The notes under the pieces are model-generated. The model did not search any database. It was given only the letters and a program-made list of their open reading frames with translations, and was not told the DNA's origin. Of a DNA stretch of 35,894 nucleotides, positions 1 to 35,894 are shown piece after piece. This DNA comes from an uncultured bacterium (lineage in GTDB: Bacteria > Myxococcota_A > UBA796 > CAJQPC01): contig CAWVYO010000003.1 of NCBI GenBank assembly GCA_963934385.1, positions 1 through 35,894 of the forward strand. The letters run 5' to 3'. How positions within the stretch are numbered: position 1 is the stretch's first letter; every line of letters starts with the position of its first letter. A program made the position numbers and the translations under genes.

Positions 1-395
1 CACCTGCACTAGCAGTCACAGGAGAGCACTGGTTCCAGGGCGAAGCCCCAGACGTATCAAGCGGTACAACACTAGTAGTTTTCTGGGAGAAATGGTGTCC
101 ACACTGTCGTCGTGAGGTCCCAGCACTTCAGGCTAGGTCTGAGGCATACGCTGGCCGCATGGAAGTCGTAGGACTCACCAAGCAGTCACGTGACACAAGT
201 GACGAAGCCGTAACTGAGTTTATAGCGGAGAACAGTCTCACATACGCTATGGGCCGTGAGACTGGTGAAATCTCTCGAGCATACGCGGTAAGTGGAATTC
301 CTGCAGCGGCGCTCGTGAAAGACGGAACCGTCCTCTGGCGTGGTCACCCTGGTCAGCTCTCTGACGAGATGATCGACGGTTTCTTGGCGAACTAG
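1..395 (+). CDS. TlpA/thioredoxin-like redoxin, 5'-truncated
   Basis: The frame of the 159..395 ORF is open back to position 3: ...TTLVVFWEKWCPHCRREVPALQ..., with the CxxC (CPHC) at 96-107 and a later 'YAVSGIP' cis-Pro loop. TAG stop at 393-395. Confidence 0.85.
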   Translation, partial: PALAVTGEHWFQGEAPDVSSGTTLVVFWEKWCPHCRREVPALQARSEAYAGRMEVVGLTKQSRDTSDEAVTEFIAENSLTYAMGRETGEISRAYAVSGIPAAALVKDGTVLWRGHPGQLSDEMIDGFLAN

Positions 396-543
396 ATCTT
401 TCGCCGGCACGTCTCAACCCTTTGTGTCTCGCTTATATTTGTTCTGTATTAGGGGTGGTTGCTCTAGCCAATCCTAGTATCGATGAGCCACAAAGGGAGA
501 ACGACGAGTAACGCTTTGATTGAGAAGATTTTAGGAGAGAGAA

Positions 544-1617
544 ATGTCGACCTCACAGCTTCAAGCCATCTTAGGCGCCGACGCAGAGTCTTTGCTGACA
601 CATACCTGCGAGGGTGTAAAGAAGAGCCAGATTCACCAGCCAGGTGTCGACGTGATCGACAGGATTTGGCGTGATTCAGATCGCAATATTCAGACTTTGC
701 GCTCCCTCCAGCAGCTATACGGTCACGGTCGGCTGGGCGGAACGGGGTATGTCTCAATACTTCCTGTAGATCAGGGTATTGAGCATTCAGGTGGCGCGAG
801 TTTTGCTCCAAATCCAGAGTATTTTGACCCAGATAATATCGTCGAGCTGGCCATTGATGGTGGCTGTAATGGAGTCGCCTCTACCTACGGTGTGCTCGGC
901 TCTGTGGCGCGAAAATACGCCCACAAGATCCCGTTTATACTTAAGATCAACCACAATGAGCTTATCTCTCACCCGAACACTTTTGATCAGGTGATGTTCT
1001 CTCAAATCGAGGACGCTTGGAACATGGGTGCGGCGGGTGTTGGGGCCACAATCTACTTTGGTTCTCCAGAAACAAGCCAGCAGCTTGTAGCCGTCTCAGA
1101 GGCCTTCTCAAGGGCTCACGAGCTAGGCATGTTTACTGTCCTTTGGTGCTACCTTCGAAGTGGCGCCTTCAAGGTCGATGGCGTTGACTATTCCGCTGCA
1201 GCAGACCTTACAGGTCAGGCTAACCACCTCGGTGTTACGATCCAGGCGGATATCATCAAGCAGAAGATGGCTACTAACAATGGCGGCTACGTGGCCTTAA
1301 ACGCACACGGCGCCTCTTATGGTAAGTTCAACGACAAAATCTATTCTGAGATGTGTGGTGACCACCCTATCGACTTGGTCCGCTATCAAGTTGCTAACTG
1401 CTATATGGGTAGGGTTGGGCTAATCAACTCAGGGGGAGCCTCTACAGGAGCTGGAGATTTATCACAAGCGATCCGCACTGCTGTCATTAATAAGAGAGCT
1501 GGCGGCACGGGGCTTATCTTGGGGCGCAAGGCGTTCCAGAAGTCACGTTCAGAAGGTGTTGCTATTATTAACGCCGTACAGGATGTCTACCTCAATGACT
1601 CGGTAACAATCGCTTAG
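544..1617 (+). CDS. fbaB: Class I fructose-bisphosphate aldolase (FbaB/DhnA family)
   Basis: 357 aa with motifs [33 protein letters not shown] (Schiff-base Lys), GLINSGG and GRKAFQ. AGGAG RBS just upstream. Confidence 0.92.
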
Positions 1618-1762
1618 GACGCTATTTTTCGCCCTAGCGTATGTGCTCCGAGCCCCTTGCGTCGAACGTCTCGATCCCGTAAATCCCCCAAATTTCTGGG
1701 ATGTTTGCCCAAATTGTGATACCCAATGTCGCGACTTACACACCCATTACTTGGACTGAATA

Positions 1763-3121
1763 ATGAGTAGTTCTACATACCGAAGTGCCCCACTAGCAAC
1801 CAAGACGATGCCTAAGGGTATCCCTTACATCGTCACGAACGAGGCCGCCGAGCGGTTCTCTTTTTATGGGATGAAGGGGATCTTGGTTGTGTTTATGACC
1901 AAGTACATGGTCGACGCAACAGGAGGTGCCGACTATCTCACCGATGAGCAGGCGATGACTTGGTATCACTCCTTCACGTCGGCCGTCTATTTCTTCCCGC
2001 TTTTAGGTGCCATTATTGCGGACGCCTTTTTGGGCAAGTACCGCACAATTCTATACCTTTCGGTTGTCTACTGTGTTGGGCACGCTGCCCTTGCGATGGA
2101 CGAGACTCGTACAGGTCTCATGATAGGGCTCTCCCTAATAGCCATAGGCTCGGGAGGAATAAAACCCTGTGTCTCCGCCCACGTTGGTGACCAGTTCGGT
2201 AAAGAAAATGCAGGACTTCTAGAGCGAGTATTTGCCTGGTTTTATATAGCTATAAACCTAGGCGCTGCGGCTTCAACGCTGTTAACGCCTATTCTTCTTG
2301 CCGAGTATGGTCCAGCTATCGCGTTTGGTGTTCCAGGTGCCCTAATGGCTATCGCAACCCTGCTTTTCTGGATGGGTCGCAATGTATTTGTTCATATCCC
2401 TGCGGGTGGAATGGACTTCGTGCGAGAGACCTTCTCCTCCAAGGGGCTTAGATCCATCGGTTCTCTGTTATTGATCTACTGCTTTGTTGCCATGTTCTGG
2501 GCGCTGTTTGATCAGACTGGCTCCGCCTGGGTTCTACAGGCCGACAGGATGGACAGGAATTTTATGGGCATTGAGTGGCTACCTAGTCAGATTCAGGCCA
2601 TCAATCCGATCCTAATCCTCACGCTAGTGCCTCTATTCTCCTACGTAATATACCCGGCAGTTTCAAAGGTTTGGGTACTCACTCCCCTAAGAAAAGTCTC
2701 TATAGGTTTCTTTGCTACCGTGCCTGCCTTCGTGTTGCCGGCATGGATCGAGAGCCAGTTGGTAGCGGGAGAGGTTGTCAATATTGGTTGGCAGCTCGCC
2801 TCTTACGGGCTCATCACGGTCGCTGAGATCTTGGTTTCGATAACTATCTTGGAGTTCTCATACACACAGGCTCCTAAAAAGATGAAGTCGCTAATCATGG
2901 CGGCAAACCTAATGAGTGTTTCCGTTGGAAACCTCTTTGTAATGGCTGTGAATGTTTTTATTCAGAACCCCGACGGAACATCCAAACTAGAGGGGGCGGA
3001 CTACTACCTCTTCTTTGCAGGGTGTATGTTGATAACCGCTATCGTGTTTATTCCTGTTGCGATGATGTACAAGGAAAAGCGTTACATACAAGACTCGTCG
3101 GCTGTTGAGCAGGCGGGCTGA
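1763..3121 (+). CDS. POT/PTR2-family proton-dependent oligopeptide transporter (MFS)
   Basis: [10 protein letters not shown] (ExxERFxYYG motif), [47 protein letters not shown]; many hydrophobic helices. Confidence 0.92.
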
Positions 3122-4449
3122 TGAGCGCTTGGACTCCAGGCTCATGGCAGCCATTCCCGATATCTCAACAGCCTGACTGGCCCGATAAGGAGGTCTTAAA
3201 GGGTGTGATCTCACAGTTGAAGGATCTCCCTCCGTTGGTTCATGCGGGCGAGGTTGACGCGCTGAAGGCCAACCTTGCAGCCGCGGGGCGCGGTGAATGC
3301 TTTCTATTACAAGGGGGCGACTGCGCAGAGCAATTCGCCGATTGTAAAAAGACTCCGATTGAGAATCGCTTGAAGGTATTGTTAGCTATGAGCCTCGTGT
3401 TGACATGGGGGGCTCGACTCCCTGTTGTGCGGGTAGGACGAATGGCGGGGCAGTTTGGAAAGCCTCGATCTAAGCCTACAGAGACGGTGGACGGCGTTGA
3501 GCTTAACACCTACCGAGGCGACATCGTTAACGGTCACGATCACGCTCATAGAACACCCGATCCGTTTAGAATGCTGACCGCTTATCACTGCTCAGCGGCA
3601 GTTTTGAACTACTCCCGAGCGCTGTTGGCTGGTGGGTTCGCCGACCTTCAGAACCCCTCGAATTGGGAGCTTGGGTTTGTGGCTGCCTCAGAGCGGAAAC
3701 ACGAGTATGAGGACTTAGTGGAGCGTATTCACGACGCTCTTGCGTTTATGCAAGTGACTGGTGCTGGAGCTGCTGATAGCCATAAGAGCGTAGAGTTATT
3801 CACCTCTCACGAGGGGCTATTGCTGTCGTATGAAGAGGCTCATACAGAGGCTGTAGGATCAAAGTACTACAACCTTGGCGCTCACATGCTCTGGATCGGT
3901 GATCGCACTCGAAAACTCGACGGAGCTCACATAGAGTACTTCAGAGGTGTCGCTAACCCCATAGGTTTAAAAGTCGGTCCTTCAATGAAGCCACAGGAGC
4001 TGGTTTCGGTCGTAAAGACCCTCAATTCAACCAACGAAGAGGGGCGACTTACGCTAATTACAAGATTTGGTGCGGGCAAGGTTCGAGAGCTTTTACCGCC
4101 GCTTGTAGAGGCCGTTAAAGAGGCCGGGCTGAACGTAGTCTGGTCTTGCGATCCTATGCACGGGAACACGCGCTCCACAGCCTCGGGCGTAAAGACCCGC
4201 TCGTTCTCGGACATTTTAGATGAAATAGGTGGGGCTTTCGACGTGCACAAAAATGCAGGCACGTGGCTTGGTGGCGTCCACCTTGAGCTTACAGGCGAAG
4301 ACGTGACCGAGTGTACTGGTGGGGCTCAGAACCTCTCCGACGAAGATTTGAATAGGAGCTATCAGACTACTTGCGACCCTCGTCTGAACCACGCTCAGAG
4401 TTTAGAGGTCGCTTTTAGGGTGGCTAAACGCCTACAGCAAATGAGGTAG
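3121..4449 (+). CDS. Class II 3-deoxy-7-phosphoheptulonate (DAHP) synthase
   Basis: Motifs LQGGDCAE, GRMAGQFGKPRS, FTSHEGL, LWIGDRT, WSCDPMHGNT, GGVHLELTG and CDPRLN. The start overlaps the upstream stop (TGATG). Confidence 0.95.
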   Translation: MSAWTPGSWQPFPISQQPDWPDKEVLKGVISQLKDLPPLVHAGEVDALKANLAAAGRGECFLLQGGDCAEQFADCKKTPIENRLKVLLAMSLVLTWGARLPVVRVGRMAGQFGKPRSKPTETVDGVELNTYRGDIVNGHDHAHRTPDPFRMLTAYHCSAAVLNYSRALLAGGFADLQNPSNWELGFVAASERKHEYEDLVERIHDALAFMQVTGAGAADSHKSVELFTSHEGLLLSYEEAHTEAVGSKYYNLGAHMLWIGDRTRKLDGAHIEYFRGVANPIGLKVGPSMKPQELVSVVKTLNSTNEEGRLTLITRFGAGKVRELLPPLVEAVKEAGLNVVWSCDPMHGNTRSTASGVKTRSFSDILDEIGGAFDVHKNAGTWLGGVHLELTGEDVTECTGGAQNLSDEDLNRSYQTTCDPRLNHAQSLEVAFRVAKRLQQMR

Positions 4450-4459
4450 TTAGGGTTCC

Positions 4460-5110
4460 CTAAAAGTGGGGAATAATAAGCCCTACAGCCAAACCAGCTA
4501 TTAGTCCCGCCGACTGAAAATGAGGTGAAGCCACGCATTTTCTAGAATGGAATAGAACGTGTAGGAGCATGCCTCCGACAGGTGGAATCAGCCATGGACC
4601 AAGGTTGGAGATGAAGTCCAATTCCGAACCTAGTAATACTCCAGCTATAGTCGCTATGCTTAGAGCAACAGCCCCGAGCCATGGACCCTTGTCACCCCAT
4701 GCCTGTTGTAGCCATGTAGCTAAGACCAGTGCTAGGGGGAGACGATGAGCTATTACTGCTATTGTGATGGGTTGTGACTCTCCAGCTGTTACGGCTACGG
4801 CTAGTACTGCCCCATCCAATAGGGCGTGTAGCGATAGCCCTGCCACCACCATGGTCACACCACCTGCCGACGAGAGCTTGTCGCCTAATAAAAGAGGAGC
4901 GGCCGCTCCGATGACAGCTAGGACTATAGCCGCTGGACCAATCGCTTCAACTGACTCTGGAAGTACGTGTCCAAGCACAAGTGTGGCAACCAATCCCTGA
5001 GCAACACCTCGAATTATAGCCATAGTCCTTGGTGTTTTAGCCTCTATTTTTGCTAAGAACACACCTGCAAATAGGGCTAAGATGGCTACGAAGGTCGCTA
5101 ATATTGGCAC
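4460..5110 (-). CDS. ZIP-like metal transporter / integral membrane permease
   Basis: 216 aa, almost entirely hydrophobic, with intramembrane His motifs GHVLPES, LHALLDG, AHRLP and GMLLHV resembling ZIP-family TM4/TM5. GTG start. Confidence 0.6.
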   Translation of the reverse strand: MPILATFVAILALFAGVFLAKIEAKTPRTMAIIRGVAQGLVATLVLGHVLPESVEAIGPAAIVLAVIGAAAPLLLGDKLSSAGGVTMVVAGLSLHALLDGAVLAVAVTAGESQPITIAVIAHRLPLALVLATWLQQAWGDKGPWLGAVALSIATIAGVLLGSELDFISNLGPWLIPPVGGMLLHVLFHSRKCVASPHFQSAGLIAGLAVGLIIPHF

Positions 5111-5206
5111 CGAGGCTCCACGGGCAGAACGCTGTTTCTGTAACTGCGCTTTATTCGAGTCTGGACGCTTGCGCCACTACAGCCTGTTTCGAGTTACCCT
5201 TGTTTT

Positions 5207-5479
5207 ATGATTAGGACTTTATTTTTGTTGTTAGCTGCCTGTGGAAAGGGCAGCCCATCTATTGAAACCCCAGATGTTTCGCAACCAAATGGTTTAGTGG
5301 AAACGGAGGCTGAACCAGAGTCTCATGAAGAAGAGGCAGAGCTAGCGACAGATGAAGCGGTCTGCCTAGAGGAGTGTCTTCGTGGCAACATGGCGAGCCC
5401 TCTGCCAGCCGATCGTATCCGCCAAGACTGTGAGGTTGGCTGTTCTGGAGATCGGGATCAGTTAGGGGGTGGACTGTGA
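5207..5479 (+). CDS. Small hypothetical lipoprotein
   Basis: Lipobox signal MIRTLFLLLAAC, an acidic linker, and a C-terminal CxxxC...CxxxC. The stop overlaps the next start (GTGA). Confidence 0.7.
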   Translation: MIRTLFLLLAACGKGSPSIETPDVSQPNGLVETEAEPESHEEEAELATDEAVCLEECLRGNMASPLPADRIRQDCEVGCSGDRDQLGGGL

Positions 5480-6291
5480 GTAAGACTCTTATTGTGACGG
5501 GCTGTAGTAGGGGGATCGGACGTCATATCGCCGTTAGGATGTCTGGTCTAGGTTGGTCCGTCTGGGGGACTTTGCGCTCCGAAGCTGGTCGCGAGGAGCT
5601 CGAGAAGGCAGGAGTGAAGGTGTTGAATGTTGATGTGACGGATTCGACTCAGGTGATGTCGGCGGTGGCTTCAGTTTTACGTCAAGATGGCAAGATAGAC
5701 GCCTTTGTTGCAAACGCAGGTGTAGGAAGCTTTGGCTGCTTCGAGACACTGAGTGATTCTCAGGTGCGCCAGATGATGGAGGTGAATTTTTTCGGTGTTT
5801 TGAGTTGTTCTAGGGCCGCGCTGCCAGCTCTGCGTCAGAGCAAAGGTAGATTCATCGTCATTGGTTCAGTTGCGGGGCGCCGAGGAGCGCCAGGGGCCTC
5901 TGGTTACAATGCGTCTAAATTTGCTGTGGGCGGTTGGGCGGAGGGGTTGGCATATGAAATGAAACCCTTTGGCGTCTCCGTGTCCCTAGTTGAGCCCGGC
6001 CCGGTAGAGACTGGCTTCTTCGACACTCGGTGGGGCGGAGATGTGCCAGAGGGTAGCCCATATGCCAATATGACTGATCAGCTGATTGAAAAATTAGACA
6101 CCGTGAAAAAACAGTGGGTCGATGTCGGCGATGTTGGTCATGAGGTCGAGGTTCTCCTTACAGTAGCCAAGCCCTCGTTTAGGGTTGTTGTCGGGTATAA
6201 AAACAAGGTGCAAATCATGGCCTGTAAGCTCCTTCCAGACTCTTGGTGGAGGGCTATTGTGAGCCGTGTGGTGGGTCTGCGTGAGAAATAG
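5476..6291 (+). CDS. Short-chain dehydrogenase/reductase (SDR)
   Basis: TGCSRGIG Rossmann motif, ANAG, catalytic Ser (GSVAG) and YNASK, and VEPGPVET. Confidence 0.92.
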   Translation: MSKTLIVTGCSRGIGRHIAVRMSGLGWSVWGTLRSEAGREELEKAGVKVLNVDVTDSTQVMSAVASVLRQDGKIDAFVANAGVGSFGCFETLSDSQVRQMMEVNFFGVLSCSRAALPALRQSKGRFIVIGSVAGRRGAPGASGYNASKFAVGGWAEGLAYEMKPFGVSVSLVEPGPVETGFFDTRWGGDVPEGSPYANMTDQLIEKLDTVKKQWVDVGDVGHEVEVLLTVAKPSFRVVVGYKNKVQIMACKLLPDSWWRAIVSRVVGLREK

Positions 6292-6306
6292 GCAGTATTG
6301 CCACAG

Positions 6307-9300
6307 CTAGTCTTTTCTACGCCTAGCTATAAGCCCTGCGAAAATTGCAGCTATCCAGCCGAAGTTTCCATTTGGTGTTGAGCTACACCCACAACCCGAG
6401 TCGTTCTTGTCGCCCCAGCCTGCTCCTCCGGTATCTTCTGTCTCTCCTGTGTCCCCAGTCTCACCGGTGATCCCAGTTTCACCTGTCTCTAATGGATTAC
6501 AGTCTTCGTCTAATCCTGGAGCGTTTGGGTAGAGGTCGGGATCTTCGTCGTCGCAGTCCACGTCGATAGCCCAGCCATCCTCATCTTGGTCGTCATCGTT
6601 GTCGTCGCAGTCTTGGTCTACACCGTCGTACCAGATCTCTTCGGCGTCGGGGTTGACGCCAGAGTTAGCATCGTCGCAGTCAGGACCACCAAACACCGAG
6701 GTGTCGTAGCCGTCGCCATCGACGTCGTAGTCGCTAGAGTGGTTACAGTCGAGAATCAGACCGTCGTAAGGAGTGTCCGGCGCCCCTGGATATGAATCCT
6801 CATCACCGTCATCACAGTCTTCGCCGTCATAGGTCTCGGAATCAAACCCATCCCCGTCCATGTCGTAGTCCGAAGCCTCGTCGCAGTCTTGGTCGATGCC
6901 GTCGTACCAGATCTCTGCAGCGTCTGGGTTAACAAGCTCATCGTCGTCGTCGCAGTCCTCCCCACCTGAGTCCAAGGTGTCGTAACCATCTAGATCTGCA
7001 TCATAGTCCGAAGCCTCGTCGCAGTCTTGATCGACGCCATCATAGTAGATCTCTGTCGCCCCGGGAAAAATGTCTGGATCGTTGTCGTCACAGTCTGAAG
7101 TGTCAGTGCCGTATCCATAGGGTTCAAGGCATGCCACAGCGGGGTTGTCTAGGTCTCCATAGCCATCTTCATCAAAGTCCGCATACCATGTGAGGGCGTC
7201 AACAGACTCGTCGTCGTAGGTCTCCCCATCGCAGTCGTAGTCGGTAGTGTCGCATTGTTCAGGGGCTCCTGGGAATATGGCGCTGTTTGCGTCATCGCAG
7301 TCCGAATAGTCGATCAAGTAGCCACTGGGTTGTGAGCATGACTCCCATGTGTTGTTGATGTCCCCAAAGTTGTCTATGTCTGTGTCGGCGTACCATGTGA
7401 CTGCGTCTAAGGCGTCGTCTTCGTCAAGTGTGTTGTCGCAATCGGTGTCTACACCGTCACAGTACTCAGGAGCTCCGGGGTATGTGTTCGTCGCGGAGTC
7501 GTCGCAGTCGGATGAATCCGATAAGAACCCGGTCGGCTCATCACATGCAAGTGTGGTGCTCCCGCTGTCCCCGTAGCTGTCACCGTCGCTGTCGGCGTAC
7601 CACGTGAGGGCATCGGTGGAGTCGTCTTCCCTGTCGTCGCCATCGCAGTCCGAGTCGATGTTGTCGCAGAGCTCGGGTGCCCCAGGAAATATATTTGCGT
7701 TTGTGTCATCGCAGTCAGATGTGTCCGTGCCGTAGCTACTTGGTTGGTCACAAGCTTGGGTTGTTGAATTGATATCGCCGTAGTTGTCGCCGTCGCTGTC
7801 GGCGTACCACGTGAGGGCATCGATGGATTCGCCTTCTCGATCGTCGCCATCGCAGTCCGAGTCTGTGTTGTCGCAGAACTCAGTGGCACCAGGGAATATA
7901 GAGGAATCTGTGTCATCGCAGTCAGATGTGTCCGTTCCGTAGCCACTTGGTTGGTCGCAAGATAGGGTGGATGAATTGATGTCCCCGTAGGTGTCACCGT
8001 CGCTGTCGGCGTACCATGTAAGCGCGTTTAGTGAGTCGTCTTCTCGGTCGTCGCCGTCGCAGTCCGAGTCAGTGCTGTCGCAGAGTTCAGGAGCGCCGGG
8101 ATATATAGTACCAGAGGCATCATTGCAGTCAGTAGAGTCCGCGACGTAGTTGTTTGGTCTAAAGCAGGCCAAGTATGTTGAATTGATGTCTCCGTAGTTG
8201 TCGCCATCGTTGTCACCGTACCAAGTTAAGGCATCGAGAGAATGGTCATCGGCTACTAGTCCGTCGCAGTCGCTATCTATAGAATCACAGTATTCGTCGG
8301 CGGCGGGATATGTTGCGGGGGCAGTGTCGTCGCAGTCAGTATCGTTGCTGACGTACCCGGTGGGCTGTGAGCATGAATCGGTTGTGGACGATGTTCCACC
8401 GAACCCGTCACCGTCTGCATCCGCGTACCACATGCTCGCGTCGAGAGCATATGTGTTGTCCAGTGTGCCGTCGCAGTCAGAGTCGACACCGTCGCAGTAT
8501 TCGTCGGCAGCAGGATAAATCGAGCTGTCGCCATCGTCACAGTCGGTACTATTGGCGGTGTAACCAGATGAAATGTAGCAGGAAGTTGCGTAGTTTAGCA
8601 GATCACCAAAATTGTCGCCGTCGTTGTCGGCGTACCACGCCAGTGCGTCTAGAGCGTCACTCTCGTCTAGTGTGCCGTCGCAGTCAGTGTCTACACCGTC
8701 GCAGTACTCGTCAGCCCCATTATGCGTTGCGCTGCTTGTTCCATCGCAGTCATCTGCGGCGTTGTAACCGTCACCGTCCGAGTCTACATAGTTGTCGTAG
8801 AGCTCTACGACCTCGGCTGAACTCAGCCCTGAGTTCCATAGCTTCAGTTCATCAATTTCGCCGTAGAACTCAGTGGAAGAGCCGCTAATAGCACCAACAA
8901 TGAAGTCCTGGCTACCCCAGCCAATGTAGTGGGTCAATGTGGTTGACACTACCGGAGTACCGTCCAAGAACATGGCGATAGCTTGACCGTCTAAGGTAAA
9001 GGCAACGTGGTGCCAAGTAGAGGGGCTGAGGGTGCCGCCGCTCAATGATGTGCTGCTACCCCCGTTTCCCACCATAAGGGATAATTCTCCATTGGACTGC
9101 AGGTAGAACCAAAATCCCGACGGATTAAGTCCAGTCACTCCGAGAGATGCCAGTGTACAACCTCCACCATTACCACATGAACTGAAGCCACTAGAATATA
9201 CCCACATGGCGATCGAAATATTACTTGAGGCGAGGTCTGAGCCTGGTGAGTGAGTTGCACCACTACTGGGATAACCGCTGAGGGTCAGAGTATTTCCTGA

Positions 9301-9519
9301 GTCCCAACTGCCACCAAGCGAACTGTCTAATGAGCTCGTCGTTATAGAACCACCAGATATGGAAAGATCATACCCAGAGCCAGCTTCCTCTACGGCGCTA
9401 GTAGCTGACGTGGAATCGTCAAATCGCCACTCTGCTGTTGGGTCTGGAACTGACCCGTTAGCAACTGAAAATGTGCTAATGAGTAAAGATATTGCCACAT
9501 AAAAGGTGAGCTTTACCAT
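6307..9519 (-). CDS. Secreted surface protein: LamG/concanavalin-like domain + Asp/Cys metal-binding (MopE-like) repeats + MYXO-CTERM-like anchor
   Basis: Signal peptide; LamG motifs WHHVAFT and FYGEIDELKLWN; eight ~69-aa repeats (DCDD..YPGA.E.CD..DxDCDG..WYADxDGDxYG) plus four shorter ones; tail GCGCSS..FGWIAAIFAGLIARRRKD. Confidence 0.85.
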   Translation of the reverse strand: MVKLTFYVAISLLISTFSVANGSVPDPTAEWRFDDSTSATSAVEEAGSGYDLSISGGSITTSSLDSSLGGSWDSGNTLTLSGYPSSGATHSPGSDLASSNISIAMWVYSSGFSSCGNGGGCTLASLGVTGLNPSGFWFYLQSNGELSLMVGNGGSSTSLSGGTLSPSTWHHVAFTLDGQAIAMFLDGTPVVSTTLTHYIGWGSQDFIVGAISGSSTEFYGEIDELKLWNSGLSSAEVVELYDNYVDSDGDGYNAADDCDGTSSATHNGADEYCDGVDTDCDGTLDESDALDALAWYADNDGDNFGDLLNYATSCYISSGYTANSTDCDDGDSSIYPAADEYCDGVDSDCDGTLDNTYALDASMWYADADGDGFGGTSSTTDSCSQPTGYVSNDTDCDDTAPATYPAADEYCDSIDSDCDGLVADDHSLDALTWYGDNDGDNYGDINSTYLACFRPNNYVADSTDCNDASGTIYPGAPELCDSTDSDCDGDDREDDSLNALTWYADSDGDTYGDINSSTLSCDQPSGYGTDTSDCDDTDSSIFPGATEFCDNTDSDCDGDDREGESIDALTWYADSDGDNYGDINSTTQACDQPSSYGTDTSDCDDTNANIFPGAPELCDNIDSDCDGDDREDDSTDALTWYADSDGDSYGDSGSTTLACDEPTGFLSDSSDCDDSATNTYPGAPEYCDGVDTDCDNTLDEDDALDAVTWYADTDIDNFGDINNTWESCSQPSGYLIDYSDCDDANSAIFPGAPEQCDTTDYDCDGETYDDESVDALTWYADFDEDGYGDLDNPAVACLEPYGYGTDTSDCDDNDPDIFPGATEIYYDGVDQDCDEASDYDADLDGYDTLDSGGEDCDDDDELVNPDAAEIWYDGIDQDCDEASDYDMDGDGFDSETYDGEDCDDGDEDSYPGAPDTPYDGLILDCNHSSDYDVDGDGYDTSVFGGPDCDDANSGVNPDAEEIWYDGVDQDCDDNDDDQDEDGWAIDVDCDDEDPDLYPNAPGLDEDCNPLETGETGITGETGDTGETEDTGGAGWGDKNDSGCGCSSTPNGNFGWIAAIFAGLIARRRKD
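7584..8204. repeat. 207-bp coding tandem repeat (69-aa unit), three highly similar copies
   Basis: cgtcgctgtcggcgtacca starts at 7584, 7791 and 7998 (period 207). More diverged copies flank it within the gene. Confidence 0.85.
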
Positions 9520-9606
9520 AGTGTTTGTTGATACCGTTTCGAGGTTGTTCTTTAGTTTACTGGATTATCGAGTGCGCCCGTAAAGGGTCTGCGGTAGGAT
9601 ACCACC

Positions 9607-12222
9607 ATGTATGTAAGAACATCTGTAGTATTATCATTTTTTTTGGCGTTCATAAGCGGTTGTAGTGGGGTTTCTAACGAAGAGTTTGACGATCGTCTGA
9701 CCAGTATCGATATGGATGGTGATGGTGTCTTCTTTGTGGATGACTGTGACGATAGGGACCCTGACGTGGGTCTTGAGGTGGCCTGGTACGTTGACAGTGA
9801 CGGTGATGGCTACGGATCTCTCGAAGATGATCAGTTGATCTCGTGTGATGCTGTGGATGGATATGTTCTGATCGGTGGTGATTGCGACGACTTGGATGAG
9901 CATGTGAACCCATCCGCTGACGAGATGTGTTTAGACCTCATCGATAATAATTGCGACACCTTGATCGATGACTCGTCGTCTGTAGATGCAGTTGCGTGGT
10001 ATGTAGACTCAGATGGAGATAGTTTTGGCGATGAAACAGCCGCGCCAGTAAGCAGTTGCGATGACCTATCTGCCACACATGTACTAGATTACACTGACTG
10101 TGATGACGCAGACAACTCAATCTATCCAGAAGCCCTTGAATACTGCGATCAGGTTGACAATGATTGCGACACAGAAATTGACGAAGACGACGCTGTAGAT
10201 GTGATTACTTGGTATGCAGATTTAGATGGCGATGGCTTTGGGGACAGCGACGATCTAAAGGTCACATGCTACGAACCTAATGATTACGTAGAGCTTTCTG
10301 GTGACTGCGATGACGGTGATAGTACTTCCTATCCAGGTGCTGACGAGTACTGTGATGGAGTCGATCACGATTGCGACACGTTCATCTACGAAGGGGATTC
10401 TGTTGACGCTAGCTTGTGGTACGTAGATTCAGATAGCGATGGTTTTGGGGACCCTACTAGTGGCATCACCGCCTGCACGGGAGGGGGCGAATATATTACA
10501 GACAATACTGACTGCGATGATTCTAACGGAGCTGTAAACCCCAGCGCTGACGAGTACTGTGACACCTTAGATAACAATTGCGATACATTCATAGATGAAG
10601 ACACCGCTCTGGATGCAGCTACATGGTATATCGACAATGACTCCGATGGTTACGGGACAACATCATCGACTATCAATAGCTGTAGTCAGTCGAATGGCTA
10701 CGCTCCCGAAAGTACAGACTGTGACGACACTGAGTCCCATATAAATCCAGGAGCCGACGACGGTCCGTTGAACGACTATTCCTGCGATGGGTTGGTCGAT
10801 AGTGCTACCAATCTCTCTAATTCATTTATCGAGTTTACAGGCGAAGATGCCTACGATCAGGCTGGATATGCTGTCGGTACCATAGGTGACATTGATGGCG
10901 ATGGGCTTAGCGATATAGCGTTCTCTGCCCCATATAATAGTGACACGGGTACCAGTGCGGGGAAGATCTACATCTTTCTTGGTAAGAGCCTTGCTGTCAG
11001 AGGAACTATGTCGGCCGCAGATGCTGATGTCATGTTTACGGGCGCCGCTGTAGGGGACCTTTTAGGTTTCTCATTTGAAGGTGGTGGCGACTTTGATGGC
11101 GACGGGATCGACGATCTGATCATAGGGGCGCCAGGTGACGATACTTCAGGTTCAAATGCAGGAGCGGTCTACTTGGTGTCAGGGCTGAGTATAAACTCTT
11201 TCAATGCCAATAGTATCACCAGTTTGAGTTGGAATGACGGTGTTTTAGTAGGTGAAAATGCGGGGGATCAAGCTGGTTACTCGGTTTCCTATGTTGATGA
11301 TTTTTACGGCGACAGCAATGGTGACATCGTAGTTGGTGCACCAGGTTGGGATCTGAGCTTCTTGCAGGCAGGTGCTGGTATGGCCTATATTTTTCGCAGT
11401 GACGAGATTACCTCTGGGACTGATGACTTATCTAGCTCCCCTCTCAGTTTTAGCGGAATAAGCGGCAACAGCGGCCTATATGTTGGTGACAAAGCAGGGT
11501 TCTCGGTAGCAGGTTTTGAAGACGCGGATCTAGATGGTCGAGGCGATGTAATAGTCGGTGCGCCATACTGTGATGAAGAAGCAACGGATGCCGGGTGCGC
11601 ATATATAATACTTAGCGATACCAACAGACTCTTTAACCGTGGGTATTCGATGTCAGAAGCCGACATTAACTTTGAAAGTGAAGGCTCAGGAGACCATTTG
11701 GGCTGGCGTGTGGCTAGTGCGGGTGACTTCAATGACGATCAAATTGGAGACGTCTTGATATCATCTCCAGGGATAGATGTATCAACGACCGACAGTGGAG
11801 AAGCGACCCTGTATTCAGGTGAGAGGGTTCTCGATTCTGTCTTGCCAATGCAGGCTTACCACTACCATTTCGAGGGCTCCAATGCGGGCGACAGTGTCAC
11901 TGGAGTATCTGCGGCAGGCGATGTTGATGGCGACGGTGTCGATGATATTATGATCTCTGCTCCCAGCTATTTGTCCGGATCTGGCATAGGGTCTTCATAT
12001 CTACTCCTCTCGGCGAATCACACCTCTCCAGATTACTACGATGTAGGTGTCGCAGCCTACAGCTTCGTAGGTGAATCTAACGACGACGAATCAGGCTATT
12101 CTGTTTCAAGTGCTGGTGATGTGAATGGTGACGGTCTCGATGACCTTCTGGTATCGGCGCCACTCAATGACGAAGTCGCCACGAACGCTGGTAAGATCTA
12201 CCTGATCTTGAGCGGTCTGTAG
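9607..12222 (+). CDS. Lipoprotein with Asp/Cys (MopE-like) repeats and a 7-repeat FG-GAP (integrin-alpha-like) beta-propeller
   Basis: Lipobox FISGC; five WYxDxDxDGxG repeat units; seven FG-GAP blades such as GFSFEGGGDFDGDGIDDLIIGAP and GYSVSSAGDVNGDGLDDLLVSAP. Confidence 0.85.
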   Translation: MYVRTSVVLSFFLAFISGCSGVSNEEFDDRLTSIDMDGDGVFFVDDCDDRDPDVGLEVAWYVDSDGDGYGSLEDDQLISCDAVDGYVLIGGDCDDLDEHVNPSADEMCLDLIDNNCDTLIDDSSSVDAVAWYVDSDGDSFGDETAAPVSSCDDLSATHVLDYTDCDDADNSIYPEALEYCDQVDNDCDTEIDEDDAVDVITWYADLDGDGFGDSDDLKVTCYEPNDYVELSGDCDDGDSTSYPGADEYCDGVDHDCDTFIYEGDSVDASLWYVDSDSDGFGDPTSGITACTGGGEYITDNTDCDDSNGAVNPSADEYCDTLDNNCDTFIDEDTALDAATWYIDNDSDGYGTTSSTINSCSQSNGYAPESTDCDDTESHINPGADDGPLNDYSCDGLVDSATNLSNSFIEFTGEDAYDQAGYAVGTIGDIDGDGLSDIAFSAPYNSDTGTSAGKIYIFLGKSLAVRGTMSAADADVMFTGAAVGDLLGFSFEGGGDFDGDGIDDLIIGAPGDDTSGSNAGAVYLVSGLSINSFNANSITSLSWNDGVLVGENAGDQAGYSVSYVDDFYGDSNGDIVVGAPGWDLSFLQAGAGMAYIFRSDEITSGTDDLSSSPLSFSGISGNSGLYVGDKAGFSVAGFEDADLDGRGDVIVGAPYCDEEATDAGCAYIILSDTNRLFNRGYSMSEADINFESEGSGDHLGWRVASAGDFNDDQIGDVLISSPGIDVSTTDSGEATLYSGERVLDSVLPMQAYHYHFEGSNAGDSVTGVSAAGDVDGDGVDDIMISAPSYLSGSGIGSSYLLLSANHTSPDYYDVGVAAYSFVGESNDDESGYSVSSAGDVNGDGLDDLLVSAPLNDEVATNAGKIYLILSGL

Positions 12223-12225
12223 AGG

Positions 12226-13194
12226 CTAATTGTCTTCTACGGCAAAAGTGCCAACCGCCACTCCTGCCTTAGTCCATATACGCTCAGGCAGGGCGATCAC
12301 GTAGGCGTCTCCAGCTGACCTTAGCACTTCTATTGTACCCCCATTCAAGTCTAGTATTTCGGCTACAATTGTTCCTCTCTCAACATGATCTCCCGGTGCA
12401 ACAGTTAGGCGTAGAATCCCCTCTTTTGTAGGCTTGGGACCAGGAGAGCGCCGCAAGTTATCGTGGTTGATCTTGGTGGCGTGAGTCACGGCTCGTTTTA
12501 ATGTGGTTCCTATGGCCCCCAGGGTACCCATGACTGCCTGTATTGTAGCCCCTACGATGGTCTCGTCGGCAAATAGCCTAGGTCCCGCCTCTATAGTTAA
12601 GCTCGGGGTGTGAAGCCTGTTGCATATGGCTCCAGACAGTGATCTGTGCAGGTTGTAGTTTGCGTACTGCTTGTCGGCGTATTCTCGCAACACAGTGAAA
12701 CCAGTGGCTTTAGCCAGCATCTCGGTTCTCTTTTCCAGAGTGCTCCTTTTCTCCCCATCAAGTGTGACGGCTCGGTCTACTATTGCGTATGGGACAGAGA
12801 TTGGTGAGTCAGCGTGAAGATCAATGAGTAGATCGGGGTGATGGCGGTTTATATCATCCCAAAGTACCCGCGCAGAACGATCGGCGGGTGAGCCAAGAGC
12901 GTCACCTGGGAATAGGCGATTAAGATCTTGACCCTGGCATTTTCGAGTCATCTTGGCCAAGCCGTCTGGGTTCATTGTGGGATAGATCACGACTTTTCCT
13001 CGAAGGATCTGATCTGGTAGAAGCTCTATTAGCTTGTGTGCGACCGTCACTCCCGTGACCTCGTCCCCATGGACGTTTGCGGTGATGACAACTGTGGCTC
13101 CATCATTGGGCGAATCTATCGTGACTACGGGTGCATGGTAAGGAACTCCCTCTCTTGATCGCGGCAGGAGTAGTCTATGTTGTTTGGTCGGCAT
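12226..13194 (-). CDS. Succinylglutamate desuccinylase/aspartoacylase-family (M14) metallohydrolase
   Basis: Zn ligands HGDE and DLHAD, DLNRLFPG, catalytic EAG, and a C-terminal hybrid-like domain. ATG at 13194 (TTG at 13197 is also possible). Confidence 0.88.
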   Translation of the reverse strand: MPTKQHRLLLPRSREGVPYHAPVVTIDSPNDGATVVITANVHGDEVTGVTVAHKLIELLPDQILRGKVVIYPTMNPDGLAKMTRKCQGQDLNRLFPGDALGSPADRSARVLWDDINRHHPDLLIDLHADSPISVPYAIVDRAVTLDGEKRSTLEKRTEMLAKATGFTVLREYADKQYANYNLHRSLSGAICNRLHTPSLTIEAGPRLFADETIVGATIQAVMGTLGAIGTTLKRAVTHATKINHDNLRRSPGPKPTKEGILRLTVAPGDHVERGTIVAEILDLNGGTIEVLRSAGDAYVIALPERIWTKAGVAVGTFAVEDN

Positions 13195-13205
13195 CAACTG
13201 TCACT

Positions 13206-14528
13206 CTACACTGGATCCACTTTGCGCCAGATTCCAAATTTTAGGTATCTACCCTCGGGAAAGTCCACGTGTGCAGGAAAGTCTGGTCCTTGTCCACCTT
13301 CGAAAATTAGCTGCAGGGCGAACCCAGCTTTTTGAGCCCCCTTGTGTACCATAGCGTGGAAATCTCTAGGGCTAACCTCTCCGAGGTTTAAAGCTGCGAC
13401 AAGCCAGCCCCCATCTTGAATTACCTTTAGTGTTGAGCTCACCAAAGTTGGGAAATCCTTTTTTAGACTTAACACTCCCTCGGGACCGTGAGAGAAAGAG
13501 GGAGGGTCCAAAATTGCTATGTCGAAGCTCTCTTCTTTTCTGCGGAACCTGTCCAAGACCTTTCTTACATCTCCTTCAATGAAACTATGAGGCGTAGGGT
13601 CTAGCTCATTTGCAATAAAGTTCTGCTCGGCTCGATCGAGATAGTGTCCAGAGAGGTCGACGCTAGTTACCTCGCTGGCGCCGTGCATGGCTGCAACCAC
13701 AGAGAAAAACCCCGTGTGAGCGAAAAGGTTCAGGATCCGTTTTCCGCCCCAATGATTCTCTAACCAAGCTCTGTTTGAACGCATGTCTAGGAAGATACCC
13801 ACCGATTTATCACCGTGCAGATCGACTAGACAAGCGACTCCTCGTTCGGTGACCCTTAGTGGGCCCTTGTGCGGGTGCCCAGAGATGAGACCGGGTGGTT
13901 TAGGGGCGGTCTTTTGGTCGAAGCTGTCTCGCGGATCTGGTCGCCAAGCCAGATATACGCCGCGTGTGTCCATGACTGTCTCTAGCGCTCCCGTGAGGTC
14001 TGCTAGAATTGAGAGTAGAGAAGGGCTATCTAGGCTTATAAGCGCGTGTGCGCCAAACATGTCTATTCGTATCCCAGGTAGCCCGTCATTCTCTGCGTTG
14101 ACCAGCCTGTATGCGGTGGTTTTTTCGTCTATAATCTGCTCTCGAAGGTTTCGAGCAGTTGTGATTCTGTCTAAGAATAAGGCTTGATCAATTGGAGCCG
14201 GTTTGTTTAGGAACCTTCGAACGGAAATCCATCCGTCGTCCCAAATTCCTCTTCCTAAGTTCTCTCCAGATTGACTAACTATGTCAACGTGCTTTCCTGG
14301 TTTCAGCCCGTTCTGTTTGGCTAATAGTTCGTTTGGGTAGACCCATTGAAACCCTCGCTTCAGCCACCGCTCACTGCCGCCTTCGACTATGACCCCATTT
14401 CGGGGTGTGCTCAGTTGCTTGGGTCGAGAGGGTTGACCCGTGTGGGGTTGCCGTCCAGAATCACCGCTTTTTACTTTCTTGTTTTGGAAGCGCTCTTTTG
14501 TTGTACGCCCCCTGTCTCTTTGACCCAT
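13206..14528 (-). CDS. RlmI/RlmK-family SAM-dependent rRNA methyltransferase (PUA + MTase)
   Basis: GFQWVY PUA-like start, AYRLVNAENDGLPG, GIFLDMR, LNLFAHTG, VDLS, LDPPSF and PEGRYLK. Confidence 0.85.
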   Translation of the reverse strand: MGQRDRGRTTKERFQNKKVKSGDSGRQPHTGQPSRPKQLSTPRNGVIVEGGSERWLKRGFQWVYPNELLAKQNGLKPGKHVDIVSQSGENLGRGIWDDGWISVRRFLNKPAPIDQALFLDRITTARNLREQIIDEKTTAYRLVNAENDGLPGIRIDMFGAHALISLDSPSLLSILADLTGALETVMDTRGVYLAWRPDPRDSFDQKTAPKPPGLISGHPHKGPLRVTERGVACLVDLHGDKSVGIFLDMRSNRAWLENHWGGKRILNLFAHTGFFSVVAAMHGASEVTSVDLSGHYLDRAEQNFIANELDPTPHSFIEGDVRKVLDRFRRKEESFDIAILDPPSFSHGPEGVLSLKKDFPTLVSSTLKVIQDGGWLVAALNLGEVSPRDFHAMVHKGAQKAGFALQLIFEGGQGPDFPAHVDFPEGRYLKFGIWRKVDPV

Positions 14529-14543
14529 CTATAGTCCCTTTCG

Positions 14544-14582
14544 TTTGGCCTCTTTACTCTTTTGGCCTCTTTACTCTTTTGG
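14544..14582. repeat. 17-bp tandem duplication (2.3 copies) spanning the cyclase stop codon
   Basis: tttggcctctttactct at 14544-14560 and 14561-14577, followed by a partial tttgg. Confidence 0.9.
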
Positions 14583-16103
14583 GCTCATAAGTCGAACGAT
14601 AGATGTACCCATTACTACAATATCGCCGTCTTTAGCGGGAGCGGTTCCCTCGACTTTCTCGAGTTCGTTGCCGTTTTGAAGTAACCAAGTGATACAACGA
14701 TCGTGAATTGACTGAATTTCCCATGAGCCATCGTGAGCGACCGTGACAGCGGCCTGTCTCCGTCCAGCTAGTGCCCTGTCCATAGTGAAACCGCCCTGGC
14801 GCGCTTTGCTTGCTTTCTGTCCAGAGCACCACCTAACGTTCGCGTGACCCCGCCTATCTGGTAGGGCGAGCCCTGGATGAGCGGGATCTCGACCAATCTC
14901 AGCAGTACTTCCGTTGGCTATGCCGACCATTAAGGATGGTGCCGACATCAGCAGTCCGGCGTATTGTCCCGACACTGGTATGAATTTGATCGTCCCGGAT
15001 GGTGGGACTATGTTGGACTGCTCTTCTAGAGCGACTGTATCGCCCTGAGCCATTATCCGTCCGTTCAATTCTATCCCCTTTGAGAGAGCAGTGATTGCGA
15101 CGCCTGATACATTGACTTTTACCCGCAACACCGCACTGTCAGATTCGTTGCTCCAGGCTCCGTCAGGTAGCAGATCGTAGGAGTAACTGTCGACCACGTT
15201 AGCCATGGGCGCGACAGGTAGCGCAAGTCCACCCAACATCATCTGCAAGGAGGCGGTCTCTCCGAGGTCAAAGATGATGGTGTGGCTATCGTCACAGGCG
15301 GTCACCTCGTTAGCCACAAGCTCTATGGCATTGCGAATGGCATTGGGAGCCCCGACAACTAATCCTCTGCCGCTGTCTTGCCATTCGTGCCTATCAAGAG
15401 GAGATATGTTGTAAACTGCTAGCCAGATGTGGCTCTGCTCTAGAACAGGTAGGGACGATATCAACCTCTCTAAAGCATCTGAGTTAGGTGTGTAATCCAT
15501 GAGTAGAATAGTTGGATTTGGGGGGAGCGTAGTTAGAGTCGCTCCTCTCTCCATTACAGTCAAACGCCCTTGCTTAACAGCCGCCTTTATGGGCTCAGGC
15601 AGGGCACACTTCGAAGGAATAACGGCTCTAAAGACAGGCATTTTTCCAGGAAAGCCCTTCATCTCAAAAGAGCCCGTGCACTCCCAGGCAACCTCTGACT
15701 GGTTCATACAGTATTTTGTGCTTTCCGAGAACCAAAATTCGGCAGACGGGGTCTTGGCTATTACTCGTGCTGCTAAATTGACGGCGTCCCCAAAGGCGTC
15801 TCCGTCTATCTCTTCTACATCTCCCGTAGCGCATGCTGCCCGAATCAGGAGCCCTCCAGCTCTTTGTCCCTGTTCTACTGCGTCCACTCCTGCTCGGATT
15901 GCATCAGTGGCGGAAGTAAACAGAGCCATGTACGAGTCGCCGAGATTTTTTACCACTCGACCACCGTGCCGAGTGAGCACAGCCAAGGTGAACCTCTCGT
16001 GTTCAGCTATAAGCTTACGCAACTCACTCCTGTCAGATCTACCAACAGTTTGAGTATAGTTCGCCAAGTCGGTAAATAAGACCGTTCGTGTAACTGTGGA
16101 CAA
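14571..16103 (-). CDS. Class III adenylate cyclase with C-terminal FHA-like region
   Basis: VLFTD and VVKNLGD (metal Asp residues, adenine-specifying Lys) and DAFGDAVNLAAR (Asp, Asn, Arg). C-terminal EIGRD...GRRQA...DGDIVVMG. TTG start preceded by AGGAGG. Confidence 0.82.
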   Translation of the reverse strand: MSTVTRTVLFTDLANYTQTVGRSDRSELRKLIAEHERFTLAVLTRHGGRVVKNLGDSYMALFTSATDAIRAGVDAVEQGQRAGGLLIRAACATGDVEEIDGDAFGDAVNLAARVIAKTPSAEFWFSESTKYCMNQSEVAWECTGSFEMKGFPGKMPVFRAVIPSKCALPEPIKAAVKQGRLTVMERGATLTTLPPNPTILLMDYTPNSDALERLISSLPVLEQSHIWLAVYNISPLDRHEWQDSGRGLVVGAPNAIRNAIELVANEVTACDDSHTIIFDLGETASLQMMLGGLALPVAPMANVVDSYSYDLLPDGAWSNESDSAVLRVKVNVSGVAITALSKGIELNGRIMAQGDTVALEEQSNIVPPSGTIKFIPVSGQYAGLLMSAPSLMVGIANGSTAEIGRDPAHPGLALPDRRGHANVRWCSGQKASKARQGGFTMDRALAGRRQAAVTVAHDGSWEIQSIHDRCITWLLQNGNELEKVEGTAPAKDGDIVVMGTSIVRLMSPKE

Positions 16104-16188
16104 GTCGCCTCCTGCAGCGAATTCACTATATCAGGTTGGTTGGCTTCTGTGGTCAGAATGCTGGGGGAATATCTACTTCGGCAAAATT

Positions 16189-16218
16189 TCCTGCTAACCA
16201 ACCATCGTGTTAGCAGGA
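16189..16218. promoter_or_regulatory. Perfect inverted repeat (10-bp arms, 10-bp spacer) in the divergent cyclase/gltX intergenic region; candidate operator or hairpin
   Basis: TCCTGCTAAC-caaccatcgt-GTTAGCAGGA. No U-tract follows, and it lies between two gene starts. Confidence 0.55.
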
Positions 16219-16258
16219 GCGCGTAATCATAAAATAGAACAATTATTCGGATGAAAGA

Positions 16259-17884
16259 ATGACAATAAGATGCCGATTTGCACCGTCACCTACAGGACAA
16301 TTGCACGTGGGGGGAGCACGCACAGCACTTTTTAATCTGCTTTACGTTAGGAATAAAGGCGGCAAAATGGTTCTCCGTCTAGAGGACACCGATGTTGCTC
16401 GTTCTTCCAAAGAGTCAGAGGAAGCTATTTGTTCTGACCTTCAGTGGCTGGGGCTCGACTGGGATGAGGGTCCGAATGTTGGGGGTCCTGGTGCGCCATA
16501 CCGCCAGTCCCAACGCCTGGGGCTCTATCGCGAAAACGTAGATGCGTTGTTGAAATCTGGTGGAGCCTACTACGCTTGGGAATCCAGTGATGAGCTGAAC
16601 GCAATGCGAGAGGCTGCTCAAGGTAGCGTGCAAGGGTTCAGGTACAGTCGTCAGGAATACAGTGACGAACAGCTTGCCCAATATAGAGATGAGGGGCGAA
16701 CACCGGTCGTTAGATGCTCTGCATCTCCTGGGGACATTGTGTTTGTAGACGAGGTTCTTGGAGAGATTACCATTCCCGCCAGCGACTTAGACGACTTCAT
16801 TATACTTAAGGGCGATGGTTATCCGACCTACCATATGGCGGTAGTTGTTGACGACCATCATATGGGAGTCACACACGTTCTTCGTGCTCAGGAGCACCTA
16901 AAAAATACAGCCAGACATCTTAGGATCTACGATCTTCTGGGCTGGGAGCCCCCTAAGCACGGACACATGCCACTGATCTTCTCCATGGAGGGCGGCAAGA
17001 TGTCTAAGCGCGACAAGGCAAAGGTCGCCCGTGCCGCGGCGCGTGCAAATGGTCACAACCCGGAGAGCCTAGCTTTATTGACAGGGCTCCCAGAAGATCT
17101 ACTCGTGCGGTTTATGAAAAAGAAAGATCATGGGATAGACACTGCTGTCGCTATCGCCAACAAATTGGGTGTCGAGCTTCCAGAGATAGATGTTCGCGAT
17201 TTCAGAGAGTCTGGGTACCTACCTGAGGCTCTGGTGAACTTCCTCTCACTTTTGGGTTGGAGCCCTGGTGGCGATCGCGAAATTATGGGGTGGCAGGAGA
17301 CAGTTGACGCGTTCAGCTTGGACAGAATTGTTAAGACAGCCGCTAAGTTTGATCGAGAGAAATTACGCTGGCTAAACGGTGTAAAGCTTCGCGAATTGAG
17401 TGTTGATGAGCTCATAGAAAGAGTTGTAAATTACGTTGAGCAGTGGGGTGGAAACCTCAAGGGCGTAGATGTTTCCATAGTGGGTCCGCTGATATCTTTA
17501 TATCGAGAGCGAGGTCAAACTCTTCGCGAGTTAGATGACGCTGTGGCTTGGGTGTTCACTGCTCCCACTGAGTACGGACCCGCAAAGGCTATAAAGAAGC
17601 ACATCCTAAAGGGTGACTCTCTCGAGCGGTTAAGTAAGATCGGCGCCATTTTGGGATCACTGTCCGAATGGAGTGAGGTGTCAGTTGAGACAGCGCTAAC
17701 GGCGTTCACGGAGAATGAGTGTGAAGGAAAGATGGGAAAGGTGGCCCAACCCGTGCGAATAGCACTTACGGGCAGTCCGGTCTCTCCTTCAATATATCCA
17801 ACTATAGTCAGCCTTTCACAGGCTGAGGTCGTTGGAAGGATCAGCGCGTGTGTTCAGTATTTTACCGACAGCTCGCATAACTGA
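16259..17884 (+). CDS. gltX: Glutamate--tRNA ligase with ~55-aa insertion after KMSKR
   Basis: RFAPSPTG, HVGG (HIGH), RLEDTD, YRQSQR, PTYHMAVVVDD, KMSKR, GYLPEAL, LLGWS, and the anticodon domain ending in RIALTG..SP. Confidence 0.95.
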   Translation: MTIRCRFAPSPTGQLHVGGARTALFNLLYVRNKGGKMVLRLEDTDVARSSKESEEAICSDLQWLGLDWDEGPNVGGPGAPYRQSQRLGLYRENVDALLKSGGAYYAWESSDELNAMREAAQGSVQGFRYSRQEYSDEQLAQYRDEGRTPVVRCSASPGDIVFVDEVLGEITIPASDLDDFIILKGDGYPTYHMAVVVDDHHMGVTHVLRAQEHLKNTARHLRIYDLLGWEPPKHGHMPLIFSMEGGKMSKRDKAKVARAAARANGHNPESLALLTGLPEDLLVRFMKKKDHGIDTAVAIANKLGVELPEIDVRDFRESGYLPEALVNFLSLLGWSPGGDREIMGWQETVDAFSLDRIVKTAAKFDREKLRWLNGVKLRELSVDELIERVVNYVEQWGGNLKGVDVSIVGPLISLYRERGQTLRELDDAVAWVFTAPTEYGPAKAIKKHILKGDSLERLSKIGAILGSLSEWSEVSVETALTAFTENECEGKMGKVAQPVRIALTGSPVSPSIYPTIVSLSQAEVVGRISACVQYFTDSSHN

Positions 17885-18391
17885 TTCGTCTGACTCTATC
17901 GTGCTGACATCCTCAAGAGGTACCCACTTGGCGTCTACAGCGTCCGTGTCCGCAGCGATCTCTAGAGAGTCAGACACCAGGAGAATCCTGAGGTCAAAGT
18001 GGCTATGATCTGGATCTCCTTTACGTGCCGGGATCGTGTGAATATCTAGATCAAACAGCCCGTCTCCGACAACGGTACCGCCAGCGACACCTGTCTCCTC
18101 TAAGAGTTCTCGCATTGCGGCTGCAATGACGTCCGTATCAGATGACTCAATATGTCCTCCTGGTTGCAGCCAACGGTGCAATTTGGAGTGGAATATCATC
18201 AGGAGACTGCTCTGGTCGGGTGAGAGCACGAATGCGCTCGCTGTGAAGTGTCCTGGGGAGAAATGTTCACGAGAAAACGGCGTTTTACTTTCGCGTAGTA
18301 GATCCTCCATTCTGCTTTTATATAGCTCCTCCCTTCTGTCGTTTGCACTGTATTGGCGGAGTAGGTCTTGGAGATGAGTTCGCTTTGTCAT
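17816..18391 (-). CDS. NUDIX hydrolase
   Basis: GHFTASAFV, HSKLHRWLQPGGH and Nudix box GGHIE...AAMRELLEETG. Its 3' end overlaps gltX by 69 bp. Confidence 0.9.
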   Translation of the reverse strand: MTKRTHLQDLLRQYSANDRREELYKSRMEDLLRESKTPFSREHFSPGHFTASAFVLSPDQSSLLMIFHSKLHRWLQPGGHIESSDTDVIAAAMRELLEETGVAGGTVVGDGLFDLDIHTIPARKGDPDHSHFDLRILLVSDSLEIAADTDAVDAKWVPLEDVSTIESDESVMRAVGKILNTRADPSNDLSL

Positions 18392-18529
18392 GTGCGCCTT
18401 TTAGCTGGTCTAACGAGAGCATGCGAGGGCATTAAAATATGGGAGGAAGTCCATGTGGGTGCTTTCTATTGTTAGCCAATATGTAGACGTACTCATTCAA
18501 TGTAGAATATTGAGGTATTAGGAGCATTA

Positions 18530-21160
18530 GTGGGTGAATTAGGCACAAAGCGAATGCCTGTGAGAAAACTCTCGGCAATGAATGTTTTAGCTTGGTGCTT
18601 TTCCATTATGTGCTTCTTGTTCATGGGTGGCGCCATAGTGGGCTATGGCACATCTCCCAGCACAACATCTGTATCTCCCAATCCAACTACTCTTTTGTCT
18701 GTCACCGTTGAGGGTGGAGATCCGTCAGAAGTTGTCGCACTAAAAATACCTCTCTTGATAAGTGAGCGGACGCTGCCCACCGACAGTACGATTACCTATT
18801 CAATCGCCGTTGATGTTCAAGATGTCGAGTCTATAAGACACCCAGCAGTCTTATTGGAGCGACCTTTGCACATGGCTTCGGTGACATGGGATGGTATAGA
18901 TGTTCCTCTCTTTTCATCACACGGTGGTGATCGACTAGATGGAGAAGGAACCCTCTTGGGGCGACTCCCGGTCATCTCTGAATCCGCTGTTGACTCCCAT
19001 CTGTTAACGGTAACTTTGACCGGGGCACACGGTTACTTGGGGGTTGCCAATGCTGTCAGTGTGGGAGAGTTTGCCGAGCTAGAGCGCTGGCAGCAATTCA
19101 GAGAGTTTAGGCTGGAGTTTGGGGCGACGGTGTTGTCGGTCACAGGGGTGGTTTTACTACTCATAGGTCTCTTTAGTAAGACTAGGGGGGAGTTTGTAGC
19201 AGCTGGGCTCTTCAGCTTGTTGATGGGGCTAACGATCTGTACTTTTGCAGATGTGTGGTCGGTCATGCCAGGGGGCTTGGAGTACAGACTGAGGATAAGA
19301 CATGCCGCAATAGGGCTAAGCCCGTTTTTTGGAATTACTGCGCTGATGTTTATTGTTCAGGAGCGCCAAGGGCAGTTCGTGTTGTTTGTTGGGGTGGCAT
19401 CATTCGCCATAGCGACAGTCGCTATGGGGTGGCCAGACTCCACAATACTCCCGTATGTGCGACTTCTTGAGCAATTGACAGCTGTTGCGACCTTGATTTA
19501 TGGCATAGCAAAGTCTTTCAAGCACAGTTTACAAGGTGTATTCGAGGCTAGAATAGTACTGGCTGTCGTCTTGGCTCTTATGGGTGTGTGGCTGTTGTCT
19601 CAGGTGCGGTACGGTATGGTTGGGGACGGTAGTCTCTTGGTGTTAGTTTTTGTCGCTGTTTGTGTCTCTATGATGATCCTCCTGATTAGGAGGTATCTCA
19701 CGTCATCCGAGCGTTACGCACAATTTGTATCAGAGGCTTTTGATGCGATAATTGTAGTAGATTCCAGCGGTATCGTTGTAGAGTCGAACGCTAGCGGTCG
19801 TTTACTGCTTGGAGGTTGGCTGGAGTGGCAAGAAGGCACTATATGCCTTTTTGAAAAAATTGAGCCGCTGGATATAGAGCTATGTCGCAAGCATGTGGCG
19901 AACAGATCCGGTGAAATTGCTGAGTTGAGGTTTCCCATTCGCCGTGGTGCAGGGGGACCAGAGCGTACAGTGCACGTTGATAGCGTATCTGTCGCCTTAG
20001 AGAATAATCTAGCCCTGCTAGTACTGCGGGACGTGACCCAGAGGAGGCAGATAGAGGGACGCATCATCTCATCCGTTAGGATGGAGACGCTTGGGATTGT
20101 CGCAAGGGGAATAGCTCACGATTACAACAACACTCTTTCGGCTGTATTGGGACAGTTGACCATGTTGGAGCACGAGGTGGAAGCGGTTGACTCGGATCTT
20201 GTACATAGAATCGAGAGATTGATCGTTGAGACATCAGAGCGTACAAGGAGGCAGTTGGCGATAGTTCGCGGTGGGAACGAGCCAAGCCGTTCTGTTGATC
20301 CAATTGACTTAGTGGAGAGTATAAGTCAGCTGGTAACTGGAACGTTGCCTGACAATGTCTTCCTTAAACAAAGTTTCGGAGAAGATCTACCCTCTGTTCA
20401 CTGTAAGGCGGTAGAAATTGAGCAGGTATTGTTGAGCCTCGTCACTAACGCTCGAGATGCGTTGGCTGATCAAGGCAGAGGGCAGATCGAGATTAGAGCA
20501 GAAAAGGCAGCTGGTGATTTCGTTGTGTTCTCTGTAACAGATGACGGTCCAGTTATTCCAAAAGAACACGCGTACATGGTTTGGAGCCCTTTCTTTTCAT
20601 CTGCAGGGAGAGATCTAGGAGCAGGGCTTGCCATGTCGGTTGTCCAGCGCGTAGTGAGGGAGCACGGTGGAAGCGTGAGTTTTGTTACGCCCATGAGCGG
20701 AGTCGGGGCCAGGTTTGAGGTTTTTATTCCCACTTCTGAAGCCACTGCACACTCAGAGCCTACTGTGGCAAGCACAAAGCTTGGACATGTGCTGGTTGTA
20801 GAGGATGAGCCTAATATAAGGGAGGTTATGGTTTCAATATTGCGTCTAAGAGGATTCACTGTGGCGCAGGCAGAGTCGTCGGAGATTGCCAGAGAGAATT
20901 ACAATCCGAAGGACTTTCAGTTGTTAGTTACAGATGTAATTATGGGTTCTGAAAACGGAATAAGTCTGGCCAAGAACTTTACGAAGATAAACCCAAGGCT
21001 TGCAGTTCTGGTCGTCAGTGGGCGGGTCCCAGAAAAACTGAGTGCATCTGACACATGGGCTTTTTTGGATAAGCCGTTTACTCCAGATATGTTGGTGGCA
21101 TCTGCTCGCAAGGCGATCCTGTTGTCCAAAGTCACTCCTGGTGAGCCTGTGTATGAGTAA
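18530..21160 (+). CDS. Membrane hybrid sensor histidine kinase (extracytoplasmic beta domain, ~7TM, PAS, HisKA, degenerate HATPase, receiver)
   Basis: AGGAG RBS then GTG. H-box IAHDYNN (His codon 20117-20119), N-box SLVTNARDA, G1 DDGPVI, G2 GAGLAM, and receiver VEDE/VTD/SG/KPF. Confidence 0.88.
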   Translation: MGELGTKRMPVRKLSAMNVLAWCFSIMCFLFMGGAIVGYGTSPSTTSVSPNPTTLLSVTVEGGDPSEVVALKIPLLISERTLPTDSTITYSIAVDVQDVESIRHPAVLLERPLHMASVTWDGIDVPLFSSHGGDRLDGEGTLLGRLPVISESAVDSHLLTVTLTGAHGYLGVANAVSVGEFAELERWQQFREFRLEFGATVLSVTGVVLLLIGLFSKTRGEFVAAGLFSLLMGLTICTFADVWSVMPGGLEYRLRIRHAAIGLSPFFGITALMFIVQERQGQFVLFVGVASFAIATVAMGWPDSTILPYVRLLEQLTAVATLIYGIAKSFKHSLQGVFEARIVLAVVLALMGVWLLSQVRYGMVGDGSLLVLVFVAVCVSMMILLIRRYLTSSERYAQFVSEAFDAIIVVDSSGIVVESNASGRLLLGGWLEWQEGTICLFEKIEPLDIELCRKHVANRSGEIAELRFPIRRGAGGPERTVHVDSVSVALENNLALLVLRDVTQRRQIEGRIISSVRMETLGIVARGIAHDYNNTLSAVLGQLTMLEHEVEAVDSDLVHRIERLIVETSERTRRQLAIVRGGNEPSRSVDPIDLVESISQLVTGTLPDNVFLKQSFGEDLPSVHCKAVEIEQVLLSLVTNARDALADQGRGQIEIRAEKAAGDFVVFSVTDDGPVIPKEHAYMVWSPFFSSAGRDLGAGLAMSVVQRVVREHGGSVSFVTPMSGVGARFEVFIPTSEATAHSEPTVASTKLGHVLVVEDEPNIREVMVSILRLRGFTVAQAESSEIARENYNPKDFQLLVTDVIMGSENGISLAKNFTKINPRLAVLVVSGRVPEKLSASDTWAFLDKPFTPDMLVASARKAILLSKVTPGEPVYE

Positions 21161-23330
21161 TAAAGACACTATTTTCACTAGTTTATGGAACAACTGGTGG
21201 TTGAATGTTGCCGCCATTTTGGTAGTCCTAGGCTTGATGCTTCTTTTTCTGGGACGAGCGGTTGGTGGAGAGGTTGAATTCATTAGGGGGGCATATCCAG
21301 CGACCTCTCAGTCGATAGCAACCCAAGCATCGGAAATTGAGCACGAATCGTTCGACCTCGTCGGCGACTTTGTGGCCCAAGGCATAGCTGGGGACTCAAC
21401 AGTTACTTGGACTATTCCCCTGGAATTAACCTCGGATGTTGAACAGATGACATGGGGGTTATACGGCGCCCTATTTTCTTCTCAGGTGACATGGGACGGA
21501 GAAGTTGTTGGTGGCGTGGGTAGCTTCAGCGAAACTTCAGATGTCGATTCCACTATTGGTCGCATCATGGTGACTGTACCACCGGAGCAGAGTCTGGCAG
21601 GTCATCACGAATTACAGCTGACTGTGGTTGGAAAATACGGTGAAGGTAGAATGTCAGGTGAGCTGGTGTGGGGAACAAGAGCTGAAGTGCTCTCTCACTA
21701 TCGGCATCTACGATTTTTGACCTATATGGTTGAAGGCGCTTTTACGGTGTTGGCTATTACATTTCTGCTCATCGCAGCATTTGGATTTCAGCGAGAAGAA
21801 TTCCTTATTTGGGGCTGGTATCTTTTCAGCATGAGTTTGATAACTCCTGCCTTTTCGGGCATGTGGGATCTGTTCTCTGAGTCAGGGGATTTACAACGGC
21901 GAATACAGTTTGTTGGTATGGTAGTGGTCCCTCTGTCCACGATCTTACAGCCAGCATGGATGGGGAGGGTACACCGTAAAAAGTGGATTGTTGTTCCGGT
22001 GGTGGTGCTTTCAGTTATTGGTATCCTTGCCGGATCTATTTTAGACTTGAGGACCCTAGTTCTTCTTCGGAATTGGGTGGGAGTCCTAGCTCTTTTAGTT
22101 GTGGTCGCAGCAACTATTTGGATTGATTATTTGGCCTTCAAAGGTAACCGTGAGGCCAAGTTTTTTGCAGTTATTGCGGTGTTGTTGGGCGTTGGCGCCG
22201 TGTCGGCTATTATCGCGACAATGGGGCTTACAGCGGACTATCAATTGATGTTGCCGTGTGCTGCTATCTCTTCTGCTGCTACGGCAGTCTACTTCATTGT
22301 CAGGCATTCGAGTCTGGCAAATAGATATGCGATCCTTCTGGATAGTGTTGGTGATGGGATCATTGTTGTGGATCGGGGCGGGATAATCCGCGAGGCTAAT
22401 CTGGCTGCTAAAAATCTGCTGGGTGGGAAACTTGGTCAGTTCAAGGATTCTTTGAGGAAAAGTGAATACGAGATATTTACGGCCCATGCTTATGGAGCGC
22501 GGGTGGGTCACCGGGAGGAGTTTCATCTCGACAGAGAGAATGGTAATACAGTAGTAGAAAGTATTTCAGTGAACCTGATAGATGGCACAACGCTGTTGTC
22601 GCTTAGAGATATACGAGAGCGAATGGAGCTCGAGTTGGAAATGGCTCAAGCTGCGCGTATTGAGACCACAGAGCTAGTTGTTATCGAGCTTGCTAGAGAT
22701 CTCAGGTCTTGTGTGTCATCAATAAGTGCTGCTGCTGATCGTCTAAAGAGTGTCTGCTCTAAGGGCAAAGCCAAAAATAGATATGATCGGTTCGTTGATG
22801 TTTTAGGGAGATGTTCAGACCTTGGAGACCAGTTATCGATGTTGGCTTCAGGGGTTGGTGTTGAGGCTCAAGAATTCATTCTGGACGATGCCTTGAGAGG
22901 CGTGCTCGATTCACTAGATCAAAGTTTGGGAGAAAAGGTAACAGTTCACCGTAAACTAGGCGTTAGCGGTCTCATGGTACTAGGGGTGATTCAAGAGATT
23001 GAGAGTATCTTTGTGAACCTGATCTTTAACTCACGTGATGCATTGGGTGACAATGGGGGAAACGTTTGGATAGAGAGCCAAAAAAATGGTGATGTTGTTG
23101 ATATTTCATTTGAAGATGATGGTCCTGGGATCCCGGAGGAGCTGCGGGAGAGAGTGTGGGAACCGTTCTTTTCAACAAAAGCCCGAGGGCACGGAGGGGG
23201 AGTGGGGCTGTCCGTAGTGGCTCGCGTAATTAGGCGTCACAACGGTCAGTGCATAATCGAGCGAGGCGACCGAGCTGGCGGCGCCAGATTAGTTGTGTCT
23301 TTGCCTATCGCCAGCACGTTGACTCTATGA
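21153..23330 (+). CDS. Membrane sensor kinase paralog lacking the phosphoacceptor His (extracytoplasmic domain, ~7TM, PAS, HATPase)
   Basis: ATG at 21153 overlaps the upstream TAA. The H-box equivalent is LARDLRS; VNLIFNSRDA, DDGPGI, PFFSTK and GGGVGL are intact. Confidence 0.85.
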   Translation: MSNKDTIFTSLWNNWWLNVAAILVVLGLMLLFLGRAVGGEVEFIRGAYPATSQSIATQASEIEHESFDLVGDFVAQGIAGDSTVTWTIPLELTSDVEQMTWGLYGALFSSQVTWDGEVVGGVGSFSETSDVDSTIGRIMVTVPPEQSLAGHHELQLTVVGKYGEGRMSGELVWGTRAEVLSHYRHLRFLTYMVEGAFTVLAITFLLIAAFGFQREEFLIWGWYLFSMSLITPAFSGMWDLFSESGDLQRRIQFVGMVVVPLSTILQPAWMGRVHRKKWIVVPVVVLSVIGILAGSILDLRTLVLLRNWVGVLALLVVVAATIWIDYLAFKGNREAKFFAVIAVLLGVGAVSAIIATMGLTADYQLMLPCAAISSAATAVYFIVRHSSLANRYAILLDSVGDGIIVVDRGGIIREANLAAKNLLGGKLGQFKDSLRKSEYEIFTAHAYGARVGHREEFHLDRENGNTVVESISVNLIDGTTLLSLRDIRERMELELEMAQAARIETTELVVIELARDLRSCVSSISAAADRLKSVCSKGKAKNRYDRFVDVLGRCSDLGDQLSMLASGVGVEAQEFILDDALRGVLDSLDQSLGEKVTVHRKLGVSGLMVLGVIQEIESIFVNLIFNSRDALGDNGGNVWIESQKNGDVVDISFEDDGPGIPEELRERVWEPFFSTKARGHGGGVGLSVVARVIRRHNGQCIIERGDRAGGARLVVSLPIASTLTL

Positions 23331-23764
23331 TCGTGGGTTCACTTACTATAGGTTTAATATCAGGCTTCACCTTGTTGAGGTATTGTATTAGTCGTTCGAG
23401 GTCGGAAAATATCGGGTTTTCTAGGGCATCCGTGGTGCTCCCCGCAGAGGCTGACTTTTCTTACGACACTCCCATAGAGGCGGCAATAGCTGGGGCTGAG
23501 TTTGGTCAGGTCGTATGGGTGTCAGGGACACCTTTGGTGCATACTCGAGTTCACAATGTCCGCGCTGGGTCCACTGTTGAAGAGACTCTGGACATCATCA
23601 AAGTTCTGACAAAGTTGTCTCCAACAACTGTAGTTGTCAACGGGCTTGCTGGATTAGAGCCGCCTGGCTCAGCCGAGGCTCCTAACGCTGTTGTGGATGA
23701 ACTCTTGGCTAACTCGCCTGCTCCAGTACATATCTTTCTGCCAGGCGGGAGGGTGGCGAGTTAG
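23327..23764 (+). CDS. Hypothetical protein (145 aa) with N-terminal hydrophobic anchor
   Basis: ATGA overlap with the kinase stop at 23327-23330. It fills the gap up to the next gene and shows an alpha/beta pattern. Confidence 0.7.
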   Translation: MIVGSLTIGLISGFTLLRYCISRSRSENIGFSRASVVLPAEADFSYDTPIEAAIAGAEFGQVVWVSGTPLVHTRVHNVRAGSTVEETLDIIKVLTKLSPTTVVVNGLAGLEPPGSAEAPNAVVDELLANSPAPVHIFLPGGRVAS

Positions 23765-23774
23765 AGTGTGACCT

Positions 23775-25481
23775 GTGAGTGGTTCTAAAACATTGGTTGT
23801 AGGTCTAGATGGGGCCACTTTTAGGGTGTTGGACCCACTGATAGCCCGTGGGCTCTGCCCAAATATTGCGAAGCTAATCGAAACAGGCGTTAGCGCCCCA
23901 TTAAACTCGACCACCCCTCCAATGACTCTTCCTTCGTGGTCCTCATTTATTACGGGGTGTACCCCTGGAGTCCACGGGATCTTTGATTTTACGCATCGCG
24001 TCGAGGGCGAGTATGGTCTAGAGTTCACAAATTCCACCCACAGAGCTGTGCCCACGATTCACGCGCTCCTTTCTAGGCGGGGAGTGCGAACGGCGTGTAT
24101 TGCCATGCCTACAACCTACCCCCCCGAGAAGAACGACGGCGTGATGATCTCTGGGTTTGACTCACCTGTGGCGACATCAATCGACGGTAGGTTTTGTCAC
24201 CCTCCAGCCCTCTTTCACGAGCTAAAAGCCCAGTTTGGCGGGATGGCTTTTGCAGACTTTCAGGAGCTAGACATTGGGGAGGGCTGGCATGAAAAGGCGC
24301 TCAGTTCTCTCTTGTCAGAGATAGAACGCAAAGAAGAAATAGCTATTTGGTTGTTAAAGCAGGAGCGTTGGGGTCTGTTTACATTGCTGTTTGGCGAGTC
24401 TGACACGGTCTCTCATCACTTCTGGATGTTTCACGATGAGTCCTCGCCGAGGTTTGTGGATAATCCAAGGCTTAAGGGGGCCATAGAGCAGGTTTATGAG
24501 GCGCTGGATGATTCCCTTGGGCGAATATTGAGTGCTGCAGGAGCCGATGTCGTGATGATCGCATCTGATCACGGATTTGGCCCGTCTGGTGACTACGCTT
24601 TATATCTGAACCGCTATCTAGAGAAGATGGGTTGGTTGACCTACAAGAGAGATCCGTATCGCGGAACTAATGGGCTTGCCTCTGGATCTGGCTGGATCGA
24701 TAAGCTTAAGGAGATGGCGCTAGAACACCTTCCTGCGGAAGCTCAACAATCGCTAATGCGAGCGCTCCCTGATGGGTTGGTCGGTAGAATCGAGAGCGCA
24801 TCTAGATATGCAGATATTGATTTTTCAAAAACCGCAGCGTTCTCCGATGAGATGAACTATTCGGCGACGATTCACTTAAACAAATTAGGTCGCGATAGAC
24901 TTGGGGTGGAGATCGACACATCTAAGCTTATTTCTGATCTGTTAGATTGGAAGGTGGATGGTGAGCCTGTAGTAGCTAAAGTGGAGAGCCGTGAAGAGCT
25001 CTACAGCGGAGACTGTGTCTCTCGGTCATCAGACCTTATTTTGACCCTAAATGAGAGAGGTACAGGAGCCCTCTCAGACGGTTTTTCTTATACGCTTCTG
25101 CCTTCTGGGAGAGTGCCAACAGGGACAACTTTTAGGAAAATGAAGGGCGACGAACTTGTTGGTGGTAAGGGGCGTGGGATGAACGGTAGTCACCGCCAGC
25201 ATGGAGTGCTTGTTGTGAATGGTCAAGGCGTCCGTAGTGGGGTGCAGGTAGAGGCGAGTATGCAGGACTGTATCCCGACTTTACTGGCCCTCATGGGAGA
25301 GGCGATACCTGATTGGTGTGATGGCTCGGTTATAATGTCCGCACTAGAAGGCGTTAGCCCCAGATACACTGAGCGAGGATGCGAGTGGTTTGGTAAACAA
25401 GGCGCTGGTGGCGACCCCCATCGAGACCTCTCAGATGATGTTGAAATACGTCGGCGCCTAAGGTCGCTAGGGTACCTATAG
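23775..25481 (+). CDS. Alkaline phosphatase superfamily / type I phosphodiesterase-nucleotide pyrophosphatase
   Basis: VGLDGAT, STTPPMTLPSW (Thr nucleophile), GVHGIFDF, DTVSH, SDHGF, GSHRQHG and C-terminal RLRSLGYL. Confidence 0.88.
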   Translation: MSGSKTLVVGLDGATFRVLDPLIARGLCPNIAKLIETGVSAPLNSTTPPMTLPSWSSFITGCTPGVHGIFDFTHRVEGEYGLEFTNSTHRAVPTIHALLSRRGVRTACIAMPTTYPPEKNDGVMISGFDSPVATSIDGRFCHPPALFHELKAQFGGMAFADFQELDIGEGWHEKALSSLLSEIERKEEIAIWLLKQERWGLFTLLFGESDTVSHHFWMFHDESSPRFVDNPRLKGAIEQVYEALDDSLGRILSAAGADVVMIASDHGFGPSGDYALYLNRYLEKMGWLTYKRDPYRGTNGLASGSGWIDKLKEMALEHLPAEAQQSLMRALPDGLVGRIESASRYADIDFSKTAAFSDEMNYSATIHLNKLGRDRLGVEIDTSKLISDLLDWKVDGEPVVAKVESREELYSGDCVSRSSDLILTLNERGTGALSDGFSYTLLPSGRVPTGTTFRKMKGDELVGGKGRGMNGSHRQHGVLVVNGQGVRSGVQVEASMQDCIPTLLALMGEAIPDWCDGSVIMSALEGVSPRYTERGCEWFGKQGAGGDPHRDLSDDVEIRRRLRSLGYL

Positions 25482-26618
25482 ATGGCGACTATTGTTCAGG
25501 CTGCTGCATTTCCTTATCCAACTATGCAGGGCTCTCAGGTCTATGTGCGAGGAATGGCCAAGGCGCTTGCAAAGCGAGGTCACCGGGTGATCGTTGCTGC
25601 CTATGGTCACGGTGAAATAGATGGGATTTCGGATTTAGAATACGAGGTTGTTCGTACTCCACGTGTGCCGTTTTACAACAACCTGAGGGCTGGCCCAGAT
25701 CTTATAAAACCAGCTTTGGATTTGGCATTGGCGGCTAATCTTTTACGGATAGGTAGAGAGGCTGATATAGTCCATGCCCATAATTATGAGGCTCCAATTG
25801 CGGCGTACCTTTCACGTCTATTTACCAATGTTCCCGTTGTTTATAACAACCACAACACAATGTCAGAGGAGCTACACCAGTATTTCAAGAGCAGCACGGC
25901 GAAGCGGGCGGCTACATGGCTAGGAGGGGTGTTGGATAGGCAGGTGCCGCGACGCGCCGACGCGACTGTCGCAATTTCCGAAGAGGCGGTAGGTCTCTTG
26001 AAGGGGTTTGGTTGCCAGTCGGTGTCGTATGTACCACCAGGGGTTGACCCTGTTGATTTCGAAGGGGCAGATCCAAGCTCTATACGAACGGAGCTAGATC
26101 TAAAAGGTAGGCGTTGGGTAGTATACGCAGGAAATCCCGACGCATACCAAGACTTAGATGTTCTTGTTGACGGTGTCGCCAGCCTAAAGGATGTTGGTTT
26201 GATAATGGTATCAGCTAGCGATCTGACTGGCTGGCGGGAGCGCTCAGGTCTTCCACCAGAACGTCTTAGGTTGGTTCAAGAGCGAAGCTGGCAAGTGACA
26301 AGAGACATTATATCTGCCGCGGATGTTGCAGCCCTCCCCCGTGGGGCGTGTAGCGGCTATCCAATAAAGTTACTCAACTATCTAGGGTTGGGTGTGCCAA
26401 CGGTCTGCTGTGAAGGGTCTTACAGACCTCTCCCTGGGGTGTTTGTCTCTCCCAATTATGACAAGTCGGCCTTTGGGGAAAAGATCGAACATCTGCTGTC
26501 ACGTGATGATTTGGATCAAATAGGAGAGCAGGCTCGAGAAAACATACGCCTAAACTGCAGTTGGGACAGTCGAGCCGCCGAACTAGAGGTGGTTTATGAG
26601 CCCTTGTTGGGCTTGTAG
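25482..26618 (+). CDS. Glycosyltransferase family 4 (GT-B)
   Basis: ALAKRGHRV, DIVHAHN, VPPGVD, YAGN, PIKLLNYLGLGVP and SWD..A. Abuts the upstream stop (TAGATG). Confidence 0.88.
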   Translation: MATIVQAAAFPYPTMQGSQVYVRGMAKALAKRGHRVIVAAYGHGEIDGISDLEYEVVRTPRVPFYNNLRAGPDLIKPALDLALAANLLRIGREADIVHAHNYEAPIAAYLSRLFTNVPVVYNNHNTMSEELHQYFKSSTAKRAATWLGGVLDRQVPRRADATVAISEEAVGLLKGFGCQSVSYVPPGVDPVDFEGADPSSIRTELDLKGRRWVVYAGNPDAYQDLDVLVDGVASLKDVGLIMVSASDLTGWRERSGLPPERLRLVQERSWQVTRDIISAADVAALPRGACSGYPIKLLNYLGLGVPTVCCEGSYRPLPGVFVSPNYDKSAFGEKIEHLLSRDDLDQIGEQARENIRLNCSWDSRAAELEVVYEPLLGL

Positions 26619-26641
26619 GAAAAAAAACTTCCAAGAAAGTC

Positions 26642-26670
26642 TTGACACGTCCATAGCAATGGGCGAATCT
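26642..26670 (+). promoter_or_regulatory. Possible sigma70-type promoter for the M23 gene
   Basis: Perfect TTGACA at 26642-26647 after an A-rich tract; the -10 element at 17 bp (GAATCT) is poor. Confidence 0.3.
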
Positions 26671-26750
26671 GCATAGACTCCCCCCTTCTAAGACAGAGAT
26701 CCCCTCTCTGTTGGATGACTTTCTCTTACCAATCACGGGTAAACATAAAA

Positions 26751-27836
26751 ATGCGAACAGATCGTTACACGCCAAACCAGCCTCCTTACCTGCTATATGG
26801 TCTTCTTGGGTGCTCACTTCTTTTGAATCTTTACATGGTGGTGAATCGGGGGGGCGATTCGGTTGACTCGCCAGCCGTAGCCAGTGCGATGGTTGGGGAT
26901 ACGATGCAAGCATCTCTGGGATTTGTAGTGTCGGAGTCAACGGCACCAACCCAACAGACACAGGGCAACACTGTTGCTAGAACTGGGGCGGTAAACATCG
27001 CAACAGACGCCGCCGTGCATGTGTCGTCTAATCCATCCCAAAATATTACAGCTCCAGCTTTGGACTTGGGTGGTGGATCGTGGGAATATGTGGACGTTGA
27101 GGTCTCTCATTCTCTTGCCCGTACGTTTCAGAGGGCAGTAGGAGAAGAGTCCGGAGCATTGGCCGCTGTCTACTCAAGGCTGTTTATGTGGGATCTGGAT
27201 TTGAGGCGTGATGTACTTGGTGGAGATCGAATCTCTGTTGTGTATAGGGTTTTGGATGATGGCGGAATCGAGATCCCTGTCGCGACCTACACCAGCGGAA
27301 GACTAAGCAGAACTCTATATGCATATCAATACACCGCACCGGGCGATGCCTATCCATCGTACTGGACTGAAGAAGGTGTCGAGGTGCCTAAGCGTCTGAT
27401 TCGTGGACCTCTTAACAATTATGAGCAGATTACCTCCTTACTAAAGGATCGTCCGACTCATAGGGGAATGGACTTCAAGCTGGATATTGGCGGCGACGTT
27501 GTGAGCCCGCGTGCGGGCACGGTCACACGTGTGAACTGGAACACTGGCGCTAATGGCGGCTGCGTGGAAGTCCGGTTTGCCGACGGCACTCTTGCTAAGT
27601 TCTTACACTTGTCTGGCTCAAACGTTAGCCCAAACCAACACGTACGTGAAGGTGAGGTTATCGCATCCAGTGGTAATACAGGGCGCTCTACGGGACCTCA
27701 CCTGCATTATCAACTCGATAGAAATGGTAACAATATTGACCCCGTCGATTACCACGGTACAGAGCGCAGGCAGATAAGCAATAGCGCTGGTTTCTTGGTT
27801 GAGGTTAATAGGCTGAACGGGCTCTTGGCTCGCTAG
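26751..27836 (+). CDS. M23-family metallopeptidase (peptidoglycan DD-endopeptidase, MepM-like)
   Basis: N-terminal TM segment, HRGMD (HxxxD), FLHLS and SGNTGRSTGPHLHY (HxH). The start may be 26715 instead. Confidence 0.88.
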   Translation: MRTDRYTPNQPPYLLYGLLGCSLLLNLYMVVNRGGDSVDSPAVASAMVGDTMQASLGFVVSESTAPTQQTQGNTVARTGAVNIATDAAVHVSSNPSQNITAPALDLGGGSWEYVDVEVSHSLARTFQRAVGEESGALAAVYSRLFMWDLDLRRDVLGGDRISVVYRVLDDGGIEIPVATYTSGRLSRTLYAYQYTAPGDAYPSYWTEEGVEVPKRLIRGPLNNYEQITSLLKDRPTHRGMDFKLDIGGDVVSPRAGTVTRVNWNTGANGGCVEVRFADGTLAKFLHLSGSNVSPNQHVREGEVIASSGNTGRSTGPHLHYQLDRNGNNIDPVDYHGTERRQISNSAGFLVEVNRLNGLLAR

Positions 27837-27840
27837 TTAA

Positions 27841-29613
27841 CTAGCGTCTTCTGACTCTGAAGGCGCACATGGTTAGACCAAATATAAACCACCTGCCAAC
27901 TGGCCATGGTAGGCGCCCAGTGTGTGCACTTGAGCACCCTGAGTCGCCACAGCCGGAGCCCTCTGTCTCGCCGCACCCTGATGACTCACCCCCGCAGCCT
28001 AGCGGATCATCGCTACTGCAGCCAAAGGCCAAGAGAAGATCGTCTGAGCTTGCGTCGCAGCCGAGAGCTCCGTCGCCAGAACAGCCAGGAGCCTCTATGG
28101 GAACTACTGACTCAGTGTCCAGTAGGATGTAGCCCCCTTGCCATTGTCCGTCTTCTGTCGGGATCCAGAACACTCCATCAATACCAGCCCCCATGAGTGT
28201 GGGTAGGGACATGGTTGGTAGAATATCTGTCGGGATTATATCTGTGGCTAAGACAGTGTCCACAAACCCAGATAGCCCAGCGGCGTAGCCCTGACTCAAC
28301 AGGTCACTCCAGCGCTCCGCTAATACAAACAGCTCATCGTCCATTATTAGCTCTGGCGCGAGCATTGTAGAGGTAATGCCAGGATCAAAACCGACTTCAC
28401 CACCCATCGAAGTCTGAAAAATCCGCGTACGCCTACCGTCGAGGTTGGCGTAAAGTTCAACAAACAGGTCCTCCACAAGAACCCCCATACTGGGCGCGTC
28501 ATCGTAAAACTCTACGAGAGGGGGCATTCCTGGTACCACCTCAACCTGTGCATCCTCCCTTAAGGGGAAGATAGAGTGGAACTCATCGTCTAGAAAGGTG
28601 CCGATTAAATCGGTGTTGACAGGTACTCCATTGAGGATCGACAGGTCAATACACAGCCCCCCAGCAGCCCAAACGTTCCACAGAAGATGATCCACGAAGT
28701 CACGGTTTATTAGTAGTCCAATATCGTAAGGTAGATTACTGCCGGGTGCAGTGTCACTTAGGACGGGCCAAGATCCACCGAGTGTGTCTGACCCCGCTCC
28801 AGGCTCAGCTACGCACGAGTCAATATTGTCAGGTGCGCTGATTCTGGCGCCAAGTCCGATTCCCATGCCACTCTCTGAGAATGTGAGAGCTGAGGGATAC
28901 AGATCTATGCCCAGTGTAGCCTCTCCGATGGAGAGATCTGTAGAGACATTCAAGGCTTCAAGGGCCTCTTCAATGACCGTATCAATGTCACTGCTTGCAT
29001 CCTCGAGGGCTGGTGCGACCAAAGAGTAGATCATGTCTGAGATAGCGTTTTCGTTCTGGTTCAAAAGTGTACCGATGGCATCAGAGAGTATGCAGTCGGA
29101 CAAAATGTTTCCTATGGGTGAGATCGTAAACTCTAGATCTCCAGAAACCACCTCAAAGGCATCGTCTACAATCTCCATTGAAACAGGTAGGTGCACTGTT
29201 ATCGCAGTAACAGGGAGCTCCACCCCGCAAGTCTCTTCCAGGTCTGTCAAAAAGGTGCAGTCGCCAGAGACGTCCAGAGTAGTTGCAGTTGACGACATGG
29301 TCATGTAAAACCAGAAGTCCAATATTCCGTTTGAGGTGTCGAGCTCTACCGACTGAGCGGTAAGGTATATCTCCATGTCACCTAGCGTATATGCTAGAGG
29401 TGACTGGTCGCTGGTGGAGCATAATTGCTCCCCTGAAATATCAGTCACGGGTATGCCGTTAGGCATTACCCCCTCTACTATATCTCCCAGGGTCATTAGA
29501 CCGTCTTTGGTTATGTGTACTCCTATCGCCTCGTCTAAATCCTGACCAGGCTCAAGAGTTCCAGCGAAAGACGGTAGAGCTAATATGGCTGCCGAGAAAA
29601 TAAGTGAGTTCAT
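27841..29613 (-). CDS. Secreted acidic protein with BPI/LBP-like signatures and MYXO-CTERM-like C-terminus
   Basis: Signal peptide MNSLIFSAAILALPSFA; IGVHITKDGL...IPVTDISG; DIGLLINRDFVDHLLWNVWAAGGL; Gly-Cys repeats, then a hydrophobic segment and RVRRR. Confidence 0.65.
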   Translation of the reverse strand: MNSLIFSAAILALPSFAGTLEPGQDLDEAIGVHITKDGLMTLGDIVEGVMPNGIPVTDISGEQLCSTSDQSPLAYTLGDMEIYLTAQSVELDTSNGILDFWFYMTMSSTATTLDVSGDCTFLTDLEETCGVELPVTAITVHLPVSMEIVDDAFEVVSGDLEFTISPIGNILSDCILSDAIGTLLNQNENAISDMIYSLVAPALEDASSDIDTVIEEALEALNVSTDLSIGEATLGIDLYPSALTFSESGMGIGLGARISAPDNIDSCVAEPGAGSDTLGGSWPVLSDTAPGSNLPYDIGLLINRDFVDHLLWNVWAAGGLCIDLSILNGVPVNTDLIGTFLDDEFHSIFPLREDAQVEVVPGMPPLVEFYDDAPSMGVLVEDLFVELYANLDGRRTRIFQTSMGGEVGFDPGITSTMLAPELIMDDELFVLAERWSDLLSQGYAAGLSGFVDTVLATDIIPTDILPTMSLPTLMGAGIDGVFWIPTEDGQWQGGYILLDTESVVPIEAPGCSGDGALGCDASSDDLLLAFGCSSDDPLGCGGESSGCGETEGSGCGDSGCSSAHTGRLPWPVGRWFIFGLTMCAFRVRRR

Positions 29614-29669
29614 GCGGACTATGATAGCAGGTAATTGCATTTGATGGAATTACGACGAGTCGCTTAGAC

Positions 29670-29709
29670 AAAAAAGAAAGAGCGGCGTGGATATCCACGC
29701 CGCTCTTTT
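29670..29709 (-). terminator. Rho-independent terminator downstream of the repeat lipoprotein gene (possibly bidirectional)
   Basis: 32-bp perfect palindrome AAAGAGCGGCGTGGAT|ATCCACGCCGCTCTTT (29677-29708), with a T-rich tract following on the minus strand. Confidence 0.8.
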
Positions 29710-29730
29710 AGATCTTAGCTAACCTTTTAA

Positions 29731-31731
29731 TTACGGAGTACAGTTCTCGTAAACAGTACTATCGTTATCGTCGCAGTCTGAGTATGACTCTGAGATAGTG
29801 GCTAAGTTACCAGTGTAATCAATGTAGTTAGTTAGGTCTCCACTCGCGACGGCGATTACAACAGTCCCGCTGTCGTCCGTGACCGTGAAGCCTACCTCTG
29901 AGTCCCATGAAGTTAGGTCATTCCAGTCAATGCTGACTGAAGATGCGTCTGTCACACAGACCTCAAAGGTTAGGAAGTCATAATCGTCTTCAGTCAGAAC
30001 AGTGAAGCTGTCTTCAAGGACACCATCAACAGTGAAGTCTAACGTTGAGTCATTCCAACCATCGCCGTAGCTGTCATTAATGATTACTTCATAGCAGTCA
30101 TCGAAGGTAACAAATGTCTCGCATGTAGCGATACCGTCGCCGTCAACATCATCCAGATTCAGTGTTGAATCTGAGTCGTCACAGTCGTTGTCACATGTAG
30201 TCCAATAATCGCCGTCAGCATCATCCAGATTCAGTGTTGCGTCGTCATCGTCACAGTCACCGTCACATGTTGACCACAGATCGCCGTCAACATCGTCTAA
30301 GTTTAGTGTTGCGTCGTCATCGTCACAGTCGTCGGCTGTAAGTGTACCGTCGCAGTCAGCGTCATTTGACTTATCGCCGACCGAAGTGTCGGTGTCATCG
30401 CAGTCGTCTTCGGTGATTACAGAGTCACAATCAGCGTCTTCGTCTGAGAAGGTTGATGCCGCATCTGAGTCATCACAATCGTAAACACCTTCTGCTGAAT
30501 AGAGTAGTTGGCTGTTTTCGCTTGATGTTTCCCAAGTATCGTAAATCAGGGAGTACAGTACATTGCTACTTGAGTCAGTTATTAAAATACCGATCTCATT
30601 GTCCCACATGTCGACATCGACAAAGTACATCTCTAATGTAATCGCGGATGTTGAACAGTACTCAATAGTCTCAACAACAGAGTTACCCATGTTGGTAGCC
30701 TGTGTAGCCTCAACACCGTCAACAACTATACTGATGTGTGAACCAGACCAGCTATCACCGTAAGAGTCTGTCATCTCGATTGTGTAGCATTCACTGATCG
30801 TGTCTCCACAAGAACTTAGACCGTCCGCGTCGTAGTCCTCTGGTGTGAGGGTCGCGTCACCGTCGTCGCAGTCACCGTCACATGTCGAGTAGCCATCTGA
30901 ATCGCTATCTAGTGAGGTTAAGGCTGGGTTTTCGTCGTCGCAGTCGTCAGCGGTGAGGTCGCCATCGCAGTCGGCGTCATCAGCTCTAACAGTGCTGAGT
31001 GGGTCGTAGTCATCACAGTCATCTCCGGTGGTGACTGTGTCACAGTCGGCGTCGTTGCCTGTGTTTGTGCTAGACGAGTCGTTGTCATCGCAGTCCCCGT
31101 CGCAGGAGCTAAGACCATCCATGTCAATATCAAAATAGTTCAATGTGGCGTCGTTGTCGTCACAGTCTTCTTCTGTGATGCTACCATCACAGTCCGCGTC
31201 AATGGTGACGTCTGTACTAGTAGCATCGTCGTCGTCGCAGTCCCCATCGCAAGAGCTAAGGCCATCATTGTCGAGGTCAGAGTAGTTTAGCCACGCATCG
31301 TTATCGTCACAGTCATCAGCAGTGAGGTCTCCGTCACAGTCCGCATCTGTCGCGAGGGTTGTACTCATTTCGTCGTTGTCGTCACAGTCATCAGCAGTGA
31401 GGTTTCCATCACAGTCGGCGTCTTCAGCGAGGGTTGTACTCATCTCGTCGTTATCGTCGCAGTCCTCATCAGTTAGAACGCCGTCACAGTCGGCGTCTAT
31501 CGATGTGTTGGTGCTTGCCGCGTCGTTGTCGTCGCAGTCACCTTCGTTTTCGGTGAGTCCGTCTTCGTCGTTATCTACGTCTAGTGGGTCAGTCCCTGTA
31601 TCTGTAGTTGTAATTGCGGTGTCAGTTGTTGCCGTATCCGTTGTGGCTGTGTCATCTTCTATGGCTTTGCCGCAACCAGTTGATAATACTGCCAGCGCGA
31701 AGAATGCGACAGCTTTAGTTGATAGTGTCAT
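29731..31731 (-). CDS. Lipoprotein with many DCDD Asp/Cys repeats and two DSYGDxW-type globular domains
   Basis: ATG at 31731 after AAAGGGG; lipobox LSTGC; DTATT linker; 24-25-aa repeats (DADCDGxLTADDCDD, DxDGxSxCDGDCDD); DSYGDSW and DSYGDGW domains. Confidence 0.82.
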   Translation of the reverse strand: MTLSTKAVAFFALAVLSTGCGKAIEDDTATTDTATTDTAITTTDTGTDPLDVDNDEDGLTENEGDCDDNDAASTNTSIDADCDGVLTDEDCDDNDEMSTTLAEDADCDGNLTADDCDDNDEMSTTLATDADCDGDLTADDCDDNDAWLNYSDLDNDGLSSCDGDCDDDDATSTDVTIDADCDGSITEEDCDDNDATLNYFDIDMDGLSSCDGDCDDNDSSSTNTGNDADCDTVTTGDDCDDYDPLSTVRADDADCDGDLTADDCDDENPALTSLDSDSDGYSTCDGDCDDGDATLTPEDYDADGLSSCGDTISECYTIEMTDSYGDSWSGSHISIVVDGVEATQATNMGNSVVETIEYCSTSAITLEMYFVDVDMWDNEIGILITDSSSNVLYSLIYDTWETSSENSQLLYSAEGVYDCDDSDAASTFSDEDADCDSVITEDDCDDTDTSVGDKSNDADCDGTLTADDCDDDDATLNLDDVDGDLWSTCDGDCDDDDATLNLDDADGDYWTTCDNDCDDSDSTLNLDDVDGDGIATCETFVTFDDCYEVIINDSYGDGWNDSTLDFTVDGVLEDSFTVLTEDDYDFLTFEVCVTDASSVSIDWNDLTSWDSEVGFTVTDDSGTVVIAVASGDLTNYIDYTGNLATISESYSDCDDNDSTVYENCTP

Positions 31732-31830
31732 TGTGTGCCCCTTTGGAAAATAGAGTTTAAAACTAGATTTTCGGCGATGTAGCTCGTGCGGTAGCACTTC
31801 GCAACTTTTTGACATGATAAATTTTTGACA

Positions 31831-33585
31831 TTAGAAAATTCTTATTAGTTCTGCCCACCTCCCTGTGTCGTCTTCTAGGTGGTCGACTATCTCTAAATTA
31901 ACACCGACTGCCCCAGCCGCGTGCTGTAAGGCGTGCATATTTGGTTTTAGATTGTAGATCATGGGTGCGCTGGGTCTGACTGTTAGATAGTGTCCGCCAC
32001 GAGCCGATCTTAGTAGATCTTGAAGCGCTGCTCTGGAACAGTCGTGACCTTGAATGTTGCAGACCTTAACCGAGATTCCACCTTCTCTATGGGTGCCCCT
32101 TCTGTGAGAGATGTCCCCCCAGGCGTTGTTGATTTCTACTGACGGTAACAACATGTCAAGAGCGCCGTATAGATCGTAGTCACTAGCCCAGAGCCTCTCT
32201 ACACCATTTCTCTCTACAAGCTCCACAAGGTCGGACTGTCCACTAGCGGTGAAGGTGTGTATGGGTGAGGTGGAAATAGTTCTGTCGGTAACTCTGAGAG
32301 AGGCGACTCCTGAATGTAGCCACGGGTAAATAAGCAAGAGAGCGAGGAGCGCTCGCCTGGGGGATCTTGGAGCAGTGAACATCGCCGCACACCTCTCTAT
32401 TGAGAGTGCAAGCAAAATGGCAACATGAGGGACTAGCTGCGCTAGGTGATGAAGATCTCTGTTGGACAGGTATAAGGCACATATCTCAAGAGGAACTGCC
32501 AATGACATAAACCTTAGCAGCGCACCACTTTTCATTGAGCCCCTGTCCCCCCAGGCTGCGAAACATCCAACGATGATTAGTAGCCACCCAAAACCTCGTC
32601 CTAATGGCAAGAAGTTGGGTACCTCGGCGCTGTAAGCCGGTCCGAACCATTGAATCGGGTCGAGAGCGAACCACAACAGATTTTCAGCACCCTCCCTGGG
32701 CGCGGTGGTGAGCCCTCCAAATGCCCGGTTTATCTGTAGATCTAGGAAGTCGTGAGAGATAACCACATGTTCAGGGGCAAAGAACTCGTGATGAATGAAG
32801 GCAATGGTTAAGGGAGAGGTGATTAGAGTCACAATGCCAAATATGCGCAAAAGGCGTAGTTTAGGTGGCGGTTTTAGTGGTTGGTGGTCCCAACGAGTGA
32901 GTACAGCTGCCAGGCAGAGGGCGGCGATGACTGGAGCGAAAGTTATCTTCGCCATGAGCCCTAATCCAACAGCGACAGCGACAGCGGTGGCACCGTGTTT
33001 ACCCCCAGAGTGTCGTCTGCTCCAGAGGGCCCAGACAAATAGTACTCCAGCAGCCTGAAGGAGTATTTCAGTTCCGCCAAGGACCTTCTTGTAATAGATA
33101 AATGACCAGCTTGTGGCGAGAGCTAGTCCGGCTAACCCAGCTGAGAGTTTCGAAGCGTGGAAAGTTAAGAATCTAGTGGTCAACAGGAGTAGTAGTCCCC
33201 CCAATAAAATGTGGAGCCCAGTCACAGCCGTTAGGCTACCAGTAAGCCAGTAGACTACCCTGGCAGGCCAGTCGGGAGGACCGCCGGTGTATTGGTTTAC
33301 CGCTAACGGAATAGAGATATCGCCAATATTGAGGCTCTCTAGTGGGCGGGTCTCAGAGGCCACAAGGGGGCCAATCGTGTGGTTAGGAGATACGACGGGT
33401 ATACTTTGGTCATAGTCGACTGTTACAGCAGCTCCGTCGGGAAGCCCCCATCCCCCGGTCACTTCACCAACAATACCTACGTTGTTCGCCGAATATATCG
33501 ATACGATGAGAAAAATAGCGAGGGCAGTAAAAATCTCGAAGTTGTTGTATATTAATTTTTTCACCCACTCGCTGTAACCTATCAC
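31831..33585 (-). CDS. Polytopic membrane protein, probable GT-C fold (ArnT/PMT-like) glycosyltransferase
   Basis: About 10-12 TM segments with ArnT/PMT-like pattern (Y.GG..DW, GGTEILL, LGLMAKITF) and a C-terminal soluble domain. Start uncertain (GTG 33585 or 33564). Confidence 0.6.
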   Translation of the reverse strand: MIGYSEWVKKLIYNNFEIFTALAIFLIVSIYSANNVGIVGEVTGGWGLPDGAAVTVDYDQSIPVVSPNHTIGPLVASETRPLESLNIGDISIPLAVNQYTGGPPDWPARVVYWLTGSLTAVTGLHILLGGLLLLLTTRFLTFHASKLSAGLAGLALATSWSFIYYKKVLGGTEILLQAAGVLFVWALWSRRHSGGKHGATAVAVAVGLGLMAKITFAPVIAALCLAAVLTRWDHQPLKPPPKLRLLRIFGIVTLITSPLTIAFIHHEFFAPEHVVISHDFLDLQINRAFGGLTTAPREGAENLLWFALDPIQWFGPAYSAEVPNFLPLGRGFGWLLIIVGCFAAWGDRGSMKSGALLRFMSLAVPLEICALYLSNRDLHHLAQLVPHVAILLALSIERCAAMFTAPRSPRRALLALLLIYPWLHSGVASLRVTDRTISTSPIHTFTASGQSDLVELVERNGVERLWASDYDLYGALDMLLPSVEINNAWGDISHRRGTHREGGISVKVCNIQGHDCSRAALQDLLRSARGGHYLTVRPSAPMIYNLKPNMHALQHAAGAVGVNLEIVDHLEDDTGRWAELIRIF

Positions 33586-33725
33586 TCCACGAGGTTGTCA
33601 GATTCAATCAGTAAATGAACAAAAGCGACCGTAAGGGCTGTCATATGGTTGCAATGTCTAGTCTGCTGTGGTATTCGGCAGACGCTGCCAATTTAGGTGG
33701 CTTGCGAAATATATGGAGACGCAAA

Positions 33726-33896
33726 ATGAAAAACTTAATTTTCGGACTAGTAGTAGCAGCGGCAGTAGTTGGTTGTGGAAAAGAAGATGTTGTTGATGAC
33801 ACATCTACAATGACTGATGATACTTCAGTAATGACTGATGATACTTCAGTAATGACTGAAGATACTGCAATGGGTACTGACGAAGACGCAGAGTAG
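33726..33896 (+). CDS. Small (56 aa) acidic lipoprotein with MTDDTSV heptad repeats
   Basis: GGAG RBS at 33715-33718, MKNLIFGLVVAAAVVGC lipobox, and a strong terminator downstream. Confidence 0.8.
   Translation: MKNLIFGLVVAAAVVGCGKEDVVDDTSTMTDDTSVMTDDTSVMTEDTAMGTDEDAE
33810..33869. repeat. 21-bp coding tandem repeat
   Basis: atgactgatgatacttcagta exact at 33810-33830 and 33831-33851, with degenerate copies on each side. Confidence 0.9.
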
Positions 33897-33946
33897 TTCT
33901 TTCGACTCTCACGTTGCTTTATGCTGTCGTGAGAATCAAAGATATT

Positions 33947-33989
33947 GAGGGCGCTCAGGCAATAGCTTGACCGCCCTCTTTCTTTTTTT
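33947..33989 (+). terminator. Rho-independent terminator
   Basis: GAGGGCG-c-TCAGGC [aata] GCTTGA-c-CGCCCTC followed by TTTCTTTTTTT. Confidence 0.85.
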
Positions 33990-34026
33990 GTGATACTTGA
34001 TAGTGTAGCGCTCTAAAGGGATCACC

Positions 34027-35460
34027 TTGCTTCAAGTAATAAGAAACATATTCTCACCGACTGGCCGAAATCGCATAAATGCAGTCGCTGTAGTATTGCT
34101 CTTTCAGGTTGCCATGGCTGGGTTGATGATTTTTGATTGGCGTTTACCGGCGGCATTAGTATTCGGCGTTATCACATTGTTAGTCTCGTTGCGTCAGCCT
34201 TTGATAGCTGTGAGCCTTTTGGTTGTGGGAAGGATTCTCTCTACTGGCTCGTTCTCTTGGTTGAGAATCGGAAGCATGAATATAGGGGTGTTTGAGCCTG
34301 TACTTGCTCTCTCCCTTTTGGTGCTGGTCTACCATGTAATGGTTAGGAAGATCTCGGTTGACGTGGACTTTCCATGGCGAATTCCTCTGGTGGTGTTCGC
34401 CGTGTGGCAGTTCATAGGACTATTCTGGGCATATCAGGCTAGCACTGGGATTCAGGAAGTGGTGGCAGTCGCAATTATCTTGACCACCGCTACTCTTCTC
34501 ATCATTTTTGTCGACACAAAAGAGCGCTTTGTGCAGCTGATGATTGTCTGGGTGGCTGCAAGCGTATTGGTCGGCGTCTTATCCATGGCTACAAATTTCA
34601 CTGAAGTGTCATCGACTGGACAGACATGGGAGATTGCAGAGCAGGGAGGTCGCGAGACCGGTTTAGGTCAGCAGCCAAACTGGTTTGCCATGAATCTAAT
34701 GTTTGGTGTTCTTACCTCTTTCGCTTTGGCTGTCTACAGTCGCCGCCGGTTGTATAGGGTGGGGTTTGTCATCGCTGGTCTGATCGTTTTCTATACTCAG
34801 CTGCGTTCAGGGTCTCGTGGCGGAATGTATTCAATAGTTATCGGGTGCGGTGCTATGGGGTTGGGTAACGCGATTTTTCGAAAATGGATCGTGCGATTTT
34901 TGGCCTTTGTGGCCATATTATTCGCGGTGCAGATTACTTTTGGCGACGAGTCGACTCGCAAAGCGTTCATGAGAATCTGGATGAACCTAGATACACTCTG
35001 GGGCTCAGATGTACGTGGGCGGAACTGGCTAGCATGTGTTCACATGTTCCAAGATACTTGGGGGCGCGGTATAGGAGCGGGAGGATATGCTACGTTAATT
35101 GCGGACTATGACTGGAAGATATACTCCTCAATTCACAGGTATCCCCATGGCATTTTGTGGGGCTTGCTTGCCCATTACGGTGTGATTGGAGTGTTCTTGT
35201 TTGGGGTGATTGTGGTGAGGGTTAAACGAATGGCCTCAGAGACCGTCGCTATGGCAAAGGGCACCCGCCTTGAGGGACTGGCGTGGTCTATGCCCGCGAC
35301 AATGCTCGGTTACTTTATCTGGTCGTTCATTGAGTTCAATTTCGACGACAAGCCATTCTGGGAATTTTTAGCTCTATACACGGCGCTCTATTTGATATTG
35401 AAGAGAGATCAGGAGGACTCGGACCTTGTTGTGTCCGGCGAAGCAGAGGTTGCATCGTGA
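34027..35460 (+). CDS. O-antigen ligase / Wzy_C-family membrane protein
   Basis: About 12 TM segments with GLGQQPNWFA, SGSRGG, RGRNW, GIGAGGY and YPHGILWGLLAHYGVIG (conserved Arg/His of the WaaL-like family). TTG start. Confidence 0.82.
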   Translation: MLQVIRNIFSPTGRNRINAVAVVLLFQVAMAGLMIFDWRLPAALVFGVITLLVSLRQPLIAVSLLVVGRILSTGSFSWLRIGSMNIGVFEPVLALSLLVLVYHVMVRKISVDVDFPWRIPLVVFAVWQFIGLFWAYQASTGIQEVVAVAIILTTATLLIIFVDTKERFVQLMIVWVAASVLVGVLSMATNFTEVSSTGQTWEIAEQGGRETGLGQQPNWFAMNLMFGVLTSFALAVYSRRRLYRVGFVIAGLIVFYTQLRSGSRGGMYSIVIGCGAMGLGNAIFRKWIVRFLAFVAILFAVQITFGDESTRKAFMRIWMNLDTLWGSDVRGRNWLACVHMFQDTWGRGIGAGGYATLIADYDWKIYSSIHRYPHGILWGLLAHYGVIGVFLFGVIVVRVKRMASETVAMAKGTRLEGLAWSMPATMLGYFIWSFIEFNFDDKPFWEFLALYTALYLILKRDQEDSDLVVSGEAEVAS

Positions 35461-35894
35461 TCGATTCAGTTTTGTGGGTGTCGGTGGTGATTTTGGCTCT
35501 TTTTGCAGCTAAACTTACCATCCCCAAGCCACCAACTTTGGATTGGGGGCGGTTTTTCTCAGTAGCGTTAGCGACCCTTGTTCGAGGTTCTCTAGAAAAA
35601 AACAAAGGTGAATTTTCTGATTGGGTGACTAGGATGAGTGCTCTACTCGGGGTGGATGAGACATCTGAGTTGTTTGATGACCCCGCGCAACTCGGCGATG
35701 AGTACGATGTTGAGCATGCACTTGGGAGACCGTGTAGTTGGGAAAAGGTGGCAGCTTGGAGCGACGAAGTTAGCGCTTCTATGACCGTCAAAGCCGATGA
35801 AATGTCTTGGATCTACGTTGGTGACCCCAATATTCTATTAGATGTTGAGTTCACCGTACCTTCGCTGCAGATAATCCATAAGGATGGAGACGTA
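35457..35894 (+). CDS. Hypothetical protein, 3'-truncated, N-terminal membrane anchor
   Basis: GTG overlapping the upstream TGA (GTGA). The frame is open to the window end: MIDSVLWVSVVILALFAAKLTIPKPPTLDWGRFF... Not in the ORF track because it has no stop. Confidence 0.7.
   Translation, partial: MIDSVLWVSVVILALFAAKLTIPKPPTLDWGRFFSVALATLVRGSLEKNKGEFSDWVTRMSALLGVDETSELFDDPAQLGDEYDVEHALGRPCSWEKVAAWSDEVSASMTVKADEMSWIYVGDPNILLDVEFTVPSLQIIHKDGDV

Follow-up and report, generated by a model that had tools for sequence, protein, structure and literature searches.

Aminoacyl-tRNA synthetases acquire extra domains, and in the case of glutamyl-tRNA synthetase (GluRS) the activation of glutamate requires tRNA. 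The canonical bacterial GluRS, as in Thermus thermophilus (1j09 and 1n78) and in structures 7k86 and 5h4v, has the domain order HIGH motif, KMSKS-type motif, stem-contact region and PF19269. The GluRS encoded in the window (the whole stretch of DNA analysed here, 35,894 nucleotides) belongs to the same family and follows the same order, but it adds ~56 residues that are predicted to form a separate four-helix domain between its KMSKR motif and the (F/Y)R..GYLPEAL helix. To our knowledge, a transcription-factor fold inside the catalytic domain of a synthetase, right after the mobile KMSKS loop of a cell's only GluRS, has not been reported, and our search of the literature for a description of such a GluRS insert found none.

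The assignment of the enzyme itself was straightforward. The gltX open reading frame scored 444.3 bits against TIGR00464 (gltX_bact) in an NCBIfam scan, against a curated cut-off of 289.95, a Pfam scan matched it to PF00749 (E 1.7e-90) and to PF19269, the GluRS anticodon-binding domain (E 3.7e-24), and its product matched solved GluRS at E 1e-92 to 1e-94. In alignment A1 the conservation of H16, G18 and G19 of its HVGG motif is 90% or higher, and K247, M248, K250 and R251 of KMSKR are invariant among 109 distinct segments, with S249 conserved in 96%. A whole-genome search with PF00749 recovered only gltX and a GlnRS, making gltX the sole GluRS found in this 90% complete genome; the GlnRS is a GlnRS-YqeY fusion split across two contigs. 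The genome carries one tRNAGlu(UUC) gene, at 3180-3256 of contig C202. We infer that the gltX product glutamylates tRNAGlu and is the organism's housekeeping GluRS. The features discussed below are collected in Table 1.

Table 1. Positions in the window of gltX, its motifs, the parts of the predicted inserted domain and the upstream repeat.
Feature	Position	Strand	Basis or remark
Perfect 10-bp inverted repeat, TCCTGCTAAC-N10-GTTAGCAGGA	16189..16218	.	Ends 41 nt before the gltX ATG
gltX, glutamate--tRNA ligase, 541 aa	16259..17884	+	TIGR00464, PF00749 and PF19269 matches
HIGH-type motif HVGG, residues 16-19	16304..16315	+	Translation
KMSKR motif, residues 247-251	16997..17011	+	Translation and conservation
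Helix 1, residues 251-263	17009..17047	+	DSSP on model; basic stripe R251/K255/R258/R262 plus K253; alanine packing face A254/A257/A261
Insert, residues 252-309; with K247-R251 and I310, a predicted XRE-type HTH domain of ~64 residues	17012..17185	+	No counterpart in solved GluRS; model
Helix 2, residues 268-275	17060..17083	+	DSSP on model
Helix 3, residues 279-286, at the XRE recognition-helix position	17093..17116	+	DSSP on model
Basic loop K287-K288-K289 between helices 3 and 4	17117..17125	+	Conservation
Helix 4, residues 293-303	17135..17167	+	DSSP on model; hydrophobic core positions conserved
LPEIDVxDFR, residues 307-316, junction back to the canonical GluRS fold	17177..17206	+	Near-invariant

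The insert comprises 58 residues in the gltX frame (DKAKVARAAARANGHNPESLALLTGLPEDLLVRFMKKKDHGIDTAVAIANKLGVELPE). The alignment of the gltX product with 7k86 falls into two pieces, with query residues 1-254 paired to 9-252 and 310-532 to 253-469, i.e., ~55-56 query residues are left unpaired against solved GluRS, as an extra stretch between KMSKR and I310, the residue at which the match restarts. At the same site 7k86 reads KLSKR-TGA-ADVMQY, i.e., ~3 residues, and the insert is absent from all solved GluRS whose alignments could be inspected. The spacing from KxSKR to GYLPEA tells the same story, being 67 residues in the window and 12 in the insert-less GluRS of 12 other loci, and the first-pass annotation, made from the sequence alone, was right in counting 58 residues after KMSKR where a typical GluRS has about 3. 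The same in-frame insert is present in 115 of the 121 stored homologues of at least 300 aa, with spacings of 61-113 (the motif patterns gave no match in the remaining six), and in 24 of 41 related genomes, and thus it can be attributed neither to chance nor to an assembly error. Some members of the clade carry further long insertions inside the insert. The site is also occupied in the Bacteroidota-type GluRS (three Bacteroidota loci and one genome of the window's order), whose spacing is 29 rather than 12; however, that insertion of ~17 residues has no HTH and its carriers form a separate clade (SH-aLRT 99), indicating independent origins for the two insertions at a site that can accommodate added sequence.

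The AF2 model of the full-length protein was confident (pLDDT 94.1 overall and 92-97 across the insert), and DSSP delineated four helices in the inserted domain. In Foldseek searches with the isolated domain the best of the matches listed was to HipB (4pu4_D, E 6.4e-3, TM 0.54/0.61), with nothing at E <= 0.001. VIA-align, run with model residues 1-64, ranked the HTH of HicB3 first with a Z of 8.8, followed by many XRE regulators at 6.0-7.8 (56-71 residues aligned, rmsd 2.0-4.6), although by the tool's own guidance scores of 6-9 are nothing unusual for a small helical model. As the Foldseek E values and VIA Z scores are modest, our fold call is based on the uniformity of the hit lists, in which XRE/Cro-type HTH domains dominate both searches among the matches listed, together with Pfam and hhalign evidence. 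On its own, the 58-residue insert had no match in Pfam or NCBIfam even at E 10, and HTH_3 matches at E <= 1 were obtained for 3 of the 39 members of alignment A1. Inserts at the same position in homologous GluRS, though, scored 29.0 (P0122), 29.4 (L008) and 25.0 bits (L015) against HTH_3 (PF01381), for which the gathering cut-off is 23, and that of P0122 covers positions 1-55 of the 55 in the profile. Via hhalign, the window's insert paired in the expected register with four HTH_3 domains of its own genome (76.7%, E 2.1e-5, 43 columns) and with 12 HipB-like proteins (79.1%), both probabilities being below 90%; matches of the insert profile to 3bs3, 434 repressor and HipB were weak (E 0.3-2), and an ESM Atlas search with residues 250-312 was uninformative, returning only tRNA-synt_1c clusters at scores of at most 0.85.

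Taken together, the model and the profile matches support the insert being an XRE/Cro-like HTH that belongs to Pfam HTH_3 by descent. The structural claim of the first-pass annotation, which had read an XRE/Cro pattern after KMSKR by eye, is therefore upheld by the AF2 model, the fold searches, with listed matches overwhelmingly of the XRE type, the HTH_3 scores of homologous inserts and hhalign. The HTH_3 scan it had proposed was more equivocal, failing for the window's own insert and succeeding for those of P0122, L008 and L015. Judged by these scores, early-branching members still pass HTH_3 and the window's clade appears to have drifted below every threshold with its fold kept.

It had also been proposed that the insert be sought among Planctomycetota and Myxococcota, and the window's phylum proved to have it in 37 of the 301 genomes examined, a planctomycete phylum in 10 of 201. 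In a tree calculated with the insert columns removed, the 30 insert-bearing GluRS fell on one side of a branch with SH-aLRT 99, and four families of the window's own order contributed insert-less GluRS that were placed elsewhere. The A2 profile matched just once in each insert-bearing relative. Members of the clade are only 40-60% identical overall, and among those sampled no loss of the domain was seen. Partial matches in Actinomycetota and Gemmatimonadaceae were considered as additional carriers and rejected, these proteins being ordinary insert-less GluRS with a spacing of 12. This form of GluRS is real, inherited and horizontally spread.

Conservation was then calculated residue by residue over 109 distinct sequences. 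In helix 1, conservation is 94-100% at R251, D252, K253, A254, K255, A257 and R258, and 83% of the sequences have K/R at position 262. Conservation in helix 2, which hhalign pairs with the 's..LA...G' part of HTH_3 domains, is limited to core residues L271 and A272 and turn residue G276, and helix 3 is variable except for core residues L282 and F285 (98% conserved). Where HTH_3 domains carry polar or basic residues that contact DNA, at the N-termini of helices 2 and 3, the 109 sequences are acidic or variable; position 267, the N-terminus of helix 2, is acidic in 56%, positions 278-281, the start of helix 3, are D/E in 38-53% and K/R in 0-6%, and the PEDL of helix 3 lies opposite SKRF in the hhalign pairing with a genuine HTH_3 domain of the same genome. 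After helix 3, positions K287, K288 and K289 are K/R in 60%, 86% and 72%, followed by D291 in 87%, and the junction with the canonical fold is made up of L307 (98%), P308 (100%), I310 (97%), V312 (97%), D314 (100%), F315 (94%) and R316 (95%). These analyses, together with those above, show the insert, its distribution and its conservation pattern, and support its fold and descent.

What the domain does is a different matter. The first-pass annotation had raised the prospect of a moonlighting transcription factor, whose HTH would bind DNA, e.g., the inverted repeat 5' of gltX, and so couple tRNA charging to gltX expression. Although fold and descent both mark the domain as a genuine XRE-type HTH, and its basic loop after helix 3 is at what we take to be the place of the backbone-contacting K/R of 434 repressor, the acidic starts of helices 2 and 3 argue against such a role, as does the window's insert scoring below every Pfam HTH model. 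In addition, XRE proteins commonly dimerise to read a palindrome, whereas this domain is tethered at both ends in a monomeric enzyme. Autorepression by E. coli AlaRS is a precedent for a synthetase regulating its own gene, and the perfect repeat so close to the gltX start codon made an inviting operator, but no inverted repeat with arms of at least 8 bp was found within 220 nt upstream of any of 19 related insert-bearing gltX genes, which left the window's own locus as the one in 20 with the repeat. Elsewhere in the genome the repeat recurs just once, with 2 mismatches, within the coding region of a 781-aa ORF. As RNA the repeat would form a hairpin, the 93-nt region folding at an unremarkable z of -1.9, and a search of 15950-16350 revealed no sigma-70-like promoter. 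The repeat is probably genome-specific and not part of the feature, and we rejected it as the gltX operator. On both counts, the acidic, variable recognition helix and the single occurrence of the repeat, DNA-binding autoregulation failed, and we regard this role as very improbable.

The explanation that we favour, with a probability of roughly 0.55, is that an HTH was inserted once, spread horizontally and was recruited in cis for the tRNA backbone and/or the KMSKS loop. An XRE/Cro-type HTH would have been inserted directly after KMSKR, where the Rossmann fold meets the stem-contact fold, and the insert-bearing gltX would then have passed horizontally between the window's phylum and Planctomycetota, with the domain keeping its fold and losing the features of a DNA-reading head. 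Selection would have preserved the basic stripe of helix 1 (R251, K253, K255, R258 and R262), which is continuous with KMSKR, along with K287-K289 and the LPEIDV junction. Acting in cis on the GluRS reaction, the domain could grip the backbone phosphates of the tRNA acceptor or D arm as an added clamp or, alternatively or additionally, follow the KMSKS loop in its movements as a rigid lid. Its proposed contact with the tRNA or the loop relies on the arrangement seen in GluRS-tRNA structures, and the conserved basic residues suggest that an extra tRNA-contacting domain, the alternative offered by the first-pass annotation, is a better fit than DNA binding. Non-DNA uses of the fold have precedents among the listed matches, which included EDF1/MBF1 on the ribosome, domains of the enzymes HEPD and MPnS, and RodZ.

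Canonical GluRS works without the domain, and so the insert may add little. By this logic, a fragment of an HTH gene could have landed in a permissive surface loop, where it folded, proved neutral and hitch-hiked with a successful gltX allele. Such a tolerated passenger would be consistent with the range of spacings and the long insertions inside some inserts, and also with our tRNA comparisons: among 30 tRNAs from related loci, no change in the acceptor stem or discriminator of tRNAGlu was seen to track the insert, as the acceptor stem GACCCC(A/U) with A73 was shared by most insert-bearing genomes sampled in two families (f1 and f3) and by insert-less ones of three others (f4, f5 and f6, one genome each). 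Nor did the presence of GlnRS track the insert, as it was found in all seven families of the order, i.e., in insert-bearing and insert-less groups alike, so there is no apparent link to Glu/Gln (tRNAGlu/tRNAGln) discrimination. However, a neutral passenger sits poorly with surface residues (D252, K253, K255, R258, the K288 region, D291 and the LPEIDV junction) that have stayed near-invariant in a clade of such low overall identity, and with the domain having been lost by no sampled member, and we consider it unlikely.

HTH folds also dock proteins, as in RodZ-MreB, SinR-SinI and HipB-HipA, and the insert could be a protein-protein module of this type, in its boldest form a shield or decoy for HipA. 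The best Foldseek matches listed were to HipB antitoxins, S249, presumably the counterpart of the serine of the KMSKS-type motif that HipA targets in GluRS, lies just two residues ahead of helix 1, and of the 41 related genomes 21 encode HipA_C kinases. HipA is reported to phosphorylate GluRS (PMC10627512). The window's genome (90% complete), though, has no HipA_C, and families with the insert have HipA in 12 of their 26 genomes, versus 9 of 15 in families without it. Moreover, hipA loci come with their own upstream, hipB-like HTH_3 gene in 12 of the 14 scanned in relatives, including 9 of 10 in insert-bearing families, the hhalign probability to HipB (79.1%) is no better than that to unrelated XRE domains (76.7%), and a conserved neighbouring partner gene was not identified. 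Partner docking is thus improbable, and the insert as a HipB antitoxin beside hipA was rejected on the absence of HipA_C from the genome and the relatives' hipB-like genes. By analogy, one could still imagine the HTH as a gatekeeper of the KMSKS loop, a HipB-like fold two residues after Ser249 that blocks or decoys HipA-type kinases. If so, the cell's only GluRS would be immune to a class of toxin that roughly half of the related genomes encode, which could explain why, once transferred horizontally, this gltX allele took the place of the ordinary one, but of all the ideas considered here this is a long shot.

The insert is an XRE domain caught in the act of being repurposed, and the gltX that carries it is a case of an essential translation gene replaced by a foreign allele across phyla. 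Given that GluRS activates glutamate only with tRNA, a rigid, basic domain with its hinge on the loop closing over ATP would amount to a natural experiment in the coupling of tRNA binding to catalysis. Were the domain to bind DNA or a kinase, the charging of tRNAGlu, and with it translation and tetrapyrrole synthesis, would be linked to regulation or to toxin immunity, outcomes that the evidence does not favour. Synthetases with a nucleic-acid surface used outside aminoacylation are known, such as E. coli AlaRS, with its reported autorepression, and Thermus PheRS, which binds DNA, although their enzymes and folds differ from the one described here, in which there is no conserved operator and the DNA-reading face is degraded. 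With the XRE/Cro-C1 HTH_3 proteins (434 repressor, HipB, C proteins and SinR) the insert has in common its fold, its helix order and the core LA...G, L..F and A..IA..L, but it is tethered at both ends in an enzyme, its DNA-reading positions are acidic or variable, and its helix 1 is unusually basic. MBF1/EDF1 (7o81_AU, 6zvh_i, 1x57, 2jvl and 9p73_CH), with the same fold among the listed matches, is used on RNA, although it is a free-standing eukaryotic/archaeal factor and its likeness to the insert is one of fold. In HEPD, MPnS and HppE (3rzz, 6b9r, 6b9s and 1zz6) an XRE-like helical domain is likewise a structural part of an enzyme; their chemistry is unrelated to that of GluRS, and there the domain serves the architecture of the subunit, whereas in the window's GluRS it sits beside the catalytic loop.

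The gltX product matched the NCBIfam model TIGR00464 (gltX_bact) at 444.3 bits, against a cut-off of 289.95, and also carried the GluRS anticodon-binding domain (PF19269), and its match to PF00749 (E 1.7e-90) was broken into two stretches. Phmmer alignment to solved GluRS was also in two pieces, with residues 9-252 of the 7k86 chain pairing with 1-254 of the query and 253-469 with 310-532, and breaks at query 254/310 (5h4v) and 254/312 (2o5r) in the two further alignments shown, so that about 55 residues of the query have no counterpart in these three enzymes. Canonical GluRS has three residues at this site (KLSKR-TGA-ADVMQY), and the spacing from KxSKR to GYLPEA, 67 residues in the window's GluRS, was 12 in insert-less GluRS (12 other loci) and 29 in the Bacteroidota-type enzyme. 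These breaks and spacings confirmed the extra segment that the first-pass annotation had noticed after KMSKR, and the 58 residues it quoted are identical to the translation. Three planctomycete-type homologues (P0094, P0117 and P0096, in columns 380-450 of A1, our 39-member GluRS alignment) have an extra 20-45 residues between helices 1 and 2 of the insert; the site therefore keeps accepting sequence.

Features of the gltX locus, of the insert (protein positions; conservation over 109 distinct insert segments) and of related genes elsewhere in the genome
Feature	Position	Strand	Remarks
gltX, GluRS, 541 aa	16259-17884	+	TIGR00464, PF00749, PF19269 matches
Insert, 58 residues (252-309)	17012-17185	+	translation in gltX frame
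Perfect 10-bp inverted repeat	16189-16218		TCCTGCTAAC-N10-GTTAGCAGGA, upstream of gltX
tRNAGlu(UUC)	C202:3180-3256		locus L126
GlnRS pieces	C251:4392-5063; C186:3-1649		loci L002 (1426-2097) and L003
KMSKR	247-251		K247, M248, K250, R251 each 100%
Helix 1	251-263		D252, K253, A254 99%; K255 94%; A257 96%; R258 98%; 262 K/R 83%
Ahead of helix 2	267		56% acidic
Helix 2	268-275		only L271, A272 and turn G276 kept
Helix 3 (XRE recognition helix)	279-286		only L282 (98% hydrophobic) and F285 (98%) kept
Start of helix 3	278-281		acidic 53, 38, 52, 43%; basic 0-6%
Loop after helix 3	287-291		K/R 60, 86, 72% at 287-289; D291 87%
Helix 4	293-303		core positions kept
Junction LPEIDVxDFR	307-316		nearly invariant

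A full-length AlphaFold2 model built on the 39 sequences (mean pLDDT 94.1, pTM 0.89; 92-97 in ten-residue blocks spanning 251-310) placed four helices in the insert, and these were unchanged, at pLDDT 83-87, in a model of the isolated domain (residues 247-336, 27 sequences). Foldseek against the PDB gave no match at E <= 0.001; among the matches listed nearly all were XRE-type HTH domains, the best being HipB (4pu4_D; E 6.4e-3, TM 0.54/0.61, 68 columns), and the exceptions were HTH-like domains within enzymes and EDF1 on the ribosome. VIA-align, an independent search of 48,161 representative chains, ranked the HTH of HicB3 first (Z 8.8, rmsd 2.1, 64 aligned), followed at Z 6.0-7.8 by XRE regulators, C proteins, the 434 and lambda repressors, SinR and HipB, all spanning model residues 1-64 (K247 to I310). 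Since the tool itself warns that small helical models commonly give Z < 8, the fold call was not based on Z alone. The window's own insert had no Pfam or NCBIfam match; homologous inserts exceeded the Pfam HTH_3 cut-off of 23 bits in P0122 (29.0 bits, residues 255-310 on profile positions 1-55 of 55), a Pirellulales MAG (L008, 29.4 bits) and a Sedimentisphaerales MAG (L015, 25.0 bits), and 3-4 of the 39 members of A1 matched HTH_3, HTH_26, HTH_31 or Xre-like-HTH at E <= 1. When the insert and its flanks were made into a profile (A2), it retrieved the flanks of GluRS and then, in register, 3bs3, the 434 repressor and HipB, with E values of 0.3-2; compared by hhalign with four genuine HTH_3 domains from the window's genome, A2 reached 76.7% probability (E 2.1e-5, 43 columns), placing NPESLALLTGLPEDLLVRF... 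opposite GWSQKRLCEEAGVSKRFLIQL.... Because fold searches, HTH_3 matches and hhalign register agree, the XRE/Cro alignment originally made by eye was right: the insert is HTH_3-derived and is predicted, from models and sequence together, to fold as an XRE-type helix-turn-helix domain. A few members are already annotated with the domain in databases (for P0122 the protein collection has PF01381 precomputed), and nothing was found in print; full-text literature searching turned up no account of a GluRS in which an HTH or any other domain follows the KMSKS motif as an insertion, and the accessible portions of PMC3927822, on bacterial GlxRS evolution, and of PMC5388404 contain no occurrence of 'insertion', 'insert' or 'indel' and of 'HTH' or 'helix-turn-helix', respectively.

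The first-pass annotation had pointed to Planctomycetota and Myxococcota as places to look, and the insert was found in the window's phylum and in planctomycete MAGs alike. A2 matched in full in 24 of 41 related genomes, namely 21 of 22 in the window's own family (f1), the window's genome included, and 3 of 4 in f3; nine had partial matches (eight to the downstream flank of an insert-less GluRS, one, G029, to profile positions 1-21 only) and eight none. An even sample of the phylum had the insert in 37 of 301 genomes, confined to f1, f3 and two further families, f36 and f23. The phylum to which a Pirellulales MAG belongs gave ten full-length and 14 flank-only matches in 201 genomes, and named contigs with the full insert came from Phycisphaerae, Pirellulales, Isosphaeraceae, Sedimentisphaerales and Tepidisphaeraceae MAGs, the closest named proteins to the window's GluRS carrying the source labels of Myxococcota or 'Deltaproteobacteria' MAGs. 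A2 matched 756 proteins at E <= 0.001, and 105 of them at E <= 1e-10, in a set of 1.84 billion cluster representatives, the weaker matches being flank-only and many of them fragments; these counts are lower bounds, since most of the sequences behind A2 came from Phycisphaerae and the window's clade.

When 54 GluRS were placed in a midpoint-rooted tree from an alignment stripped of the insert columns (IQ-TREE quick search, LG+G4, support by SH-aLRT only; five rows of deviant amino-acid composition), a branch supported at 99 had all 30 insert-bearing sequences on the same side, and a single state change sufficed, against a shuffled mean of 18.0. Ten redundant close relatives (L090, L092, L095, L097, L099, L101, L103, L104, L105, L107), four loci with no complete ORF by the motif filter (L011, L028, L032, L041) and some contig loci were left out. 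Insert-less GluRS of the same order (f2, f4, f6, f7) grouped apart with good support, single genomes of f5 and f6 lay elsewhere, among insert-less and Bacteroidota-type enzymes, and f36 and f23 were nested within Phycisphaerales sequences. From this placement, and with the root at the midpoint, we read the history as one insertion followed by at least two transfers between phyla that replaced the resident gltX; the insert-bearing GluRS is a real, conserved variant of single origin. A Bacteroidota-type GluRS in the window's order (L113 of G037, f6; spacing 29 after KMSKS) groups with Parabacteroides (SH-aLRT 90, inside a clade at 99), and is either another foreign gltX allele or contamination of a genome that is 88% complete with 3% contamination.

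The insert-bearing enzyme is the sole GluRS of its hosts, in the window's genome (3.4 Mb, 338 contigs, 90% complete) by genome search. GlnRS is present in all seven families of the order; that of the window's genome is fused to a long C-terminal YqeY/GatB-like tail, and its split between the ends of two contigs looks like an assembly break in an unbroken gene (P0001 also weakly matches NF011291, 'glutamine--tRNA ligase/YqeY domain fusion'). The genome's one tRNAGlu(UUC), 6 nt downstream of a tRNALys gene, has U11-A24, U13-G22 and a four-base variable loop. No tRNAGlu feature tracks the insert across 30 related loci: GACCCC(A/U) acceptor stems with A73 are shared by the majority of the insert-bearing f1 and f3 genomes sampled and by the single genome sampled from each of the insert-less families f4, f5 and f6, and f2 has GAUCCCA with G73. 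C1-G72 was seen in the window's genome (acceptor CACCCUA), G007 (L129) and G040 (L144), G1-C72 in the remaining 27 genes, and A2-U71 in all genes read; E. coli tRNAGlu has U2-A71. Around gltX lie a convergent NUDIX hydrolase gene (PF00293, E 2e-13; 17816-18391, minus strand), whose 3' end (stop 17816) overlaps the last 69 nt of gltX (stop 17884), a hybrid sensor kinase of 876 aa (18530-21160, plus strand; HATPase_c plus receiver) with a long N-terminal region that is apparently membrane-embedded, and a divergent upstream gene of 510 aa (14571-16103, minus strand), in which PF00211 covers residues 7-66, the first third only of an adenylate/guanylate cyclase catalytic domain, and the other ~440 residues have no Pfam match at E <= 0.001.

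The helix-turn-helix and the perfect inverted repeat upstream of gltX had together suggested autoregulation by DNA binding, and the proposal had itself named an unconserved recognition helix as a point on which it could fail. Its structural half stands; its regulatory half is not supported by the helix or by the repeat. When 220 nt upstream of gltX were scanned at 20 loci (the window and 19 insert-bearing relatives; arms >= 8 bp, spacer <= 25 nt), the window's alone had such a repeat, and helix 3 starts acidic, with P-E-D where the genuine XRE domains of the same genome have S-K-R in the hhalign pairing. Judged from these residues, the face with which XRE proteins read DNA appears to have turned negatively charged and free to vary. 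The only other copy of the motif in the genome, with two mismatches, lies within a 781-aa ORF, no sigma-70-like promoter was found near the repeat, and as RNA it would form a hairpin, the surrounding 93 nt being only 1.9 sd stabler than shuffles. DNA may be bound by a surface other than helix 3, but a DNA-binding regulator is very improbable.

HipB heads the Foldseek matches listed and HipA kinases target GluRS (abstract of PMC10627512), and HipA was therefore looked for, since the domain could be a protein-docking module, a HipA shield included. No HipA was found in the window's genome at its 90% completeness, HipA_C occurred in 12 of the 26 genomes from insert-bearing families against 9 of the 15 from other families, and 12 of 14 scanned hipA loci had their own upstream HTH_3 gene (9 of 10 in insert-bearing and 3 of 4 in insert-less families; one further locus, without a candidate ORF, lies outside the 14). 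As hhalign to HipB-like proteins (79.1%) was also no better than to generic XRE domains, a special tie to HipB looks improbable, and protein docking at large seems unlikely.

Conservation within the insert shows strong constraint on a basic stripe that runs on from the catalytic KMSKR, and on the basic loop. Plotted on a helix, R251, K255, R258 and R262 share one face, and the packing face has A254, A257 and A261. Set beside this pattern, the view of the domain as a tolerated passenger is a doubtful one. A basic surface hinged after the KMSKS loop would contact the tRNA backbone and/or form a rigid lid on the loop, and we infer that such contact or lid best explains it; the insert as a cis-acting tRNA-backbone or KMSKS-loop module is our best explanation, at a probability of roughly 0.55. 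In the Thermus GluRS-tRNAGlu structures, the KMSKS loop shuts over ATP beside the acceptor end; next in the chain comes the stem-contact fold, which lines the inside of the tRNA L.

Follow-up and report, generated by a model that had tools for sequence, protein, structure and literature searches.

Two overlapping genes of a marine bacterium encode paralogous membrane sensor kinases that depart from the kinase consensus in reciprocal ways. One protein, A, has the histidine that accepts phosphate and a receiver domain, and its ATP-binding site is non-canonical. The other, B, has a canonical ATP-binding site, arginine at the position of the acceptor histidine and no receiver. The split is conserved in relatives, and therefore A and B, as far as their sequences allow us to judge, probably operate only together. 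Both genes lie in a 35,894-nucleotide stretch (the window) of a genome that is 90% complete.

Two kinase genes overlap by eight base pairs

The features of the locus are listed in Table 1. A sequence-only reading had proposed that the two genes overlap by 8 bp and share one architecture, and both proposals held. The overlap reads ATGAGTAA, VTWDG occurs in both proteins, and A and B align as full-length paralogs with 28% identity over 694 residues (E = 3e-44). In its own genome, the top match of B is A (E = 1.6e-45), with the runner-up at 9e-17. Translation of A starts at a GTG (18530), with AGGAG 5 nt upstream, and that of B at an ATG (21153); both starts fit the N termini of the orthologs. 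We rejected an upstream GTG (21042) as the start of B because the orthologs begin at ATG, with the same 8-bp overlap. At the orthologous locus L027, on a metagenome contig, this overlap is ATGACTAA.

Contigs from other studies cover both the A/B junction and the codon for the arginine of B, with substitutions only and zero indels, and an assembly or frameshift artefact was rejected on this basis. That the arginine is real rather than an error, as had been argued from its AGA codon, is borne out by these contigs. In L027 the codon differs synonymously (AGG). A scan of positions 18300-28000 gave fewer promoter and terminator sites than shuffled sequence did (5 compared to 9.2 and 7 compared to 8.5) and was uninformative as to the limits of the operon.

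A conserved third gene, C, is translationally coupled to B and was absent from the sequence-only reading. Its orthologs are found in L027 (12175-12624, 48% identity) and as protein P0203 (90% identity), and it has one close homolog cluster. C had no match in Pfam, NCBIfam or the Atlas, and the AlphaFold2 model of C was poor (pLDDT 52.2).

Table 1. Genes, domains and key residues of the A/B/C locus, in window coordinates
Feature	Position	Strand	Description
Gene A, hybrid sensor kinase, 876 aa	18530..21160	+	His530 acceptor, Asp802 receiver, non-canonical catalytic domain
A sensor module	18575..19702	+	Membrane helix 16-40, β-sandwich ~55-180 with VTWDG, seven membrane helices 181-391
A PAS domain, residues ~392-505	19703..20044	+	Weak Pfam PAS match (E 0.06); alignment to the PAS_8 match of B
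A DHp helices, residues ~506-592	20045..20305	+	H-box GIAHDYNN; His530 = CAC at 20117-20119
A catalytic domain (HATPase_c)	20306..20749	+	Keeps Asn640, Asp671, Gly673, Gly697, Gly699
A receiver	20786..21133	+	Pfam Response_reg PF00072, 58.8 bits; Asp802 codon at 20933-20935
A/B overlap, 8 bp	21153..21160	+	ATGAGTAA; start of B inside the end of A
Gene B, paralog without His and without receiver, 725 aa	21153..23330	+	Sensor-7TM-PAS-DHp-CA layout as in A
B DHp-like helices, residues ~488-575	22614..22877	+	LARDLR; Arg515 = AGA at 22695-22697
B catalytic domain	22878..23327	+	NLIFNSRD (N), DDGPGI (G1), PFFSTK (F), GGGVGL (G2)
Gene C, 145 aa	23327..23764	+	One N-terminal membrane helix and a small α/β domain; ATG overlaps the stop of B (ATGA)

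Domains and motifs of A and B

In the AlphaFold2 model of A residues 1-392 (pLDDT 86.8), an N-terminal helix is followed by a β-sandwich and seven more helices. This sandwich is similar to the sugar-binding-like domain at the N terminus of GH2 enzymes (rmsd ~3.2 Å over 152 columns). B matched the Pfam 7TMR-DISM_7TM family (PF07695) at 20.1 bits, below the cut-off of 29; this family had no match in A, and the DISMED2 models matched neither protein at E ≤1. Pfam detects PAS domains in both A and B and a receiver in A alone. Pfam HisKA matched neither at E values up to 1, and HATPase_c (PF02518, cut-off 26.4) matched both (A, 62.4 bits; B, 63.7 bits). Among the NCBIfam models, the NifL model matched B at 63.8 bits, well under its cut-off of 242, and the sub-threshold matches include CckA, EspA and EspC.

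The motifs reported by the sequence-only reading could be traced in both proteins. A has the acceptor histidine expected of a class I sensor histidine kinase, with Asp531 and Asn534 close by, and the C-terminal receiver with an acceptor aspartate that marks a hybrid kinase (Asp802, in LLVTDV). Its DDGPV, FFSSA and GAGLAM motifs read as quoted, such that the second glycine of the G1 box is Val675, the lysine of the F box is Ala692 and the third glycine of the G2 box is Ala701. Compared to canonical boxes, the Mg-binding asparagine, the G1 aspartate and first glycine, and the first two G2 glycines are all present. For B, the canonical N, G1, F and G2 boxes and the missing receiver were confirmed, as the protein ends directly after the catalytic domain. 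Its DHp-like stretch contains no conserved histidine. Because the acceptor histidine of the H-box is absent (Arg515), B is a kinase homolog but, strictly speaking, no histidine kinase.

One description did not hold. To call the ATP site of A "eroded" is an overstatement: the catalytic domain is 68% identical between orthologs, and the nucleotide residues, among them Asn640, Asp671 and three of the five G-box glycines, are kept. On these comparisons, the domain is not decaying.

The reciprocal pattern is conserved in orthologs

Adjacent pairs were sought for conserved reciprocal degeneration, as the sequence-only reading had suggested, and the pattern was seen in both loci at which adjacency could be read as DNA, namely the window and L027. 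A third pair may be formed by P0204 and P0208, whose contigs agree in length (29,800 bp) and source.

All seven A-type sequences retain the histidine and the receiver aspartate. In all seven, the second G1 glycine is replaced by valine, lysine or alanine, the F-box lysine by alanine or serine, and the third G2 glycine by alanine or valine. Such variable replacements are expected if the need for glycine or lysine has been lost. The change of the first N-box asparagine to serine, which had been counted among the defects of A, exists in the A of the window and is not a general trait, as the other six A-type sequences have asparagine; the second, Mg-binding asparagine is present in every sequence. 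Asp671 (which contacts adenine), Gly673, Gly697 and Gly699 are invariant among five aligned A sequences. The DHp helices of A are 84% identical to those of the L027 ortholog.

All four B-type sequences that span the H-box (P0002, P0003, P0004 and P0204) have arginine at the histidine position, and five of five B-type sequences have canonical N, G1, F and G2 boxes. In four lineages, at 59-67% identity, the B reading frame is uninterrupted. Compared to the L027 ortholog, the best-conserved domain of B is the DHp (76% identity); catalytic-domain identity between B orthologs is 61%.

The deviations are rare among other kinases

We compared these positions with a background of 144 related representative kinases. 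In this set, 134 of 140 sequences have the histidine, 142 of 143 the second G1 glycine, 138 of 142 a lysine or arginine in the F box, and 142 of 142 the third G2 glycine. Each of the three deviations of A thus occurs in ≤3% of this background, which was picked by similarity to the profile of B and leans towards canonical catalytic domains. Apart from A and B, the genome that carries the pair encodes at least 21 kinase-like ORFs, and both glycines occur in all 18 of the other histidine-bearing kinases whose catalytic domain was aligned. A search of this 90% complete genome for the Hpt domain (PF01627) gave no match.

Single-copy homologs in related genomes have the histidine, all four boxes and the receiver (six of six), which fits a division of labor after duplication. 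A stand-alone relative that lacks the histidine (L052, 8155-10371) has lost its catalytic motifs as well, and the intact ATP site of B therefore looks selected.

When 48 loci (L003-L041 without L030, with flanks of ~1.5 kb) were searched with A and B by tblastn, a second adjacent kinase was present in L027 alone. In GTDB species genomes, the B alignment picked up a single locus, an ordinary kinase, and no ortholog of B, and there was no close B in the genomes of 40 relatives (best identity 29%). Order- and class-level searches for two distant proteins, the A-like P0151 and the His-less P0060, recovered neither. In our tree, A and B are not resolved as sisters. A single clade of A plus B is not rejected by the AU test (p = 0.19), and the B clade sits on a long stem (1.32 changes per column).

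A proposed split kinase and its alternatives

How might the two proteins work together? We put about even weight on a split kinase, in which the catalytic domain of B phosphorylates His530 of A in trans within a hetero-oligomer. B could not signal alone because it has neither an acceptor histidine nor a receiver, and its fully canonical ATP-binding catalytic domain is, by comparison of orthologs, under purifying selection. A, B and probably C, which likely belongs with them, would form a single signaling unit whose proteins come from one message with coupled translation. The hetero-oligomer would, in its simplest form, be a DHp heterodimer; the catalytic domain of B would bind ATP and then phosphorylate His530, for which the scheme requires a trans geometry, and the phosphoryl group would pass from His530 to Asp802 of the same protein. 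Output would depend on two different extracytoplasmic β-sandwich sensors. We infer the two-input logic and this direction of phosphotransfer. The catalytic domain of A may have lost activity, in which case it could have a structural, nucleotide-binding or phosphatase-state role, or it might act as a weak kinase.

More tentatively, we suggest that the pair is a natural, obligately heteromeric transmembrane kinase, with B as the catalytic subunit, A as acceptor and relay, C as a third subunit and a two-input autophosphorylation that occurs in A:B complexes only. This suggestion, with each part held equally tentatively, includes a tandem duplication followed by division between subunits and a carbohydrate-binding-like sensor on each.

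Complex prediction for A residues 500-742 with B residues 485-725 gave a score of 0.35, compared to 0.00 for the best of three controls. Of 80 solved complexes, 58 attain the mark that this pair passed, as do 2 of 110 mismatched pairs. With scores of ≤0.60, only 7 of the solved complexes attain it, along with both mismatched pairs. The runs share ≥75% of their contacts, and the partner pLDDT is ≥72. As kinase DHp dimers have already been solved, a pass may reflect likeness only, and the prediction lends weak support to an association of A with B.

An alternative that we consider possible, if somewhat doubtful, is that A functions as a kinase without help, through an ATP site that is unusual yet active, and that B is a regulatory pseudokinase. 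B would sense a second signal and tune the balance of kinase and phosphatase activity in A, by binding or through inactive heterodimers, and its catalytic domain would, like that of NifL, sense nucleotide or act as a scaffold and would not be a phosphodonor. NifL, DivL and EspC are precedents for regulatory kinase-like proteins, and the sub-threshold NifL match of B points the same way. The residues retained by A, in a catalytic domain under purifying selection, are in keeping with a working site. The kinase VanS is active although it has no second G1 glycine, a residue that, as the authors of that work note, makes no nucleotide contact (10.1101/2022.12.12.520123). With this precedent, the purifying selection and the conserved nucleotide-contacting residues, A may still bind ATP and even autophosphorylate. 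The literature includes both outcomes for altered G boxes: plant CSK binds ATP despite them, and cyanobacterial Hik2 loses activity whichever glycine of its G1 or G2 box is replaced (both from PMC5054060). Regulation by heterodimerisation is documented for RetS, GacS and PA1611 (PMC12189002) and has been proposed between the kinases YiaZ and PP_2664 (PMC12551699). What a regulatory B leaves unexplained is the triple loss in the ATP lid and G1 box, which is unique to A among the 144 relatives and the 18 kinases of its own genome; it gives no reason why this loss occurred in a lineage that has B. Nor does it account for the full set of catalytic motifs in B, when the stand-alone His-less relative lost its own.

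We think it unlikely that A and B act separately, with B phosphorylating another histidine-containing protein encoded elsewhere or touching the receiver pathway of A indirectly, and just as unlikely that the tandem layout comes merely from a recent duplication. Separate action would agree with the at least 21 further kinase-like ORFs, the weak complex prediction and the DHp domains of A and B, which are just 16% identical; this divergence could equally be insulation against heterodimerisation. However, the 8-bp overlap has been kept between lineages that are ~60% identical, the reciprocal pattern is present in every sequence found, and no B-type sequence was found without evidence of an A-type sequence from the same lineage (context being readable at two loci). 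Moreover, there is no other partner gene nearby. That B is a functionless, decaying duplicate is very improbable. Although the histidine and the receiver are gone from B and its clade has a long stem, its frame is intact in four lineages, its DHp and catalytic domains are conserved, its arginine codon has changed synonymously, and its catalytic motifs are all invariant. Given this conservation, decay of B is close to refuted on the sequence evidence.

Comparison with known systems

Trans-autophosphorylation of histidine kinases is established through engineered heterodimers, in which one subunit lacks the histidine and the other the ATP site. In laboratory heterodimers of EnvZ, NtrB and CheA, His-less and ATP-site-dead subunits together regain trans phosphorylation. 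The split kinase that we propose matches this complementation exactly. However, the laboratory heterodimers are engineered mutants of one protein, whereas A and B would be natural, fixed by duplication and equipped with a sensor on each subunit.

In DivL, tyrosine replaces the histidine, and its partner is CckA. In DivL-CckA and in EspA-EspC of Myxococcus, a non-autophosphorylating kinase-like protein acts through an AHDxNN/CckA-like hybrid kinase. DivL regulates and supplies no catalysis, and EspA targets the receiver of EspC, not its histidine. Unlike A and B, neither pair is known to consist of overlapping tandem paralogs.

RetS and LadS combine a periplasmic sandwich with seven transmembrane helices. 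The modeled β-sandwich and seven helices of A resemble this layout; the architecture is alike, with a Pfam match to the family below threshold in B alone. In the RetS-GacS network of Pseudomonas aeruginosa, which includes LadS and PA1611, kinases act on each other by direct contact, DHp heterodimerisation included (PMC12189002). There, however, RetS inhibits a GacS that is otherwise self-sufficient, the genes are unlinked, and reciprocal loss of histidine and ATP site is not described in the text consulted (PMC12189002).

In Rhodobacter sphaeroides, CheA3 and CheA4 carry the acceptor and the kinase module on separate polypeptides; CheA4 phosphorylates CheA3, and the mixture is active whereas neither protein is by itself (PMC3591291). 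These soluble CheA-class kinases are docked on chemoreceptor clusters and lack whole domains, whereas A and B are full-length transmembrane HisKA-like sensors that are split by point changes. A split kinase in the sense of CheA3/CheA4 would fit the sequence of B alone, which has no acceptor; A has a catalytic domain. Lastly, CCNA_03265 of Caulobacter is a hybrid-kinase homolog without the conserved histidine, and its authors speculate that it might form a heterodimer with another hybrid kinase (PMC11481889). In contrast to B, it keeps its receiver, and it has no adjoining paralog with a degenerate ATP site.

Implications

Our literature search, which covered few subscription journals, yielded split CheA kinases, networks of the RetS/GacS type and single His-less hybrids; adjacent full-length membrane paralogs with reciprocal degeneration of the histidine and ATP site were undescribed in what it covered. 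Automatic annotation labels both A and B "histidine kinase", and names in the source include "signal transduction histidine kinase", a label that masks the lack of the usual phosphorylation site in B. If the split-kinase explanation is true, the pair would serve as a template for designing synthetic receptors with two inputs and as a clean system for studying cis versus trans directionality, half-of-sites activity and the retention of a non-canonical catalytic domain. It would also mean that evolution can convert a homodimeric sensor into an asymmetric machine with two sensors.

Genes A and B encode paralogous sensor kinases with complementary substitutions

Gene A encodes a hybrid sensor kinase, gene B a paralog without the H-box histidine or a receiver, and gene C a small orphan protein. 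The sequence-only reading had described A and B as overlapping tandem kinases and as a candidate obligate heterodimeric split kinase. The coordinates bear out the overlap, in which the final 8 bases of A (ATGAGTAA) are also the first 8 of B. The two proteins are 28% identical over 694 aligned residues (E 3e-44), and the top match of B in its own genome is A (E 1.6e-45; runner-up, 9e-17). Pfam searches identified PAS in both proteins, a receiver in A only, and HATPase_c at 62.4 bits in A and 63.7 bits in B; neither reached the HisKA model, and B fell below threshold for 7TMR-DISM_7TM. Marine and seawater metagenomes contain near-identical DNA, and over the A/B junction and the Arg codon, contigs from other studies show substitutions but no indels.

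Features of the window around the A/B kinase pair
Feature	Coordinates	Strand	Remarks
Gene A	18530-21160	+	876 aa
Gene B	21153-23330	+	725 aa
Gene C	23327-23764	+	145 aa; start inside B stop codon (ATGA)
Type I phosphodiesterase/nucleotide pyrophosphatase	within 23775-27836	+	first gene after C, 10-base gap
GT4 glycosyltransferase	within 23775-27836	+	abuts phosphodiesterase
M23 peptidase	within 23775-27836	+	after GT4 glycosyltransferase

We favored the GTG at 18530 as the start of A, given the N-termini of orthologs and the AGGAG that precedes it by 5 nt. The public gene call, P0014 (868 aa), begins at Met9 (18554). A structure model of the first 392 residues of A, built from 42 aligned family members (pLDDT 86.8), contains one N-terminal membrane helix, then an extracytoplasmic beta-sandwich (approximately residues 55-180), then seven helices. 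Using Foldseek, the sandwich resembled the N-terminal sugar-binding-like domain of GH2 glycosidases (rmsd approximately 3.2 Å, 152 columns), and the whole sandwich-plus-7TM module weakly matched Wntless, TMEM87A, and similar sandwich-plus-7TM proteins.

We read the key residues of both proteins. A carries His530 (CAC at 20117) in its H-box, within GIAHDYNN, and the receiver Asp802 (at 20933) within LLVTDV. B instead has Arg515 (AGA at 22695) within LARDLR; there is no conserved histidine elsewhere in its DHp-like helices, and the protein ends directly after its catalytic (CA) domain, in which the N, G1, F, and G2 boxes are all canonical. In A, the second G1 glycine is replaced by Val, the F-box lysine by Ala, and the third G2 glycine by Ala; the Mg-binding Asn640, the adenine-binding Asp671, and Gly673, Gly697, and Gly699 are retained. 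These residues, and the Arg codon of B, agree with the sequence-only reading apart from two corrections. The Asn to Ser change at the first N-box position of A is true of the window but peculiar to it, as six of seven A-type sequences have Asn. Moreover, specific positions of the A ATP site are altered as claimed, but the domain is not "eroded": the nucleotide-contacting residues are invariant across the A-type alignment.

The reciprocal pattern is conserved in orthologous pairs

The A-type relatives comprised P0013 and P0017 (one lineage), P0015 and P0208 (one lineage), P0016, and P0210. B-type relatives were P0003 (59% identity), P0004 (a fragment, 67%), P0204 (728 aa, 67%), and P0057, a 162-aa fragment in the P0204 cluster. 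The histidine and the receiver Asp are kept in all seven A-type sequences, in which the second G1 glycine is V, K, or A, the F-box lysine is A or S, and the third G2 glycine is A or V. Arg occupies the H-box position in 4/4 B-type sequences that cover it, and the catalytic motifs are canonical in 5/5. The metagenome contig L027, syntenic with the window over >20 kb, has the same 8-bp A/B overlap (ATGACTAA) and a synonymous Arg codon in B (AGG). P0204 and P0208, each on a 29,800-bp contig from one source, we infer only to be a third A/B pair.

Single-copy homologs from related genomes have the histidine, all four boxes, and the receiver (6/6), and at the other loci examined, where flanks were short, no second kinase adjoined. 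Among 144 representative relatives, chosen by similarity to the B profile and thus biased towards canonical domains, the histidine is present in 134/140, the second G1 glycine in 142/143, the F-box Lys/Arg in 138/142, and the third G2 glycine in 142/142. In the same genome as A and B, both glycines are present in all 18 other kinases that have the histidine and whose catalytic domain could be aligned. The reciprocal degeneration proposed from the window thus recurs in its orthologs, and the motif states, gene context, and background frequencies indicate that the pattern is real, rare, and maintained.

Identities between the window and L027 were 84% for A and 76% for B in the DHp, 68% and 61% in the CA, and 84% in the receiver of A, so both proteins, with the unusual CA of A and the His-less DHp of B, are under purifying selection. 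Between A and B, the DHp identity is a mere 16%. In the family tree, A, its relatives, and B fall in one 12-row part without resolved branching; the B clade sits on a very long stem (1.32), and grouping A and B in a single clade is not rejected by an AU test (p 0.19). This part includes P0151 (887 aa, on a 3,767-bp contig), a distant A-like protein with 42% identity in which Pro replaces the second G1 glycine, the F-box Lys is missing, and the G2 box is intact; it may represent an intermediate stage of A-type degeneration.

Other kinases without the histidine

The histidine is also missing from a distinct and well-supported clade of this 7TM kinase family (Arg in P0060, Gln in P0065, Glu in P0092, Ser in P0099), in which three members retain the catalytic motifs and receiver. 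The only readable context in this clade, at locus L052 (8155-10371, -), is a solitary gene that has lost its catalytic motifs too; on these motifs, it contrasts with B, which kept them. The genome of the window (G000) also encodes, on contig C7 (+), a kinase-like open frame from 25487 (473 aa, stop to stop) in which Arg takes the place of the histidine (GGIARQLTE). Its degenerate N, G1, and G2 boxes give it the appearance of a full pseudokinase. Family homologs on G065:C238 and G081:C60 (L048, L045) are embedded in open frames of 2005 and 1814 aa, which could be fusions with another large domain or just long open frames in GC-rich DNA.

Possible division of labor or regulation by a pseudokinase

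With Arg515 at the usual phosphorylation site, B cannot take a phosphoryl group there, and it also lacks a receiver; its ATP site nevertheless stays intact. The three positions changed in A are almost never altered in active kinases, and their loss falls in the very lineage that carries B. The simplest account, to which we give an even chance, is a split kinase with division of labor inside an A/B hetero-oligomer: A and B would associate, the catalytic domain of B would act in trans on His530 of A, from which the phosphoryl group would move on to Asp802 of A. The main rival, a real possibility though on the unlikely side, is that B is a regulatory pseudokinase, comparable to RetS/GacS, DivL, or NifL, and acts on an A that suffices by itself. 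Any G1 or G2 glycine substitution inactivates cyanobacterial Hik2 (PMC5054060), and CheA3 is phosphorylated by CheA4, each being inactive alone (PMC3591291); both count for a split kinase. VanS works without the second G1 glycine, which makes no nucleotide contact (10.1101/2022.12.12.520123), and plant CSK binds ATP despite altered G boxes (PMC5054060); these, with the invariant nucleotide-contacting residues of A, count against certainty.

Complex prediction with the DHp-CA parts of A and B weakly supported association, with a score of 0.35 (best of three controls, 0.00), contact agreement between runs of at least 75%, and partner pLDDT of at least 72. Of 80 solved complexes, 58 reached the mark for such predictions, as did two of 110 mismatches; at a score of 0.60 or under, the counts were only 7 of the 80 and both mismatches. 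Since kinase dimers are common among solved structures, the A:B prediction shows likeness more than binding.

The known systems closest to an A/B split kinase are the CheA3/CheA4 split kinase, the RetS/GacS network, DivL/CckA, EspA/EspC, and the engineered heterodimers of His-minus and ATP-minus subunits with which trans-phosphorylation was first demonstrated. Our literature search, which covered a minority of subscription journals, gave no description of a pair like A and B. Unlike these systems, A and B are each full-length transmembrane sensors and are tandem paralogs with overlapping genes, the division is by point substitutions, and the acceptor subunit A keeps a constrained catalytic domain.

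Gene C and the downstream genes

C probably belongs to the same unit as A and B. Its L027 ortholog (12175-12624; 48% identity) has a start that overlaps the B stop by one base. The protein combines a single membrane helix with a small alpha/beta domain that bears a conserved R-[VI]-H-N motif; its structure model was poor, and a family search returned zero matches. On the minus strand, a 509-aa ORF (14571-16103) has approximately 65 first residues that partially match the adenylate/guanylate cyclase catalytic domain (profile 10-69 of 183). No response regulator or Hpt protein was found near A, B, and C, and no Hpt domain (PF01627) in the 90%-complete genome, though it encodes hybrid kinases. 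Downstream of C, the phosphodiesterase-GT4-M23 order is identical in L027, and these genes may form an envelope-related operon controlled by the A/B kinases.
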